Of a stretch of DNA of 64,000 nt, positions 1-64,000 are shown piece after piece (within the stretch, counting starts at the first letter, position 1; each line of letters starts with the position of its first letter). The translations under genes were made by a program, and so were the position numbers. The notes beneath the pieces were generated by a model. It made no database searches and was not told the DNA's origin. It saw only the letters and a program-made list of their open reading frames with translations. This stretch comes from Myxococcota bacterium (GTDB lineage Bacteria; Myxococcota_A; UBA9160; UBA6930). The stretch lies in assembly GCA_965223415.1 (NCBI GenBank), contig OZ245002.1, positions 928,001 through 992,000 on the forward strand, given 5' to 3'.

Positions 1-299
1 GGCTCCAGGCACTTGTACCGGAGGCCGTTCGGGAGCTGGAGGTCCCAGAGGTCCTGGCCCGCGGGCATCGGCAGGTGCCAGAAGTTCTTGCCGTAGAGCG
101 CGTTCCAGGGCTGCGACCCCTGGGTGTCCCACAGGAAGCACGCGCCGGAGGTCACGCCCTGGTTCGGGCGGAAGAAGGGATAGAGCTGCCCGGAGAGCCG
201 CCGCTCCGGCACGGCGAAGGTGAACCAGCAGGTCTCCGTCCAGTACGGGTCATCGCTGGCCGGCGGATGGAAACGGTCGTCCGGATGGGGCACCGACAC
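1..299 (-). CDS. Partial conserved hypothetical protein (N-terminus; runs off the window start)
   Basis: Manual translation (V)SVPHPDDRFHPPASDDPYWTETCWFTFAVPERRLSGQLYPFFRPNQGV... is open to position 1. GTG start at 299 or 293, directly after the gloA stop. Confidence 0.7.
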   Translation of the reverse strand, partial: MSVPHPDDRFHPPASDDPYWTETCWFTFAVPERRLSGQLYPFFRPNQGVTSGACFLWDTQGSQPWNALYGKNFWHLPMPAGQDLWDLQLPNGLRYKCLE

Positions 300-306
300 G
301 GCGCGC

Positions 307-726
307 CTACCACTCCCCCGTGTTCGGCATGGAGGCCCAGGGCTCCTGGGGCGAGAGCGCCTGGCCTTCCTGCAGGAGCTCGATCGAGATGCCGTCCGGC
401 GAGCGGACGAAGGCCATGTGGCCGTCGCGGGGCGGCCGGTTGATCGTGACGCCGGCATCCATCAGCCGCTGGCAGGTAGCGTAGATGTCGTCGACCGCGT
501 AGGCGAGGTGCCCGAAGTTGCGCCCGCCCTCGAGCTTCTCCGGATCCCAGTTCCAGGTGAGCTCCACCTGGGCGTCGGGCTGGCCCGGCGGGTGCAGGAA
601 GACGAGGCTGAAGCGCCCCGCCTCCACGTCGATGCGGCGGCCCTGCTCGAGGCCCAGCTTGTTGCAGTAGAAGTCGAGGGACGCGTCCACGTCGGTCACG
701 CGAACCATCGTGTGCAGGTACTTCAT
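307..726 (-). CDS. gloA: Lactoylglutathione lyase (glyoxalase I, VOC family)
   Basis: [25 protein letters not shown] and [10 protein letters not shown] motifs. Confidence 0.9.
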
Positions 727-735
727 GGCTCTCCT

Positions 736-1707
736 TCAGCGATCCCAGAGCTCGGCCATGGCCGCGATCAGGTTGCCTGTATCGGCGTCGCCCCCGCCGG
801 TGAACTCCCGGTAGAGGGTGTCGACGTTGACGGCGATACGCTCGGCATCGCCCCAGCTCGAGAAGTCGCCAAGCTCGATGTCCCTGGCGGCCTCGAGCGC
901 CGAGAGGCCCGCGTCGTAACGCTTCCGCGCCTCGTCCCGGACGTACTCCAGATAGGCCTTCACCGCCTCGACGCCCCGGGCGTCGGTGATCGGCCCGTGG
1001 CCGGGGACGATCACCTCCGGCTCGAGGGACAGGATCCGGTCGCAGGCGGCGATCCAGTTGCCGACAGGTCCCACCCAGATGATCGGCGTGCCTTCGACGA
1101 AGAGGATGTCTCCGGTGAAGATCGTGCGATCGTCGGGAACGTGGACCAGTACGTCGCCGCGGGTGTGCGCCGGCCCCACCTCGTAGAGCTCCACCCGCTT
1201 GTCACCCACCCGCACGGTGAGCTCCTTTTCGAACGTACGGTTCGGCGGCGTGTGCCGGATACCCTCGAACTGGAAGGCGCCGAAGGCGTGCTGGATGAAG
1301 CGCGCCATCTGGGAATCCTGGTCCCGCGTGCCCGAGACCATCGCCGCCAGCACGCTCGGCGGGAGCTCCTCCATCTCCTCCGCAGCCGCCTTCGAGGCGA
1401 TGATCTCCGCGTCAGCGACGAGCTCGTTGCCGTGGCAGTGGTCGCCGTTGGCGTGGGTGTTCACGACGTGGTCGACCGGGGCTGCGGCCGCCGGCTCCGC
1501 ATGGCGCATGGCCGCGAGCATCTCCGCCGTGAGCGGCACGTCGAAGAGCGTGTCCACCAGCAGCGACTGGTCGCCGTCCACCACGAGCCCGGCGTTGCTC
1601 CAGCCCCAGGAGCCGTCGGGCTGGAGGTAGGCGTAGACGCCGCGCCCCGTCTCCAGCAGGCCCTTCCGGAAGGCCCACTTCGGAACGCCCAGGTTGTCCC
1701 ATGCCAT
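736..1707 (-). CDS. MBL-fold metallo-hydrolase (cyclase-like)
   Basis: WGWSNAGLV, THANGDHCHGN, AHT..D, TGD and PGHG motifs. Start MAWDN at 1707 follows a GGGAGGGAG RBS. Confidence 0.85.
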   Translation of the reverse strand: MAWDNLGVPKWAFRKGLLETGRGVYAYLQPDGSWGWSNAGLVVDGDQSLLVDTLFDVPLTAEMLAAMRHAEPAAAAPVDHVVNTHANGDHCHGNELVADAEIIASKAAAEEMEELPPSVLAAMVSGTRDQDSQMARFIQHAFGAFQFEGIRHTPPNRTFEKELTVRVGDKRVELYEVGPAHTRGDVLVHVPDDRTIFTGDILFVEGTPIIWVGPVGNWIAACDRILSLEPEVIVPGHGPITDARGVEAVKAYLEYVRDEARKRYDAGLSALEAARDIELGDFSSWGDAERIAVNVDTLYREFTGGGDADTGNLIAAMAELWDR

Positions 1708-1720
1708 CGCGCTCCCTCCC

Positions 1721-2650
1721 CTAGCCGTCCACGCTCTCGCCGTCCTCGGCCCAGGCCCGGAGCAGATGGTGGGCGATGGCCATGGGGGGCGGCACGCCGA
1801 GCTCCGAGCCGTCGCCGGCCAGGGCGGCCTTGGCCTGGGCACGGGTGAACCAGCAGGCCTCCTCGATCTCGTCCTTGTCGACCTGGATCGTCTCGGAGAG
1901 GCCCTCGGCCAGGCAGCCGATCATCAGCGACGCCGGGAACGGCCACGGCTGGGAGGCGAGGTAGCGGACGCGGCCCACGTCGATGCCGGCCTCCTCCTTC
2001 ACCTCCCGGCGCACGGCCTCCTCGAGGGTCTCCCCCGGCTCGACGAAGCCGGCGAGGGCGGAGAAGAAGGGATGGGGCCAGCTGGCCTGGCGACCGAGCA
2101 GGCAGCGATCACCGCGGGTGACGAGCATGATCGCCACCGGATCGGTGCGCGGGAAGTGCTCGGTGGCGCAGTCGGCGGCGTTGCACAGGCGCGCATAGCC
2201 GCCGTCCTTCGAGCGGGTGGCCCCACCGCAGCCGGGACAGAAGCGGTGACGCGAGTGCCAATCGACGAGGTGTCGGGCGTGAGCCGCCGTGCCGGCCTCG
2301 CCGGCGGGGAGCTGCGCGGCGACGGCGCGCAGGTCCGGGAAGGACGCGGCGCCCTCGAGTCCGAGCGTGTCGGTCGGGTCGGCGAGGCTCGAGACGTCGA
2401 GGGCGAAGTGGGCGACGTCGCGTTGCAAGCCGAGGAAGATCGGCTCCACCGTCGAGGAGACCTCGTCGCGCAGGGCGTTCGTTGCCCAGGCCAGCCGCGG
2501 CTCGTCCTCGCGCACGAGGACGGACAGGCGCCAGACGGGGAGGAAGCGCGTGGCGTCGTCGGCGAGGCGTGCCTCCAGCCAGGCCGCGTCGCGGCGTCGG
2601 AAGTCCGCGCGGTCGAGAGGGCTGCCGGAAAAGACGATGGAGCGGGGCAC
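1721..2650 (-). CDS. nudC: NAD(+) diphosphatase (Nudix, NudC)
   Basis: CPGC...C zinc ribbon, FPRTDP, Nudix box GFVEPGETLEEAVRREVKEEAG and the SQPWPFPASLM signature. Confidence 0.92.
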   Translation of the reverse strand: MPRSIVFSGSPLDRADFRRRDAAWLEARLADDATRFLPVWRLSVLVREDEPRLAWATNALRDEVSSTVEPIFLGLQRDVAHFALDVSSLADPTDTLGLEGAASFPDLRAVAAQLPAGEAGTAAHARHLVDWHSRHRFCPGCGGATRSKDGGYARLCNAADCATEHFPRTDPVAIMLVTRGDRCLLGRQASWPHPFFSALAGFVEPGETLEEAVRREVKEEAGIDVGRVRYLASQPWPFPASLMIGCLAEGLSETIQVDKDEIEEACWFTRAQAKAALAGDGSELGVPPPMAIAHHLLRAWAEDGESVDG

Positions 2651-2721
2651 CCGGGGACGCTACCGCAACCGTCCCGGCCCCGGGACCGTGGTAGAGTCGC
2701 CGGTCCGAGGAGGACGCGGAC

Positions 2722-4020
2722 ATGGCGTGGGATTTCGAGACCGAGCCGGAGTTCCAGCGGGAGCTGGACTGGATCGACGCCTTCGTGCGGGAGGAGATCG
2801 AGCCTCTCGACTACGTCCTGGGCGATCCGTACGACAAGAGCGACGCCAAGGCGATGGCGATCGTGAAGCCGCTCCAGGAGCAGGTAAGGGAGCGGGGGCT
2901 CTGGGCCTGCCACCTGGGGCCGGAGCTCGGGGGCCTCGGCTTCGGGCAGCTGAAGCTGGCGCTGATGAACGAGCTCCTGGGCCGTTCGGGCTGGGCGCCC
3001 ACGGTGTTCGGCTGCCAGGCGCCGGACTCGGGCAACGCGGAGATCCTCGCCCACTACGGCAGCGAGGAGCAGAAGGCGCGCTTCCTGCAGCCGCTCCTGG
3101 ATGGCGAGATCTCCTCCTGCTACTCGATGACCGAGCCCCACGCCGGCGCCGACCCGACGCTCTTCACCACGCGCGCAGTGAGGGACGGCGACGACTGGGT
3201 GATCAACGGCGAGAAGTGGTTCGCGTCGAACGCCCGCTACTCCGCGTTCCTGATCGTGATGGCGGTGACCGACCCGGACGTGAGCCCCTACGAGGGCATG
3301 TCCATGCTGATCGTGCCGACGGACACGCCCGGCGTGAACATCGTGCGCAACGTCGGGCTCGGCACCGAGAACGAGGAGCACGCGAGCCACGCCTACATCC
3401 GCTACGAGGACGTGCGGGTTCCGGCGAACCACATGCTGGGCGAGCCGGGCTCGGCCTTCGTCATCGCCCAGACGCGGCTCGGCGGCGGACGCATCCACCA
3501 CGCCATGCGCACCATGGCTCAGCTTCGCCAGTGCTTCGACATGATGTGCGAGCGTGCGCTCTCCCGAGAGACCCGCAAGGGCCGGCTGGCCGATTTCCAG
3601 CTCGTCCAGGACGCGATCGCCGACAGCTACATCGAGATCGAGCAGTTCCGACTGCTGGTGCTGCGGACGGCCTGGCTGATCGACCGCTACAACGACTACA
3701 AGCGGACCCGGAAGGACATCGCTGCGATCAAGGTGGCGATGCCGAAGGTCTACCACGACGTGGCGCAGCGGGCGATGCACATCCACGGCGCCCTCGGCGT
3801 CTCGAACGAGCTGCCCTTCGCACGCATGATGCTCGCCGCCGAGGTGATGGGCATCGCCGACGGCCCCACCGAGGTGCACAAGGTCACCATCGCCCGCCAG
3901 GTCCTGCGCGACTACAAGCCCGTGGACGGCCTCTGGCCCAGCGCCCACATCCCCGCCCGCCGAGCCACCGCCCGCGAACGCTTCGCCCACCTCCTGGAAT
4001 CCGAGATCGGCAACCTCTGA
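2722..4020 (+). CDS. Acyl-CoA dehydrogenase
   Basis: CQAPDSGNAEIL, SMTEP, NGEKWF, RLGGGRIHH and ADGPTEVH motifs. GAGGAGG RBS. Confidence 0.92.
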   Translation: MAWDFETEPEFQRELDWIDAFVREEIEPLDYVLGDPYDKSDAKAMAIVKPLQEQVRERGLWACHLGPELGGLGFGQLKLALMNELLGRSGWAPTVFGCQAPDSGNAEILAHYGSEEQKARFLQPLLDGEISSCYSMTEPHAGADPTLFTTRAVRDGDDWVINGEKWFASNARYSAFLIVMAVTDPDVSPYEGMSMLIVPTDTPGVNIVRNVGLGTENEEHASHAYIRYEDVRVPANHMLGEPGSAFVIAQTRLGGGRIHHAMRTMAQLRQCFDMMCERALSRETRKGRLADFQLVQDAIADSYIEIEQFRLLVLRTAWLIDRYNDYKRTRKDIAAIKVAMPKVYHDVAQRAMHIHGALGVSNELPFARMMLAAEVMGIADGPTEVHKVTIARQVLRDYKPVDGLWPSAHIPARRATARERFAHLLESEIGNL

Positions 4021-4030
4021 TGTCAAGCTA

Positions 4031-4095
4031 GGGGCCGGTTCCGTTTGTTAAGTTGTTGGAGACCCGAGAACGGCTTAACAAACGGAACCGGCCCC
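4031..4095. repeat. 22-bp perfect inverted repeat (REP-like or bidirectional terminator)
   Basis: GGGGCCGGTTCCGTTTGTTAAG (4031-4052) and its reverse complement (4074-4095), between convergent genes. Confidence 0.8.
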
Positions 4096-4099
4096 CCGC

Positions 4100-4765
4100 T
4101 TAACAGCTGCTGAGCTGGAGATCGGCGAAGACGGAGCCGTCGCGTTCCACGATCTCGCCGGGCTGGACGTTGATCGGGGCTTGGAACATCGGGCCCGCCC
4201 AGGCGTAGGTGTGAAACTCGCCGTTCTCGCCGCAGGGATCGACGTCCGCAGGGAGCCGCTGCAGGAAGGCGGCGTCCCAGGGCTCGCCACAGCGCTCGCG
4301 GGGCAGGACCTTCGGATCGATGCAGGTGACGAAGGCCTCGAGGCCGCCGGCCTGCATCTCCGCCGCCAGCACCGCGGTGTCCCGTCCCCAGATCGGGAAC
4401 CGGGGGACGATCCCGGTGCCGCGGAGGAGATCCTCCCGGTAGGCGCGGATGTCCTCGAGAAACAGGTCGCCGAACGCCATCTGCTCCACGCCCTCCTGCC
4501 TCGCATCCTCCATGAGCACGGCCACGGCGGCCTCGTACTGGGCGTTGCTGCAGGGATGCGGGATCCCGACGGTGCGCAGGTCGAGCCCCGCCGCCGCCGC
4601 CTGCCGCCGCAGCAGCTCCCCGCGCACGGCGTGCATCGCCACCCGCTCGTGGGTGCGGTTCACCGTGGTGACGAGGGCGGTCACGTCGCCTTCCCCTGTC
4701 TCGCGCAGACGCTGCAACGCCCAGGCGCTGTCCTTTCCGCTGCTCCACCAGAGCCAGGTGCTCAC
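4100..4765 (-). CDS. Adenine nucleotide alpha-hydrolase / diphthine-ammonia ligase-like ATP-binding protein
   Basis: WSSGKDS PP-loop, FGDLFLEDIRAYRE and DPCGENGEFHT. The GTG start overlaps the upstream TGA (GTGA). Confidence 0.88.
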   Translation of the reverse strand: MSTWLWWSSGKDSAWALQRLRETGEGDVTALVTTVNRTHERVAMHAVRGELLRRQAAAAGLDLRTVGIPHPCSNAQYEAAVAVLMEDARQEGVEQMAFGDLFLEDIRAYREDLLRGTGIVPRFPIWGRDTAVLAAEMQAGGLEAFVTCIDPKVLPRERCGEPWDAAFLQRLPADVDPCGENGEFHTYAWAGPMFQAPINVQPGEIVERDGSVFADLQLSSC

Positions 4766-5643
4766 CGGCTGGCCAGGATGTCCGCGGCGCGTTCGACCTC
4801 CGCCAGGTCCGGTGTCGCCGGCACGAGCAGACACTCCTCGGCGCCGAGCCTCTCCATCGCGTCGAGGGCCTCGCGGACCGCGTCGGGGCTGCTGCGCGTC
4901 ATCGTCTTCGCCACGGCGCTGGCGGCAGCGTCGCCGAACACCTTCAGGTACTCGAACACGTACTGCTGGAGCCGGCGAGCGCCGTCGTCGGCCAGGGAGA
5001 GCCAGAAGCCGACGACGCGACGCGGGGCCGCCTCCCGCCCCGCCTCCTCCCAGGCCTCGCGGCCCATCTGGAGCTGACGTTCCACCTCCCCCGCTTCACC
5101 GTTTCCGCTCCAGCTGTAGAGCCCGTCGGCCCAGGCCGCGGCCCGGCGGATCGCCTTCGGCCCCATGGCGCCGGCCAGGATCTCGGGCCCACCGGGTTGG
5201 ACCGGGCGCGGCCCCACCTCGTCGGCGCCCTCGAAGGGCGGCTCGCCGGCCCACAGCCGGCGCAGCTCCGCCACCTGCTCGTCCATGCGCGCGTGACGCC
5301 GCTCGAAGGGCATCCCGACCGTCCGGTAATCGACCTCCCGCCCGCCGACGCCGACGGTGAGGCGGACCCGCCCCTCCGAGAGCACGTCGAGGGTCGCCAC
5401 CTCTTTCGCCACCCGAGCCGTCGCGTGCGTCGGGAGGACGTAGAGACTCGGCATGATGCGTACACGCTCGGTCACGGCGGCGGCCGCAGAGAGCAGCACC
5501 CGCATGTCGAAGGTGTAGCCGGTCACCCGCTCGCCACAGGCCACGGTGGAGAATCCACCCTCGTCGAGGCGCCGGCACCAGGCCAGCATGTCCTCGCGAG
5601 AGAACTCCCGCTCCATGTAGGGGAGACACATGCCGACCTTCAT
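4762..5643 (-). CDS. LLM-class flavin-dependent oxidoreductase
   Basis: AAAVTERVRI, ATLDVLSEGRV and GPKAIRRAA..ADG luciferase-like motifs. GAGGAGG RBS. Confidence 0.85.
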   Translation of the reverse strand: MKVGMCLPYMEREFSREDMLAWCRRLDEGGFSTVACGERVTGYTFDMRVLLSAAAAVTERVRIMPSLYVLPTHATARVAKEVATLDVLSEGRVRLTVGVGGREVDYRTVGMPFERRHARMDEQVAELRRLWAGEPPFEGADEVGPRPVQPGGPEILAGAMGPKAIRRAAAWADGLYSWSGNGEAGEVERQLQMGREAWEEAGREAAPRRVVGFWLSLADDGARRLQQYVFEYLKVFGDAAASAVAKTMTRSSPDAVREALDAMERLGAEECLLVPATPDLAEVERAADILASR

Positions 5644-5769
5644 GAATCCTCCTCGGGTTGCCGATGGACGCTAGCGAAGGTGGCCTGGATCACCGAAGCC
5701 CCGGTGAGCCCGGTTACACTCTGAACCCTTCGTGCGGACGTTGAACCGCCCATCCCCCGGAGCAAGACC

Positions 5770-6327
5770 GTGGCCCTCTTCGATCGAAGCGACAAAGGCG
5801 ACAAGACCGAGCGCAACGCCCCGCCGCCGCCCAAGGCCGCCGAGGCGCCGCCGAAGACCGAGGCGGCGAAGCCGCCGGAGGCCGAGCCGACCCAGCCGAA
5901 GTACCCGTCCAGCGGTGCACCGCTGGCGGAGGAGTCGGCACGGATCGGCCCGGGCCTCTCCGTGGAGGGCGAGGTCCATGGCGAAGAAGACCTCATCCTC
6001 GACGGCAGGGTGAAGGGCTCCCTCTCCCTCGGCCGCCACCAGCTCCTGGTGGGCGAGGCCGGCTGCGCCCGGGCCGACGTGAGCGCACGCAAGGTCGTGG
6101 TGTTCGGCGAGGTGATCGGCGACATCGAGGCGAGCGAGTGCGTGGAGCTGCGCCACACCGCCCGCGTGAAGGGCAACGTCCGGACACCGCGCCTGCGCAT
6201 GGACGAGGGCGCCGAGCTCCAGGGCCGGGTCGAGATGGCGGGCGGGGAGAAGAAGGCCGCCCAGCCGAAGACCAACGGGGCGAAGCCGCCGGAGGCCAGC
6301 GGCGAGGCGGCGCCGGCTCCGGCCTAG
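5770..6327 (+). CDS. Bactofilin (polymer-forming cytoskeletal protein)
   Basis: IGPGLSVEGEVHGEEDLILDGRVKG...V.GEV.GDI.A...VEL...ARV.GNV..PRL.MDEGA...G core with Pro/Ala-rich tails. Confidence 0.9.
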   Translation: MALFDRSDKGDKTERNAPPPPKAAEAPPKTEAAKPPEAEPTQPKYPSSGAPLAEESARIGPGLSVEGEVHGEEDLILDGRVKGSLSLGRHQLLVGEAGCARADVSARKVVVFGEVIGDIEASECVELRHTARVKGNVRTPRLRMDEGAELQGRVEMAGGEKKAAQPKTNGAKPPEASGEAAPAPA

Positions 6328-6369
6328 GCCCTACTCCCTACCCCGTACCCGCCTTTCCAGGGGTCCGGA

Positions 6370-7857
6370 TCAGCGCTCCTCGGCTGCGACCGCGTCGGCG
6401 CGAGCCTGGGCGAGATCGAGCCCGGCCAGGATGGCGTTGCGCAGCTCTCGCGGGTCGATGATGTCGTCGTAGCCCATGCCCGCGGCGGAGCGCCACGGGC
6501 CGGACGCCTGCACCTCCTCGACCCGCGCCTGGGTCTCGTCGTCGAGCTTCGCCGACGCACCGCCGGGCGCGGCCGGCATCGAGCTCATCGTCGTCGCGGG
6601 AAACGAGAGCATCAGCGTCTGGTGGTCGAAGGGGTTCGCGGCCATCGTCGACGAGCCGAAGCCGAAGGCCTTGCGGAAGGTGACGGAGATCTTCGGCACC
6701 CGCAGCCGATGCTGGGCCTTGAACATCTTGCCGGCCCACTTGAGGATGCCGTCGCGCTCGGCCTTCGTCCCGGCCATCACGCCGGGGTTGTCGGCCAGGA
6801 AGATCACGGGGAGGTTGAAGCGGCCGGCGGTCTCCAGGAAGTCCGTCGCCTTGATCGCCGCCTGGCTGTCCACCGATCCCGAGCGCACCCAGGGGTCGTT
6901 GGCCAGGATCGCCACGGCCCGCCCGCCGAGGAACGCGAGGCCCGTCGCCAGGGAGCGTCCGTAGCGCGGCTGCACCTCGAACCAGCTGCCCTCGTCGACC
7001 ATTAGCTCGACGACCCGCCGCATCTTGTAGGGCTTGCGATCGTCCGGCGGAACGATCTCGAGGATCTCGTCCAGCAGACGCGGCCCCGTGTCCGGGCCCT
7101 CGCGCCGAGGCCCCGGCTGCCGACGGTTCGAGGGGAAGTAGCCCAGGTAGCGACGCGCCTGGGCGATGGCGTCGGCGTCGTCCGCCGCCACGTTGTGGGC
7201 GGTGCCGGCGGCCTCGCACACCGCCGCGCCGCCCAGCTCCTCCTTGGTGACGTCCTCGCCGAGGGCGGACTTCACGAGCGGCGGCCCGCCGGTGAACATC
7301 GCCGCGGATCGGCTCATCACCGTGAAGTCGCTGAGGGGCGAGGTGAGCGCGCCGTGGCCGGCGGAGGCACCGAGCACGAGGCAGACCATCGGCACCTCGC
7401 CGGAGAGGTCGGCCAGGGCGAGCAGATCGTTGGGAGCGCGGCCGCCGTGGCCCTCGGCCTCGGTGAGGCGGTGGCCGGCGCCGTCGAGCATGAAGACGAG
7501 GGGCACCCGCTCCTCGAGCGCGAGCTGGCAGATCCGATAGCGCTTGGCCATCGACCCGGCGCCGATGGAGCCGCCCAGCACCGTGAAGTCCTCAGCCGCG
7601 GCCATCACGGGCCGCCCTTCGACGCGGCCGAAGCCGGCCACCAGGGCGTCCGCCGGCGCCCGGGTGCCCCCCACCAGCGGGCCCAGCTCGACGAAGCTGC
7701 CCTCGTCGAAGAGCAGGTCGAGGCGCGTGCGGGCGTCGAGCTTGCCGCGCCCGGTCATCAGCCGTTCCACCCGCTCGGCGCCGCCCATCCCACGGGCGAT
7801 TCCGCGGCGCCGTTCCAGCTCCTCCAGGATGGGCTTCCAGTCGTCCCGCGAGCTCAT
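6370..7857 (-). CDS. Acyl-CoA carboxylase, carboxyltransferase subunit
   Basis: GKLDAR.RL..LFD.GSF.E, DFTVLGGS, GPPLVK..LGE....EELGG and DNPG motifs. Confidence 0.88.
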   Translation of the reverse strand: MSSRDDWKPILEELERRRGIARGMGGAERVERLMTGRGKLDARTRLDLLFDEGSFVELGPLVGGTRAPADALVAGFGRVEGRPVMAAAEDFTVLGGSIGAGSMAKRYRICQLALEERVPLVFMLDGAGHRLTEAEGHGGRAPNDLLALADLSGEVPMVCLVLGASAGHGALTSPLSDFTVMSRSAAMFTGGPPLVKSALGEDVTKEELGGAAVCEAAGTAHNVAADDADAIAQARRYLGYFPSNRRQPGPRREGPDTGPRLLDEILEIVPPDDRKPYKMRRVVELMVDEGSWFEVQPRYGRSLATGLAFLGGRAVAILANDPWVRSGSVDSQAAIKATDFLETAGRFNLPVIFLADNPGVMAGTKAERDGILKWAGKMFKAQHRLRVPKISVTFRKAFGFGSSTMAANPFDHQTLMLSFPATTMSSMPAAPGGASAKLDDETQARVEEVQASGPWRSAAGMGYDDIIDPRELRNAILAGLDLAQARADAVAAEER

Positions 7858-7891
7858 GGCGGCTGATGGTGCCAGCCGCGGCGAGCCGCGG

Positions 7892-8845
7892 CTACCCGAG
7901 CTTCATCAGGGCCGAGAGCCCGCCCTCCATCGCGTGGAGCAGGCGCGCGCAGGCGTCGAGCTCGAGACCGAGGGGCGCGAGCAGCTCGACGACCCGCGCG
8001 TCCACCTCTTGCGACTGGCCCGGCTCCCAGCCCTTGCCGAGCAGGTGCGCCAGCGTGTCCGCCGCGTAGAGCGCCCAGGTGAGCGGCGCCTCCGGCCCCT
8101 CGGCGTCGTCGGGCTCGTGGTGGAGCCGGATCGCCTGCACGAAGGGCTCCGGAAACGCCCAGGAACCGACTGCCGCGGCACCGAGCTCGGCGTGCAGCGT
8201 GTCCTCGGCGGCGGCGACCACCCGCGCCTCCATCCGACGGAGCTTCCGGGTCTCGCGCCGCGCCTCGGACAGGAAGGAGAGCATGACGACCCGGCCGACG
8301 TCGTGGACGAGACCGAGGAGGAAGCCCGAATCCTGCCACGGCGGAATGTCCTCGAGCAGGGTCTGGCAGCAGATGGCGGTGGTCACGGCGTGCTCCCACA
8401 GCGCCCGCCCCCGCTCCGGGTCCGGCAGGTCGAAGACGCCCGAGCGCATCGTCACCGCCACGACCAGGTTCCGGGCCTCGGCGACCCCCATGCGCATCAG
8501 CGCCTCGTGGACCGAGAGCACCGGCTCGCTGCCGCGCAGGACGGCGCTGTTCGCGAGTCCCACGACCTTGGCCGCCAATGGCGGATCCATCTCGACGGCG
8601 TAGGTCAGCTCGCCGAGGTCGACCTCGGCCTCCCCCATCAGGTCCATGATGCGGCCGAGGGTGGCGGGCACGACCGGCAGGCGCAGTCGGCGCTCCTCCA
8701 GGGCCGCGAGCAGCCGCTCCAGGATCGGGCGTTCCGGACCGTCGCCGGCGATGCAGGTGCGCACCTGCGCCAGCAAGTGCGCGGCGGCGGCCTCGTCGAG
8801 GGTCTCGTGGTCCCGCGCGGCGGCGTCGAGAGGCGAAGGCGCCAT
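7892..8845 (-). CDS. Stand-alone HDOD domain protein
   Basis: LPVVP, DPPLAAKVVGLANS, LWEHAV, GLVHDVG, HAELG...W.FP...AI..HH. Confidence 0.88.
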   Translation of the reverse strand: MAPSPLDAAARDHETLDEAAAAHLLAQVRTCIAGDGPERPILERLLAALEERRLRLPVVPATLGRIMDLMGEAEVDLGELTYAVEMDPPLAAKVVGLANSAVLRGSEPVLSVHEALMRMGVAEARNLVVAVTMRSGVFDLPDPERGRALWEHAVTTAICCQTLLEDIPPWQDSGFLLGLVHDVGRVVMLSFLSEARRETRKLRRMEARVVAAAEDTLHAELGAAAVGSWAFPEPFVQAIRLHHEPDDAEGPEAPLTWALYAADTLAHLLGKGWEPGQSQEVDARVVELLAPLGLELDACARLLHAMEGGLSALMKLG

Positions 8846-8893
8846 GCGGAACCCTGCGGCACGTCGCAGCGGACGCTTGATCGGGGGAACGCC

Positions 8894-9841
8894 CTACAGC
8901 GCTGGGGCGATCGCCTCCGGCATCGCGTCCTCCCGGAGCGGCACGCAGCCCGTTCCCAGCACGCGGCTGGCGTAGACGGAGTCCGGGGCGGTCTCCGCTC
9001 GCTCGAGCGCCCGCGCGCGTCTCCCCCGTTGCACCCGTCCCGCCACGTGGCCGCCGACCACGAAGGGAAGCTGCATCTCCGGAAGGAAGTATCCCGACAC
9101 GTAGGTGGCGTAGGCGGGAAACAGGACGGTGTAGGCGTCCATCTCCTGCGCTCGCGCGCGATCGCACTTCAGGAAGGCCACGGCGTCCTCGGTCGCGACT
9201 GCTTCGTGCCAGAGGTCGACGAGGGGGACCAGGCGGAGGAGCCCCATGTAGGTGCCCTTCCAGCGCGCCCGCAGGTAGTCCTTGGCGTGTCCCGCCTCGT
9301 GGAGCAGGACGCCGGGATCGCTCGAGTAGACGTTGATGGTGTTGCTGTAGGGATTGAAGTGATCGCCGCCCCCGATCAGCGGGAAGCCGGCGAGCAGACG
9401 ATCCGGCAGCAGCGTGTAGCGGAGCCAGGAGAAGATCCCGAGGGTGTAGCGGTAGCCGGCGGCGACCTCGCGGTTGCGCACGAGGCGTCCGAACTCGCCG
9501 CCGGGGGCGTACTGGTTGTGGCGGACCTTCACGGAGCGCATGGAGTTGAGGGCGAGGTAGCGGCGCAGGAGATCCTCGCCCTCTTCGTGGAGCTCGTGGT
9601 CGAGGATCTGCCAATCCCACAGGATGAGCTTGGTGGGCAGGCTGAGCACGTAGTGGTTGAGGCCGTCCAGCAGCGCGATCGGACGGCCCCGCTCGAGCTG
9701 GGCGCCCGCGTCGGGCGCGACGTGCTGCGAGGCGACCGCGCTCTCGGACGGCAGCCGGTAGCGCCCGGCCCCCACGGCGCAGCCGGCTCCCAGCACCGCG
9801 CACAGCCCCAGCATCGCGAGCCGGCCCGCCACCACCCTCAT
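8894..9841 (-). CDS. Hypothetical lipoprotein with an HExxH motif
   Basis: Signal peptide ending LGAGC, then GDHFNPYSNTI and LLHEAGHAKD. ATGA overlap with the upstream gene. Confidence 0.7.
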   Translation of the reverse strand: MRVVAGRLAMLGLCAVLGAGCAVGAGRYRLPSESAVASQHVAPDAGAQLERGRPIALLDGLNHYVLSLPTKLILWDWQILDHELHEEGEDLLRRYLALNSMRSVKVRHNQYAPGGEFGRLVRNREVAAGYRYTLGIFSWLRYTLLPDRLLAGFPLIGGGDHFNPYSNTINVYSSDPGVLLHEAGHAKDYLRARWKGTYMGLLRLVPLVDLWHEAVATEDAVAFLKCDRARAQEMDAYTVLFPAYATYVSGYFLPEMQLPFVVGGHVAGRVQRGRRARALERAETAPDSVYASRVLGTGCVPLREDAMPEAIAPAL

Positions 9842-10995
9842 CCGTCGTCCTCCCCTCCGAGCTGCGCCAGCGCGTGCCGCAGATCGTCGATCAGGTCTTC
9901 CGGGTCCTCGATGCCGATGGAGAGCCGCAGCAGATCGTCCGGCACCAGGGTCCCGGCGCCCTCCACTGCCGCCCGGTGCTCGACCAGGCTCTCGACGCCT
10001 CCAAGGGAGCTCGCGTCGTGGAAGTGCTCGAGGGCCCCAGCGACCCGCCGCGCCCGCTCGGCGCTGCCGACGCGAACCGACACCACGGGGCCGAAGCCGC
10101 CGTCCATCTGGGCGGCGGCGGTGGCGTGGCCCGGGTGGGAGGACAGGCCGGGATGGTCGACACCGGTGACGGCCGGGTGGCCGTCCAGCGCCCGGGCGAC
10201 GGCGAGAGCGCTCTCGGCCGAGCGGCGCACGCGGAGATAGAGCGTGCGCATCCCGCGCAGAAGGAGCCAGGCCTCGAAGGGCCCGAGGATCGCGCCGCGC
10301 GTGCCGCGCTCCCGCTCGATCCGCTCCCAGAGCGGGTCCCGCCGCGCCGTGACCAGGGCGCCGGCGACCACGTCCGCGTGGCCGCCGAGCTGCTTCGTCG
10401 CCGAGTGCATCACCAGATCGCAGCCCAAGGAGAGCGGGCGGGTGAGCACCGGCGTCGCCAGGGTGCCATCGGCGGCGACCCGGGCGCCAGCCGCGTGGGC
10501 CCGCTCGGCGGCGGCGCGCAGGTCCGTGATCTCACCGCGGGGGTTCGCCGGGCTCTCGAGCCAGACGAGCTGGGTCTCGCCCGGCCGCAGCGCCTGCTCC
10601 AGGGCTTCGAGGTCGCCCGCCGGAAACCAGTCCACCGCGAGCCGCCCATCCGCCGCGCGCGCCTCGAGCCAGCGGCGCAGGGTGAAGTACATGGGCCGCG
10701 GTGCCACTACGTGCGCCCCCGGCGCCAGCACCTCGAACACGCTCGTCGCCGCCGCCATCCCCGAGGCGAAGAGCAGCGCCGCCTCGCCTCCGTCCAGCCG
10801 GGCCAGCAGCGCCTCGGCGGGATCGTAGGTGGGGTTCTGGTCGCGGGTGTAGCTGTGGCCGCCGAGATAGCGGCCGGTCTCGTCCCGGGCGTAGGGCGCA
10901 CTCGGCCAGATCGGCGGCACTACCGCGCCGGTGGTCGGATCGACTTGGCCGAGGGCGCGGGCCGCCAGGGTCTCGGGGCGGGGCGGCCGGTGCAT
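9838..10995 (-). CDS. Cystathionine gamma-synthase/lyase family PLP enzyme
   Basis: YTRDQNPT, FASGMAA, WLESPANP, HSATKQLGGH (PLP Lys), SLGGVESL and RLSIGIED motifs. Start MHRPP. Confidence 0.9.
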   Translation of the reverse strand: MHRPPRPETLAARALGQVDPTTGAVVPPIWPSAPYARDETGRYLGGHSYTRDQNPTYDPAEALLARLDGGEAALLFASGMAAATSVFEVLAPGAHVVAPRPMYFTLRRWLEARAADGRLAVDWFPAGDLEALEQALRPGETQLVWLESPANPRGEITDLRAAAERAHAAGARVAADGTLATPVLTRPLSLGCDLVMHSATKQLGGHADVVAGALVTARRDPLWERIERERGTRGAILGPFEAWLLLRGMRTLYLRVRRSAESALAVARALDGHPAVTGVDHPGLSSHPGHATAAAQMDGGFGPVVSVRVGSAERARRVAGALEHFHDASSLGGVESLVEHRAAVEGAGTLVPDDLLRLSIGIEDPEDLIDDLRHALAQLGGEDDG

Positions 10996-11049
10996 GCGGC
11001 GCAGTGTACCCGGTTGCCCGCACCGTTGGACCGGCGGACAATGGCGCTC

Positions 11050-11850
11050 ATGGAATACGAGCAGATCCTCTACGAGGTCCGGGACGAGGTCGCCTGGATC
11101 ACCCTCAACCGTCCGGACAAGCTCAACGCCTGGACGCCCCGGATGAGCGTGGAGGAGGCCCACGCCGTCGAGCGCGCCAGCGACGACCCCTCGGTCGGCT
11201 CGATCGTCTTCACCGGCGCCGGTCGCGGCTTCTGCGCCGGCGCCGACATGGCCGAGACCTTCCAGAAGCGCATCGACGGCACCGATCCGGGCGAGGGCAC
11301 CGCCGAGGGCTCCGGCGGGCTCCCGAAGGGCCTCGACTGGGTGGCCCTCGTGCGCCGCGCGAAGCCGATGGTGGCGGCGGTCAACGGCGCCGCCGTCGGC
11401 ATCGGCCTCACCCGCATCCTGCCCTTCGACGTGATCGTGGCCTCCGAGAAGGCGCGCTTCGGCATGATGTTCATCAAGGTCGGCCTGGTACCGGAGCTCG
11501 CGAGCACCCACTACCTCGCGCAGCGGATCGGCTTCGGACGGGCCAGCGAGATGTCCCTCTCGGGCCGGCTCGTCGATGCGGAGGAGGCCGGGCGCATCGG
11601 CCTCGCCGATTTCGTCGCCCCGCCGGATGCCCTGCTCGAGCGGGCCGGCGAGATCGCCCGCTCGATGGGGGACAACCCTCCGCCCCAGCTGCGCATGACG
11701 AAGCAGCTCCTCACGGAGAACGCGGCCGACACGGACCTCACGGCGATCCAGGCCCGCGAATCGGCGCTCCTCCGCGAGTGCTGGAAGACCCCGGAGCACA
11801 AGGAGGCCGTCGCGGCCTTCCAGGAGAAGCGCGCACCGCGCTTCCGCTAG
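11050..11850 (+). CDS. Enoyl-CoA hydratase/isomerase family protein
   Basis: ITLNRPDKLNA, GRGFCAGAD and KPMVAAVNGAAVG. Alternative start at 11041. Confidence 0.9.
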   Translation: MEYEQILYEVRDEVAWITLNRPDKLNAWTPRMSVEEAHAVERASDDPSVGSIVFTGAGRGFCAGADMAETFQKRIDGTDPGEGTAEGSGGLPKGLDWVALVRRAKPMVAAVNGAAVGIGLTRILPFDVIVASEKARFGMMFIKVGLVPELASTHYLAQRIGFGRASEMSLSGRLVDAEEAGRIGLADFVAPPDALLERAGEIARSMGDNPPPQLRMTKQLLTENAADTDLTAIQARESALLRECWKTPEHKEAVAAFQEKRAPRFR

Positions 11851-11858
11851 GAGGGGCC

Positions 11859-12632
11859 ATGGCGTTCCAGGAGATCCACTACGAAGAGCGCGGCCACGTC
11901 GGCCTGCTCACCCTCGACCGACCCGAGGCGCGCAACGCGCTGACGTTCCGCACCTACGCCGAGCTGGAGCGCGCGGTGCGCGAGACGCAGGCACGTTGTC
12001 TCGTCGTCACCGGGCGCGACCCGGCCTTCTGCTCGGGCGACGACGTAAAGAAGGTGATGGGCGGAGGCGAGAAGCCGCCGGAGGGATTCACCGGCGAACC
12101 CTCCCTCACCCCCGCCGCCGACGCCCTGCTCCACACGAACGTCCCGATCATCGCGGCGGTGAACGGCGCCGCGGTGGGCTGGGGCATGGAGCTCGCGATC
12201 ATGGCGGATCTCCGCATCGCTTCCGAGCGGGCGAAGTTCGGCGAGCTCTTCGTGCTGCGCGGCCTGTGCTGCGACGCGCCGGGGCTCGGAAGGCTCGCCA
12301 GCCTGGTGGGCCGCGAGAAGGCGGCCGAGCTGCTCTTCACCGGCGACGTGATCGACGCCGAGGAGGCGCTGCGGATCGGCCTCGTGGGCCGGGTCGTCCC
12401 CCACGAGAAGCTGCAGAGCGAAGCGCTTGCCCTCGCGGAGCGCATCGCCTCGAACCCGCCCCTGGCGGTGCAACGCCTGAAGGCGGGATTGCGGGAGGCG
12501 CTGGACCCGGACTGGAAGACGCTCGGGGGATGGGCGACGACGGCGATCCGGGAGCTGTTCCGGACGGACGATCACCGGGAGGGCGTTCGAGCCTTCCTGG
12601 AGAAGCGGCCGGCGGAGTATCGGGGGCGGTAG
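11859..12632 (+). CDS. Enoyl-CoA hydratase/isomerase family protein
   Basis: LDRPEARNAL, AFCSGDD, PIIAAVNGAAVGWG.EL and DHREGV.AF.EKR. GGAGG RBS. Confidence 0.9.
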   Translation: MAFQEIHYEERGHVGLLTLDRPEARNALTFRTYAELERAVRETQARCLVVTGRDPAFCSGDDVKKVMGGGEKPPEGFTGEPSLTPAADALLHTNVPIIAAVNGAAVGWGMELAIMADLRIASERAKFGELFVLRGLCCDAPGLGRLASLVGREKAAELLFTGDVIDAEEALRIGLVGRVVPHEKLQSEALALAERIASNPPLAVQRLKAGLREALDPDWKTLGGWATTAIRELFRTDDHREGVRAFLEKRPAEYRGR

Positions 12633-12663
12633 CACCGGTGAAGGCCGCGGTGGAGCGCGGAAC

Positions 12664-13863
12664 GTGAGCACGGAGCGCGCGGCCCCGATCGCGCTGCTCG
12701 CGATCGGCACGCTCCTGGGCCTGGCGGTCGGCGAGGCCGGCGCCCGCCTGGCACGGGGCGACCGCCCGAGCCCCACCGCCGTGCAGCGCTTCGTCGAGAG
12801 CGAGCGCGGCAAGTTCGCCCGCTACGACCCGGAGCTCGGCTGGGCCGGCCGTCCGGACGTGCGCGATCACTTCGAGTGGATCGACGCGCGCCACGAAGTC
12901 GTCCAGAACCGCTTCGGCTTCCGGGGGCGGGCGTGGCCCCACGCGCGGAGCGATGCGCGGCGGGTGGTGTTCCTGGGCGATTCGTTCACCTGGGGGTTCG
13001 GCGTCGGGGAGGCGGAGCTGTTCACACAGCTGCTGGAGGATCGCGCCGGGGGCGCCCTCGAAGTGGTGAACCTTGGCGTCTCCGGCTACGGCAACGACCA
13101 GGAGCTGCTCCTCTGGCAGCGGGAGGGCCGACGCTGGTCGCCGGACACGACCGTCGTGATGGTGACGCTGAACAGCGACTTCTGGGACAACGCCGAGGCC
13201 GAACGCTACGGCTACGCCAAGCCCCGCTTCGAAGCCACGGCGGGAGGACGGCTCGAGCTGACCGGCGTCCCGGTGCCCCGGCGCGCCGGGGACTGGAGCG
13301 ATCCGACCGTCGACGTCGAGGAGGGCTTCCCCAGCCCAGTCCGCTGGCTGCTGCGCAGCTCCGCGCTGGTCGGACTGACGCTCCAGGCGGCGAGCCGGAA
13401 CGACGCCGCGCGCCGCTTCCTCGAAGCCCAGGGCCTCGTCCTCTCCCGACGCGGCGGCTACGACGGCGAGCACGAGCTCTACCTCACGACCCCGGGTCCG
13501 GAGACCGAGCGCCGCTGGCGCCTGCTGTTCGCGATCCTGGACCGCCTCGCGGCGGACGTGAAGCGGTCCGGTGCGCAGGTGCGGATCGTCCTGGTCCCCT
13601 CGGTCGTGCTCGTCTACCCGGATCTCTGGGACGCGTTCCGGAGCGAGCTTCCGCCGCCGGTCGCGGCCGGCCTCGACCCCGCCGTCCCCGGGCGACGGTT
13701 CGCGGCCTGGGCCGAGCGCACCGCGATCCCGTTCACGGATCTCCTGCCGGCCCTACGGGCTGCGGGGGCCAACGACCCCTACCTCTACTTCCCGGAGAAC
13801 CGGCACTGGACGCCCGCAGGCCACCGGGCGGTGGCGCAAGTGCTCCAGGAGCTCCCGATGTAG
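12664..13863 (+). CDS. SGNH/GDSL hydrolase family protein, membrane anchored
   Basis: N-terminal hydrophobic helix, FLGDSFTWG (block I), NLGVSGYG (block II) and HWTPAGH (block V). Confidence 0.82.
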   Translation: MSTERAAPIALLAIGTLLGLAVGEAGARLARGDRPSPTAVQRFVESERGKFARYDPELGWAGRPDVRDHFEWIDARHEVVQNRFGFRGRAWPHARSDARRVVFLGDSFTWGFGVGEAELFTQLLEDRAGGALEVVNLGVSGYGNDQELLLWQREGRRWSPDTTVVMVTLNSDFWDNAEAERYGYAKPRFEATAGGRLELTGVPVPRRAGDWSDPTVDVEEGFPSPVRWLLRSSALVGLTLQAASRNDAARRFLEAQGLVLSRRGGYDGEHELYLTTPGPETERRWRLLFAILDRLAADVKRSGAQVRIVLVPSVVLVYPDLWDAFRSELPPPVAAGLDPAVPGRRFAAWAERTAIPFTDLLPALRAAGANDPYLYFPENRHWTPAGHRAVAQVLQELPM

Positions 13864-13883
13864 GCGCCGCGGTCGGCGCGAAC

Positions 13884-16745
13884 CTACGGCGCGATGATCG
13901 GCAGCTCGTTGCTCAGCAACCCCTGCGGGTTCTGGAGCTGGAGCAGGTGCACGCCGCTGGCCGTCGGCGGTGAGGTGAGGGTGATCTGCACCCGATCCGA
14001 GTCGCAGGTGGGCGAGAAGCTGCCGCCGATGCAGGTGACGGTACCGTCGGCCTTCTGGCCGTCGACGAAGATCGCGGCGCCGGACAGGACGTGGAGCCCG
14101 TCCACGTCCATCGGGCCCGGCAGGACCGGAAGGTCGGGCCGTCCCCCGTCGATGATTCCGAGGACCGGGTCCACGGCCGGCACCGCGAGTGCCGGCTGGG
14201 CGATGCCCGGCGACACGGCGGCCGGCAGCCGGGCCGTCAAGGTGACCAGCGTGGTCCCGTTCGCCGCCTCCGCGACGAGCGCGGCCCGCGAGAGCGTCGC
14301 CCCGCCCACCCGGTACTCGCCGGCGGTCCAGTTCGCGGTTGCGTCGCTGCCGTTGCGCTCGCCTTCGCCCAGAAGGGCGATGGCGCCGTCCGTGTCGGCC
14401 TGCTCGAGCACGTCGAGGGTGGCGTTGATCTCGGCCAGGAGGGTCGGATCGTTCACGGTGCGCGTATTCAGGGTGAGCTGGCGGCCGACGGCGCCGGAGT
14501 GGCCGGTCGAGGCCTCCTCGGTCATCTGGAAGACGTCGAAGGTGTCCGCCTTGTAGGTGCCGCGGAAGGCGCCCTCCTGCGCGGGCGTACCGAACGCCTG
14601 GGCCCAGGATGCCAGCTCGTCGAAGCCGAGCTCCGGCGTCCAGTCGACGTCGGTCTGGTCCGGGTTGAAGAAGGGGCTGCTCGGGTTGCTGGCCTGGAGC
14701 TGCTCTTCCACGAGGGTGACCCCCGCCGAGAACAGCAGGAAGCGGTCCGGGATGCCGCGCATGGTCGGCGCGTCCATGCCGCCCACGAAGAAGGCGCCGG
14801 TGCCCGCGCCGAAGGGGAGCGCATGGCACCCGCCGGGAGCGTCGGCGCAGGTCTCGGGCCCCTGGGTGATGCTTCCGGGCTGGTCGAGGAAGAACTGGTC
14901 GAAGCCGGCCAGGGCCGAGGCGGTGACGGCGTCGTCCAGCGGCCTCGAGCGCGCCGGCGGGTAGCTCACGCTCTTCAGGAAGTCGGCCATGTCGTCGCGT
15001 TCCTGGTTCGTGAGCTCCCCGCCGCCGGGGCAGCCGACGGACTGGTCGCACATCACCCCGGCGAGCGCGGCGTCCACCAGGTGGCGGAAGCAGGAGTGCT
15101 CGTCGCTGCAGTTCGAAGGCGCGACGCCATTCGATCCGACCTCGCCGTTCCGGCCGCCGAAGGGATCGCCGAGCACGCCGTCCCAGTGGAGCGGCACGGT
15201 ATCGCGCAGGCCGCGCACGGGCATGGTGGAGCGCGGCTCCTCCTGGTCGCAACCGGCGAAGGTGCACTCGGCGCCGATGATCCACAGCAGCTGGTCCGTG
15301 TGACCGTCCGGGTGGCAGCTCGCGCAGGCGAAGGTGCCCGTGGACGAGCCCTCTGCGGTGTTGAAGGCGATGCGGCCGCGGCGAATGCTGTCCGGCGTCG
15401 GGTCCGCGACCAGGTCCATGCGCACGACCTCGACCGGAGCCGCAGGGTTCGAGACGTCGATCACCGAGACGGTGCTCTCCAGGGTGTTCAGCACGTAGGC
15501 CGTCTCGGGAGCCCCGGCTCCGTCCGAAGCCAGCGCGACGCCGCGCGGAATCGCGCCGACGTCGAGGCGCGCGAGCACCGTGTTGGTGCCCGTGTCGAAG
15601 GTGAAGAAACGGCTGGAGGCGGCCGCCGTGGCGACGAGCACGTTGCCGTTGCCGCTCACCTGCACGCCGTAGGGCGTCCCGAGCTGGTTGCCGGCGGTCG
15701 GCTGCGCGGGCGGCAGGGGCTCGAGCTCGACGGCGCTCGGGGCTCCGCAGGAGGCGCCGCTGCAATCGATGCGCGCGATCTGGTTCAGGAAGGCGCGGTT
15801 CTCGAGATCGACCAGGCCCTCGCCCGCCGTGCCGGCGGCGCCGTTCTCGGTGTTGCGGGCGTCGGTCTGGGTGACGAAGACGTTGCCGCTGCCGTCGACG
15901 GCCAGGCCGTAGAGCAGCGTGCCCACGCCGGAGACGACGTCCGGGGGCTGGCTCAGGTCGGAGGTGTCGAAGACGAACACGTCGCGATCCGGCACGTCCG
16001 GGTCCTTCACCACGTCCGGATCGAAGCCTACGAACTGAGGGTTGGCCGCGAAGTTCACGTCCTGGAGGTCGAAAGTGCACTGGCTGGTGCCGAGGGCGAA
16101 GGGCGGACTCGGGCAGGAGGAGAGCTCGGAGGTGTTCCCGGACTCGAGCACCGCCACGTACAGCTTGCCGCCGGCGACGCGGATCGCCCGGGGCTCCTGG
16201 GCGTTCAGCTGGAGCAGGTTCGTCACGGCGTAGCTGGCGGTGTCGACGACGGCGATCTGGTTGCGGGAGGAGAGCGCCACGTAGGCCTCGCTGCCGTCCC
16301 CTTTGAAGGCCACGCCCGTGGGCTCGTCGAAGGTGGAGACCAGGGTGGTCGGGGCCACCGACTGGATCGTCTCCACGACCTCGAGGAAGGTCGCGCTGTT
16401 CGGGTCCGCGTCGATCACCGAGACGCTGTCCGACACGTGGTTCGTCACCCAGACCTCGAGCCCGTCCGGCCGCACCGCCACGCCGGAGGGCGCTAGGCCG
16501 ACCTGGACCGTTCCGAAGCGGGTGTTCGTCGTCGTGCGGAAGACGTCGAGCCGACTGGCCGGCGTGTTCACGACGAACAGGTGCGGCTGGGTCGGCGAGA
16601 GGGCGATCGGCCTGGCCTGGGGTGCGGCAAAGAGCTGGCTCCCGCTGGACTTCACCGTACCCCCGCAGGTCATGGCGCCGAGGACCGGGATCAGGCTTGC
16701 GAGGGCGAGGCTGGCCAGCCAGTGCGGTCGGGCGAACGAGGGCAT
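13884..16745 (-). CDS. Large exported YncE/YVTN beta-propeller plus cytochrome c (peroxidase-like) protein
   Basis: Signal peptide MPSFARPHWLASLALASLIPVLGAMTC, YVTN-like repeats (VWVTNHVSDSVSVID), CASCH heme motif, PLHWDG and a second CX6CH motif. AGGAGA RBS. Confidence 0.8.
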   Translation of the reverse strand: MPSFARPHWLASLALASLIPVLGAMTCGGTVKSSGSQLFAAPQARPIALSPTQPHLFVVNTPASRLDVFRTTTNTRFGTVQVGLAPSGVAVRPDGLEVWVTNHVSDSVSVIDADPNSATFLEVVETIQSVAPTTLVSTFDEPTGVAFKGDGSEAYVALSSRNQIAVVDTASYAVTNLLQLNAQEPRAIRVAGGKLYVAVLESGNTSELSSCPSPPFALGTSQCTFDLQDVNFAANPQFVGFDPDVVKDPDVPDRDVFVFDTSDLSQPPDVVSGVGTLLYGLAVDGSGNVFVTQTDARNTENGAAGTAGEGLVDLENRAFLNQIARIDCSGASCGAPSAVELEPLPPAQPTAGNQLGTPYGVQVSGNGNVLVATAAASSRFFTFDTGTNTVLARLDVGAIPRGVALASDGAGAPETAYVLNTLESTVSVIDVSNPAAPVEVVRMDLVADPTPDSIRRGRIAFNTAEGSSTGTFACASCHPDGHTDQLLWIIGAECTFAGCDQEEPRSTMPVRGLRDTVPLHWDGVLGDPFGGRNGEVGSNGVAPSNCSDEHSCFRHLVDAALAGVMCDQSVGCPGGGELTNQERDDMADFLKSVSYPPARSRPLDDAVTASALAGFDQFFLDQPGSITQGPETCADAPGGCHALPFGAGTGAFFVGGMDAPTMRGIPDRFLLFSAGVTLVEEQLQASNPSSPFFNPDQTDVDWTPELGFDELASWAQAFGTPAQEGAFRGTYKADTFDVFQMTEEASTGHSGAVGRQLTLNTRTVNDPTLLAEINATLDVLEQADTDGAIALLGEGERNGSDATANWTAGEYRVGGATLSRAALVAEAANGTTLVTLTARLPAAVSPGIAQPALAVPAVDPVLGIIDGGRPDLPVLPGPMDVDGLHVLSGAAIFVDGQKADGTVTCIGGSFSPTCDSDRVQITLTSPPTASGVHLLQLQNPQGLLSNELPIIAP

Positions 16746-16858
16746 GGGCGCGTCTCCTGCGAAGGCACTGGGCCGGATTCTACCCGAACGGGGTGGAGGT
16801 CTGGCCGCGGAGATCCGCGCAGGCGCTGCCCCCCCACGGGGCACGAGGGTCGATCGGG

Positions 16859-17815
16859 CTAGGGCGAGGGAGCCGGCGAGGGCGCACCCGAGGCGTGGCG
16901 CTGGATCCAATCGTAGGCCAGGGCCTCGGCGTCCTCTCGATCGCGAACCGGGAGCTGACGTCGCAGCTTCTGGAGCGACCGCAGTGCCCCGGGGTACCCG
17001 CCGCGGGCCGCGATGAAGGTCCACTTGTAGGCCTCCATCAGGTCGTGCTGGAGGCCCCCTCCGGCGGCGTAGAGGGAGCCGAGGGCGTATTGGGCGTCGG
17101 CCAGGCCCTGCTCGGCGGCCCGGCGGTACCAGCGCTCGGCTTCGAAGGGATCGCGCCCGACACCGGAGCCCTGCTCGTAGCTGAAGCCCAGGTTGTACTG
17201 ATCCATGGCGCTGCCCTGGGCCGCCGCGGCCCGGTACCAGCGCACGGCTTCGGCAGGATCGGTCTTCACGCCGTCGCCGAGGGCGTACTTCGTGGCCAGG
17301 GCCGACTGGGCCGCGAGATCGCCCTGCTCGGCGGCGGCCGCGTACCAATGCACGGCGCCGGCGGCGTCCCGCGGCACGCCGCGGCCCAGGTCGAGCATCG
17401 ATGCCAGCTGGGCCTGGGCCTTCACGTGGCCCTGTCCTGCAGAGCGCTCGTACCAGCGCGCCGCCTCGGCGGGCTGCTTCTCGGCGCCGACGCCGAAGTC
17501 GAGCAACAGGGCCAGCCGGTACTGGGCCTCCGCGTTTCCCGCCTCCGCGGCCTGGCGGAACCAGTGGGCGGCCTGGGCGTGGTCGACGTCGGTTCCCTTG
17601 CCGGTGAAGTAGATCTCGGCCACCGCGAGCTGGGCCTCCGCGTCGCCGGCCTCCGCCTTGACCAGCTGGGCGCGGAGCTCATCCTGGTACTGGCGGGTCG
17701 TCTGCTCGCGGCGGGCGAGCTCCGCCTGGACGCGGCTCGCGAGGGGATCGCTCGGGGCGCAGCCGAGAAGGCCGGCGAGCAGGGCGGCGAGAGCGCTGAT
17801 GCGATGGATCGGCAC
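16859..17815 (-). CDS. Sel1-like repeat lipoprotein
   Basis: Lipobox LLGC and about six repeats of A..WY..AA.QG...AQ..LG..Y..G.GV. Confidence 0.88.
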   Translation of the reverse strand: MPIHRISALAALLAGLLGCAPSDPLASRVQAELARREQTTRQYQDELRAQLVKAEAGDAEAQLAVAEIYFTGKGTDVDHAQAAHWFRQAAEAGNAEAQYRLALLLDFGVGAEKQPAEAARWYERSAGQGHVKAQAQLASMLDLGRGVPRDAAGAVHWYAAAAEQGDLAAQSALATKYALGDGVKTDPAEAVRWYRAAAAQGSAMDQYNLGFSYEQGSGVGRDPFEAERWYRRAAEQGLADAQYALGSLYAAGGGLQHDLMEAYKWTFIAARGGYPGALRSLQKLRRQLPVRDREDAEALAYDWIQRHASGAPSPAPSP

Positions 17816-17853
17816 GCGAGACGAGCATAACGGACGCCCCGGCCGGCCCCCGC

Positions 17854-19551
17854 CTACCAGCTCCCGCCGCCGCCGCCGCCGAAGCCCCCGCCTCCGAAGC
17901 CGCCTCCACCGAAGCCGCTCGAGCCCGAGCCGCCCTGGCTCGGCCGGGAGCGCAGGGTCTGGCCCATGGTGTCGAGGGAGTGGCCGAGGTCGCTGACGAA
18001 CACCCGCGGCCGGAACGATCCCGGGTGGGCGCCGCTGTACCAGTCCGGCGGTTCCGTGTAGACGTCCGCGAAGGCCCCGGCCCAGTGGTCCGCGACACCG
18101 AGGACGATGGCGTAGGGCAGGAGGGTCTCGAACTGGCCGGCGTCGAGCCGGCCCATGCGCTCGAGGCGATCCCGGTCGACCCGGCCGACGAACTCCTGGA
18201 AGCCCCGGATCTCCTCGTAGACCTTGCGGCCGCGGCGGGTGCGCCTCGGCATGAACCGCGAGAAGGCCAGCACCACCGCCCCGGAGAGCCCGAGCGGGAT
18301 CGCGGCACCGGGCACCACGTCCAGGAAGAAGGCGAAGGCCCCGGCGGCGAGCCCGGCGATGCCCGCCGCCGCCCAGGAGCGGCGCACCTTCTCCGGCGAG
18401 GTGGGGAAGAGCCGATCCCCGCGGCTCACCTGCTCGTACAGCGCGCTCCGCACGTCGGGGAGGTGCTCGTAGAACTGGTTCTTGAGCGACGAGACCAGCA
18501 CGCTGTCTCGGCCCGAGAAGAGCCGGTGCACGAGGATGGACTCGTGGCGACGCAGGTCCGCGGGCTCGCGGAGCTTGACCAGCCGGTAGTCCTTCTTGTC
18601 GAGGAACAGGAAGCCGTCGCTCTCCAGCTCCTCGATACGGAGGAAGCCGCGCACCGCCAGGTCGAGGATGGTGGAGGTGATGTCGACCAGGTCGACCTGC
18701 TCGTCGACCACGGTGCCCACCTCGGCGGGGGTGAGACCTTCGGGCGGCTCGTAGCGCACCGGGATCGCGGCGCTGGCGCCCGGGTCGCGCCCCCGGCTCC
18801 GCCACACCTGCCACATCCCGCCGAGGGCGAGGAGCGGTAGGATGGACCAGGCGTTCAGGTAGTCGCCCATGCGGGAGAGGAAGCGCTCGATGCGCGAGGG
18901 CTCCTCGAGCACGCCCTTCGACAGACTGACCGCCACGGTGAGCCCCTCCCGTGGCTGGAGCGTGCGCGCACTCCGGAACCACAGCGCGCCGGGCGTCGAC
19001 GCCGTGGTGCAATCCTGCTGCACGGTCCCGAAGGGGCCGACGTAGCAGACGTGGCTCACGCCGTCGGGCGCCGTGCCTTCGGGCAGATAGACGATGGCCG
19101 TCGCCGACTCCATCGCCACCTCCCAGCCATGGCCGGTCGCCTCCCAATACAGCTCGTCGTGGCCTTCGAAGTAGAGGTAGCCCCGCTCGACCCGGTAGCG
19201 GATCCGGTACTCCTGGGTGCCGGTTACCTTGCGATCCGGATCCCCGATGCGGATGCGCTGCATGCGGCCGGAGCGTTTGAGCTGGTAGGGGCGCGGGTTG
19301 CCGGCGCCGTCGGTGACCGACTCCACTTCGAGACGGATCCGGTAGTCGGCGGCACGGCCCCGCCCGTAGGCGACAGGAATGTCGCGGTAGATCCCGTGGC
19401 GTTGCTGGAGCCCGAACTCGTAGGTGATGTTCTCGACGACGGAGAAGTCGTCGTCGATCCCGAGATAGATCTCGGTCTCGAAGCGGGCGATGTGCTCGGC
19501 TTGGGCTGCTGCCGGCGCGAACGCCAGCAGCAGGAGCAGGAGGCGGACCAT
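17854..19551 (-). CDS. DUF2207 family membrane protein
   Basis: Signal peptide, HGIYRDIP, DELYW..TG..W, LPYAIVLG...W and the Gly-rich terminus GGGFGGGGGGSW. Follows lemA. Confidence 0.88.
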   Translation of the reverse strand: MVRLLLLLLAFAPAAAQAEHIARFETEIYLGIDDDFSVVENITYEFGLQQRHGIYRDIPVAYGRGRAADYRIRLEVESVTDGAGNPRPYQLKRSGRMQRIRIGDPDRKVTGTQEYRIRYRVERGYLYFEGHDELYWEATGHGWEVAMESATAIVYLPEGTAPDGVSHVCYVGPFGTVQQDCTTASTPGALWFRSARTLQPREGLTVAVSLSKGVLEEPSRIERFLSRMGDYLNAWSILPLLALGGMWQVWRSRGRDPGASAAIPVRYEPPEGLTPAEVGTVVDEQVDLVDITSTILDLAVRGFLRIEELESDGFLFLDKKDYRLVKLREPADLRRHESILVHRLFSGRDSVLVSSLKNQFYEHLPDVRSALYEQVSRGDRLFPTSPEKVRRSWAAAGIAGLAAGAFAFFLDVVPGAAIPLGLSGAVVLAFSRFMPRRTRRGRKVYEEIRGFQEFVGRVDRDRLERMGRLDAGQFETLLPYAIVLGVADHWAGAFADVYTEPPDWYSGAHPGSFRPRVFVSDLGHSLDTMGQTLRSRPSQGGSGSSGFGGGGFGGGGFGGGGGGSW

Positions 19552-19553
19552 CC

Positions 19554-20105
19554 CTACGAGAAGCTCACCTGCGGCGCGCTGCGCTCTGCAACCTCGTCGA
19601 GCTCGAAGTACTCCTTCTTCGTGATCGAGAAGAGGTTCGCGACGACGTTGCTCGGGAAGACGTCGGTGCCCGTGTTGAGATCGCGCACCACCGCGTTGTA
19701 GTAGCGGCGCGCGTTCTGGATCGCCTCCTCGATGGAAGAGAGCTCGCTCTGGAGGGAGAGGAAGTTCTCGTTCGCCTTGAGGTCCGGATAGGCCTCGGCC
19801 ACGGCGAACAGGCTCTTCAGCACCTGGGTCAGGTTGCCCTCGGCCGCGCCCTTCTCCCCGGGCGTGGTCGCCTGCATGGCTTGGCTGCGGGCCTGGGTGA
19901 CCTTCTCGAAGGTGCCGGCCTCGTGCTGGGCGTAGCCCTTCACCGTCTCGACGAGGTTCGGGATGAGCTCGTAGCGCCGTTTGAGTTGCACATCGATGTC
20001 GCTCCAGGCGCTCTCGCTCGAGTTGCGCAGCGCGACGAGCTTGTTGTAGGCGGATACCGCGTAGAGCGCGGCCGCGACGACGACGGCCAGCAGGATCCAG
20101 CTCAT
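19554..20105 (-). CDS. lemA: LemA family protein
   Basis: YNKLV..RN, WSDIDVQLKRRYELIPNLVETVKGY, AVAEAYPDLKA and ARRYYN..V. Confidence 0.95.
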   Translation of the reverse strand: MSWILLAVVVAAALYAVSAYNKLVALRNSSESAWSDIDVQLKRRYELIPNLVETVKGYAQHEAGTFEKVTQARSQAMQATTPGEKGAAEGNLTQVLKSLFAVAEAYPDLKANENFLSLQSELSSIEEAIQNARRYYNAVVRDLNTGTDVFPSNVVANLFSITKKEYFELDEVAERSAPQVSFS

Positions 20106-20300
20106 GACTCCTCCCTCCCTTCCGTGGCTCGGGGTGGGATCAGGCTAGCTCTCGGGTCCTCTCCCCGGCAGCCCGTGCGCAGGTGTGGCGACGAACACGA
20201 GCGGACGGGTACCGGGGTCACAAGGAACCCGGAATCCCCGACCGCTGTAATCCCTTCGAGCCGCGAGAAGGACGGGCCGGGCTCAAGGAGGATCTCCCTG

Positions 20301-20951
20301 GTGATCGAGTGTTCTCTCCGCCGCCCGCTGGCGGCATTGTCCCTGCTGGCCTGCCTGTTCACGCCGCTGGGAGCGCGGGCCCTGAGCCTGCTCGACCTGC
20401 AGGCCGGGACGTCGTTCGCGAGCGGCGACGGCAGCCTGATGTTCTCGTTCGAGCCGGGCAGCGTCGTGCTCGCTGGCGCGTTGGCGGCGGACCTGTCGCT
20501 CTACGACGTCCAGGTGCTGGCCGACGGATTCCGGGTGACCGGGCCGCTCTCCGTGGCCGACGGCGGAATCGGCGTGCTGGTCCTCGACTACGACGTCGGG
20601 GCCGTCGCGGGCACCCTCGCCTCCGCCACCCTGGCCAGCCTGCCCAGCGCGAGCGGAGCGGGAAGCCTGGCCTTCCTGGGCCAGGCGGCCAGCGGCCTGG
20701 GCTCCCAGGTGAACGCGGCGACCGGCGGCGGCCTCCTCGTGGCCAGCGATACGACGGCGGCGGCCGGCGGCACCACCTCCGTGGTGACCACGAGCCTCCA
20801 GCTCCTCACCCTGGGGACGGGCCAGCTGGCCGCGGTCGGCTGGTTCGAGCAGACGTTCGGGGTCGCCGTCCCCGAGCCCAGTACGAGCCTGCTGCTGCTG
20901 GCCGGAATGCTCGGCCTCGCCCTCCTCGGCAACCGCCGCGCCCTGAAATGA
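20301..20951 (+). CDS. PEP-CTERM sorting domain protein
   Basis: Signal peptide and C-terminal VPEPSTSLLLLAGMLGLALLGNRR. AAGGAGG RBS before GTG. Confidence 0.85.
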   Translation: MIECSLRRPLAALSLLACLFTPLGARALSLLDLQAGTSFASGDGSLMFSFEPGSVVLAGALAADLSLYDVQVLADGFRVTGPLSVADGGIGVLVLDYDVGAVAGTLASATLASLPSASGAGSLAFLGQAASGLGSQVNAATGGGLLVASDTTAAAGGTTSVVTTSLQLLTLGTGQLAAVGWFEQTFGVAVPEPSTSLLLLAGMLGLALLGNRRALK

Positions 20952-20954
20952 AGA

Positions 20955-20988
20955 AACGGGGCCGGGGTTTCTCGACTCCGGCCCCGTT
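20955..20988. terminator. Hairpin between convergent genes
   Basis: AACGGGGCCGGGG...CTCCGGCCCCGTT stem, with a T-rich tail on the minus strand. Confidence 0.65.
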
Positions 20989-20990
20989 CC

Positions 20991-21401
20991 TCAATACTCG
21001 ACCTTGCGGGGCAGGTCCTTGGCCTCGGCGACCCAGGCTTCCACCTGGGAGGTCGACGGGACCTGGCGGGTGAGCTTCTTCTCGTCGTTCACCTCGCGCA
21101 TCTTGGCCGCGAGGTTCTCGGCGTTTCGCTGGGCGAGCTCCTTCACCGTGTCCACGCCGGAGCACTCGAGGAGCTCCGCGTACTCGGAGCCGACGCCCTT
21201 GATGCGGAACAGGTCGGCCATGTTCACGAACTTGAGGAGCTGCTTCTCGCTGAGGCCGCTGGCCTCGGCCAGGGCCTCGCGGCCCTTGGGGTCACAGCCC
21301 TTCTCGAGCAGGCCGTCGGTGTCAACGACGCCGGCCGTCGTGAGCTTCTCGCGGGTGGCCGGGCCGATGCCCTCGATTTCGTCGATCTTGCGGTTCGCCA
21401 T
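20991..21401 (-). CDS. DUF4332 domain protein (helix-hairpin-helix motifs)
   Basis: IDEIEGIGP, ADLFRIKGVGSEYAELLE.SGVDTV.ELA.RN..NL. GAAGGAGG RBS. Confidence 0.9.
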   Translation of the reverse strand: MANRKIDEIEGIGPATREKLTTAGVVDTDGLLEKGCDPKGREALAEASGLSEKQLLKFVNMADLFRIKGVGSEYAELLECSGVDTVKELAQRNAENLAAKMREVNDEKKLTRQVPSTSQVEAWVAEAKDLPRKVEY

Positions 21402-21433
21402 GGCGGGGGTCCCTCCTTCTTGCACGGTGACGT

Positions 21434-23920
21434 TCACTCCCAGGCCGGCTCCGCGATCCCGTCGGCAGCCACCCGGAACGGCGCCCACACCAGGGCGACC
21501 CGCTCCACGGCGGTGTCGGACTTTCGCGTCCGGACCGGCAGCTCCACGAGCTCGAGCATGCTCTCGTCCACCTCGCGGCGGACCCGCTCGAGCTCGCTCT
21601 GGAGCTCCTGCTCCATCTCCTTGAGTTGCTCCTGCACGGCCTGGAGTTCCTCCTCGGCCCGCTCGATGTCGCCCTTCTCCCGCATCGCCCGGCTCGCCCC
21701 GCGGACCGCCGTCGTGGCCCGCCCGACGTTGCGGGCGCTGCCCAGCTTGCGGCCAAAGAGCGCCCCGAGCACCGTGGCGCCCATCGAGATCACGGTGCTG
21801 CGCTTGGAGGCGTCGTACTGCTCCTCCTCGCGCTCGAGCTTCTGCTCGGCGCGGCGCACCCGGGCCTCCAGACGCGCGATCTTCGGGGTGTACCTCTTGC
21901 GCAGCTTCTCGAGCTCCCGGTCCCGTTTCTCGTGGAGCTTCGTGCGCAGCCGCGCGCGGAAATCGCCCTCGCTCTCGCCGGGCTTCGAGGTCTCCTTGAG
22001 CTCCGCGCACTTCCACAGCGTCAACAGACACTCCCGGTAGACGTGGCTCTTCAGCATCTTGCCCCAACGCGGGTAGCTCTTGGCGCGGGTGGCGGCGGCG
22101 GGAAGCTCGCCGAAGGACGCCCCGGGCTCGGGCTCGCGCTCGAGATCGAGCAGCGCCGGATCGAGCCTGAGGCTGCCCTCGTCGTCCCAGGGCGAATCCC
22201 GGAGCGCCCCCACCAGAGGCACCTGGAAGCCCACCGTCTCCCAGCGGTCTACGCCGGCCCGGGTGTTGGCGTAGTGGATGCTCCCGACCCCGAGGAGCGT
22301 CGGCCGGTAGACGACCCTACCGTTGCCGATCGGCGCCACAACCGGCAGGAAGACCTGGTCGACTTCGGGCGCGACCACCGGAACCTCGGGCGCCACCGGG
22401 GCTTCGGCCTCCGGAGGCGGAACGGCCGCGACCGACGGAACCGGTGCGCCGGGCGCCGACGGCGCTGCCGCAGCGCCGCCCGCCTCGGCCTTCGGGGTGA
22501 GCCGGGCGATCTGCTCGCGGGTGAGCGGGCCGCGTAGGTACGACATCGCCCAGCGCGTGTGGAAGAGCACAGGCCCGTCCTCGTGGACGTTGTTGATCAG
22601 GAAGACCCGGCTGCCGAGACCCGCGAGCAGCCGCTCCATCTCGGCCCGGTCGAAGGCGGCGCCGGTCGTGGCGGACGCACCCTCCAGGCCCTCGATCACC
22701 CGCAGCTTGTCACGCTCGGTCTGGAGCCGCCCGAGCAACCAGGTGCCGGTGTTGGAGAGGCCCTTGTAGTCGAGGTCGACCGGGTTCTGGGTCGCGAGCA
22801 CGCAGCCGAGGCCATAGGCCCGCGCCTGCTTGAGTAGCGTGAGCATCGGCGTCTTCGACGGCGGGTTGGCGGTCGGCGGGAAGTAGCCGAAGACCTCGTC
22901 CATGTAGAGGATGGCGCGCAGGCTGTTCGTGCCCGGCTGGCTGCGCATCCACGCGACCATCTCGTTGAGCAGCAGCGTCACGAAGAACATGCGCTCGCTC
23001 TCGGAGAGGTGGGCGATCGACAGGATGGAGAGCCGCGGCTTGCCCTCCTCGGTGTAGAGGAGTCGCTGGACGTCGAGGGCCTCGCCCTCCATCCAGGCGG
23101 AGAAGCCCGGCGAGGCCAGCAGGTTGTTCAGGGTCATCGCCAGGGTCATGCGATCGGCGGCGGGGAAGAAGCTCTCCAGGTCGAAGACGCCGACGGTGTC
23201 GAAGGGCGGGCTCTGGATCTCGCGGATCAGGCTGGCCAGGTCGAGATCCCGGCCGGCGGACCAGGCGCGGTCGACCACGTTCGAGATGAGGATGTGCTCG
23301 CGGCTGCGGATCGGGTCCGGGTCCACGCCGAGCAGCGCGAGCAGGCCCGAAACGGTGGCCTGGATGCGCTCCCGGTGGGCGTCGGCGTCGGCCCGCAGGG
23401 CCTCGGGCGGCGCGGCGAGGCTCTTCAGGACGCGCAGGGGCCGGCCGGCGCTCGAGCCCGGCGTGTAGATGGCGAGGTCGACGGCCTCGCGGAAGGCGCG
23501 GATGCGCGCGCCGTCCTGACCCCAGTCGGCGAGCCCCTTCTTCCAGCGTCCGGCCACGGCCCGGGCGTGCTCGTCGGGCGTGCGCCCCTCCCGGCCGGCC
23601 TCCGCCTCGTCGATCCAGGGGCGGAAGTCGGCGGGGGCGAGATCCGGAAAGGTGAGCAGGAGGTTCCCCAGATCGCCCTTCGGATCGATGGCGATGGCCG
23701 GGATCCCGTCGAGGGCCGCCTCCTCGAGCAGTGAGACGCACAGGCCGGTCTTGCCGCTGCCGGTCATGCCCACACAGACCGCGTGGGTGGTCAGGTCCTT
23801 GGCGTCGTAGAGGAGCACCTCGTCGGTGCGCTCGCCGTCCGCGCCGACGGTGGCTCCGAGGTAGAAGGTGCCGAGCTTCTCGTAGGGGGCAGCCGCACCG
23901 CGGCTCTTCCGTGCCGTCAC
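21434..23920 (-). CDS. HerA/FtsK-superfamily ATPase (DUF87-like) with C-terminal coiled coil
   Basis: Walker A GMTGSGKT, IDPKGD, Walker B LYMDE and ATQNPVDLDYK. Confidence 0.85.
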   Translation of the reverse strand: MTARKSRGAAAPYEKLGTFYLGATVGADGERTDEVLLYDAKDLTTHAVCVGMTGSGKTGLCVSLLEEAALDGIPAIAIDPKGDLGNLLLTFPDLAPADFRPWIDEAEAGREGRTPDEHARAVAGRWKKGLADWGQDGARIRAFREAVDLAIYTPGSSAGRPLRVLKSLAAPPEALRADADAHRERIQATVSGLLALLGVDPDPIRSREHILISNVVDRAWSAGRDLDLASLIREIQSPPFDTVGVFDLESFFPAADRMTLAMTLNNLLASPGFSAWMEGEALDVQRLLYTEEGKPRLSILSIAHLSESERMFFVTLLLNEMVAWMRSQPGTNSLRAILYMDEVFGYFPPTANPPSKTPMLTLLKQARAYGLGCVLATQNPVDLDYKGLSNTGTWLLGRLQTERDKLRVIEGLEGASATTGAAFDRAEMERLLAGLGSRVFLINNVHEDGPVLFHTRWAMSYLRGPLTREQIARLTPKAEAGGAAAAPSAPGAPVPSVAAVPPPEAEAPVAPEVPVVAPEVDQVFLPVVAPIGNGRVVYRPTLLGVGSIHYANTRAGVDRWETVGFQVPLVGALRDSPWDDEGSLRLDPALLDLEREPEPGASFGELPAAATRAKSYPRWGKMLKSHVYRECLLTLWKCAELKETSKPGESEGDFRARLRTKLHEKRDRELEKLRKRYTPKIARLEARVRRAEQKLEREEEQYDASKRSTVISMGATVLGALFGRKLGSARNVGRATTAVRGASRAMREKGDIERAEEELQAVQEQLKEMEQELQSELERVRREVDESMLELVELPVRTRKSDTAVERVALVWAPFRVAADGIAEPAWE

Positions 23921-24075
23921 GGCCCCGTCTTACACCGGGCGAAGGGCCCTAGCAAACCGCCGGGGAGGGCCTCGGATGCGAGTGAGATCCGAGAGCCCGG
24001 CGGCCGTGGCCCGGCCCCTGGAATCGTGGTAAAGACGGGCCCCCGACCGTCTTCCGACGCCCGAGGAGACCCGCC

Positions 24076-24735
24076 ATGAGCCCCACTCCCAAGGATCTCT
24101 CCCTTCGACCGCTCGCCCTCGCCTGTGGGCTGCTGCTCGCCGTGGTCGGCACCGGCTGCGGTGAGGCCACCCCGGAGGAGAAGCTGGCCGAGGCCACCGA
24201 AGAGCTGACCGATGCGACCCACGCCAAGGAGGCGGCCCAGGCCACCCTCGACCAGCTCGAAAAGCGCCTCGGCGACGCTCAGGCCGCCCGGGACCAGGCC
24301 GCGGAAGCCTTCGAGGAGGTGCGCCAGCGCTGGCAGGACGCCAAGGACGCGGTGGGCGAGTTCGCCACGGACGAGGTGCTGCACCGGCAGGTCAACCGGG
24401 CTCTCATCGACGAGCCGGCCCTCGAGGGCGCCACCATCACCGCCGCCGTCGAGAACCGCGTCGTGACCCTGGTGGGCGGTGCGCCGGACGCGGAGGCCAT
24501 CGCCCTCGCCGCCGAGCTGGCCGACGCCATCCCCGGCGTGGCCGAGGTGGTCAGCCAGGTCGCCATCGAGAGCCCGGAGGTCGGTGCGCCGCCGGCGGAG
24601 GCGGCCCCCGAGGCGGAGCCGGCCCCGGAGGCGGAGGCGGCCCCGGAGGCGGAGGAAGAGCCCGCCATCGAGCTCCCGGGCCTGGAGGGGCGCGAAGAGG
24701 AAGAGACCGCCCGGCCCCCCGAAGCCCACCTGTAG
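24076..24735 (+). CDS. BON domain lipoprotein
   Basis: Lipobox GTGC, coiled coil, and BON pattern V.....V.L.G......A..LA..IPGV..V.SQV. Confidence 0.8.
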   Translation: MSPTPKDLSLRPLALACGLLLAVVGTGCGEATPEEKLAEATEELTDATHAKEAAQATLDQLEKRLGDAQAARDQAAEAFEEVRQRWQDAKDAVGEFATDEVLHRQVNRALIDEPALEGATITAAVENRVVTLVGGAPDAEAIALAAELADAIPGVAEVVSQVAIESPEVGAPPAEAAPEAEPAPEAEAAPEAEEEPAIELPGLEGREEEETARPPEAHL

Positions 24736-24747
24736 GGGCGGGACGAG

Positions 24748-24799
24748 GGGGACGTTCCTTTCCGTGCCACGGCAGCGTGAGACGGAAAGGAACGTCCCC
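24748..24799. repeat. 18-bp perfect inverted repeat (REP-like)
   Basis: GGGGACGTTCCTTTCCGT / ACGGAAAGGAACGTCCCC. The core AAGGAACGTCCCC recurs at about 44296 and 50103. Confidence 0.75.
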
Positions 24800-24837
24800 T
24801 TGTCCCACGCGCGCGAGGTCCGACACTCCGTTCCGTC

Positions 24838-26739
24838 ATGCACGCCACGCCGAGCTTCACGTTCGCTCTGGCCCTCGGCATCGGGGTAACGTGCCAGCTG
24901 ATCGCCCGGCATCTGCGGATGCCGACCATCGTGCTGCTGTTGGCGGCGGGCGTGTTGGTCGGGCCGGACGGGCTGGGCTGGATCCACCCGCGAGCCCTCG
25001 GCGAGAGCGGGCTGTTCGGGCTCGTCTCGCTGGCCGTCGCGATCATCCTGTTCGAGGGCGGCCTCGCCCTGGACCTCGGGGCCCTGCGCCGCGCGGCGGC
25101 TCCGATCCGCCGGCTCGTCACTCTCGGCGCGATCGTCACCGCCCTCGGAGGGGCGGCGGCCGCCCACCTGTTCATGGGCTGGGAGGATCCGCGGCTGGCG
25201 CTGCTGTTCGGAACGCTGGTGATCGTCACGGGCCCGACGGTCATCCGGCCGTTGCTGCGCAACGTGCCGCTGCGGCCCAAGCTCGCGACGGTGCTCGAGG
25301 CCGAGGGGCTGCTCATCGACCCGGTCGGCGCCATCGTCGCCGGCGTGGCCCTCCAGCTGGTGGTGCTGGAGCCGGGGGCGAGCCCGCTGACCTCCGGCGC
25401 CACCGGCCTGGCCGCCCGCACCGCGTTCGGCGCGGTGGCCGGCCTGGTGATCGGCTTCCTGCTGGCCGGGCTGCTGCGCTTCCGACGGGCGGTGCCCGAA
25501 GGCCTCGAGAACCTGGTCGCCCTCGGTGGCGCGTTGGTGGGCTTCGAGCTGTGCGAGGCGCTGCTGACCGAGAGCGGCATCCTGGCCGTGACGGTCGCCG
25601 GTGTCGTGGTCGGCAACATCGAGCAGCGGGTGGCCCGGGAGCTGGGCGAGTTCCAGGAGCACCTGACCATCGGGCTGATCGGGCTCCTGTTCGTGCTGCT
25701 CGCGGCGGACGTGCGCCTGGCCGACGTCTTCGGCCTCGGGCTGCCGGGCGTGCTCACCGTGGTGTCCCTCGCCCTGGTCGTGCGCCCCCTGAACGTCTGG
25801 CTGTGCACCACCGGCTCGGACCTCGGCTGGCGGGAGCGGGCCTTCCTGGGCTGGGTCGCGCCGCGGGGCGTGGTCGCCGCCGCCATCGCCTCCCTCGCCG
25901 CCGGCTTCCTGGAAGAGGAGGGGATCGCCGGTGCCGAGGCCATCCGCGCCCTGGTCTTCCTGACCATCGCCGCCACCGTGATCCTGCAGGGCGGAACGGC
26001 GCCGCTCGTCGCGCGGATCCTGGGCGTGCGGGCCCCGGGCCGGGAGATGCTCGTGGTGCTGGGGGCCGAGGAGCTGGGCTTCGCCTTCGCCCAGGCCCAG
26101 GGCCTGCCGAAGGAGCAGGTCCTGTTCACGGACTCCAACCCCCTCCACTGCCGGGCCGCCGAGTCCCGCGGCTACCGGGTGGTCTGGGGCAACGCCTTGG
26201 AGGAGCGCACCGTGGCGCGGATGCGGCTGGAGCGGGCGCGGGCGGTGGTGGGGCTGACGCCGAACAACGAGGTGAACCACCACTTCGCCGGCGAGGCCAA
26301 GGAGGAGTACGGCGTACCCGCGACCTACGCCGCGATCGGCCGCGACAGCAGCGAGGTGGCGGCGCGCATCGTGCGCAAGCAGGCCGGGCGTGTGCTGTTC
26401 GACGGGCCGAAGGAGGTGGAGCGCTGGAACGTGCGGCTGCGCCACGGCGACGCGGAGATCCTGCGGCTCGAGCGCATCGCAGCACCGGAGCCGGAGGAGC
26501 CCGCCGCCGAGAGCCCGGGCCGCGCCGACGATCCGGACCCCTACCTCATGCTCGCCGTCGAGCGGGCCGGAAGGACGGAGCCCATGTTCGAGCGCTTCGA
26601 GCCGGCCGAGGGCGACCGGGCGATCGTGGCGGTCCACTCGCCGGAGCGCGAGGCGGCCATGGCGCGCCTGGGCGCGCAGGGTTGGTGGCCCGCGGTTCCC
26701 CGAGCCACCGACGACGACCCGGAGACGAACGGCGGTTGA
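24838..26739 (+). CDS. Cation:proton antiporter (CPA1/NhaP) with TrkA_N-like C-terminal domain
   Basis: About 12 TM helices with ILFEGG, TGPTVI, EGLLIDP and PRGVVAAA, followed by a soluble GNA-containing domain. Confidence 0.9.
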   Translation: MHATPSFTFALALGIGVTCQLIARHLRMPTIVLLLAAGVLVGPDGLGWIHPRALGESGLFGLVSLAVAIILFEGGLALDLGALRRAAAPIRRLVTLGAIVTALGGAAAAHLFMGWEDPRLALLFGTLVIVTGPTVIRPLLRNVPLRPKLATVLEAEGLLIDPVGAIVAGVALQLVVLEPGASPLTSGATGLAARTAFGAVAGLVIGFLLAGLLRFRRAVPEGLENLVALGGALVGFELCEALLTESGILAVTVAGVVVGNIEQRVARELGEFQEHLTIGLIGLLFVLLAADVRLADVFGLGLPGVLTVVSLALVVRPLNVWLCTTGSDLGWRERAFLGWVAPRGVVAAAIASLAAGFLEEEGIAGAEAIRALVFLTIAATVILQGGTAPLVARILGVRAPGREMLVVLGAEELGFAFAQAQGLPKEQVLFTDSNPLHCRAAESRGYRVVWGNALEERTVARMRLERARAVVGLTPNNEVNHHFAGEAKEEYGVPATYAAIGRDSSEVAARIVRKQAGRVLFDGPKEVERWNVRLRHGDAEILRLERIAAPEPEEPAAESPGRADDPDPYLMLAVERAGRTEPMFERFEPAEGDRAIVAVHSPEREAAMARLGAQGWWPAVPRATDDDPETNGG

Positions 26740-26836
26740 CAGCGGGCCGGCTTCCCCGGGTTTCGAGTCTTGTCAAGATTTGGATTCCCGGGGGAGATGA
26801 TCTACTCGTGTTCGTCTTGCCGAAAGAGGGACCGGG

Positions 26837-28930
26837 GTGCCCGACCGGATCGTCACCGATGAGCTCGCCCTGCTCGAGCTTGTGAACGAAGCGCTGGACA
26901 GCGCTCCGGCCCCCAAGGCTCCCTCGGAATCGAACCTGGTCGACGATCTCGAGCGCATCCGCGAGCAGCTCGTCCGCGGCGAGATGGACTACTTCGAGCG
27001 CTCCGCCCTGAACACGCGCTGGAACAACCAGAGCGCGCTCCTCGAGCAGCTGCGCAAGTCCCGCAGTGCGCCGCAGGTCGACCCGGCTTCGCCCTACTTC
27101 GCTCACCTCCGCATCCGGGAAGGCGAGCGCGTGCGCGACCTGTGCCTCGGTCGCGCGACCCGGCTCGACCACGGGCTGCGCATCGTCGATTGGCGTCACG
27201 CGCCGATCGCCCAGCTCTTCTACCGCTACCAGCAGGGGGAAGAGTTCGAGGAGGAGATCACCGGCCGCACCCACGAGGGCACGATCGAGGCGCGGCGCAC
27301 GGTGACCATCCGCGAAGGACGCCTCGAGCGGGTGGACGCGCCGGAAGGCACCTTCCAGCTCGACCCGAACCATCCGGAAGGCTGGCGGCGAACCGCCCAC
27401 CAGGCGCCCAAGCTGGGCGGCGGCGAGGGGACGGCGCTTCGGGTCCACGCGGCCGGCGAGGGCGCGGCGCGGCAGCTCGGAACCGACGTGGACGGCGGGA
27501 TCCAGCGGGCGGACAAGCACCTGCCGGACATCGCCGCCCTGATCGACCCGGAGCAGTTCGCCCTGATCGCGAGGCCTTCGGCCGGCCCGGTCGTGATCCG
27601 CGGCGCGGCGGGCTCGGGCAAGACGACGGTCGCGCTCCATCGCATCGCCTACCTCGCCTACGACGACCCGCAGATCGACTCGGCGGCGACGCTCTTCGTC
27701 GTGTTCTCCTCGGGCCTGCGGGACTACGTGAGCCACGTGCTGCCGGCGCTGGGCGTCGAGCGCGTGCGGGTCCAGACCTTCCGCGACTGGGCCGCGGAGC
27801 ATCGCAAGCGCCTCTTCCCGGCCCTGCCCGATCGGCACCGGGACGACACGCCCGCTCTCGCCCAGCGGCTGAAGCTGCACCCGGCCCTGCTGGTCGCCCT
27901 CGAGCGCCAGGTGGCGAGCGCGGACGGCAAGGCCTCGGCCGCCCAGGTGCTCGACGACTGGGTGAGCGTGCTGACGAACCGCGAGCTGCTCTTCGAGGTG
28001 TTCGCCGAGCACGCGCCCGAGGCCTTCAGCGAGAGCCGCCTCGCCGAGGCGACCGACTGGTGCCGGCGCCGGCACGAGGAGTGTCAGGCGTGGATGGAGG
28101 GCGACCGGGAGGTCCAGGCGGAGCTCGACCCGGAGGACGACGCCCTGCTGCTGCGGCTCTGGCAGCTGCGCGGCGGGCCGATCAGCGGCCCGGGCGGACA
28201 GCCCGTCGAGTACCGCCACGTGGCGATCGACGAGGTGCAGGACTTCTCGCCTCTCGAGGTGCAGGTGCTGATGGACTGCCTCGACGCGCGGCGCAGCCTC
28301 ACCCTGGCCGGCGATACCCAGCAGCACGTGATGCAGGAGGCGGGCTTCACCTCCTGGAGGGATTTCTTCCGGCACCTAGGCATCGAGGGGACCTCCGTCG
28401 AGACCCTCCAGGTGAGCTACCGCTCCTCGGACGAGATCGCGCGCTTCGGCCAGGCCGTGCTGGGCCCGCTGCGGGAGGACGACATCCCGCTCGTGACGAC
28501 GCGCAGCGGCCCACCGGTCGAGCTCTTCCACTACACGGACCACGGCGCCTGCATCCCTTCCCTGGCCGACGCCCTCGGCCAGCTCGCCGACGCGGAGCCC
28601 CTGGCCTCCGTCGCGCTCCTCACGCCGAGTCCGGACATCTCGGCCCTCTACCACGAGGGCCTCGCAAACTGCGACGTGCCGCGCCTTCACCGGGTGCAGC
28701 GCCAGGATTTCCGCTTCGGGCCGGGCATCGAGATCACCGAGATCGAGCAGGTGAAGGGCCTCGAGTACGACTACGTCATCCTCGTCGACGTGAGCGAGCA
28801 GCACTTCCGCGACGAGCCCAAGGCCCGCCGCCTCCTCCACGTCGGCGCCACCCGCGCCGTCCACCAGCTCTGGCTGACCAGCGTCGGCACCCCCTCCCCG
28901 ATCGTCCGCGAAGCCATCGAGAAGATTTAG
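26837..28930 (+). CDS. HelD-like SF1 helicase/ATPase
   Basis: SPYFAHL, IVDWR.API, GAAGSGKTTVALHRIAYL, IDEVQD, GD.QQ, KGLEYD and TRA motifs. Confidence 0.85.
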   Translation: MPDRIVTDELALLELVNEALDSAPAPKAPSESNLVDDLERIREQLVRGEMDYFERSALNTRWNNQSALLEQLRKSRSAPQVDPASPYFAHLRIREGERVRDLCLGRATRLDHGLRIVDWRHAPIAQLFYRYQQGEEFEEEITGRTHEGTIEARRTVTIREGRLERVDAPEGTFQLDPNHPEGWRRTAHQAPKLGGGEGTALRVHAAGEGAARQLGTDVDGGIQRADKHLPDIAALIDPEQFALIARPSAGPVVIRGAAGSGKTTVALHRIAYLAYDDPQIDSAATLFVVFSSGLRDYVSHVLPALGVERVRVQTFRDWAAEHRKRLFPALPDRHRDDTPALAQRLKLHPALLVALERQVASADGKASAAQVLDDWVSVLTNRELLFEVFAEHAPEAFSESRLAEATDWCRRRHEECQAWMEGDREVQAELDPEDDALLLRLWQLRGGPISGPGGQPVEYRHVAIDEVQDFSPLEVQVLMDCLDARRSLTLAGDTQQHVMQEAGFTSWRDFFRHLGIEGTSVETLQVSYRSSDEIARFGQAVLGPLREDDIPLVTTRSGPPVELFHYTDHGACIPSLADALGQLADAEPLASVALLTPSPDISALYHEGLANCDVPRLHRVQRQDFRFGPGIEITEIEQVKGLEYDYVILVDVSEQHFRDEPKARRLLHVGATRAVHQLWLTSVGTPSPIVREAIEKI

Positions 28931-28998
28931 AAACGGGGCCAGAGTTAAGAATTCAGTTCCCTTCGGGGAACTGAATTCTTAACTCTGGCCCCGTTTCT
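28929..28998. repeat. 33-bp perfect inverted repeat with a cTTCGg loop (REP-like or terminator)
   Basis: AGAAACGGGGCCAGAGTTAAGAATTCAGTTCCC-TTCG-reverse complement. AT-rich compared with the surrounding DNA. Confidence 0.88.
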
Positions 28999-29504
28999 TC
29001 ACGTTTCTTCAGCGGGCGTTCGTACCAGGCGACGTCCCAGTAGCGGTCGTGCTTGCGGCCGACCTCGGTGAAGGTGCCGACGGGCGTGAAGCCGAAGCGC
29101 TCGTGGAGGCGGATCGAGGGCTCGTTGGGGAGCGTGATCCCGGCCAGGATGCGGTGGAGGTCCTCGCCAGCAAGGGCGTCGAAGAGCGCGCCGTAGAGCC
29201 GCGCGCCGTGGCCGCGGCCCTGGCTCTCCGGCGCCAGGTAGATCGTGGTCTCCACCGAGGTGGCGTAGGCGGGCTTGGCGCGGAAGGGCATCGAGCCGGC
29301 GTAGCCCCGGACGGCGCCCTCCTCCTCCAGCACGAGCAGACGGTGGGGGCCGCCGGCGAACTGGGCGAGCCACGCCTCGCGCTCCTTCTCGCGGAAGGTC
29401 CGAACGTCGAAGGTGACCGGACCGTCCTCCACGAAGTGGTTGTAGATCGCGGTGATCGCGGCGAGATCGTCCCGGCGGGCGGGGCGAACGAGGGGCAGGG
29501 CCAT
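28953..29504 (-). CDS. GNAT N-acetyltransferase (phosphinothricin acetyltransferase/YncA-like)
   Basis: IYNHFV, AYATSVETTIYL, QGRGHG.RLY, N.PSIRLHERFGF and VGRK...WDV. Confidence 0.9.
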   Translation of the reverse strand: MALPLVRPARRDDLAAITAIYNHFVEDGPVTFDVRTFREKEREAWLAQFAGGPHRLLVLEEEGAVRGYAGSMPFRAKPAYATSVETTIYLAPESQGRGHGARLYGALFDALAGEDLHRILAGITLPNEPSIRLHERFGFTPVGTFTEVGRKHDRYWDVAWYERPLKKREETGPELRIQFPEGN

Positions 29505-29523
29505 GGCGCTATCCTGGCACGTC

Positions 29524-30606
29524 GTGCGGGAGCTGCGCGACATCCTGGCCGCCTTCGCCGAGCTGGCGGAGGACGAGACGGCGATCCTCACCAGCGTCGT
29601 CCACGCCGCCGGCTCCACCTACCGCCGGCCCGGCGCCCGCATGCTGGTCCTGCCGGACGATCGCATGATCGGGCTGATCAGCGGCGGCTGCCTGGAAGGC
29701 GACCTGCTCGAGCACGCCGGCCGCGTACGCGCCGAGGGCGAGGCCCGCCTCGTCCACTACGACGCCACCGCGGAGGACGACATCCTCTGGGGCTCGGGCC
29801 TCGGCTGCGCCGGGATCGTCGACGTGCTGCTCGAGCCCGTGTCCTCCGCCGGTGCGGGGCCGCTGCCCGCCCTCGCCGCCTGGCGCGAGGCCCGGCAGAC
29901 CGGCGTCCTCGCCACCGCCTTGGGGCCCGGCGAGCTCGGGCGTCGCTGGGCGCTCCACCCGGACGGGCGCATCGAAGGGCCGCCGGCCCCGAACGAGGTC
30001 CGCGCCGCCCTCGAGGAAGGGCGCGCCGGCGGACGCTCCCGGCGGGTCGCCGGCGCCGGCGGCGACCTGGCCGTCGAGGTTGTGCCGCCGCCCCTGCGCC
30101 TCGTGGTCTTCGGCGCTGGCCCCGACGCCGGGCCGGTCGCGCGCCTGGCCCTCGAACTCGGCTGGGACGTTGCCCTGTCCGACCCGCGCCCGGCCTCCGC
30201 GCGGCCGGATCGCTTTCCCGGTGCGAGCGTGCACTGCGTGCCGGCGGAGGAGGCGGTGGCCGCCGCGGCGATCGACGCCGGAACGCACGTGATCGTGATG
30301 ACCCACCACTACCTGCACGATCGCGCGCTGCTCGAAGGCCTGCTGCCCTCGCCAGCGCCCTACGTGGGACTGCTCGGCCCGAAGCAGCGCGCCCGCGACC
30401 TGCTCGCCGACCTCGCCGACCAGGGCGCCTGGTTCTCCGAGGAAGAGCTGGCGCGGCTTCACGCGCCGGCGGGCCTCGACCTGGGCGGCGAGGGCCCCGA
30501 AGCCATCGCGCTCTCGCTCGTCGGCGAGGTGCAGGCCAGAGCCCAGCAGCGGCCCGGCGGCTGGCTTCGCGCCCGCAAGGGCCCGATCCACGATCCCAGC
30601 CCGTGA
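29524..30606 (+). CDS. XdhC/CoxI family Moco maturation protein
   Basis: GSTYRRPGARM, ISGGCLEGD, LGCAG, VFGAG.DA, YVGLLGP..R and PAGLDLG...PE.IALS. Start chosen at GTG (MRELRDI); alternative ATG at 29503. Confidence 0.9.
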   Translation: MRELRDILAAFAELAEDETAILTSVVHAAGSTYRRPGARMLVLPDDRMIGLISGGCLEGDLLEHAGRVRAEGEARLVHYDATAEDDILWGSGLGCAGIVDVLLEPVSSAGAGPLPALAAWREARQTGVLATALGPGELGRRWALHPDGRIEGPPAPNEVRAALEEGRAGGRSRRVAGAGGDLAVEVVPPPLRLVVFGAGPDAGPVARLALELGWDVALSDPRPASARPDRFPGASVHCVPAEEAVAAAAIDAGTHVIVMTHHYLHDRALLEGLLPSPAPYVGLLGPKQRARDLLADLADQGAWFSEEELARLHAPAGLDLGGEGPEAIALSLVGEVQARAQQRPGGWLRARKGPIHDPSP

Positions 30607-30616
30607 GGGGCGCGTC

Positions 30617-31201
30617 GTGAAGATCGCCGCGGTCCTGCTCGCGGCGGGCGGCTCGAGCCGGCTCGGCCGGCCGAAGCAGCTGCTCGAGCACGACGGCGAG
30701 CCCCTGGTGCGACGAGCGGCACGAGCCGCCCTGGGCGCGGGCGTCGACGAGCTGGTGGTGGTGACCGGCGCCGAGGCCGCCGCCGTCGAAGCGGCCCTCG
30801 ACGGGCTGCCGCTGCGCCGGGTCCGCAACGACGACTGGCGGCAGGGCCTCGGCCGCTCCATCGCCTGCGGCGTCGAGGCCGTGGCGGCGGACGCCGTGCT
30901 GCTCCTGCTCGCGGACCAGCCAGCGGTGGACGCGGCGCTCCTGCGCGAGCTACTGGCCGCCGGCCGCGAGGGCCACCGGCGGGTCGCCTGCGCCTACGCG
31001 GGCGGGCTCGGCGTCCCCGCCCTGTTCGCTGGCGGGGCGGATCGCGAGGCGCTCCTCGCCCTGGAGGGCGACGGGGGTGCCCGCGGGCTGCTCGCGGCCG
31101 ACCGGACCTCGGTGCACGCGATCCCCGCCGAGCAGGCCGCCTTCGACGTCGACGACGAGGCCGACTGGTCGCGCTGGAGGGAACGCCGTGACTCCCGCTG
31201 A
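30617..31201 (+). CDS. Molybdenum cofactor cytidylyltransferase (MocA-like)
   Basis: LAAGGSSRLGRPKQLL, N.DW.QG.G.SI, LADQP, GD.GAR and DVD motifs. Follows the xdhC-like gene. Confidence 0.88.
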   Translation: MKIAAVLLAAGGSSRLGRPKQLLEHDGEPLVRRAARAALGAGVDELVVVTGAEAAAVEAALDGLPLRRVRNDDWRQGLGRSIACGVEAVAADAVLLLLADQPAVDAALLRELLAAGREGHRRVACAYAGGLGVPALFAGGADREALLALEGDGGARGLLAADRTSVHAIPAEQAAFDVDDEADWSRWRERRDSR

Positions 31202-31537
31202 GCGAGATGCCCTGCACGCCCAGCTGCTCCGCCTGCGTGCCGACCTCCGCCAGCACGCCGCCGCCACCGACGCGGCGGCCCAGCCCGTGATCTCGACCAG
31301 CCCATCGGGCACGTGTCCCGCATTGACGCGCTCCAGCAGCAGCAGCTCGCCCGGGCCCAGCGCGATTCCGCCCGCGCGCGCCTGCAGCAGGTCGACGCCG
31401 CCCTCGCGCGCCTCGAGCGCGACGAGTACGGCGAGTGCGCCGCCTGCGGCGAGGAGATCGAGCTCCGCCGTCTCACGGCGCGACCCGAGAGTGCCTTCTG
31501 CCTGCCCTGCCAATCCCGGCGGAAGGCCCGGAGCTGA
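31188..31537 (+). pseudogene. TraR/DksA C4 zinc-finger gene with an apparent 1-nt frameshift
   Basis: GTG at 31188 after GGAGG. Adding one base near 31289 gives ...AQPVDLDQPIGHVSRIDALQQQQ...YGECAACGEEI...RL.ARP...FCLPCQ. Confidence 0.75.
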
Positions 31538-31538
31538 C

Positions 31539-31901
31539 CTACTCGGAGCTGGCCGCCAAGAGCGCCAGCTGCGGCTCCACGACGGGCCGCGTCGGCCAGG
31601 CGGTGACGTAGAGACGAGCCTGGACCCGCTCCACGCCCTCGACGGCTCGGACGATCTCCGTCATCCGACTCCGCTCGGCCTCGGACCGGACGAAGCCCTG
31701 GAGCCGGACCGCGCCCTGATGCACCGCGATCTCGGCCCCGCGGGTCGAAATGCCGCCGCGCGCGAGCGCGGACTGCACCCTGAGCTCCAGGACTCCATCG
31801 GGATGGGCGAGGCCCCAGGCGAGAGCCGCCACGGCGAGAACCGCGACGACGAGGGCAGAGCGAACCAGGCCGAGCATCCAGCGGCGGGGGCGGTCGTGCA
31901 T
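31539..31901 (-). CDS. Small BON domain protein
   Basis: N-terminal hydrophobic helix, then V..GAV.LQG.V.S.AE......V.GVERV...L. Confidence 0.75.
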   Translation of the reverse strand: MHDRPRRWMLGLVRSALVVAVLAVAALAWGLAHPDGVLELRVQSALARGGISTRGAEIAVHQGAVRLQGFVRSEAERSRMTEIVRAVEGVERVQARLYVTAWPTRPVVEPQLALLAASSE

Positions 31902-32046
31902 GCTTCACCTTCGGACCCGGGCGGCGTGCGGAGCAACCGCTCGGGGGCGTCTGCGGCGGTGACGCCTGGGGGGGTACCCGGAAGGTCGAGCAAGGTCGAA
32001 TCCGATGCTGTGTCCCCCGTCACGTTTTTGGGGCAGGCTTCCGGAC

Positions 32047-33306
32047 ATGACCGAGACACGAATTCCCGACGGCGAGGGGCGTGAATTCCGCGTCACCCTC
32101 GACCGGGCCGGGACGCGCACACCCGAGCACCCGACGCACCCGCAGGTGAGCCTGCTCTCGCCGGACTTCTACGCCGGCCCCCATCCGCTCCTCACCTGGA
32201 TGCGCGAGCACGCCCCCGTCTACTGGGACGACGCCACCGGCATCTGGGGAATCGCCCGCTACGCGGACGTCATGCAGGTCTCGAAGGACTGGGAGACGTT
32301 CTGCTCGGGTGAGGGCTCGCGGCCCGACAGCTCGGTACCCAGCATGATCAACCGCGATCCGCCGGAGCACATCCTGCGGCGGCGCTTGATCAGCGCCGGC
32401 TTCACCCCCCGGCGGGTGGAGGACCACGAGCCCTTCCTGCGCCGCAAGGTGAACGAGCTGATCGACGGAGTGTGCGAGCGCGGCGAATGCGACTTCGTCG
32501 CCGAGCTGGCCACGCCGCTTCCCATGTACATGATCGGCGCCCTGATGGGCCTCCCGGAGGCGGACCACGAGAAGCTCCTGCGCTGGTCCGATCTCTTCGC
32601 CACCGGTGGCGAAGAGGTGCTCGAGGACGTGGTGCCCGCGGTCCGGGACTACGCCGACTACATCATGGCCATCGTCGAGGAGCGGCGGGGCGGAGCGGGC
32701 GAGGACCTGGTGAGCCTCGTCGTCAACGCCGACGTGGACGGCGAGCGCCTCAGCGATACGGACCTGATCTTCGAGACCATGCTGGTCCTCGTCGGCGGAG
32801 ACGAAACGACCCGCCACGTGATCTCCGGAGGCCTCGAGGCGCTCCTGCGCCGCCCCGACGAGCGCCGCCGGCTCGAGAAGGACGCAGCCCTGCTCCCCAC
32901 GGCCGTGGAGGAGATGCTGCGCTGGGTGACGCCCATCCAGAACATGAACCGCACCGCCACCCGCGACGTGGTGCTCGGCGGCCAGCGGATCCGCGAAGGG
33001 GATCGCATGCTGCTCCTCTACCCCTCGGCGAATCGGGACGAGCGCGTGTTCCCCGACCCCTTCCGCTTCGACGTGGGCAGGACGCCCAACGACCACGTCG
33101 CCTTCGGCGGCTTCGGCCGCCACCACTGCCTGGGGGCCCAGCTCGCGCGCCTGGAGCTGCGTGTGCTCTTCGAGGAGCTCTTCGCGCGCCTTCCGGACGT
33201 GGCGCTGGCCGATCCGGAGGTGGAGCTGCCGCGACGGCGCGGAAACTTCGTGCTCGGGCTGGAATCGATGCCGGTGCGCTTCACGCCGGCCGCCGCTCGC
33301 GGCTGA
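32047..33306 (+). CDS. Cytochrome P450 (CYP125/142-like)
   Basis: DPPEH, GGDETT, EEMLRW (ExxR), SANRDE and the heme motif FGGFGRHHCLGA. Confidence 0.92.
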   Translation: MTETRIPDGEGREFRVTLDRAGTRTPEHPTHPQVSLLSPDFYAGPHPLLTWMREHAPVYWDDATGIWGIARYADVMQVSKDWETFCSGEGSRPDSSVPSMINRDPPEHILRRRLISAGFTPRRVEDHEPFLRRKVNELIDGVCERGECDFVAELATPLPMYMIGALMGLPEADHEKLLRWSDLFATGGEEVLEDVVPAVRDYADYIMAIVEERRGGAGEDLVSLVVNADVDGERLSDTDLIFETMLVLVGGDETTRHVISGGLEALLRRPDERRRLEKDAALLPTAVEEMLRWVTPIQNMNRTATRDVVLGGQRIREGDRMLLLYPSANRDERVFPDPFRFDVGRTPNDHVAFGGFGRHHCLGAQLARLELRVLFEELFARLPDVALADPEVELPRRRGNFVLGLESMPVRFTPAAARG

Positions 33307-33684
33307 TCAGTTGCGAGCGGCTGCCAGGCTCACGATCTCCGGGTAGAACGCCAGGAGCCCTTCGATCGCCGCGACCTGGTCGAAGGCGTCTTCGTAGGTC
33401 CACACCGCGTTCTCCGCCACGGCGTCGCCGCAGCGGAGGGTGTAGTAGCGGGCGTGGCCCTTGAACTTGCACCAGGTGGTGTGATGGGTGCGCTCGAGGA
33501 GGGCCGGGGCGACGTCTTCCCGCGGCAGGTAGTAGCGGGGCGGACAGCGGGATTCGCGGAGCACCCGCGCCCGCGAGCTCTCGGCCACGACCCGGCCGCC
33601 GAAGGTGACGCGCACCCGGGTCGGCTCGTCGTCGATCGTGATGCGGTGGTGCGGATGCTCCGCGTAGGCAGGCGAGCCGGCCAT
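33307..33684 (-). CDS. DUF427 domain protein
   Basis: YYLPREDV, T.CKFKG.A.YY, AVWTY and AFYP motifs. Confidence 0.88.
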   Translation of the reverse strand: MAGSPAYAEHPHHRITIDDEPTRVRVTFGGRVVAESSRARVLRESRCPPRYYLPREDVAPALLERTHHTTWCKFKGHARYYTLRCGDAVAENAVWTYEDAFDQVAAIEGLLAFYPEIVSLAAARN

Positions 33685-33701
33685 GCGGGGTAGGATACGG
33701 C
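33685..33701. promoter_or_regulatory. Overlapping divergent -10 boxes for two putatively leaderless genes
   Basis: 17-bp gap GCGGGGTAGGATACGGC. TAGGAT lies 5 nt before ATG 33702 and TATCCT lies 7 nt before ATG 33684 on the minus strand. Confidence 0.6.
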
Positions 33702-34580
33702 ATGAACGACGCCTGGGAGCTGGACGAGCTGCTCGCCGTCCTCGAGCCCTCGGAGACCGGCCCGGGGCGCTTCCGCGGCACTTCGGCGCCGGCGCGCCTG
33801 CGTCCCGACGAAGGGCAGCGCGCCATGGTGGACGGAAGCCAGCTCCTCGCCCAGGCCCTGGTGGCCGCACGGCGCACCGCTGACGACCGCTTCGTGAAAT
33901 CCGCCCACATGATCTTCGCGCGAGCTGCCAGCGCAGCCGCCCCGGTCGAGCTGCACGTCGACCCTCTTCACGCTGGCCGCAGCTTCAGCAGCCTCTCCGT
34001 CGACGTCCGCCAGGGCGAGCGCGCCTGCGCCCGCGGCCTCTTCCTGCTCGACACCGGCGCCCCGGACTACGTCCACCACGCCATGCCGATGCCCGCCGTC
34101 CTCCCGCCGGAAGACGCCACACCTTTCGCCTACCCCGTCCGCGGCCGGGAGATCCGCATCGCCGAAGGCGCGGACTTCCGGGATCCCGACGCCATCGGCC
34201 CGCCCCGCCTCGACGCGTGGATCCGCTACACCGCCCCACCCGACGACCCGGCCCTCGGGCAGGCCCTCCTCGCCCACGCCTGCGGCCCCTTCACCATCGG
34301 CACCTCCATGCGCCCCCATCCGGGCTACGGCGAAGCCCTCGCCCACCACACCCTCACGACCGGCGTGCTCTCCCTCACCGTGCACTTCCACGAGCCCTCC
34401 GCCCTCGAGGGCTGGCTCCTCTACGCCCACGAGAGCCGCCACGCGGGCCGCGGGCTGTGCGACGGCGACGGAAAGATCTTCGAGCGCGGCGGACGGCTGG
34501 TGGCCTCGTTCCAGCAGGCGGCGCTGCTGCGGGAGATGGCGTCGGGAGTGTTCGGAAAGGATGTGCGGGCGCGGTTCTGA
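33702..34580 (+). CDS. Acyl-CoA thioesterase II (TesB-like, double hotdog)
   Basis: GSQLLAQALVAA, SAH..F, GRSF, V.FH.P...WLLY and G.LVASF.Q. Confidence 0.88.
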   Translation: MNDAWELDELLAVLEPSETGPGRFRGTSAPARLRPDEGQRAMVDGSQLLAQALVAARRTADDRFVKSAHMIFARAASAAAPVELHVDPLHAGRSFSSLSVDVRQGERACARGLFLLDTGAPDYVHHAMPMPAVLPPEDATPFAYPVRGREIRIAEGADFRDPDAIGPPRLDAWIRYTAPPDDPALGQALLAHACGPFTIGTSMRPHPGYGEALAHHTLTTGVLSLTVHFHEPSALEGWLLYAHESRHAGRGLCDGDGKIFERGGRLVASFQQAALLREMASGVFGKDVRARF

Positions 34581-34599
34581 GCGGGGGCGGCGTGGAGGT

Positions 34600-34876
34600 G
34601 CGGGCGGCCTTCTTGCCTGTGGGCGCGGAGGAGGCGCGCCGGTTCGGGCGCGACCTCCGGTCTCCGACGCACGTGCGGAATGCCATCCGCTACGTGCTTC
34701 TGAAAGCCCGGCGGCACCTGCGGCAAGCGACCGGCGTCGTGCCGCTGGATCCGGCCTCCTTGGCCCGCTGGTTCGACGGCTGGAAACGAGAAGCGTCCGT
34801 TCTGGTTCGCGAGGCCCGCACCCGCCCCGGCGGCCATCTCCGCGCCGTCGCCCGCCGCGATCGACCCAGCCCCTAG
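34600..34876 (+). pseudogene. C-terminal remnant of a RAYT-like (Y1 HUH) transposase
   Basis: LRSPTHVRNAIRYVLLKARRH...DPASLARWFDGW resembles the RAYT catalytic-Tyr region (YVLLN.RRH...DP.SS..WFDGW). The HUH half is absent. Confidence 0.6.
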
Positions 34877-36390
34877 GCGACCCCCGGCCGTCGCTCCCCC
34901 CAAGGCCGCGCCGCCTCCAGCTCGTACGCCAAGCCGAGAAGCGTCCCCTCCTCCCCGGTCCGCGCCGCGAAGTGGCTCCCGATCGGAAGTCCGTCGGAGC
35001 TCCAGCCGAGGGGCACGGACATGGCCGGCTGGCCCACGGCGTTCCAGGTCGGCGTGTAGGACACGTAGTCGAAGAGGGGCTCGCGGATCTGGTCGAAGCT
35101 GAGGGTGCCGCCCTGGGTTCCGAGGCGAATTGGCGGGGTGCGCAGCACCGGGGTGAGCAGCAGGTCGTAGCCCTCGAAGAAGGCGGCCATCTGGCGCTGG
35201 TACTCGGCGAAGAAGGCAACGCCGCGCTCCGTCGTGTCGGCCGGCTGGCGGCGGAAGTGCTCAGCCATGCCCAGGGTGACGGGCTCGAGGACGTCTGCGG
35301 GATCGAGGCCGCGCTCCCGGGCGGCGGCGACGAGGCCGGCGGGGCCGGAGGTCCACAGGTTCAGGAAGTGCTCGCGGAACTCGGGGCCTCGGTAGTCGGG
35401 GCCTGCGGGCTCGACCCGGTGGCCGAGCTCGGCGCACAGGGCCGCGGTGGCTTCGATCGCCGCCTTCACTTCCGGGTGGGCTTCGTCGCCGTAGGCGTTG
35501 GCGGTGTGGAAGGCGATGCGCAGGCGGCGGCCCCGAGGCCCGTCCACGACGCCGGTCGGCGGGAGCTCCCGGCCGGCGTCGTGGCGCTCGGTCACGGCCA
35601 GGTAGTGGGCGCTGTCGCGCACCGTGCGGCTCACCGCGTGCTTCACGGAGATGTCGAGGGCTCGATTGCGCGGCTGCTTGGGGTTGCGCCCGCGGCTCGG
35701 CTTGAGCCCGAACACGCCGCAGCAGGAGGCGGGGATGCGGATCGAGCCGCCGCCGTCGGAGGCCTGGGCCATGGGCAACATGCCGGCGGCCACCGCCGCC
35801 GCGGCGCCACCGGACGAGCCGCCGGTGGAGTGCTCGAGGCTCCAGGGGTTGCGGCAGGGGCCGAGCAGCGCCGATTCGGTCGTCGCGACCAGGCCGAACT
35901 CGGGCGTGTTGGTCTTGCCGAGCACCACGAAGCCGCCCTCGAGGGTCTTCTCGGTGTGGGGGGAGCTCTGGGCCGGCACGTAGTCGGCGAACAGCCGCGA
36001 GCCCATGGTGGTGCGCACGCCGGCCAGATCGTTCAGGTCCTTCAGCAGGAACGGCACCCCCCGGAAGGGGCCGTCCGGCAGCGGACCCTCGGCCCGCTCG
36101 AGGGCACGCTCGAACACGCGGGTGACCACCGCGTTGATCGGTCCGTCCAAGGCCTCGATGCGTGCGATCGTCCGCTCCACCAGCTCGCGGGGAGTCGCCT
36201 CACGGCGGCGCACCAGCGCGGCCTGGCCGAGGGCATCGAGACCTTCCAGTCCGTCTCCGCGGTCGGCGGCAGCCGGCGGAGAGGCCACGGGCTCGAAGCC
36301 GAGACCGCCGCAGGCGGCGGCCCCGAGGCCGGCGGTGACGATGAGGAACTCGCGCCTCCGCAGGCGCGCGGCGAAGCCGGTCGAACTCAT
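34873..36390 (-). CDS. Amidase signature family protein with Tat-like signal
   Basis: RRREFL...AAAC signal, GVPFLLKDL, GKTNTPEFG, GGSSGGAAAAV and SDGGGSIRIPA. Confidence 0.92.
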   Translation of the reverse strand: MSSTGFAARLRRREFLIVTAGLGAAACGGLGFEPVASPPAAADRGDGLEGLDALGQAALVRRREATPRELVERTIARIEALDGPINAVVTRVFERALERAEGPLPDGPFRGVPFLLKDLNDLAGVRTTMGSRLFADYVPAQSSPHTEKTLEGGFVVLGKTNTPEFGLVATTESALLGPCRNPWSLEHSTGGSSGGAAAAVAAGMLPMAQASDGGGSIRIPASCCGVFGLKPSRGRNPKQPRNRALDISVKHAVSRTVRDSAHYLAVTERHDAGRELPPTGVVDGPRGRRLRIAFHTANAYGDEAHPEVKAAIEATAALCAELGHRVEPAGPDYRGPEFREHFLNLWTSGPAGLVAAARERGLDPADVLEPVTLGMAEHFRRQPADTTERGVAFFAEYQRQMAAFFEGYDLLLTPVLRTPPIRLGTQGGTLSFDQIREPLFDYVSYTPTWNAVGQPAMSVPLGWSSDGLPIGSHFAARTGEEGTLLGLAYELEAARPWGERRPGVA

Positions 36391-36466
36391 GGGCGGGTCG
36401 CTCCCTGGCCGCAGTCTAGTGGCTTTCGTTGCCGAGGGGCCGCGGCCGTGATAGCTCCCGCAGGCC

Positions 36467-37852
36467 ATGGCTCATCCCAGCGAGGTCGTCGTCCTCACGC
36501 CGCCGTCGCCGAGCGGCGGGCGCGGCAGCCTCCGCGAGGTGGGCTGGCTCGCCTACCCGGTCATCCTGAGCCAGATCTCCAGCACGGCGATGGGTGTGGT
36601 CGATTCCGCGATGGTCGGCCGCCTGGGCGCCACCGAGCTCGCCGCCGTGGGCTTCGCGGGAATCTGGTGCTGGACGCTGTTCTCGTTCTTCTACGGCACG
36701 GCGACCTGCGTGCAGACCTTCGTGTCCCAGGACCACGGCGCCGGGCGCGAACGCCACTGCGGGCACTGGGCGTGGCAGACCCTGTGGCTGGTCGTCCCCG
36801 CCGCCGTCCTGGCCGCCGCCGTCCTCGCCCTCGTGGCAGGCGAGGCACTGCGCCTGCTGGGGCCCTCCCCCGAGCTCCAGGAGAGCGCCGAGGCCTACCT
36901 CCGCCCCCGGCTCCTGGGCTCCGTGGGCATGAGCCTCGCCTTCGTGTGGATCTCGTTCTTCCGGGGCATCGGCGACACCCGCACGCCGATGATCGCCGCC
37001 GTGGTCGCGAACGTGATCAACGCGGTGCTCGACTACGGCCTCATCTTCGGGGAGCTCGGCCTGCCCGAGCTGGGCGTGGTCGGCGCCGGCACCGCCACGG
37101 CTGTCGGCGAGTGGAGCTACGCCCTGTTGGTGCTGGTCCCGGCCCTCCGCTGGCGGCGGGTGCGCGAGACCTTCGGCACGGCGCCGGTGGGCCCGCGGCC
37201 AGGCGACCTGCGCCGCCTCCTGCGCACCGGGGTCCCAGTCGGCGGCCAGTGGGTGATGGACATGCTCTCCTTCGCCGTCTTCACCACCTTCGTCGCCCGC
37301 ATGGGCGACGCTTCGATGGCCGCGAGCCAGGCCTTCGTGGCACTCCTCTCCATGTCCTTCATGCAGGCTTCGGGGATTGCCGTCGCCGCATCGACCCTCG
37401 TCGGCCGCTACATCGGCGCCGGGGACCTGCAGGCCGCCGTTCGCAGCTTCTGGACCTCCCAGCTCTTCGCCGGCGTGCTTGCGGTGATGGTGGCCGCCCT
37501 GTTCCTGGCGGTTCCCGACGTGATGATGGGCATCTTCAGCGACGACCCGGAGGTCATCTCCCTCGGCGCGCCGCTCGTGCGGCTCGGCGCCTTCTTCCAG
37601 CTGATGGACGCCGCCGCCATCGTCTCCTCCGGCGCCCTCCGCGGCGCCGGCGACACCCGCTGGCCCTTCGCGGCGCAGACGCTGCTCGGTTGGGGGCTCC
37701 AGGTGCCGTTGGCGTGGCTCCTCGGCGTCGCCCTGGGCGGCGGCCTTCGCTGGGCCTGGGTCGCCGCGACGATCTACATCACGATCCTGTCGGGCCTGCT
37801 GCTCTGGCGCTTCCGCTCGGGGCGCTGGCAGGAGATGGACATCCGCGCCTGA
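36467..37852 (+). CDS. MATE family efflux transporter
   Basis: About 12 TM helices with VDSAMVGRLG...LAAVG, RGIGDTRTP and GALRGAGDT. Confidence 0.92.
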   Translation: MAHPSEVVVLTPPSPSGGRGSLREVGWLAYPVILSQISSTAMGVVDSAMVGRLGATELAAVGFAGIWCWTLFSFFYGTATCVQTFVSQDHGAGRERHCGHWAWQTLWLVVPAAVLAAAVLALVAGEALRLLGPSPELQESAEAYLRPRLLGSVGMSLAFVWISFFRGIGDTRTPMIAAVVANVINAVLDYGLIFGELGLPELGVVGAGTATAVGEWSYALLVLVPALRWRRVRETFGTAPVGPRPGDLRRLLRTGVPVGGQWVMDMLSFAVFTTFVARMGDASMAASQAFVALLSMSFMQASGIAVAASTLVGRYIGAGDLQAAVRSFWTSQLFAGVLAVMVAALFLAVPDVMMGIFSDDPEVISLGAPLVRLGAFFQLMDAAAIVSSGALRGAGDTRWPFAAQTLLGWGLQVPLAWLLGVALGGGLRWAWVAATIYITILSGLLLWRFRSGRWQEMDIRA

Positions 37853-37892
37853 CCTCAGCCTGCCGACCGGGACCGGACGTGCGCGCCTGACG

Positions 37893-38411
37893 CTAGGCCC
37901 GCCAGTCCCGGTGCTGGAGGTAGGCCGGCTGGGCCCGGGCCTTCCGCTGCCTCCGGCCGAGCTGCTCCGCCAGCCACTGGAACCACTCGTGGGTGTCGTC
38001 GCGGCCCTGCTCCTCGCGCAGGGTCTCGACCCAGCTCTCCACCTTCGTCCAGAGCGTGACGATCGCTCCGCCCATCAGATCGTCGACGACCTCCATGGGA
38101 ACGATGCGCCGGAACACCATCACGCCGATGCTCTCGATGGTGGTGGACACCACCATGGCCAGGGTCTCCGCCTCGGCTCCGCGCTCGCGCAGCTCCGTCG
38201 CCGGCATCCGATCGGGGAGCGACAGCAGGAAGGTGTAGGCCCGTGTGAACTCCGCGCTCTGGAAGGAGCGGAGCAGCTCGATCGAAGCCGCCTCCAGGCG
38301 TTGGCGTCGGAACTGGCGGATCTGGATCACAGCGAAGGCGACGCCGCCGACGACGAAGAGGGCGCCGAGGATCTCGGCGAGATCCGCCAACGTGCCGAGC
38401 TGGGTTTCCAC
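37893..38411 (-). CDS. Hypothetical membrane-anchored protein (DUF4760-like)
   Basis: N-terminal TM helix, ESIGVMV and R......EWFQWL. Confidence 0.7.
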   Translation of the reverse strand: METQLGTLADLAEILGALFVVGGVAFAVIQIRQFRRQRLEAASIELLRSFQSAEFTRAYTFLLSLPDRMPATELRERGAEAETLAMVVSTTIESIGVMVFRRIVPMEVVDDLMGGAIVTLWTKVESWVETLREEQGRDDTHEWFQWLAEQLGRRQRKARAQPAYLQHRDWRA

Positions 38412-38460
38412 GGCTGCCGATGGTAGGAGCGCCGGGCGCCGCGTGGTAGGCCGCGGCCCA

Positions 38461-39531
38461 TCAGCGCAGTGCGTCGAGGGGGACCACCGCCGTCTTCGGC
38501 TCCGGCGTCTCCTCCGCGCCGACCCAGCGCAGCGCCAGGGCGCCGCGGGCGTGGCCGGCCGTGTCGAGCCAGTTCGGCACCCCCGGGTCGCGGCGCGCCA
38601 CGACGATGCGCACCCGGCCGCTTGCGTCGGCCACGGCGGTGTGATGGTTCACGTGGGTCTGGTGGCTCATGAAGTCGAGGGACTCGAGCCAATGATTGCC
38701 GATCTGCAGGTTCCAGTACTCGCAATCGGGCGGATCGAGGTCGACGATGAAGGCCTCGTCCTCGTCGATCTCCCAGTAGCCGTAGTGGTAGCTGGTGTTC
38801 GGGTCGCCCTGGGCGAAGGCCAGGAGGCTCGGGTCGAGAGGCCGGATCTCGTGGCGGTGGGCCTCGAAGCTCTTCGTCCAGTTCAGGAACTGCGCGGTCA
38901 CGCCGTCGATCATGGCGGCGGCCCGGGTGAGCGAGCCCGCGAAGCGCGCGGGATCCAGGGGACGCGGCGGGGGCGGCTCGCCCTGGCGGACGAGCTCCAT
39001 CTCGGCGCTGCGTTGGCGCGCGCGCTCGAGCAGGGTCTGGCGCACCTGGAGCGAGTTCGTGCGCTCGCCCATCGGCAGCCAGTTGCCCGGCCGTCGCTCC
39101 CGGGAGACGGCGATCTCGAAGCCGCCGTCTTCCTCCACCTGCAGTGCGCCGCTCTCCAGGTAGCCGTCGCGCACCAGGCCCTCGGGCGTGCCGAGGCCGC
39201 CGGAGTAGGTGCCGAAGCCCACCATGTGGGCATCGCCCAGGCTACCGCGGATCGCGTACTCGGCCTTCGGATCGAGGCGCGCCTGGCCGTAGACGTAGTC
39301 CGGGTTGTCGAGGCCGATCTTCGGGGTCTCGCCGAAGAGGGGCTGGCGGGAGCCGGCGGGGCGTTCGACCGCGGTGCGCAGGAAGGCGCGGGTGAGCCGA
39401 CTCAGATAGCGGAAGCCCTCGGAGCGATCGAAGTCGTCGTCGGGGGCGGCGTCCAGGATGCGCTCGCCGGTGCGCTTCAGGCTGTCGCAGAGCTCGGCCC
39501 AGGCGGCGGCGTCCTTCGGGGTCTCGGTCAT
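38461..39531 (-). CDS. DUF1214-containing protein
   Basis: EGFRYL.R, GLDNPDYVY, YWN.Q..N.W.ESLD and DPGVPNWLDT.GH..G...RW. Confidence 0.8.
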   Translation of the reverse strand: MTETPKDAAAWAELCDSLKRTGERILDAAPDDDFDRSEGFRYLSRLTRAFLRTAVERPAGSRQPLFGETPKIGLDNPDYVYGQARLDPKAEYAIRGSLGDAHMVGFGTYSGGLGTPEGLVRDGYLESGALQVEEDGGFEIAVSRERRPGNWLPMGERTNSLQVRQTLLERARQRSAEMELVRQGEPPPPRPLDPARFAGSLTRAAAMIDGVTAQFLNWTKSFEAHRHEIRPLDPSLLAFAQGDPNTSYHYGYWEIDEDEAFIVDLDPPDCEYWNLQIGNHWLESLDFMSHQTHVNHHTAVADASGRVRIVVARRDPGVPNWLDTAGHARGALALRWVGAEETPEPKTAVVPLDALR

Positions 39532-39541
39532 GGCACGCTCC

Positions 39542-40708
39542 TCAGGTCTCGATCGTCACGTCACAAGCCTCGAGGTAGGCCCCGAAGCGCTCGCGGATGG
39601 CTTCGGCGCGGAGACCGAAGCGCTCCGCCTCGTAGCGATGGGGTTGCGACGGGTGGGAGGCGATCCACTTCGCCATGCGCTCCTCCGAGCGCGCGTCCCG
39701 CGCCAGCCCGGCGCGCTCCTGGATCCGGCGCACGACGGCGAGAGGATCGGCGACGAACGCCTCGAAGGCCACGTCGACGAAGCGCTCGGGCTCGCGCGCG
39801 CGCACGGCGAGGGTGCGCTCGATGCCCCGCGCCCACAGCTCGAGCTGCTCGCGGCCCAGGGCCGCGTCGTCGGGCACCCGGTCGTTCGCGCGCCGCGCCG
39901 TGGCGTTCAGGCTGCAGACCGAGGGCACCGACTTTGCGGGATCCCGGTGGGTCATCACCAGCAGGGCGTCCGGCACGACGGCCAGCAGGGCGTCGAGAGC
40001 GAAGAGATGACTCGGGTCCTTCAGCACCCAACGGCGATCGGGATCGCCGCGCCCGATCAGCCGCAGCTGATCGGCCCAGCGCCGGTAGGCGGGCCCCATG
40101 TCGCAGCCGGCCCACCAGGCGGCGTAGGAGCGCACGCGCGCCACGCACTCGAAGGTCACGCTGGCGAAGCTCTGGCGCAGGAGGTTCCAGCACTCGTCCG
40201 CCTCGTCGGCAGCCATCGCGTGGATGGCGGCCATCTCGGGGGCGGCGGCGTGCATGGCCTCGGTGGCCTGGACGCAGCGTCGGTAGGCGGGGTGCGCCTC
40301 CCAGGTGGAGCGCGCTGGCCGGGGCATGGGACTCTGGGCCAGCCACAGCTCCAGGCCCTGGTGGCGCGGATCGCTGCACAGCATCTTCTGGAGCGCCGTC
40401 GTGCCGGTGCGAGGCAGCCCCAGGATCACGATGGGCGCCGGGATCCCGGCGGTGCGGAGCTCCGGGTCCGCCGCCATCGAGGCCTCGGCCTCGAGGCGTC
40501 CGCTGAGTGCCGTCACGATCAGACCCGCACAGATCTGCCGGCCGGCGGGGGAGAGGTCGGCGTCTTCGTCGAGGCTGCGCAGCAGCATGCGCAGACCGGG
40601 CTTGTACTCGTCGGGCCCGAAGTCCCTGCGCCCGGTGCGCTCTCGCGCCGCCGCTTCGAGCCGCAGCTCGGCTTCGGCGAAGGAGAGCCCGTCGAGGAGG
40701 AGCGCCAT
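39542..40708 (-). CDS. Sulfotransferase (Sulfotransfer_3 type)
   Basis: PAPS-binding GLPRTGTT, WVLKDPSHL and HRDP..S..S..S. Confidence 0.88.
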   Translation of the reverse strand: MALLLDGLSFAEAELRLEAAARERTGRRDFGPDEYKPGLRMLLRSLDEDADLSPAGRQICAGLIVTALSGRLEAEASMAADPELRTAGIPAPIVILGLPRTGTTALQKMLCSDPRHQGLELWLAQSPMPRPARSTWEAHPAYRRCVQATEAMHAAAPEMAAIHAMAADEADECWNLLRQSFASVTFECVARVRSYAAWWAGCDMGPAYRRWADQLRLIGRGDPDRRWVLKDPSHLFALDALLAVVPDALLVMTHRDPAKSVPSVCSLNATARRANDRVPDDAALGREQLELWARGIERTLAVRAREPERFVDVAFEAFVADPLAVVRRIQERAGLARDARSEERMAKWIASHPSQPHRYEAERFGLRAEAIRERFGAYLEACDVTIET

Positions 40709-40762
40709 GACGTGGGGAGCGTACCGCGGTCGGGGGGCGCGCGAGCTACGCTGCTCTGCGGC

Positions 40763-41236
40763 ATGCCGATCCTGAACCTCGTTCACGTGAACCTGCACGT
40801 CACCGACCTGGAGCGCTCGATCGATTTCTACGAGCGCCTGGGCTTCGAGGTGATGTTCGACCTCGGCCGCCACCGGTCCACCTCGACCGAGCCGATCCGG
40901 GTGAGCGACCGCGTCGCCTACGGCGGCGGCGAGTCGAAGGCGGTGGTGCTCTCGCTCGGCGACGACCCGCGCTGCGCCACCAAGATCGAGCTGATGCAGT
41001 ACGTCGACCCGCCTCCGTTGCCGAAGCCGCCGAAGCCCCCCGAGGAGGCGGGTGCTCACCGCCTGGCGATGCGGGTGAAGGACCTGGACGGCACCATCGC
41101 CGACCTGAAGGCGCGGGGCGTTCCGATCGACGACGCGCCCCACGAGGTGCGCACCATGGGCGGCCGCCAGCGCTACGTGTTGTTCACCGACCCGGACGAC
41201 AACCTGCTCGAGCTGATCGAGCTGCATCGGGCATGA
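40763..41236 (+). CDS. VOC family protein
   Basis: HVNLHVTDLERSIDFY..LGF, IELMQY and DPDDNLLEL. Confidence 0.88.
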   Translation: MPILNLVHVNLHVTDLERSIDFYERLGFEVMFDLGRHRSTSTEPIRVSDRVAYGGGESKAVVLSLGDDPRCATKIELMQYVDPPPLPKPPKPPEEAGAHRLAMRVKDLDGTIADLKARGVPIDDAPHEVRTMGGRQRYVLFTDPDDNLLELIELHRA

Positions 41237-41340
41237 GCGAGCTGCGGAGCTGCTCGGCATCGAGGCCCCGATCGTGCTGCCGGGCATGATCTCGGAGCCA
41301 CCCCTCGTCGCGGCGGTGAGCGAGGCCGGCGGGCACCCCA
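41233..41340 (+). pseudogene. 5' relic of a nitronate monooxygenase/FabK-family gene
   Basis: ATGA-coupled MSELR, then out-of-frame ELLGIEAPIVLPGM-ISEPPLVAAVSEAGG, the typical NMO N-terminus. Similarity stops there. Confidence 0.6.
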
Positions 41341-41359
41341 GGCGGGCCGGACCCGACGC

Positions 41360-42157
41360 TCAGTCGGGCTCGTGGATCGCCATCACGTTGAAGACGGCGA
41401 ACTGCGGATCCGCGACGACGGCGAAGCGCCCGGGGGCGATGTCGACCGGCGGGACCAGGAGCTGGCCGCCCAGCTCCTGCGCCTGCTTCACGGTCTCGTC
41501 GCAATCGCGCACCGCGAAGTAGACGGCCCAGGCCGGCGGCATGTCGCCCATCTCCGGCTGCCAGGGCAGGATGCCGCCGTTGATGCGGCCGCCGACCTGG
41601 ATCTCCTGGTACCCGCCCTCCGCTCCCTCGGCTGGCGCGATCTTCCAGCCGAAGAGCGGCTCGTAGAAGCGCTTTGCGGCCTCGACGTCCCGCGTGATCA
41701 GCTCGTTCCAGGCGAAGCTGCCGGGCTCGTTCGCGATGGCGGAGCCGGCGTGGCTGCCGGGCTGCCAGAGGGAGATGCGCGCGCCTTCCGGATCGATCAC
41801 GACGGTCATGCGCCCGACCAGGTTGCCGCCCACCTCGATGTCGATCACGGGCATCTGCAGCTCGCCGCCGAGATCTCGGGCGTAGGCCGCCGTGGCGTCG
41901 CAATCCTCGACGGTGACGTAGCTCGACCAGACCGCCGGCATGCCGGTGGCCTTCATCTCGTCGCTCATCACGCCCATGCCGGCGACGTCCTGGCCCGCCA
42001 GCTGGAACATCGTGTAGGCCCCGCCCTGGTCGTCGCGATCGTCGGCGCCCGTCCAGCCGAAGAGCGCGCCGTAGAACGCCTTCGACGCGGCCGGGTCCTT
42101 GCTCATCAGGTCCACCCACGAAAACTGTCCGGGTGCGTAGCGGTCGAAACGGGCCAT
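41360..42157 (-). CDS. Two-domain VOC family protein
   Basis: PGQFSWVDL, FYGALFGW, PGSFAWNEL and W.VYF.V.D.D. GGGAGG RBS. Confidence 0.9.
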   Translation of the reverse strand: MARFDRYAPGQFSWVDLMSKDPAASKAFYGALFGWTGADDRDDQGGAYTMFQLAGQDVAGMGVMSDEMKATGMPAVWSSYVTVEDCDATAAYARDLGGELQMPVIDIEVGGNLVGRMTVVIDPEGARISLWQPGSHAGSAIANEPGSFAWNELITRDVEAAKRFYEPLFGWKIAPAEGAEGGYQEIQVGGRINGGILPWQPEMGDMPPAWAVYFAVRDCDETVKQAQELGGQLLVPPVDIAPGRFAVVADPQFAVFNVMAIHEPD

Positions 42158-42283
42158 GAGCGATCCTCCCGTGTGATGCATCGATGCTACGCGCCGCGAG
42201 CCGGGCGCGTCCAGCGCGGACCGGCTCGTTGATGCCAAGCCCTGACACGAGGGGGTATACAGGGGCCCTGAGGAGGATCCTTC

Positions 42284-44269
42284 ATGAGCCGCGCCCCGAC
42301 TCGTCTCGCCCTGGTGCTCGCTTCCTTGCTCGCCGCGTGCGGAGGTGAAGAGGCTCCGCCGCCTCTTCCCTCGGCCCCGGACGCGGACGCCCACGGCCAT
42401 ACGGCGCCCACGGCGGCGACGTTGGCGGCTCGGGAAGCGCGGGTCGCGGGCCTGCCGCTCGGCGACCCCCAGGACCGCGAGGACGCGACGCGCGGGCTCG
42501 TCGCCCGCGACGAAGCCCTCGATCTGGTGTGGGACCGTCCCGCCTACGACTTCGTCGAAGGGGACGCGCCGGACTCGGTGAACCCGAGCCTGTGGCGCCA
42601 GGCGGAACTGAACAACCTGCACGGGCTCTTCGAGGTGGTGCCCGGGATCCACCAGGTGCGCGGCTACGACCTGGCGAACATGAGCCTGATCGAGGGAGAG
42701 ACGGGCTGGATCGTCGTGGATCCGCTCGGCTCGAAGGAGACCGGGACCGCGGCGTTGGCCTTGGCGCGCAAGCACCTGGGCGACAAGCCCGTGCGCGCCG
42801 TGATCCTCACCCACAGCCACGTCGACCACTTCGGCGGCGCGCTCGGCGTGGTGACACCGGCGGATGTCAGCCGGGGGGACGTGCGGATCGTCGCGCCGAG
42901 GGGTTTCCTGCACGAGGCGACGAGCGAGAACCTGCTCGCGGGCCCGGCCATGGCCCGGCGCGCCGCCTTCATGTACGGCTTCCGCCTGCCTCGGAGCCCG
43001 CGTGGGCACCTCGACTCGGGGCTTGGCAAGGAGCCGGGCCGCGGGAGCACGACGATCCTCCCGCCGACGGACCTCGTCGATCGCACGCCCCTGGAGATGA
43101 CCCTCGACGGCGTGCGCTTCGTCTTCCAGTACGCGCCGGAGTCCGAGGCGCCAGCGGAGCTGATGTTCTACCTGCCGGAGCACAAGGCGTTCTGCGGGGC
43201 GGAGGTGGTATCCCGCACGATGCACAACCTCTACACGCTCCGGGGCGCGAAGGTGCGGGACGCGCTGCGCTGGAGCGGATACGTCGACGAGGCGCTGCAG
43301 CTCTTCGGCGCGAAAGCGGAGGTGGCCTTCGCGAGCCACCACTGGCCGACCTGGGGCAACGAACGGATCCGCGCCTACCTGAAGCGGCAGCGCGACACCT
43401 ACAAGTACATCCACGACCAGACCCTGCGCCTGGCCAATGCCGGCTACACCGCCCAGGAGATCGCCGACGCCCTGGAGCTGCCGCCTTCGCTACGCCCCCA
43501 TTTCGGCAACCGCGGCTACTACGGCACCGTGCGCCACAACGCGAAGGCGGTGTACCAGGCCTACTTCGGCTGGTACGACGCGAACCCGGCGCACCTCGAC
43601 CCGCTGGCGCCGGCCGACGCTGCGCTGCGCTACGTGGCTGCGATGGGCGGCGGCGCGACGGTGCTCGAGAAGGCCCAGGCCACCTTCGATCGCGGGGAGT
43701 ACCGCTGGACGGCGATGCTGCTCGATCACCTGGTGTTCGCGGAGCCGGCCAACGACGGCGCGCGGGCGCTCCTCGCGCGCACCTACGACCAGCTCGGCTA
43801 CCAGGCCGAGTCGGCGCCCTGGCGGGACGTCTACCTCTCCGGCGCCTACGAGCTGCGACACGGCCCGCCCCCCGCCGACGCGCCGAGCCCGTTGGCGGGC
43901 GCCGAGGCCATGGTCCGCCACATCCCCGTGGCGCGCTTTCTCGACGCCATGGCCGCCCGGCTGAACGGCCCCGACGCCGCAGATCAGGAGGTGACCGTGA
44001 ACCTGGTCCTGACGGACCTGGGGGAGACTCACGTGCTCGCGATCGAGAACGCGGTCCTCCACCACTGGCAGCGGGAGCCGGCGCCCAACGCCGTGGCCAC
44101 GATCCAGCTCACCCACGGCTTCCTGCTCCGGCTGCTCCTCGGCCAGACGGGCCTGCGCGAGATGATCTTCTCCGACGAGCTCGACGTCGAAGGCAGCCGT
44201 CTCGAGCTGCTGGGCTTCTTCTCCCTCTTCGACCCCATGACCCCCAATTTCCCGATTGTCACGCCCTGA
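42284..44269 (+). CDS. Alkyl sulfatase (SdsA1/BDS1-type MBL) lipoprotein
   Basis: Lipobox LAAC, NPSLWRQA, QVRGYDLAN, THSHVDHFGG, HNLYTLRGA.VRD, HHWP and an SCP2-like C-terminus. Confidence 0.93.
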   Translation: MSRAPTRLALVLASLLAACGGEEAPPPLPSAPDADAHGHTAPTAATLAAREARVAGLPLGDPQDREDATRGLVARDEALDLVWDRPAYDFVEGDAPDSVNPSLWRQAELNNLHGLFEVVPGIHQVRGYDLANMSLIEGETGWIVVDPLGSKETGTAALALARKHLGDKPVRAVILTHSHVDHFGGALGVVTPADVSRGDVRIVAPRGFLHEATSENLLAGPAMARRAAFMYGFRLPRSPRGHLDSGLGKEPGRGSTTILPPTDLVDRTPLEMTLDGVRFVFQYAPESEAPAELMFYLPEHKAFCGAEVVSRTMHNLYTLRGAKVRDALRWSGYVDEALQLFGAKAEVAFASHHWPTWGNERIRAYLKRQRDTYKYIHDQTLRLANAGYTAQEIADALELPPSLRPHFGNRGYYGTVRHNAKAVYQAYFGWYDANPAHLDPLAPADAALRYVAAMGGGATVLEKAQATFDRGEYRWTAMLLDHLVFAEPANDGARALLARTYDQLGYQAESAPWRDVYLSGAYELRHGPPPADAPSPLAGAEAMVRHIPVARFLDAMAARLNGPDAADQEVTVNLVLTDLGETHVLAIENAVLHHWQREPAPNAVATIQLTHGFLLRLLLGQTGLREMIFSDELDVEGSRLELLGFFSLFDPMTPNFPIVTP

Positions 44270-44415
44270 TCCACCCCGGGGAGAATGCAAGTCGCAAGGA
44301 ACGTCCCCACTCTGCCGCTCTCGGGGGTGATGACCCGTTCTGCCACGGTTCGCGATCGGGTTCGGGGCGTGAGGCCGCAGATCCCGCGCACGCGTGGGCC
44401 CGACGAGGGAGCGAG

Positions 44416-44432
44416 CCGGCGCGTCGATTGCA
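44416..44432 (+). promoter_or_regulatory. Putative sigma54 promoter for the WS/DGAT pair
   Basis: CCGGCGCGTCGATTGCA fits GG-N10-GC and is close to TGGCACG-N4-TTGCA. Confidence 0.55.
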
Positions 44433-44445
44433 GCGGGATGGCCCC

Positions 44446-45840
44446 ATGAGCCACAGCGAGCCCGTGACGGCGCCGGAACGGCTGCACCTGGACCTCGACG
44501 ACGCCCACGTCCACATGCACGTGGCCGGCGCGTTCCTCTTCGAGCGCGGACCGTTGGCCCAGGGCTCCGGCGTGGACATCGACCGCATCCGCGATTTCGT
44601 CGAGGCCCGGCTCTACCGGGTGCCGCGCTGCCGCCAGCGCCTGTCTCGGGCACCGCTCGGGGACGAGCTGGCCTGGGTGGACGATGCGAGCTTCAACCTC
44701 CAGTACCACGTGCGGCACACCCACCTCCCGCATCCCGGCGACGAGCGGCAGCTGAAGCGGCTGTGCGGCCACATCGCATCCCAGCGCCTCGACCGGGAGA
44801 AGCCGCTCTGGGAGCTCCACGTCGTGGAAGGGCTGGAAGACGACCACTTCGCCCTCGTCGTCAAGGCCCACCAGTGCATCACGGGCGGCCTGTGGGGGAT
44901 CGGACTGATCGAGGCGCTCCTCTCCGAGAGCCCGGAGCCCGACGCCGACGAGCCCGGCCCCGTGTGGCTGCCGCGGCCGGCGCCCTCGGGCCAGGACCTG
45001 CTGCGGAGCGCCGTGGCCCGACGCCTCGAGGCGCCGTGGCAGCTCGGCCGCATCCTGCTCGACGCCGGCCGCGAGCCGGAGCGCATCTGGTCGGAGCTGA
45101 AGAGCGGCCTCGAGGGGTTCCGGGAGACGACGCCCGCCTCCGACTCGCCCTTCAACCAGCCCATCGGCCCCCACCGCCGCTTCGACTGGCTCGTCTCCGA
45201 CGCCGGCCGCGCCCGCGCCGTGGCGGACCGCTTCGGCAGCGGACTCGAGGCGGTGGTCCTCGCGACCCTGGCCGGCGCCATCGGGCGCTTCTTCGAGCAG
45301 CGTGGCATCCCGCGGGCCGATCAGCGCGACTTCCGCCTGCGCGCCGCGATGCCCGAGAAAGCGGGGGGCCTGCTCACCGGCGACACCGGCGGCGACACCC
45401 TCGCCTGGGCGGTGACCGCCCTGCCGATCGCCGAGGCCGACCCGCTGGCCCGGCTGGAGCAGGTGGCCGACGCCCTCGAGGCCTCGGCCCACGTGGGCTA
45501 CGAGCTCTTCTCGGCGGCCAGCGAGTGGCTGTGGCCGGGGCTCTACGGAGCGATGGCGCGACGCCAGCTCGCGAGCCGCGCGTCGAACCTGACCGTCGCG
45601 CTGCTGAACGGCCCGGAGACCGATCGCTACCTGCTGGGCGCCCGCCTCGGCGACGCCTTCCCCCTGCTTCCCCTCGTACCGGAGCAGGCCCTGCGCGTCG
45701 CGGCCTACGTCCGGGGCCCCCGGCTCCACTGGGGCTTCAACTCGGACTGGGACCTGCTCCCGGATCTGCACGACCTGGTACACGCCACCGACGCCTGCTT
45801 CCGCGAGCTGTGCGCCGCCGGCGACGCCCGCGCCGCCTGA
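44446..45840 (+). CDS. WS/DGAT family protein with a degenerate catalytic motif
   Basis: MHVAG, WVDD..F...YHVR, LDREKPLWE and NQPIGPHRR. HQCITGG replaces HHxxxDG. Confidence 0.85.
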   Translation: MSHSEPVTAPERLHLDLDDAHVHMHVAGAFLFERGPLAQGSGVDIDRIRDFVEARLYRVPRCRQRLSRAPLGDELAWVDDASFNLQYHVRHTHLPHPGDERQLKRLCGHIASQRLDREKPLWELHVVEGLEDDHFALVVKAHQCITGGLWGIGLIEALLSESPEPDADEPGPVWLPRPAPSGQDLLRSAVARRLEAPWQLGRILLDAGREPERIWSELKSGLEGFRETTPASDSPFNQPIGPHRRFDWLVSDAGRARAVADRFGSGLEAVVLATLAGAIGRFFEQRGIPRADQRDFRLRAAMPEKAGGLLTGDTGGDTLAWAVTALPIAEADPLARLEQVADALEASAHVGYELFSAASEWLWPGLYGAMARRQLASRASNLTVALLNGPETDRYLLGARLGDAFPLLPLVPEQALRVAAYVRGPRLHWGFNSDWDLLPDLHDLVHATDACFRELCAAGDARAA

Positions 45841-45850
45841 GGAACGATGG

Positions 45851-47278
45851 ATGGACCACTACCACTACGAGCGCCTGTCGGCCCAGGACAACGACTTCCT
45901 CGAGTGGGAGACGCCGAGCCTCACCATGCACGGCTCGGGCATCTCGGTCTTCGACGCCGGCCCGCTCACCACGGAGGACGGTGGCATCGACTTCGCCGCG
46001 ATCAAGCGGGGCTTCGCCGCGGTCCTCCACCACGTGCCGCGCTACCGGCAGAAGCTCGCCCGCCTTCCCGGCGACGACCGCCCCTACTGGGTGGACGACG
46101 CGCAGTTCAACATCGACTACCACATGCGCCACATCGCGCTTCCCCGCCCGGGCAGCGACGCCCAGCTGAAGCGCCTGGCCGCCGACATCATGGAGCGCCC
46201 CCTCGACCGGGGCCGCCCGCTGTGGGAGACCTGGGCGATCGAGGGCCTCTCGGGCGACCGCTTCGCGCTGATCTCCAAGACCCACCACTGCATGGTCGAC
46301 GGTGCGTCCGGCATGGGGCTCATGGAGCGCCTGTTCTCGATGAAGCCGGAGTACGAGCTCTCGGAGGCGCCGCGCTTCGTGCCGCGGCCCATGCCCTCGA
46401 GTATGGAGCTCTGGCGGGAAGGCTGGCGGCGGCGCCTCGACCTGCCCGGCCGCGCCCTGCGCGGGCTCCGCGAGTTCGTGGAGGAGAGCGACGACCTGGG
46501 CGACGAGATCCTGTCGCGGCTCAAGGCCGTGCGCGATCTCGCGAAGATGAAGCTCGTACCCGCCTCGGACACGCCGATCAACGGGCCGGTCGGCCCCCAC
46601 CGCATCTTCGACTGGCTCGAGCTCTCCCTGGCGGACTTCAAGGCCGTGCGCCGCGCACGCGACTGCTCGATCAACGACGTGGTGCTCACCACCGTCACGG
46701 GCGCCGTGCGCGAGCTGATGACCCTGCGGCAGGTGCGCCCGGAAAGCCTCGACTTCCGCGTGAGCGCGCCGGTGAACGTGCGTCCGAAGGGCGACGCGGA
46801 GAAGCTCGGCAACCACGTATCCTCCTGGATCGTTCCCCTTCCCCTGGACGAGGCCGAGCCCCTCGAGCAGCTGCGTCGCGTTCACGCCACCACCCAGGGG
46901 CTGAAGGACTCGCACCAGGCAGCGGGCGTCGAGATGATGACCGCTCTCCACGAGTGGATCCCCTTCGACATCCAGGGCGCCTCGACCGGCACCCAGAACA
47001 TGCTGGTCACCAACGTCCCCGGCCCGCCCTTCCCCCTCTACCTGCTGGGCGCGGAGATGTGCGGCCTCTACGCCCAGGCGCCCCTCATCGAGAACATCGG
47101 CCTGGCGGTGAGCGTGATCAGCTACAACGGCAGGCTCGGCTTCGGCTTCAACGCCGACTACGACCGGGTGCCGGACCTCGGCCAGTTCGCCCGGGCGATG
47201 CGGCGTTCCTTCGAGCGGCTCGCGAAGGCGGCGGGGACCGCCCCTGCCGAGCCCGCCCTCGTCGCCGCCGGTCGCTAG
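45851..47278 (+). CDS. Wax ester synthase/diacylglycerol acyltransferase (WS/DGAT)
   Basis: LSAQD..FL..E, HHCMVDG, INDVVL, TNVPGP and SYNG motifs. Confidence 0.93.
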   Translation: MDHYHYERLSAQDNDFLEWETPSLTMHGSGISVFDAGPLTTEDGGIDFAAIKRGFAAVLHHVPRYRQKLARLPGDDRPYWVDDAQFNIDYHMRHIALPRPGSDAQLKRLAADIMERPLDRGRPLWETWAIEGLSGDRFALISKTHHCMVDGASGMGLMERLFSMKPEYELSEAPRFVPRPMPSSMELWREGWRRRLDLPGRALRGLREFVEESDDLGDEILSRLKAVRDLAKMKLVPASDTPINGPVGPHRIFDWLELSLADFKAVRRARDCSINDVVLTTVTGAVRELMTLRQVRPESLDFRVSAPVNVRPKGDAEKLGNHVSSWIVPLPLDEAEPLEQLRRVHATTQGLKDSHQAAGVEMMTALHEWIPFDIQGASTGTQNMLVTNVPGPPFPLYLLGAEMCGLYAQAPLIENIGLAVSVISYNGRLGFGFNADYDRVPDLGQFARAMRRSFERLAKAAGTAPAEPALVAAGR

Positions 47279-47642
47279 CCGTTGCGTTGGGGGCCGGTTC
47301 CGTTCGTTGCGTTCGCGGCTCCCTTCATGCCGAGGCGAGCTCTCCGTGGCCGCGGGCGCGCACGGACTGCACGACGACGTGGGCGAGCGGCTGGCCTCCC
47401 TGGAAGGCGTGGCGCCGGACGAGCGCGGCCGGGAGGGGATCCGCGCCTACGTGCGGACGATGGCGGCGCACCCCGAGTTCTTCCGCTTCATCGTCGGCCA
47501 GGGGAACCGTTCCGACGCCCGCCAGCGCTGGCTGATCGACACGCACGTAGAGCCCGGCGTCCAGCTGATGAAACAGCTCGGGCTGCTCCGCCTGATCGGC
47601 GCTGGCGAGGACGAGCTGCCCCACGCGCTGTTCGCGATGCTA

Positions 47643-48854
47643 GTGTCCTGTTTCGGAAAAAAGTACGCAAAATAGTGCGAACTCCCAACGTGCAGGGGGC
47701 ATCTTACCGGCATCACGTTGGGGGGACGTATGGCGAATCGTGGCCGGCCCAAGACGCCGATTGTGCTGACGGATGCGGAGCGAGAAGAGCTCCAGACGCA
47801 CGCCAGAAGGCGGAAGAGCGCGCATCAGTTGGCCTACCGCTCGCGCATTGTATTGCTCGCAGAGCAGGGGCTGACGAATGGGGAAATCGCGGAACGCGTA
47901 GGCAAGCGACGAGAGACCGTCGGGATCTGGCGCAAGCGCTTCGTCGAAAAGCGGATCGCTGGGCTCTACGACGAGCCCAAGCCGGGAGCGCCCCGGACGG
48001 TGACCGACGAGCAGGTCGATGAGGTCGTGCGCTTGACGCTAGAGGAAACGCCCACGGGAGCGACGCACTGGTCCGTTCGCCTGATGGCGAAGCGGGTAGG
48101 CCTCCCGACGACGACGGTTCATCGCATCTGGCGAGCATTCAGCCTCCAGCCGCACCGAGTCGAGCGCTTCCGGCTCTCCAACGATCCCCATTTTGTGGAC
48201 AAGGTGGTGGATATCGTCGGCCTGTACATGTCTCCGCCGGCGAACGCGGTCGTCCTCTGCGTCGACGAGAAATCGCAGATCCAAGCGCTGGAACGGAACC
48301 AGCCTGTCTTGCCGATGCAACCGGGCCGGGCGGAGCAGCGCACACACGGATACCTACGCCATGGCACGACGACACTCTTTGCCGCACTCAACATCGCAAC
48401 GGGCGAAGTGATCGGATCCCTCCATCGCCGGCACCGCACGGAGGAGTTCCTGAAGTTCCTCAGGACGATCGACGACAACGTACCCGCCGAACTCGACATC
48501 CATCTCGTGCTCGACAACTACACCACGCACAAGACGAAGCGAACTCGGAGCTGGCTCGCGCGCCACCCTCGTTTCCACGTGCACTTCACCCCGACGTACA
48601 GCTCATGGCTGAATCAGGTCGAGCGGTTCTTTGCACTCATCACCGAGCGTTGCATCCGTCGCGGCGTGCATCGCAGCACGAGGGCGCTCGAGAACGACAT
48701 CCGGAGCTTCCTGAAGACGACGAACGACGATCCGAGACCCTTCGTCTGGACCAAGACCGCGGATCAGATCCTCGCGAGTGTGCGGCGCTACTGTGGTCGC
48801 GTCCTCGACGTCCACTCCGATTCTAATCGAGTGGTTTCTTCTGGAACAGGACAC
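47643..48854 (+). mobile_element. IS630-family insertion sequence
   Basis: Imperfect terminal IRs GTGTCCTGTTTCGGAA / TTCTGGAACAGGACAC, TA target duplication (47641-47642 and 48855-48856) in CTAG, and lower GC content. Confidence 0.93.
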
Positions 48855-48857
48855 TAG
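47730..48857 (+). CDS. IS630 family transposase
   Basis: HTH region, [27 protein letters not shown] and [15 protein letters not shown] (DDE). Confidence 0.95.
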
Positions 48858-48988
48858 GCGCTGGATCGCTGATCTTCGCGGTGCCGAACAACTGCCGCCG
48901 GCTCACCGACGTCGACCCGCGCAAGCCCGAGGCGATCGAGACCCACGCGAACTTCGTGGCCGACCTGCTGGTGCCGCGCGCGGGCTGA

Positions 48989-50056
48989 TCAGGCGCCGAG
49001 CTTGCGCGCGAACTCCATGGCCCGCCTCGCGATCGGCCGCACCTCTCCCATCTCGGTGGCGTGCTCGCTGGCGGCGGTGCCGTCGCGCACCCGGCCGAGG
49101 ATGCCCTGGACGATGGCGGCGCTGCGGAAGAGGTTGTAGGCGGTGTAGTAGTCGAGGTGGTCCACACGCTCCCGGCCGGTGCCGCGACAGTAGGTCTCGA
49201 CGATCTCGTCTGCCGTCGGAAGGCCGCGCTCGCGAAGCTCCGGGTCGGTGAGCTTCGCCCACGGGCTGCCCGGCGAGTGGCGCGCGGCAAGGGAGTAGGT
49301 GAGATCGCCCAGCGGGTGGCCGATCGTCGCCAGCTCCCAGTCGAGGACCGCGATCACGCGCGGCTCGGTCGGGTGGACGATCGTGTTGTCGAGCTTGAAA
49401 TCGCCGTGGACGAGGCAGGAGGCGTCGTCATCCGGGATGTTCTCGGGCAGCCACTCCATGAGCCGGTCCATCTCCGGGATGGACTCGGTCTCGCTGGCCA
49501 CGTACTGCTTCGACCAGCGGCGGATCTGGCGCGCGAAGTAGTTGCCGGGGCGGCCGAAATCGGCGAGGCCGATGGACTCGGGATCGATGCTGTGCAGGCG
49601 CGCGAGGGTCTCGGTGAGGGAGGTGTAGACGGCCCGCCGCTGGTCCGGCGCCAGCTGGGGAAGGAGCGGATCCCACAGCACGCGGCCCTCGACGCGCTCC
49701 ATCACGTAGAAGGCGGTGCCGATCACCTCCCGGTCCTCGCAAAGGAGGTGGGCGGTGGGCACCGCGTAGTCGACCTGGTTCAGGGCCGCGATCACCCGGT
49801 ACTCGCGGTCGACCGCGTGGGCCGAGGGCAGGAGCTTGCCGGGCGGCTTGCGGCGCAGCACCCAGCGGCCGGAGGGACTCTCGAGCTCGTAGGTAGGGTT
49901 CGACTGGCCGCCCTTGAACTCCCGCACCGCGAGCGGACGGACGAAGCCGGGGAGCCGGCTCGCCAGGTAATCCTCGAGCCGGCCGACGTCGAAGCGGTGG
50001 GGTGCCCGGACCTCTCGGGTCCCGGTGTAGACGGCGTCCAGGTCCTCGATCGGCAT
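48989..50056 (-). CDS. Phosphotransferase family protein (APH-like, ACAD10/11 N-terminal type)
   Basis: GGQSNPTY, LRRKPPG.LLPSAHAVDREY, HGDFKLDN and VLDWEL. Confidence 0.9.
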   Translation of the reverse strand: MPIEDLDAVYTGTREVRAPHRFDVGRLEDYLASRLPGFVRPLAVREFKGGQSNPTYELESPSGRWVLRRKPPGKLLPSAHAVDREYRVIAALNQVDYAVPTAHLLCEDREVIGTAFYVMERVEGRVLWDPLLPQLAPDQRRAVYTSLTETLARLHSIDPESIGLADFGRPGNYFARQIRRWSKQYVASETESIPEMDRLMEWLPENIPDDDASCLVHGDFKLDNTIVHPTEPRVIAVLDWELATIGHPLGDLTYSLAARHSPGSPWAKLTDPELRERGLPTADEIVETYCRGTGRERVDHLDYYTAYNLFRSAAIVQGILGRVRDGTAASEHATEMGEVRPIARRAMEFARKLGA

Positions 50057-50144
50057 GGCGGCATGATAGGGCCCTCCCCTGAGGGCAAGAAGCGCAAGAT
50101 GCAAGGAACGTCCCCGGTCTTGCGTTCTCGGGGGTGGTGGCCTT

Positions 50145-50161
50145 TTGGCAGGGGGTGTGCA
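50145..50161 (+). promoter_or_regulatory. Putative sigma54 promoter for the thiolase gene
   Basis: TTGGCAGGGGGTGTGCA fits GG-N10-GC, about 40 nt upstream of ATG 50200. Confidence 0.5.
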
Positions 50162-50199
50162 AAAATCTTGCGCCATTCCTATTCGCAGGAGGTCTCCCC

Positions 50200-51396
50200 A
50201 TGGCCCGTGAAGCCGTCATCGTCGACAGCGTCCGCACCGGACTCACCAAGGCCCATCGCGGGTCGTTCAACCTGACCGAGCCGGTGGATTACACCGCCCA
50301 CGCCCTGCGCGAGGTCGTCGCCCGCCAGTCCGGACTCGACGCCGAAGAGGTCGAGGACGTGATCCTCGGCTGCGGCATGCCCGAGGGCTGCCAGGGCATG
50401 AACATGGGGCGGATCGCCGCGATGGCGGCGGGATTCCCGAAGACGGTGGCCGCCACCACCGTGAACCGCTTCTGCTCGTCGGGCTCCCAGGCCGTGGCCA
50501 TGGCCGCCCACCAGATCATCCACGAGGGCGCCGAGGTCGCGATCGGCGCCGGCGTCGAGACGATCACGATGATGCAGGACGGCACCCAGAACACCCACCG
50601 GCTGGCGAACGAGACGGCGAAGAACCGCTTCCCGGGCCTCTACTTCCCGATGGGCGTCACCGCCGAGATCGTTGCCGAGCGCTACGGCATCTCCCGCGAA
50701 GACCAGGACGCCTATTCCCTGCAGAGCCAGCAGCGCTACGCCGCCGCGGTGGACGCGGGCAAGATCGCGGAAGAGATCGCGCCCATGAAGGTCACCCGCC
50801 GGGTCCAGAAGAAGGGCGAGGAGCCCTACGACGAGGACTTCACCGTCGAAAAGGACGAGTGCAACCGGCCGCAGACTACCCTGGAGGGCCTCGCCGGCCT
50901 CCAGCCCGTGTTCAAGCCCGCCGACGAGGGCGGCACGGTCACGGCGGGCAACGCCTCCCAGCTCTCCGACGGCGCCTCGGCCACCCTGCTGATGAGTTCT
51001 GACCGGGCGAAGCAGCTGGGCCTCGAGCCCCTCGGCATCTACCGCGGCGCGGCGGTGGCCGGCTGCGGCCCGGAGGAGATGGGCATCGGCCCCGTCTTCG
51101 CCGTGCCGAAGCTGCTCGAGCGCCACGGCCTCAGCATGGACGACATCGACATCGTCGAGCTGAACGAGGCCTTCGCGTCCCAGCTCCTCTACTGCCAACG
51201 CGAGCTCGGCATCGACAACGACAAGCTCAACCCGCTCGGCGGCTCGATCTCCATCGGCCACCCCTTCGGGATGACCGGCTCGCGCATGACCGGCGCGCTG
51301 CTCCGCGAGCTGAAGCGCCAGAGCAAGCGCTACGGCATCGTCACCATGTGCGTGGGCGGCGGCCAGGGCCTCGCCTCGCTGTTCGAGGCCGCGTAG
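50200..51396 (+). CDS. Thiolase (acetyl-CoA C-acyltransferase)
   Basis: [29 protein letters not shown] and CVGGGQG. AGGAGG RBS. Confidence 0.95.
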
Positions 51397-51416
51397 CCCG
51401 AGGGCCAGGAGACCGC

Positions 51417-52436
51417 ATGACGCTGCCCACCCCCCTGCGTCTGATGGGCGCGCCGGGCTCGCCGTACACCCGCAAGATGCGGGCGGTGCTGCGCTACCGG
51501 CGCATCCCCTACCAGCTGATCTACGGAGGCTCGCCGGAGGCCAAGGGCCTGCCCCAGCCGAAGGTGCACCTGCTGCCCACCTTCTTCCTGCCGGACGAGG
51601 ACGGCAAGGAGGTGGCGGTCACCGACTCGACGCCGCTCATCCGGCGCTTCGAAGCAGAGTTCGAGGGCCGCAGCCTCATCCCCGAGGATCCGGTGCTCGC
51701 CTTCCTGGACGCGCTCCTCGAGGACTACGGCGACGAGTGGCTCACCAAGGCCATGTTCCACTACCGCTGGTACTACGACGCGGACGTGAAGAAGGCCGGC
51801 GCCATCCTCCCCCTGTGGCAGCGCATCGACGTCAGCGACGAGGAGCTCGCTCCGTTCTCGAAGATGATCTCCGAGCGCCAGATCGAGCGCCTCTGGGTGG
51901 TGGGCTCGAACGACACCACGGCGCCGGTCATCGAGGACAGCTACCGACGCTTCCTGCGGCTGTTCGACGCGCACCTCCAGCAACATCCCTACCTGCTGGG
52001 AGATCGCCCGGGCTCCGGCGACTTCGGCGTGTACGGCCAGCTCACCCAGCTCGCGCTGTTCGATCCGACGCCGGCGGCGGTCACCTACGAGGAGGCGCCG
52101 CGGGTGATCGCCTGGGTGGAACGCATGGAGGATCTCTCCGGCGTGGAGCCCCGCGCGTGGATCGGGAGGGACGCGATCCCCGAGACGCTGAAGGCCCTGC
52201 TCACCGAGGTCGGTCGGGTCTACCCACCCTTCCTGCTGGCCAACGCGGAAGCCCTCGAGAAGGGCGCCGAGCGCGTCGAGACCACCATCGACGGCAGGCC
52301 GTGGACCCAGAAGCCGTTCCCCTACCAGGGCAAGTGCCTGCGCTGGCTTCGCGAGGCCCACACGGCCCTCGGCGCGGGCGACCGCTCGACGGTGGACGCC
52401 ATCCTGGCGGGAACCGGCTGCGAGGCGCTCTTCTGA
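51417..52436 (+). CDS. Glutathione S-transferase family protein
   Basis: SPYTRK.RA.LRY, DSTP.I, EDYGDEW..K...HYRW and YLLG.RP...DF. Confidence 0.85.
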   Translation: MTLPTPLRLMGAPGSPYTRKMRAVLRYRRIPYQLIYGGSPEAKGLPQPKVHLLPTFFLPDEDGKEVAVTDSTPLIRRFEAEFEGRSLIPEDPVLAFLDALLEDYGDEWLTKAMFHYRWYYDADVKKAGAILPLWQRIDVSDEELAPFSKMISERQIERLWVVGSNDTTAPVIEDSYRRFLRLFDAHLQQHPYLLGDRPGSGDFGVYGQLTQLALFDPTPAAVTYEEAPRVIAWVERMEDLSGVEPRAWIGRDAIPETLKALLTEVGRVYPPFLLANAEALEKGAERVETTIDGRPWTQKPFPYQGKCLRWLREAHTALGAGDRSTVDAILAGTGCEALF

Positions 52437-52699
52437 TGATGATCGAGGTGAGCGAAGCCCAGATCCGGGAGCTGCTGGAGAATGCGGGCAACCGCTTGCG
52501 GCGGCCGCATCGTGTGGGTCGGCGCCGCCGAGCGCATGGTCGTCGGGGAGGACGCGCTCGACTGGGACCAGGTCGGCCTGGTCGAGGACCCGTCGGTGCC
52601 TTCTTCGAGATGACGGGCAGCGAGGCGTACCAGGAGATCCACGTCCACCGCGACGCGGGTCTGGCCCACCAGCTGCTCGTGCAGTGCCGGTCGGCCTGA
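52436..52699 (+). pseudogene. DUF1330-like relic with an internal deletion and frameshifts
   Basis: Frame-switching fragments MIEVSEAQIRELL / GGRIVWVG...VVG...WDQVGLVE.PS / AFFEM..SEAYQEIHVHRDAGL..QLL. Confidence 0.6.
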
Positions 52700-52711
52700 C
52701 GCCGCGCTCGG

Positions 52712-53341
52712 CTACGGCTCCGCCGCCAGCAGCTTCGTGACGTGTGCGGCCTGGGCCCGCGCGAAATCCTCGTCGAGACGGAGCCGGAACACGCTCTCGA
52801 CCACCGGTCGCGCGAGGAACGGGAAGACGCTCATCGCCAGGACCGAGAGCAGGGAGAGCCGCGGGTCGAGGCCCTCCCGGAGCTGGCCCCGCTCGGAGGC
52901 GCGGGCCAGGACGCGGGCCCCGGCCGCGGCGATGCGGGGCGCGTAGCGGGAGGCGAAGTCGCCCCGCAGCTCGTCGCTCGCCAGCACGGTGCGCGCCATC
53001 AGGACCGGCAGCCAGGGACGCTCGCTCACCTGGACCAGCAGGTCCGCGAGCAGGGCCTCGGCGTCGCGGGGTCGGAGGGGCTCGGAGCTTCCCGCGGCCT
53101 CCTCGAGCCGCTCGAGCACGGGAGCGAAGCCTTCCTCGAGGAGCCCCAGCAGGAGCCCCCTCCGAGAGCCGAAGTAGTAAGGGACCATCGCGGGGGTCAC
53201 CTCGGCCCGGCCGGCGATCCCGCGGAAGGAGAGCGCGTCCGGCCCGTCCTCCAGGATCGCCTCGGCGGCCGCCCGGAGCAGGGCGGCCCGGACCCGGACG
53301 CCTCCTTTCGGACCGCGGCGGCCGGCTTGCAGCTCGGGCAT
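52712..53341 (-). CDS. TetR/AcrR family transcriptional regulator
   Basis: LLRAA...G...SFRGIAGRAEVTPAMVPYYFGS HTH. Confidence 0.9.
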   Translation of the reverse strand: MPELQAGRRGPKGGVRVRAALLRAAAEAILEDGPDALSFRGIAGRAEVTPAMVPYYFGSRRGLLLGLLEEGFAPVLERLEEAAGSSEPLRPRDAEALLADLLVQVSERPWLPVLMARTVLASDELRGDFASRYAPRIAAAGARVLARASERGQLREGLDPRLSLLSVLAMSVFPFLARPVVESVFRLRLDEDFARAQAAHVTKLLAAEP

Positions 53342-53379
53342 CGCTGGAGTTTAATTCACTATTGAAATAAATACCAGCG
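53342..53379. promoter_or_regulatory. AT-rich imperfect palindrome, probable TetR operator and divergent promoter
   Basis: CGCTGG..TTTAATTCA-CTAT-TGAAATAAA..CCAGCG between tetR and the divergent gene. Confidence 0.65.
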
Positions 53380-53396
53380 TCCGTAGGAGACCTCCC

Positions 53397-53897
53397 GTGA
53401 GCAACACCCGCCTCGCCCACCTCCGCGCGATCCTGATCCTTCCCTTCAACGTCCTCGTGGTGATCCCCACGCTCATCGCGTGGCTCGCCCGCGACCCGGT
53501 GGCGGTGGCCGGGGTCGCGGACCTCCGGCTGTGGGGTGGGCTCGCCTGCCTCGTCGCCGGGGTCGGGCTCATGGCCTGGACCATCGGGCGCTTCTTCCAG
53601 GAAGGGGACGGAACCCTCGCTCCCTGGGACCCGACCCAGCACCTGGTGGTCGCCGGCGTCTACCGCCACGTGCGCAACCCGATGATCACCGGAGTCGTGC
53701 TCAACCTGGTCGGCGAGACGCTCGTCCTGGCCTCGCCGGGCATCGGCCTGTGGGCCGCCCTCTTCTTCGCCGGCAACGCCCTCTACATCCCCCTCGTCGA
53801 AGAGCCGGGCCTCGAGAAGCGCTTCGGCGAGGACTACCGACGCTACCGCGCCGCCGTTCCCCGCTGGCTACCCCGCCTGCGCCCCTGGACCCCCTAG
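53397..53897 (+). CDS. Isoprenylcysteine carboxylmethyltransferase/PEMT family membrane protein
   Basis: GTLAPWDPT..LVV.G.YRHVRNPM and EE..LE.RFG..Y..Y...VPRW. Confidence 0.9.
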   Translation: MSNTRLAHLRAILILPFNVLVVIPTLIAWLARDPVAVAGVADLRLWGGLACLVAGVGLMAWTIGRFFQEGDGTLAPWDPTQHLVVAGVYRHVRNPMITGVVLNLVGETLVLASPGIGLWAALFFAGNALYIPLVEEPGLEKRFGEDYRRYRAAVPRWLPRLRPWTP

Positions 53898-54060
53898 CCT
53901 GTCGCGTTGGGGACCGGTTCCGCTTGTTGGGCCGCGGGGTCCAAGGCTTGGCTTCGGTGGCGTGGGCGGGCGGAGCCGAAGACCGCGAGTCCGAGGATGC
54001 CGCTGGCCAGCATCCACCTGGCGGAGGGCGCGGGCAACGGGGTTGTCGGCCCGCGGGCGG

Positions 54061-54083
54061 GGGCGACAACGAGGTTGTCGCCC
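54061..54083. terminator. Hairpin immediately downstream of the PFK-2/FBPase-2 stop
   Basis: GGGCGACAAC-GAG-GTTGTCGCCC, a 10-bp perfect stem with no T tract. Confidence 0.45.
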
Positions 54084-54085
54084 GC

Positions 54086-55327
54086 TCAGCCCGTCTCTAC
54101 CCGGGGCGGGAGCGCGGCGCGCTCCTCGAGGCAGCCGTAGGCGGTCGGCGTGAGCTTGATCAGGGTGTGGAGCGGCATCTCCAGGTGGGGCGTCTCTTCG
54201 ATGGGCAGCTGGCGGAAGTAGGCGACCATCGCCCGCAGCACGGCGCGATGGGCGATCACCAGCACCGGCGTGCGATAGCGCTCGAGCTCGATCAGGACGC
54301 GATCGATGCGGTGGATCACGTCCAGATAGGACTCACCGCGCGGATAGCGGTAGGCGAGCTTGTCCTTCTTGCGCGCGGCGAACTCGCCGGGCATCGAGCG
54401 TTCGATCTCGGTGTAGGTCATGCCGTCGCAGGCGCCGGCCTGGATCTCGTCGAGGGCCTTCCACGACCCCGCCTCCACGCCGAGGGGCGCGGCCGTCTGG
54501 AGCGTGCGGCGCAGCGTGCTGGTCCACACGTCCAGATCCCCCTCGGGCGGGAACACCTCGCGAACGTGGACCGCCAGGTTGGTGGCGTACTCCTCCCCGG
54601 CCGGAGAGAGGGAGGCGTCGCCGCCGATCCGCCCATCCAGGTTGTAGAGGCTCTGGCCGTGGCGGGTCAGCCAGACCGGGCGCCGGGTCACCTGAAGGTT
54701 CGAGAGGAAGAAGACGACCCGCCCGACGATGTACCCGTAGACCTGGTTGATCACCACCTGCGCCCCGCGATTGCGCAGCCGCAGCCAGGGGCCCTCGTCT
54801 TCCCCCAGGGTCTCGTAGACCCGCTCGTAGTGGGCGATGCGCCGGCGGAAATCCGCCAGGGCGTCGGCCTCGGGCACGCCGCGGTAATCCGGCGAGCGGA
54901 GCTTCGTCTCGCGCAGGTTCGCCTCGATGATGGCCGGATCGTCGTTCACGATCTCGACGAAGAGGAGCTCCACGTCCTCCGCGAGGGCGCGCTCGCGGAT
55001 CCACTGGCGGCGCTCGCGGGTGGAGTTCGTGGCGTCGTAGACGGCGATTCGCCCGGGCCCCCGCAGCCACGCACAGGCCTCGTCCAGGGCCTCGCGGGCC
55101 AGCTCCGCCCGCCGCAGGGAGGCCTCCCGGTTCGCGGGATCGAAGAACTCGTGGGACGGGCCGGTCCCGACGGTGGCCCGACGGTGCTCTCCCACGTTGA
55201 AGGCCAGGGTCGGATACCCGAGCCAGGAGAGGTAGCCGACGAGCTTCCGCGCGGTGAAGGTCTTGCCGCGGGCCGGCAGCCCCACCATGGCGATCAGGTG
55301 CTTTCGCCCGCGCCGGGGCCGGCTCAT
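54086..55327 (-). CDS. Bifunctional 6-phosphofructo-2-kinase/fructose-2,6-bisphosphatase (eukaryotic PFKFB-type)
   Basis: Kinase motifs MVGLPARGKT, FNVGEHRR, DATNSTRERR and SPDY. Phosphatase motifs TRHGQS..N..GRIGGD, WKALDEI.AG.C, YRYPRGESY, IAHRAVLR and PLHTLIKLTP.AYGC. Confidence 0.93.
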   Translation of the reverse strand: MSRPRRGRKHLIAMVGLPARGKTFTARKLVGYLSWLGYPTLAFNVGEHRRATVGTGPSHEFFDPANREASLRRAELAREALDEACAWLRGPGRIAVYDATNSTRERRQWIRERALAEDVELLFVEIVNDDPAIIEANLRETKLRSPDYRGVPEADALADFRRRIAHYERVYETLGEDEGPWLRLRNRGAQVVINQVYGYIVGRVVFFLSNLQVTRRPVWLTRHGQSLYNLDGRIGGDASLSPAGEEYATNLAVHVREVFPPEGDLDVWTSTLRRTLQTAAPLGVEAGSWKALDEIQAGACDGMTYTEIERSMPGEFAARKKDKLAYRYPRGESYLDVIHRIDRVLIELERYRTPVLVIAHRAVLRAMVAYFRQLPIEETPHLEMPLHTLIKLTPTAYGCLEERAALPPRVETG

Positions 55328-55376
55328 CTGTCTCCACCCTCCCGGATGCGCAACCCTAGCAGCCGGAGGTGGCACC

Positions 55377-56618
55377 ATGGCGACGATCGGAATCCTGGTG
55401 GGCGGAGGCCCGGCCCCGGGCATCAACGGCGTGATCGGCGCGGCGGCCATCTATGCCCGCCGTCACGGCGCGCGAGTGAAGGGCCTGCTCGACGGCTTCC
55501 GCTGGCTGATGGAAGGCGATGCGAGCAAGGCGACGGACCTGCACATCGGCACCGTCTCCCGCATCCACCTGCTGGGCGGCTCGGTCCTGCAGACCTCGCG
55601 GGCGAATCCGACCAAGAACCCGGAGCACCTGCGGAAGGTGGTCTCCACCCTTCGCGAGCTCGAGATCGATCACCTGGTAACGATCGGCGGGGACGACACC
55701 TGCTACTCGGCGCTGCGCGTCGCCGAGGAGGCCGGTGACGCCATCCGGGTGGCCCACGTTCCGAAGACGATCGACAACGACCTCCCGTTGCCCGAGGGGA
55801 TCCCCACCTTCGGCTTCGAGACGGCGCGCGAGACCGGCGCCACCATCCTGAGCCATCTGATGGAGGACGCGCGCACCACCAGCCGCTGGTACCTCGCGGT
55901 GATGATGGGCCGCTCCGCGGGGCATCTGGCCCTGGGGGCGGCGAAGGCCGCCGGCGCCACCCTGGCCCTCGTCGGAGAGGAGTTCCCGGAGGGACCGATC
56001 CGGCTCGCCGAGGTCGTGCGGCGCATCGAGGCGTCCATCGTCAAGCGGATCGCCTTCCATCGGCCCTACGGCGTCGCCGTGGTGTCCGAAGGCATCGGCG
56101 AGCGGCTCCACCCGGAGGATCTCGAGCGGCTCCCGGAGCTCCCGCGGGACGATCACGGCCACGTGCGGCTGGCCGAGCTACCCCTGGGGCGCCTCCTGGT
56201 CGACGGTGTGAAGCAGGATCTCGGCGAGCTCGGGCTCTCGATGACGATGGTCGCCAAGGACGTGGGCTACGAGCTTCGCTGCGTGGCTCCGAACGCCTTC
56301 GACGCCGAGTACACCCGGGACCTGGGCGCCGGCGCCGTGCGCTGCCTGCTCGACGGCACCCACAAGGTGATGATCACCCGCGAGGGCAACGGCATCCATC
56401 CGGTGCCGCTCACCGACATCCTCGATCGCCAGACCGGCCGCACCCGCGTGCGCCTGCTCGACGTGACCAGCCCGTCCTACAGCATGGGGCGGGCGCTACA
56501 GGTTCGCCTCGAGCAGGAGGACCTCGAGGATCCCCGGGCGGTGCGGCTCCTGGAAGAGGCCACCGGCCGATCGATCGGCCAGCTCCAGGAGCGATGGGCG
56601 AGCGTGCTCGGAGGCTAG
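55377..56618 (+). CDS. pfp: PfkA-family phosphofructokinase, PPi-dependent type
   Basis: GGGPAPGIN, GGDDT (Asp, PPi-type), PKTIDND (Lys, PPi-type), MGRSAG and GYELRC. GGAGG RBS. Confidence 0.88.
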   Translation: MATIGILVGGGPAPGINGVIGAAAIYARRHGARVKGLLDGFRWLMEGDASKATDLHIGTVSRIHLLGGSVLQTSRANPTKNPEHLRKVVSTLRELEIDHLVTIGGDDTCYSALRVAEEAGDAIRVAHVPKTIDNDLPLPEGIPTFGFETARETGATILSHLMEDARTTSRWYLAVMMGRSAGHLALGAAKAAGATLALVGEEFPEGPIRLAEVVRRIEASIVKRIAFHRPYGVAVVSEGIGERLHPEDLERLPELPRDDHGHVRLAELPLGRLLVDGVKQDLGELGLSMTMVAKDVGYELRCVAPNAFDAEYTRDLGAGAVRCLLDGTHKVMITREGNGIHPVPLTDILDRQTGRTRVRLLDVTSPSYSMGRALQVRLEQEDLEDPRAVRLLEEATGRSIGQLQERWASVLGG

Positions 56619-56667
56619 GAGCCGACGCCCGCGGGGCACGTGCGCATTTCGCACGGCTCCACCGACG

Positions 56668-56788
56668 GTGACGGACGAAAACCACCGGGGCGGTGGCGGC
56701 CGATGCGCACCCAGGTAGTGACGAACGACACGAACGTCGCGGTGACGAACGACACCAACGAAGCGTCCGTCACTGTGACGAGAGTTAC
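56668..56788. repeat. Intergenic direct repeats GTGACGAACGACAC
   Basis: Exact copies at 56718 and 56742 (24-bp period), with degenerate copies at 56668 (GTGACGGACGAAAA) and 56775 (GTGACGAGAG). Confidence 0.65.
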
Positions 56789-56889
56789 TGCGAGCGCCGT
56801 CGGTGAACGTGCGCGCTTCTCGTGTTCCACTCACTTCGACCGGCGGTTCAATCGCGCGTCCATTTTTTTCGTTCGGGACGCGTTTCTTT

Positions 56890-56919
56890 TTGACCGCGAT
56901 CACGCGTCGACTCTATGAT
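56890..56919 (+). promoter_or_regulatory. Sigma70-type promoter of the actin operon
   Basis: TTGACC-N18-TATGAT, preceded by T tracts at about 56863 and 56883. Confidence 0.7.
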
Positions 56920-56967
56920 GCGCCTCGTTCGAACGGCCCAAACAGCAGTTGCCGCGGACGCTCCCCC

Positions 56968-57810
56968 ATGCGCGAACCCACGCCCACCGACGGTGGACAG
57001 AGCTTCAAGATCGACGTCGCGCGCATCATCGATGCGAGCTCGCGTCGCGTTGCGGCGGACGAGCTGGGTGGCCAGGTCGTCCGGGTGGTGGACGCCAGTC
57101 GCATCGACGAAGCGATCGCCCGGGCCGTCGATGACGCCTTGCGCGCCCAGGAGACCAAGCTCGGCCGCTCCCTTCGGCGCGAGGTGGGGTTGGAGGCGAG
57201 CCGGCGCTTCGTCGACCTGATGGGCCGGCACCAACGGGCGGAAGAGGAGCGCCGCGAGGCCCATCGAGCCCGCCGGAAGCTGGAGAAGGAGCTGGACGCG
57301 CTGCGCGAGCAGCTCGCCGCGGAGAGAGCCCGGCTCGAGGGCGAGCACACAAAGGCCGCCGAGCGCGCCTTCTCCCTCTCCGACGACGGGCTTCGGGAGC
57401 TCGAGGCGCACCTGCGCCGGATCGTTTGGGGGTTCGTGAGTGACCAAAGGCGGCGGCGAGCGTTGAGCCCCGGAGGGGCGGACCTCCCGGAGCTCGCTGA
57501 GCTCGAGCGGGTGCTCGGACGCGTGCTCCATCGAGTGCTGGTCCGTGAGCGACTCGCCGCCGCCAGGCCCCTGGATCCCCCGAGCTTGCGTGAGCTCGAG
57601 AACCTGACCCACCGGCTCTTCGACCTGCACGAGCGCCTGGGCGTGCAGGAGCGGGAGATCGCGGAGCTCCGTCGGCTCCGCTCGGTGCCGCCCCGCAGCC
57701 CGCGCGGCGCTTCGACGCCGCGCCCCGGGGGCAACGAGAAGCAGGCCGTCCTCGCGGTGATCTTCAACGAGAACCTGAAGCTCCGCGCCCAGTTCCACCA
57801 AGCCAGCTGA
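56968..57810 (+). CDS. Uncharacterised coiled-coil protein upstream of the MamK-like actin
   Basis: About 280 aa with E/R/L-rich heptad segments and C-terminal EKQAVLAVIFNENLKLR. Start codon uncertain. Confidence 0.72.
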   Translation: MREPTPTDGGQSFKIDVARIIDASSRRVAADELGGQVVRVVDASRIDEAIARAVDDALRAQETKLGRSLRREVGLEASRRFVDLMGRHQRAEEERREAHRARRKLEKELDALREQLAAERARLEGEHTKAAERAFSLSDDGLRELEAHLRRIVWGFVSDQRRRRALSPGGADLPELAELERVLGRVLHRVLVRERLAAARPLDPPSLRELENLTHRLFDLHERLGVQEREIAELRRLRSVPPRSPRGASTPRPGGNEKQAVLAVIFNENLKLRAQFHQAS

Positions 57811-57834
57811 TCCACAGGATCGAAAGGGAGTCCC

Positions 57835-58920
57835 TTGACCGAAACGAACCCCGGGCCCGAGGAGGCCCGTCCGCCCGCCGACATCCTCTATCTCGGAATC
57901 GACTTCGGAACCTCGCGAACGTCGATTGCGGCCAGCAACGGCGTCCGGGACACGGTGCTCTCCTACGTCGGCTACCCGAAGGACCACGTGGCCCGAAAGC
58001 TGCTCCAGAAGGACGCGCTCTTCGGGGAGGAGGCCCTGGAGAAGCAGCTGGCCCTCGACTTCTACCGGCCCCTCGCAGGAGGGCAGATCAAGCACTCCGA
58101 GGACGGCGAGCCAATGGACCCGAAGGTCTTCGAGGCCAACACCCGGGCGGCGGGCGAGCTGCTCCGGCACGCCATCAGCCTCGCGGGGGCGGAGGAGGGC
58201 GCAGTGGTCTACGGCGTGCTCGGATCGCCCGCCCAGGCCAGCATCAAGAACAAGAAGGCCCTGCTGGACGCCTGCGCCGGCGCCCTCGACTCGGTGATGC
58301 TCTGCTCGGAGCCCTTCGCCGTCGCCTACGGCATGGATCGCCTGGACGATGTGCTGGTCATCGACATCGGAGCCGGCACGACGGACCTGTGCCGCATGCA
58401 CGGCACGATGCCCGACGAGGCGGACCAGCTCACGATCCCCTTCGCCGGAGACTGGATCGATCGGCAGCTCGCCGAGCTCTTCGCCCGCAAGTGCGCGGGT
58501 GCCGACTTCACGCTCAACATGGTGAAGCAGGCGAAGGAGAAGTTCGCCTTCGTCACCGAGCCCCAGGCCCGGGCGATCGTCGAGTTTCCGGTGAAGGGGA
58601 AGCCGACCCAGTTCGACGTCACCGACGAGATCCGCGAGGGCTGTGGGCGCATCGTGCCCCACATCGTGAAGGGGCTCCAGGAGCTGATCGCCTCCTTCCA
58701 TCCGGAGTTCCAGGCGCGGCTGCGCCAGAACGTGCTGCTCGCTGGGGGAGGCGGGCAGATCATCGGCCTCGACATCGCCATCGAGAGCTACATGCGGGAG
58801 CACCTGGGAGGCGGAAACGTCACCCGGAGCCAGGAGCCCATGTACGGCGGGGCCCACGGTGCCCTGAAGATCGCCTACGACATGCCGGCCGAGTATTGGG
58901 AGCAGCTGAGCACCGGCTAG
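57835..58920 (+). CDS. MamK-like bacterial actin homologue
   Basis: YLGIDFGTS, VGYPKD, SEPFAVAYG.D.L, IDIGAGTTDLC...GT.P...DQ.T, GKP...DVT, SF.PE.Q...QN...AGGG, GAL..A...P..YW.QL; colinear with Magnetospirillum MamK as I recall it. TTG start after GGGAG. Confidence 0.9.
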   Translation: MTETNPGPEEARPPADILYLGIDFGTSRTSIAASNGVRDTVLSYVGYPKDHVARKLLQKDALFGEEALEKQLALDFYRPLAGGQIKHSEDGEPMDPKVFEANTRAAGELLRHAISLAGAEEGAVVYGVLGSPAQASIKNKKALLDACAGALDSVMLCSEPFAVAYGMDRLDDVLVIDIGAGTTDLCRMHGTMPDEADQLTIPFAGDWIDRQLAELFARKCAGADFTLNMVKQAKEKFAFVTEPQARAIVEFPVKGKPTQFDVTDEIREGCGRIVPHIVKGLQELIASFHPEFQARLRQNVLLAGGGGQIIGLDIAIESYMREHLGGGNVTRSQEPMYGGAHGALKIAYDMPAEYWEQLSTG

Positions 58921-58962
58921 CCTTACACCGCCGGTGCCGTCGAGCCGGGGCGGGGGCCGAGG

Positions 58963-60345
58963 GTGAAGTCGATCGAGGACGTGTTTCCGGCGCGCTCCGG
59001 GGAGGCGGGCGAGTACGTCGCCCGTCCGGCCGTGGAGCGCGCCCGAAGCGAGCTGCTGCAGCTGCTGCGAGGCGGCGAGACCTGCGTCCGGCTCGCCGGG
59101 CCGGCAGGCCTGGGCAAGACCCTCCTGCTCCGCCTCGTCGCCCAGGATCTGGGGCCCGACTGGCGCTGCGTCCACCTGTCGAACCCGCGGATCGACGCGG
59201 ACGAGCTGTGGAGACGCATCGCCCGGCGGCTGGCCTCCCGGGGCGCGGCGCCGCGGGTCGTGGCCCGGGTCGCAGCGCAGGCCTACGAGCGCCAGGGCGC
59301 GCTCCTGGTGATCGTCGACGACGCCCACCACCAGCCCGCGCCGACCCGGCGCGCGCTCGCCAGGGCTTGCGCCCATCACGCCGGGCTGCGCGTGTTGCTC
59401 TGCGAGACCGTTCCGGCCGGGGAATCGGACCAGGCGGGCCCCGGGGAGGTGTGGCTGCGCGAGCCCATGACGGCGGCGGAGGCGCGGGCGTACCTGCACG
59501 AGCGGCTCGATCGGGGGCGCGTCCCGGCGGAGCTGCGCGCGCGCTTCGACGGGCCGACGATCGACCGGCTGCAGCGCGAGGCGAAGGGAAGCGTCGCGAC
59601 CTTCCACGCCCTGGCCGGAGCGGTCCTGCGCGAGGAAGACGCCGCCGAGCGGGCAGCGAGCGAGGCCGTGACGCAGGCTCCGGCCCCCCGGGAGCCCGAG
59701 CCCCTGGTCGTGCTGGTTTCGGCCCCGGAGCCGCCGCCCCGGGAGGAACCCCCGAGGCTCCGCAGCGGGAGGCGTCCGCAGACGGTCCGCGAGGCGATCA
59801 AGGCCACGTCTCCGCGCCGGCGACCGCCGGCAGAGCTCCCGTCCGCTCGTCCTCCGGCGTCGACCCGGCGCCAGCCCGCAGTGCGGACCGCACCTGCGCC
59901 CGTCCCCGCGGACGACGCCCCCCCCCGGCGGGCGCTCCCCCGCGCGCGCTCGGGCTGGCTCGCCGGAAGTCTGGTGGTGGGGCTGCTGCTCGGAGTGGCC
60001 GGCACCCGGCTGATGGCGAGCGACCCCGACCCGGCCTCCCCCGTTCCGGAGCCGCCTCCCGTCGCGAGCGCTCCCCCGCCCGCGGTGCCGCTCGGGCGGA
60101 TCAACGTGAACGCGGTTCCCTGGGCGCGGATCGAGATCGACGGCGAGCCGGCGGGCGAGACGCCGCTCGGCGAGCACGAGCTGCCCCGCGGGCCCCACCG
60201 ACTGGTCGCGCGCTTCCCGGACGGGAGCGTGGTCGAGAGGACGGTGGAGCTCGGCAAGGAGGAGGTCTTCCTGCTGCTCCGCCCCGAGGACACCTCGTCC
60301 CCCGCTACCCCGACGAGCCCACTCGCGGAAGCACCCGCTCCGTGA
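58963..60345 (+). CDS. ExeA/GspA-like AAA ATPase, Pro-rich linker, TM helix and PEGA-like domain
   Basis: Walker A GPAGLGKT, Walker B VIVDDAH, EP.T..E...Y...RL, a TM segment, then INVNAVPWARIEIDG...GETP.......G.H. Confidence 0.8.
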   Translation: MKSIEDVFPARSGEAGEYVARPAVERARSELLQLLRGGETCVRLAGPAGLGKTLLLRLVAQDLGPDWRCVHLSNPRIDADELWRRIARRLASRGAAPRVVARVAAQAYERQGALLVIVDDAHHQPAPTRRALARACAHHAGLRVLLCETVPAGESDQAGPGEVWLREPMTAAEARAYLHERLDRGRVPAELRARFDGPTIDRLQREAKGSVATFHALAGAVLREEDAAERAASEAVTQAPAPREPEPLVVLVSAPEPPPREEPPRLRSGRRPQTVREAIKATSPRRRPPAELPSARPPASTRRQPAVRTAPAPVPADDAPPRRALPRARSGWLAGSLVVGLLLGVAGTRLMASDPDPASPVPEPPPVASAPPPAVPLGRINVNAVPWARIEIDGEPAGETPLGEHELPRGPHRLVARFPDGSVVERTVELGKEEVFLLLRPEDTSSPATPTSPLAEAPAP

Positions 60346-61300
60346 AGAGCTCAAAGGAGCGCTCCGAGAGCGGTGCCAGCATCAGGTAGGAGAGCGACAT
60401 CGTCTCGCGCAGCGCCTCGAGCTGGTCCGCCACCCGCTCGGGGCTTCCGTGCACGACCACGTCGTCCAGGTAGTGGTCGACCGGGTCGATCTCCGCTCCG
60501 TCGCCGCGGAACGCCTGCACCGCCTGCTTCGTGATGTAGGCGCCGCTGGTCCAGGCCGCGCCGCGGCGGGCCACCTCGAGGGCCTCCGCGTCGGTCTCGG
60601 CGACCGCCACGAGGCGCGTCATCGGAATCGGCCGCCCTTCGGCGACGTGGCCCGCGGCCGTCATGCCCTCGGCCCAACGCGCATGCTTGCGGGCGATCTC
60701 CGCGTGGGGTGAGTGGGGGTCCATCAGGATCGAGAAGCCGCGGGAGGCCGCCCAGTCGACCGCTGGATCCGAGGTGGCGGCGACCCAGGTCGGCGGATGC
60801 GGCTGCTGGTGCGGCTTCGGCAGCACCTCGAGGCCCTCGAAGCGGTGGAACTCGCCCTCGAAGTCGAGCTTCTCCTGGGTCCAGGCGGCGATCACCAGCT
60901 CGACCGCCTCCCGGAAGCGGGCCTGACTCTCGTCGATCGGCACACCGAATGCCTGGAACTCCCGGGGCTCGAAGCCGCGGCCAGCGCCCCAGTTGATGCG
61001 TCCGCCGGTCAGCACGTCGAGCAGCGCGATCTCCTCGGCGATGCGCAGGGGCTGGTAGAGAGCCGCCAGGGTCACGGCGGTCCCGATGCGCAGGTTGCGT
61101 GTGGCGCCCGCGACGTGGCTCGCCATCACGTGCACCGAGGGGCAGACGCTGTAGCCGGTGAAGTGGTGCTCCGCGAGCCACACCGCGTCGTAGCCGTTGG
61201 CATCCATCGTCGCGATCCGCTGCATCGCCCGCGCATACACGCTCTCGAGCGGCAGCTCGCGATTCGGCCAGGAGAAGAACTGGAGGACGCCGACACGCAT
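60305..61300 (-). CDS. LLM-class flavin-dependent oxidoreductase
   Basis: WLAEHHF, LRIGTAV, PLRIAEE.A.LD.L..GR...G.GRG and PKP.Q.PHPP. Confidence 0.9.
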   Translation of the reverse strand: MRVGVLQFFSWPNRELPLESVYARAMQRIATMDANGYDAVWLAEHHFTGYSVCPSVHVMASHVAGATRNLRIGTAVTLAALYQPLRIAEEIALLDVLTGGRINWGAGRGFEPREFQAFGVPIDESQARFREAVELVIAAWTQEKLDFEGEFHRFEGLEVLPKPHQQPHPPTWVAATSDPAVDWAASRGFSILMDPHSPHAEIARKHARWAEGMTAAGHVAEGRPIPMTRLVAVAETDAEALEVARRGAAWTSGAYITKQAVQAFRGDGAEIDPVDHYLDDVVVHGSPERVADQLEALRETMSLSYLMLAPLSERSFELFTERVLPRVGSSG

Positions 61301-61340
61301 CACCGGACGGTAGCCCAGGCCCGTTCGAGCTCCGTGGCTG

Positions 61341-62387
61341 CTAGTCCGCGGCCCGCGCCAGCTCCGCGGCTCGCCCCAAGGTGTCGAGCCGCTCCGCGTC
61401 GCCCTGGGCGACCGGGTCGAGGCGCAGCACGCCGACGCCCACCTCCCGATAGCGGGCGATGCGCGCCGCCACCTGGGCCTCGCTGCCGAAGAGCGTGGTC
61501 TGCTCGATCATGGCGTCGGGGACCGCCTTGGCGGCCTCCTCCCGCTTGCCGGCGACCCAGAGCTTCTGCACCTCCACCGCTGCATCCTCGAAGCCGCCGC
61601 GCTTGTAGGCGTCGTTGTAGAAGTTCGTCGTCGGCGAGCCCATCGCGCCCAGGGTGAAGGCCATGGCGGGCTTGGCGCGCTGGATGAAGGGCTCGGGGTC
61701 GTCGGTGAAGGCCACCGCGGCACCGACGCAGAGGGTGAGATCGCCCAGGCTGCGGCCGGCCCGCTCGGCGCCGAGCCGCAAATATGCGAAATGGGCATCC
61801 GCGTGCTCGGGGGTGAAGGAGGTACCGAGCCAGCCGTCCGCCAGCTCGCCGGTCAGCTCGAGGGCCCGGGGCGAGAGGGTGGCGAGCCAGATGGGCAGGT
61901 CCGGGTTCGGCGGCTGGGAGAGGCGCAGGGCCTTGCCCTCCCCGCCGGGCCGGGGCAGCACGTAGTGCTCGCCCTGGATCTGGAGCTTCTCGCCGCGGGC
62001 GGCCATGCGCACGATCTCGATCACCTCCCGCATGCGCGCGAGGGGCTTCACGAAGCGCTCGCCCTGCAGCCCTTCGACGACCTGGGGCCCGGAGTTCCCG
62101 AGGCCCAGGATGAAGCGATCGCCGGTGAGAGCCGCCATGCTGAGGGCCGTCATGGCGGTCATGCTCGGCGCCCGGGCACTCACCTGCATGATGCCGGTGC
62201 CGAGGGTCATGCGCTTCACGTGACCGGCCAGGTAGGCCAGGGTGCTCACCGCATCGAGGCCCCAGGCCTCGGCGCTCCAGGCCTGGTCGATCCCGAGCTT
62301 CTCCGCCTCCACGGCGAAGGCCACCGTGCGCTCGAAGTCCCGCTTGCCCCCAGATCCCGCGCCGCCGACCCCGATCGCCGTCTTCAT
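61341..62387 (-). CDS. LLM-class (F420-type) oxidoreductase
   Basis: WSAEAWG.DA, LGTGIMQ...R.P, RF.LGLG.SGPQVVEG and GELADGW. ATGA coupling to the upstream gene. Confidence 0.88.
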   Translation of the reverse strand: MKTAIGVGGAGSGGKRDFERTVAFAVEAEKLGIDQAWSAEAWGLDAVSTLAYLAGHVKRMTLGTGIMQVSARAPSMTAMTALSMAALTGDRFILGLGNSGPQVVEGLQGERFVKPLARMREVIEIVRMAARGEKLQIQGEHYVLPRPGGEGKALRLSQPPNPDLPIWLATLSPRALELTGELADGWLGTSFTPEHADAHFAYLRLGAERAGRSLGDLTLCVGAAVAFTDDPEPFIQRAKPAMAFTLGAMGSPTTNFYNDAYKRGGFEDAAVEVQKLWVAGKREEAAKAVPDAMIEQTTLFGSEAQVAARIARYREVGVGVLRLDPVAQGDAERLDTLGRAAELARAAD

Positions 62388-64000
62388 GCCGCCTCCACTC
62401 GCTCGACGCGACACAGCGTGTACTTGTGATGGGGGCAGCCGGTGATGGGATCGCGATCCGCCGCGTCGGAGAGATCGTTCACGTTCGCGCCCTGCACCTC
62501 GAGCGCGCCGTCGGGCCCGCTCGGATAGGCCATGCCGAAGCCGTTCGGAATCCAGACGTGGCCTTGCTGCACCTTGGCGTCGACGGCGGCGGGCAGCTCG
62601 ACGGTGCCGCGGCGGGTCGCGACGCGTACCCGCTCTCCCTCGCCGATCCCGAGCTGCTCCGCGTCGGCCGGCGACAGGTGCAGCGAGCAGTGGGGACCGC
62701 GGCCCTTCCGCCACTTCGGATCGCGCTGGATCGTGTTGGCGTTCCACTGGGTGCGCAGGCCGCTGGCCAGGACCAGGGGATAGTCCGGATCGGTGGCGAG
62801 AGGCGTCGCGATGGCACGGGCGATCTCGGGCAGCATCTCCTCCGGCGCGAGGCGGACCTTCTTGTCCTCCCAGCCGACGTGGTCGTCGTAGGCCTCTTCC
62901 GCCGGCGCGGCCCGGGCGATCTCGACGCCTTCGGGATGGGCCAGGATGCGGCGGAAAAGCTCCATCGCCAGCTCGAAGGGCCCCGCCCCCTTCCAATCGT
63001 CGCCGAGGGTGCGGAGCACCGACTCGCGGCGACCGAAGGCGTTCTGCAGAGCGGTCACCCAGAGCCCGATCACCGCCGGCGCCGGCAGCTCCTCGCCCAG
63101 GGTGCGGTAGCCCCAGAAGAGGAGCTCGGTGCGGTTCGACGCCAGCTCCTGCACCTTGGCGAAGAGCGCTGCGGCGCCTTCGGGCGTGGTCCCCTGCTTC
63201 GCCAGCGCGTGGAGCTCGGAGGGAGCCTCCCCGACGAGGCCCATCGCCTCGGCCAGCCGCACGTAGATCTCCGGCTCCGGCAGCGCCTCCTCGGGGCCCG
63301 GAATGATCGGCGGTCGCAGCTGGACGTAGACCTCCGGGTAGCCGCGCGGGAAGCCGCAGTTCTCCCACTTCTCGTAGCCGCAGGGCGTCGGCAGCACGTA
63401 GTCGGCAAGCTCCGCGGTCTCGGTCATGGCGGGATCGATCACCACCAGCAGGTCGAGCTGCTCGCGCGCCTCCCGGAACGCACGCGCGTCGGAGTAGGAG
63501 AGGATCGGGTTCGCACCCTCGACGATGAGCGCGCGGATGCGCTCCGGGTGGTCGACCGTGATCTCCTCGGAGAGCAGGGTGGGCGAGAACATCGGGAAAC
63601 CCCCGATCGCCGAGATGCCACGGATGCCCGCGGCGCGGGTGCGGGGCGGCGCGTCCCAACGCTTCGGGCTCCACTCCGGCGGCGACTGGGTCTCGACGAA
63701 GAGGTTGCCGCCGGGCTGCACGGCGTTGCCCGTGAGGGTCGACACGACGCGGATCAGGTACGAGATCAGGGTCGAGAACGGGAGCTGCTCGACGGCCAGG
63801 TCCCACATGATCGCGGCGGATTCCGCGTGGGCGAGCTCGCCCGCCAGGCGCCGCAGCTCGTCGCCGGTGATCCCGCAGCGGCTCGCCATCTCGTCGACGT
63901 CCACCTCGGAAAGTGCCGTCTGGAGGACCCCAAAGTCCGTGGTCCGGCTCTCGACGAAGGCCGCGTCGGCCAGGCCCTCGCTCGTGGCCAGGGCCGCGGC
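62384..64000 (-). CDS. Molybdopterin-dependent oxidoreductase, C-terminal part (starts beyond the window)
   Basis: GANP, LLVVID...TETA..ADYVLP....EK and a molydop-binding domain (L.P.DA..LGI..G..V.V....G). Confidence 0.88.
   Translation of the reverse strand, partial: AAALATSEGLADAAFVESRTTDFGVLQTALSEVDVDEMASRCGITGDELRRLAGELAHAESAAIMWDLAVEQLPFSTLISYLIRVVSTLTGNAVQPGGNLFVETQSPPEWSPKRWDAPPRTRAAGIRGISAIGGFPMFSPTLLSEEITVDHPERIRALIVEGANPILSYSDARAFREAREQLDLLVVIDPAMTETAELADYVLPTPCGYEKWENCGFPRGYPEVYVQLRPPIIPGPEEALPEPEIYVRLAEAMGLVGEAPSELHALAKQGTTPEGAAALFAKVQELASNRTELLFWGYRTLGEELPAPAVIGLWVTALQNAFGRRESVLRTLGDDWKGAGPFELAMELFRRILAHPEGVEIARAAPAEEAYDDHVGWEDKKVRLAPEEMLPEIARAIATPLATDPDYPLVLASGLRTQWNANTIQRDPKWRKGRGPHCSLHLSPADAEQLGIGEGERVRVATRRGTVELPAAVDAKVQQGHVWIPNGFGMAYPSGPDGALEVQGANVNDLSDAADRDPITGCPHHKYTLCRVERVEAA

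Follow-up and report, generated by a model that had tools for sequence, protein, structure and literature searches.

A non-magnetosome MamK-type actin gene and a conserved upstream coiled-coil gene encoding its probable partner

Three genes, referred to here as g1, g2 and g3, lie on the + strand of the analyzed window, a 64-kb stretch of DNA, and are separated by gaps of 24 and 42 nt, respectively. The g1 frame extends from 56803 to 57810 (+) and contains an ATG start at 56968, g2 encodes an actin, and g3 is followed by a convergent gene. The third-position GC of the three frames was 0.82, 0.91 and 0.90, respectively, which is typical of coding sequence in a window with a GC content of ~72%; since each of them has homologues elsewhere, g1, g2 and g3 are, as judged by sequence comparison, real genes. 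The features identified at the locus were as follows:

56890..56919, + strand: sigma-70-like promoter candidate, TTGACC-18 nt-TATGAT (consensus match alone, 10/12)
56968..57810, + strand: g1, putative coiled-coil partner of the actin, 280 aa, divergent within an unnamed protein family whose defining feature is a C-terminal domain
57730..57804, + strand: terminal amphipathic helix of g1, residues 255–279, containing LAVIFNENLKLR, predicted actin-docking element
57835..58920, + strand: g2, MamK-family actin-like ATPase of a non-magnetosome saltatorellin-like clade, 361 aa, TTG start, match to NF040964
58963..60345, + strand: g3, AAA_22 ATPase with a disordered Pro/Arg-rich linker, one transmembrane (TM) segment and a periplasmic PEGA-like beta-sandwich, 460 aa, GTG start
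59074..59400, + strand: AAA_22 P-loop domain of g3, residues 38–146 (PF13401, E = 1e-8)
59956..60018, + strand: single predicted TM segment of g3, about residues 332–352 (the sole 19-residue window with a Kyte–Doolittle mean above 1.6)
60091..60279, + strand: PEGA-like beta-sandwich of g3, residues 377–439 (AlphaFold, seven strands, block pLDDT 84–94)

The motif search revealed one promoter-like site, versus an average of 0.0 over 50 shuffled sequences, while no terminator-like site was found on the + strand in 56400–60700, and hence none between g2 and g3. If the promoter-like site at 56890–56919 is used, the start of g1 must be the ATG at 56968, giving a product of 280 aa; an identical 280-aa form was present in the protein collection searched. 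The sequence AGGGAG precedes the TTG start of g2, and g3 is probably co-transcribed with g1 and g2 here. The layout and the promoter scan agree with an earlier note on this DNA, which had reported three + strand genes with the same gaps and a promoter-like site.

The product of g2 passed the NCBIfam MamK model NF040964 (407.2 bits, cut-off 400), whereas its scores against the BeeR and MreB models were 182.3 (cut-off 530) and 42.2 (cut-off 293), respectively. A phmmer search aligned it end to end with the solved MamK 5jyg (residues 16–359, 242.2 bits, E = 8.3e-71), versus 115 bits for solved BeeR and 37 bits for MreB, and the motifs VGYPKD, SEPF.V.YG.D.L, GT.P...DQ.T and YW.QL were all present in the HMMER alignment to MamK (5jyg/5ljv). 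Identity to Magnetospirillum MamK, counted by hand on the HMMER alignment, was ~36%. These values bear out the earlier reading of the actin as MamK-type and not MreB-type. More than 3045 homologues of g2 were found; hundreds of Planctomycetota MAG actins shared ~60% identity with it, and its closest relatives 71–86% (86% for P0002). In the tree, the window actin fell into a five-sequence clade (SH-aLRT 100) nested among Planctomycetota actins, and those of its nearest relatives that had a lineage label were Planctomycetota actins. The sample of related loci consisted of the best 80 of at least 599 stretches with a related actin and included neither the genome of the window nor its nearest relatives; all 80 were MAGs, 74 labelled as Planctomycetota lineages and 6 just as "bacterium". 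The cassette is chromosomal, and a search of 72,556 plasmid records gave no match to g2. On these alignments, g2 belongs to a large non-magnetosome MamK-type clade, mainly of Planctomycetota, and is not a lone oddity, its kind being already in print as "saltatorellin". The word "uncharacterised" in the earlier note was too strong for the actin, since Planctomycetota proteins of this kind already have the NCBIfam name "MamK family actin-like protein"; it is also undercut by the preprint on saltatorellin, one such protein, in which an mCherry-saltatorellin fusion is described as forming filaments in E. coli and M. gryphiswaldense (bioRxiv 10.1101/817700).

A partner HMM was built from the C-terminal 83 positions of 46 sequences, with the window left out. 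At 72 of the 80 related loci, the domain was detected in an ORF that shares the strand of the actin gene and ends shortly before it (E = 1e-15 to 1e-34), with only three further matches among 11,897 six-frame ORFs; two of the eight loci missed were almost without upstream sequence, and the other six retain the terminal-helix motif. The next commonest neighbour family within ±6 kb of the actin was found at 13 of the 80 loci, and no other conserved neighbour besides the partner was found in this interval, the recurrent ones being secretin, ExbB/D, urocanase, histidine ammonia-lyase, sulfatase and HDOD. Some loci contained two partner genes per actin (in tandem in L059, and with a second copy 4–5 kb off in L064 and L075). 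The identities of actins and partners co-varied (73 pairs, Spearman 0.51, Mantel p 0.001), as expected for co-inherited genes.

Pfam and NCBIfam scans assigned g1 to no family. Its AlphaFold model (mean pLDDT 77.5) comprises a small N-terminal alpha/beta part (17–61), helices 67–166, 173–198 and 204–238, a disordered linker (239–254) and a terminal helix (255–279). The family consensus of this last helix is KKELMxxIFxANLxLQK, in which I, F and N are nearly invariant among 73 sequences; a regular expression for the motif matched at 55 of 78 loci and in the window, versus 3 of 10,050 background ORFs, and the core IFxANLxL is kept in g1 as LAVIFNENLKLR. The closest homologue of g1, P0139, shares 60% identity with it from end to end and keeps the helix unchanged (AVLAVIFNENLKLRA identical in both). 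The contigs that carry P0139 and the actin P0002 are equally long (25,843 nt), and this equality is the sole basis for synteny in the nearest relative. Against the C-terminal HMM built without it, g1 scored 18.0 bits, narrowly missing E = 1e-3 when the 11,897 ORFs were searched, with a collinear match at the extreme C-terminus (residues 208–278 of 280), and the second conserved motif of the family, GxASIYRxVQGL, is missing through a 6-residue deletion; g1 is thus a weak family member. The profile of the domain matched 982 representatives at E ≤ 0.001 (809 at E ≤ 1e-10), and in nearly all matches listed the domain stood at or near the C-terminal end. The N-terminal part of the partners is variable, with a GGDEF domain in 18 of 72 relatives (signature GGAHN or GGSHN in the four read) and the small alpha/beta module in the window.

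Complex prediction for the actin and a g1 fragment gave ipSAE values of 0.72, 0.71 and 0.72, versus 0.00 for the best of three controls. The ipSAE, which is the model's own confidence, reached the mark used in 116 of 157 solved complexes versus 2 of 215 mismatched pairs, a calibration that holds only roughly for the custom alignments used here. The runs shared at least 68% of contacts, with a partner pLDDT of at least 57. The predicted interface joins g1 residues 257–279 (fragment 77–99) with actin residues 137–144, 155–165, 170–171, 190–192 and 346–358, and includes I, F and N, the helix positions that hardly vary, as well as invariant or nearly invariant actin residues. The actin contact residues presumably form the groove between subdomains IA and IIA, assigned by homology to actin. 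The last helix of g1 is predicted to dock in this hydrophobic groove; since the ParM:ParR (4A62) and crenactin:arcadin-2 (5LY3) complexes are already solved, the pass may mirror likeness to such helix-in-groove complexes rather than binding. The controlled prediction and the upstream position of the C-terminal domain in most related loci both favour the earlier assignment of the coiled-coil gene to the actin.

The g3 product contains Walker A (GPAGLGKT) and Walker B (VIVDD) motifs; 16 homologues all share G46, G51, K52, D119 and D120, and in the PEGA-like part I390, D393, G398 and P401 are likewise invariant. Its AAA+ part resembles MuB, ORC/Cdc6, clamp loader and TnsC. The score against PEGA (PF08308) was 18.3 bits, below the Pfam cut-off of 20.8, and the homologue P0123 carries PF08308; near the predicted TM segment the AlphaFold model contains a short helix (336–343) between low-confidence linker stretches. 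Only 17 proteins were homologous at E ≤ 0.001, the window's own included, the best other being 51% identical over 58% of the query. According to a feature-space search, which gives no alignment and no E-value, the nearest clusters were AAA_22 (0.98) and AAA_22/PEGA (0.92), whose recorded members were few and mostly from Myxococcota and Acidobacteriota. Neither AAA_22 nor PEGA was found among the downstream ORFs of related loci (0/66), and tblastn with g3 gave no match in any of the 80 loci. Such comparisons indicate that g3 is a lineage-specific local neighbour outside the conserved cassette, although, with no terminator-like site after g2, it may have a role at this locus. The earlier note had counted the ATPase-TM-PEGA gene as a member of the module, which these counts contradict; the neighbourhood conservation that it proposed to check held for the upstream coiled-coil gene and failed for g3, leaving its three-gene model partly supported.

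Drawing on the observed family membership, synteny and motif conservation, we consider it reasonably probable that the locus contains a two-gene cassette of a non-magnetosome MamK-type actin and a dedicated upstream helix-docking partner. In this cassette, g2 would be a MamK-family actin ATPase able to polymerise, and g1 a largely helical, presumably dimeric coiled-coil protein serving as its dedicated partner, with a flexible linker that would present the C-terminal amphipathic helix. The helix is predicted to insert into the IA/IIA groove, which would receive the next filament subunit. We further infer that g1 may act on the ends of filaments, much as ParR does, that a g1 dimer, having two such helices, could bind both strands of a MamK-type filament, and that the variable N-terminal part of the partner might couple filament growth to cargo or a signal. 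The actin-partner cassette is widespread and essentially unstudied, and the upstream partner with the C-terminal domain appears undescribed.

The same cassette would work differently if the partner were a regulator of the arcadin-2 or thymosin beta-4 type, sequestering or depolymerising the actin, and not a cargo adaptor, the helix filling the groove of free monomers and keeping the actin unpolymerised until a signal arrives, in relatives possibly via the GGDEF-type domain. The predicted site is the groove of the longitudinal filament contact, and a 17-residue C-terminal peptide of arcadin-2 in this groove is described as depolymerising crenactin (PMC5173319); the signalling-type GGDEF domains and the presence of one partner gene per actin gene, which fits 1:1 control, point the same way. 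However, partners of 250–400 residues, with 100-residue helices and sometimes over 1000 aa, far exceed the need for a peptide, and the paired partner genes of L059, L064 and L075 fit alternative adaptors better; neither point is decisive, and we regard sequestration as unlikely. It is quite improbable that the locus encodes a three-gene positioning machine, in which the coiled-coil protein would be the adaptor and the AAA_22-TM-PEGA protein would anchor filaments to the envelope. An anchor would be in keeping with the topology of g3, a cytoplasmic ATPase joined through one TM segment to a periplasmic beta-sandwich, and the three-gene reading with its place on the same strand 42 nt past the actin stop with no terminator-like site between; nevertheless, the gene is missing from the 80 related loci, none of its 16 other homologues is on the 25,843-nt contig with the nearest actin and g1 homologues, and its nearest feature-space clusters have few recorded members, mostly from Myxococcota and Acidobacteriota.

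A Pfam scan of the 37 other ORFs in the window revealed no MreC/MreD and no CDF-transporter (the MamB/M kind), protease/PDZ (MamE/O) or TPR (MamA) family. A single gene of the LemA family, to which MamQ belongs, was found at 19554–20144, 37 kb from the actin locus; this lone gene apart, the earlier statement that no mreC/mreD or mamA/B/E/M/O/P genes were recognised in the window stands. Among the recurrent neighbours of the 80 related loci, no magnetosome family was recognised, and the window and related loci give no sign of a magnetosome role. A true magnetosome MamK, encoded by an actin copy outside the cluster in a magnetotactic host or one with a silent cluster elsewhere, would agree with the pass of the MamK model, with the LemA-family gene and with the metagenomic suggestion of possible magnetotactic bacteria among Planctomycetes and Myxococcota, as described in PMC12748827. 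Set against the lower identity to Magnetospirillum MamK than to Planctomycetota MAG actins and the neighbourhoods just described, it is hardly to be expected.

Among known systems, g3 is similar to ExeA/GspA-type ATPases in its N-terminal AAA_22 ATPase, one TM segment and periplasmic domain, and the source record of one weak homologue calls it "type II secretory pathway predicted ATPase ExeA". The periplasmic domain of ExeA binds peptidoglycan, whereas that of g3 is PEGA-like; no secretion genes were found beside g3 in the window. BeeR, a three-stranded tubular actin of Verrucomicrobiota, is described as a MamK relative in non-magnetotactic PVC bacteria (PMC11929497; PDB 8R2N); the identification of g2 as BeeR was rejected because of the model score of 182.3, under the cut-off of 530, and 115 bits to 8r2n versus 242 to MamK. 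Saltatorellin is presented as a MamK-like actin from Saltatorellus ferox, a bacterium of planctomycete type that is not magnetotactic and has a GC content of 67–70.5%, and its role in shape-shifting as a hypothesis of its authors; the main text of the preprint describes no partner gene (bioRxiv 10.1101/817700). The likeness of g2 to it was drawn from the description and a cloning primer; high GC is common to both, and the C-terminus implied by the primer, ...YWEQLK, resembles ...YWEQLSTG in the window actin (bioRxiv 10.1101/817700).

The window pair resembles MamK-MamJ in the NCBIfam actin family, the full-length 242-bit alignment and the adaptor gene directly upstream of the actin, and differs from it in the ~36% actin identity and the absence of nearby magnetosome genes. 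MamJ, an acidic and repetitive protein, is not known to be a coiled coil ending in a g1-type C-terminal domain, and g1 is set apart from it by this description. In magnetotactic Alphaproteobacteria, mamJ and the MamJ-like mg-1g50 are described directly upstream of mamK genes (PMC10653835). The coiled-coil proteins Mad20/23/25/26 of Desulfovibrio magneticus RS-1, which with MamK and Mad28 are described as organising magnetosomes (PMC12748827), are similar to the window pair in that coiled-coil proteins accompany MamK-type actins, a likeness by description, but unlike it they are magnetosome proteins. The C-terminal helices of ParR and arcadin-2 are described as binding the hydrophobic IA/IIA groove of ParM and crenactin, respectively (4A62, 5LY3; PMC5173319). 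g1 has no sequence relationship to ParR or arcadin-2, its family profile gave coiled-coil noise only against the PDB, and no conserved upstream repeat array was found at 58 loci, the window's repeat being below the TRF threshold too. Nevertheless, as in ParM-ParR and crenactin-arcadin-2, an actin-like ATPase is encoded beside its partner, and the predicted g1 contact is of the helix-in-groove type.

At the actin locus, three ORFs on the plus strand and a promoter-like site were arranged as follows.

Features of the actin locus in the window (coordinates, strand, description)
56890–56919, +, sigma-70-like site TTGACC-18-TATGAT (one site, against a mean of 0.0 in 50 shuffles)
56803 or 56968 to 57810, +, g1, ORF of the coiled-coil partner gene
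57835–58920, +, g2, ORF of the actin gene, 361 aa
58963–60345, +, g3, ORF of the gene for an AAA_22 ATPase with a transmembrane segment and a PEGA-like domain, 460 aa

The g1 gene was located directly upstream of the actin gene on the same strand with a gap of 24 nt, and 42 nt separated g2 from g3, so that the ORF coordinates agreed with the three-gene arrangement described in the earlier note on this DNA. The third-position GC values of g1, g2, and g3 were 0.82, 0.91, and 0.90, respectively, from which all three frames appear to be coding; the GC content of the window was ~72% throughout. The position of the promoter-like site points to the ATG at 56968 as the start of g1 (280 aa), and the protein collection contained exactly the forms of 280, 361, and 460 aa for the three genes. 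No terminator-like site was found on the plus strand in 56400–60700, and g3, which is probably co-transcribed with the other genes in the window, overlapped the 3′ end of a convergent luciferase-like monooxygenase gene and is thus the last gene of the unit. A 350-nt intergenic region of lower GC content contained short inverted repeats ~125–170 nt upstream of the promoter-like site, as well as an imperfect 24-nt tandem pair at 56718–56765 (also 56665–56776; GTGACGAACGACAC..., copies 88% identical); these repeats may be a binding site for a regulator. Directly upstream of the cassette (54086–56618), a bifunctional 6-phosphofructo-2-kinase/fructose-2,6-bisphosphatase-type gene (minus strand) was divergent to a phosphofructokinase gene (plus strand); to our knowledge, the bifunctional enzyme is uncommon in bacteria.

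The Rfam scan of the window gave 0 matches at the gathering score. According to Pfam, the 37 other ORFs of the window represented ordinary metabolism and regulators, including acyl-CoA dehydrogenase, thiolase, carboxyl transferase, amidase, P450, alkyl sulfatase, wax-ester synthase, and PFK with 6PF2K. A bactofilin gene, encoding a polymer-forming cytoskeletal protein (PF04519, E-value = 1e-23), was found at 5725–6327 on the plus strand, 50 kb from the actin cassette. Two large minus-strand ORFs were also present, namely, one of 1264 aa (13884–17678) with a coding-like third-position GC of 0.84 but without a Pfam match at E ≤ 1e-5, and one encoding an 831-aa protein (21434–23929) with a weak match to HerA-like ATPases (E-value = 7e-7), near BON-domain and LemA genes.

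The g2 product matched the NCBIfam model NF040964, "MamK family actin-like protein", with 407.2 bits (E-value = 4.7e-122, profile positions 1–331 of 335), only slightly more than the curated threshold of 400 bits. The best matches in the PDB were the Magnetospirillum MamK structures 5jyg, 5ljv, and 5ljw with 242 bits (5jyg_A: 242.2 bits, E-value = 8.3e-71, g2 residues 16–359), followed by BeeR 8r2n (115 bits) and MreB 1jce (36.8 bits). The identity to MamK was ~36% (125 of 344 alignment columns, counted by hand). The g2 segments GIDFGTSRT, VIDIGAGTTD, SEPF, and LAGGGGQI aligned with the same motifs of MamK and were invariant in 39 relatives; we take them to be phosphate 1 (DxGTS), phosphate 2 (DIGAGTTD), the E of SEPF, and the GGG adenosine loop. 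The MamK-type character proposed in the earlier note was confirmed by the HMM and PDB scores together with the motifs listed there, all of which were visible in the 242-bit MamK alignment; placement relative to the MamK, Mad28, ParM, and Alp families is likewise based on HMM and PDB scores. The assignment to BeeR (NF053558, 182.3 bits versus a cut-off of 530) was rejected, as was that to MreB (NF010539 and TIGR00904, 42.2 and 29.4 bits versus cut-offs of 293 or 365.75), and the match to Pfam MreB_Mbl (PF06723, 44.6 bits) was at the superfamily level only. Neither MreC nor MreD was found by Pfam among the 37 window ORFs. BeeR is a separate MamK relative from Verrucomicrobiota, according to the available text of PMC11929497.

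Signature genes mamABIKMQ were not recognized in the 64-kb window, and magnetosome genes were absent among the recurrent neighbors of the 80 related loci described below. CDF transporter, protease/PDZ, and TPR proteins, which are of the kinds present in magnetosome clusters, were not recognized by Pfam among the 37 window ORFs, in line with the earlier statement that the window lacks magnetosome genes. A magnetosome role for g2 is very unlikely. A LemA-family gene (19554–20144, minus strand, E-value = 1e-60) stands alone, 37 kb from the actin gene; the magnetosome protein MamQ belongs to the LemA family, which is common outside magnetotactic bacteria.

Of 8000 candidates scored, more than 3045 were actin homologues at E ≤ 0.001. 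The four closest relatives had identities of 86, 80, 73, and 71% and were followed by many of ~60%, whose names, where given, were those of Planctomycetota proteins annotated as "MamK family actin-like protein" or "rod shape-determining protein". The scan of species-representative genomes gave at least 488 actin relatives, and the best 80 of these loci (54–63% identity, the window's genome and its nearest relatives not being among them) were kept for analysis and are cited below by L numbers; all were MAGs, of which 74 bore the label of a Planctomycetota lineage and 6 simply that of a "bacterium". A quick maximum-likelihood tree of 85 actins, midpoint-rooted without an outgroup, placed the window actin and its four close relatives in a clade (SH-aLRT 100) nested among the Planctomycetota sequences. 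The actins of L020, L023, L039, L045, L060, and L070 also formed one clade (SH-aLRT 100), and a serine recombinase/resolvase gene was located 3′ of the actin gene in L020, L023, L039, and L070. No match was obtained in a tblastn search of 72,556 plasmids with the actin. Actins of this kind are already in print, since the available part of 10.1101/817700 names the MamK-like actin of Saltatorellus "saltatorellin" and reports that it forms filaments both in E. coli and in M. gryphiswaldense, and that of PMC7203096 refers to planctobacterial "MamK actin-ancestors"; the actin alone is thus a member of a recognized kind.

The neighborhood of these actins contained one conserved element. Using g1 as the tblastn query, weak matches were obtained directly upstream of the actin gene in a few loci, and when the upstream same-strand ORFs were clustered, g1 fell into a group with 59 of the 72. 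Their alignment revealed that they have a C-terminal module in common, LERRIxKL...TE..L...GxASIYRxVQGL...KKELMxxIFxANLxLQK. From 46 sequences, with the window left out, an HMM was built for this module; it matched the ORF whose 3′ end lies immediately before the actin gene in 72 of the 80 loci (E-values from 1e-15 to 1e-34) and gave only three further matches among 11,897 six-frame ORFs. These three were extra copies of the partner, in tandem at L059 (5574–7839) and at a distance of 4–5 kb at L064 (5954–7939) and L075 (13859–14923); the second copies at L064 and L075 lay downstream. None of the three was accompanied by a second actin gene, which could mean that one actin is served by several adaptors. 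Two of the eight loci lacking an HMM match (L039 and L060) had almost no upstream sequence, and the other six (L020, L023, L045, L069, L070, and L078) had no match yet possessed the terminal-helix motif. In L020, L023, and L045, this motif was repeated in the upstream protein (LAGLVQENAKLR). The terminal helix, described by the expression [ILMVA]xx[ILMVF][ILMVF]x[AEQS]N[ILMVA]x[LI][RKQ] near the C-terminus, was found in 55 of 78 loci and in the window, usually 2–28 residues from the C-terminus, and in 3 of 10,050 background ORFs.

When ORFs of 150 aa or more in the ±6 kb around the actin gene were compared all against all by BLAST, the next most common neighbor family occurred in only 13 of the 80 loci; the recurrent families were secretin, ExbB/D, urocanase, histidine ammonia-lyase, sulfatase, and HDOD. 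Of the neighborhood on whose conservation the earlier note had made its proposal depend, the upstream coiled-coil partner was conserved (72/80 loci) and the downstream g3 was not (0/80). Among 1.84 billion proteins, the domain profile matched at least 982 representatives of 50%-identity clusters at E ≤ 0.001 (809 at the stricter threshold of E ≤ 1e-10), and in nearly all of the matches listed the domain was at or near the C-terminal end. Pfam and NCBIfam contained no model for it, the PDB provided no name for g1 or the partner family, and the Atlas feature search with g1 gave uninformative scores (<0.9). An N-terminal GGDEF domain was present in 18 of the 72 upstream partners (L002, L004–L006, L013, L016, L035, L036, L040, L044, L049, L053, L055, L058, L072, L073, L077, and L079), with a degenerate signature, GGAHN or GGSHN, in the four sequences examined (L002 and L004–L006); in such a partner, an actin-binding tail would be joined to a second-messenger-type domain.

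The window's own g1 obtained a score of 18.0 bits with the independent partner HMM over residues 208–278 of 280, collinear at the C-terminal end (E-value = 1.1e-7 as a single sequence, just outside 1e-3 in the search of 11,897 ORFs). It carries the terminal-helix motif LAVIFNENLKLR 7 residues from its end, and in place of GxASIYRxVQGL it has PPRSPRGASTPRPGG, with six residues deleted. The only close homologue of g1, the protein P0139 (60% identity over the full length), likewise lacks GxASIYRxVQGL and has a terminal helix, AVLAVIFNENLKLRA, identical to that of g1. P0139 is encoded on a 25,843-nt contig, and the actin P0002, 86% identical to g2, is also encoded on a contig of 25,843 nt, which suggests that the pair may be linked there as well. 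On sequence grounds, g1 is probably a divergent member of the partner family. Its AlphaFold model had a mean pLDDT of 77.5 and the following parts.

Parts of the AlphaFold model of g1 (residues, description)
17–61, small N-terminal alpha/beta part
67–166, helix of 100 residues
173–198 and 204–238, helices
239–254, disordered linker
255–279, confident terminal helix

To predict the complex, the actin was folded, with an alignment of 39 sequences, together with the C-terminal 100 residues of g1, for which 73 sequences were aligned; the ipSAE values were 0.72, 0.71, and 0.72, the best of three controls being 0.00. Of 157 solved complexes, 116 attained the mark applied to this score, as did 2 of 215 mismatched pairs. 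Between runs, 68% or more of the contacts agreed, and the partner pLDDT was 57 or higher. The predicted interface comprised g1 residues 257–279, centered on L262, I265, F266, and N269, and actin residues 137–144, 155–165 (MLCSEPF...Y), 170–171, 190–192 (GTM), and the C-terminal helix 346–358 (...YWEQL). Residues I265, F266, and N269 were nearly invariant across the partner family, and many of the contacted actin residues were invariant in the clade. By homology to actin, the contacted segments presumably form the walls of the hydrophobic groove that separates subdomains IA and IIA. The actin and partner identities co-varied in 73 pairs (Spearman 0.51, Mantel p = 0.001), as co-inheritance predicts. 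The prediction supports binding of the g1 terminal helix to the actin; its passing score may partly reflect likeness, because such complexes have already been solved.

An actin–adaptor pair of the ParM/ParR and MamK/MamJ type is the best-supported reading of these data, in which the terminal helix of the partner would dock into the barbed-end groove of the actin, the long helices would probably dimerize, and the variable N-terminus would specify the cargo or signal. Its main rival regards the partner as an arcadin-2-like sequestering regulator. Both have a precedent at the predicted site: in the available text of PMC5173319, the IA/IIA groove receives the D-loop of the next filament subunit, the C-terminal helix of arcadin-2 binds in the groove and depolymerizes crenactin, and ParR occupies the same groove on ParM. 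A segregation system of the ParMRC type was rejected, as g1 had no recognized DNA-binding domain and there was no conserved upstream repeat array; TRF analysis of the upstream region of the window and of 58 loci revealed no conserved parC-like array.

In the g3 protein, an AAA_22 P-loop domain, whose Walker A and B motifs are intact, is accompanied by a disordered linker rich in Pro, Ala, and Arg, one hydrophobic segment (~332–352), and a PEGA-like beta-sandwich. Foldseek matched its ATPase part to the AAA+ modules of MuB, ORC/Cdc6, RuvBL, clamp loaders, and TnsC. Its homologues at E ≤ 0.001 numbered 17, including the window's own protein; the best other one was 51% identical over 58% of the query, two (P0122 and P0123) had the architecture of g3, and none of the 17 was on the 25,843-nt contig. 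In the Atlas feature space, which involves neither alignment nor E-value, the nearest cluster was AAA_22 (score 0.98), with Myxococcota the most common recorded phylum among only nine members of known phylum, and the next (0.92, AAA_22) had PEGA in 87% of its members and was most common in Acidobacteriota. As to the phylum of the organism, g3 thus hints at Myxococcota and the actin tree at Planctomycetota. As a conserved partner of the actin, g3 was rejected by tblastn (0 of 80 loci) and by the occurrence of AAA_22 or PEGA in 0 of 66 downstream ORFs. Being absent from all 80 related loci, g3 is not, as far as sequence comparison goes, part of the conserved system, and the membrane link that it was proposed to form is unsupported. 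Of the features of an ExeA/GspA-like envelope ATPase, g3 has the AAA_22 domain and one transmembrane segment; its periplasmic domain is PEGA-like and not of the peptidoglycan-binding kind, to which that of ExeA belongs, and no secretion genes (secretin/T2SS) were found in the window. In 13 loci of one sub-clade, secretin and ExbB/ExbD genes were located 1–7 kb downstream of the actin gene (e.g., L026, 10175–15599, minus strand), which is noteworthy because of the ExeA-like make-up of the g3 ATPase; this may be a coincidence.

The actin was already recognized; of its syntenic partner family and the predicted groove-binding helix, no description was found in the literature searched or in Pfam and NCBIfam. 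A MamK-type actin common in Planctomycetota has a syntenic partner (72/80 loci), and the predicted contact is a testable helix of 25 residues, so that a MamK-like gene without magnetosomes becomes a concrete experimental question bearing on cell organization in bacteria without FtsZ. For annotation, the gene upstream of "MamK family" or "rod shape-determining" calls deserves a family of its own, and the downstream ATPase–TM–PEGA gene should not be counted as a component of the system. A broader generalization, which we regard as rather unlikely, is that the actin and its IFxANLxL-helix partner form a general bacterial actin–adaptor system, in which swapped N-terminal modules would connect the barbed-end groove of a cytomotive filament directly with second-messenger or cargo information. 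As Planctomycetota are described in PMC11032199 as lacking FtsZ, such a system could contribute to their machinery for budding, division, or shape change. On the same reading, the window's copy, with one motif lost and an envelope-spanning ATPase neighbor gained, may represent a variant that a different high-GC lineage carries or has received by transfer.

The understanding of bacterial actins is based on few actin–adaptor pairs, such as ParM–ParR, MamK–MamJ, and crenactin–arcadin-2. According to the available text of PMC10653835, mamJ is located immediately upstream of the actin gene, and it is this mamJ position that the putative adaptor gene of the window occupies.
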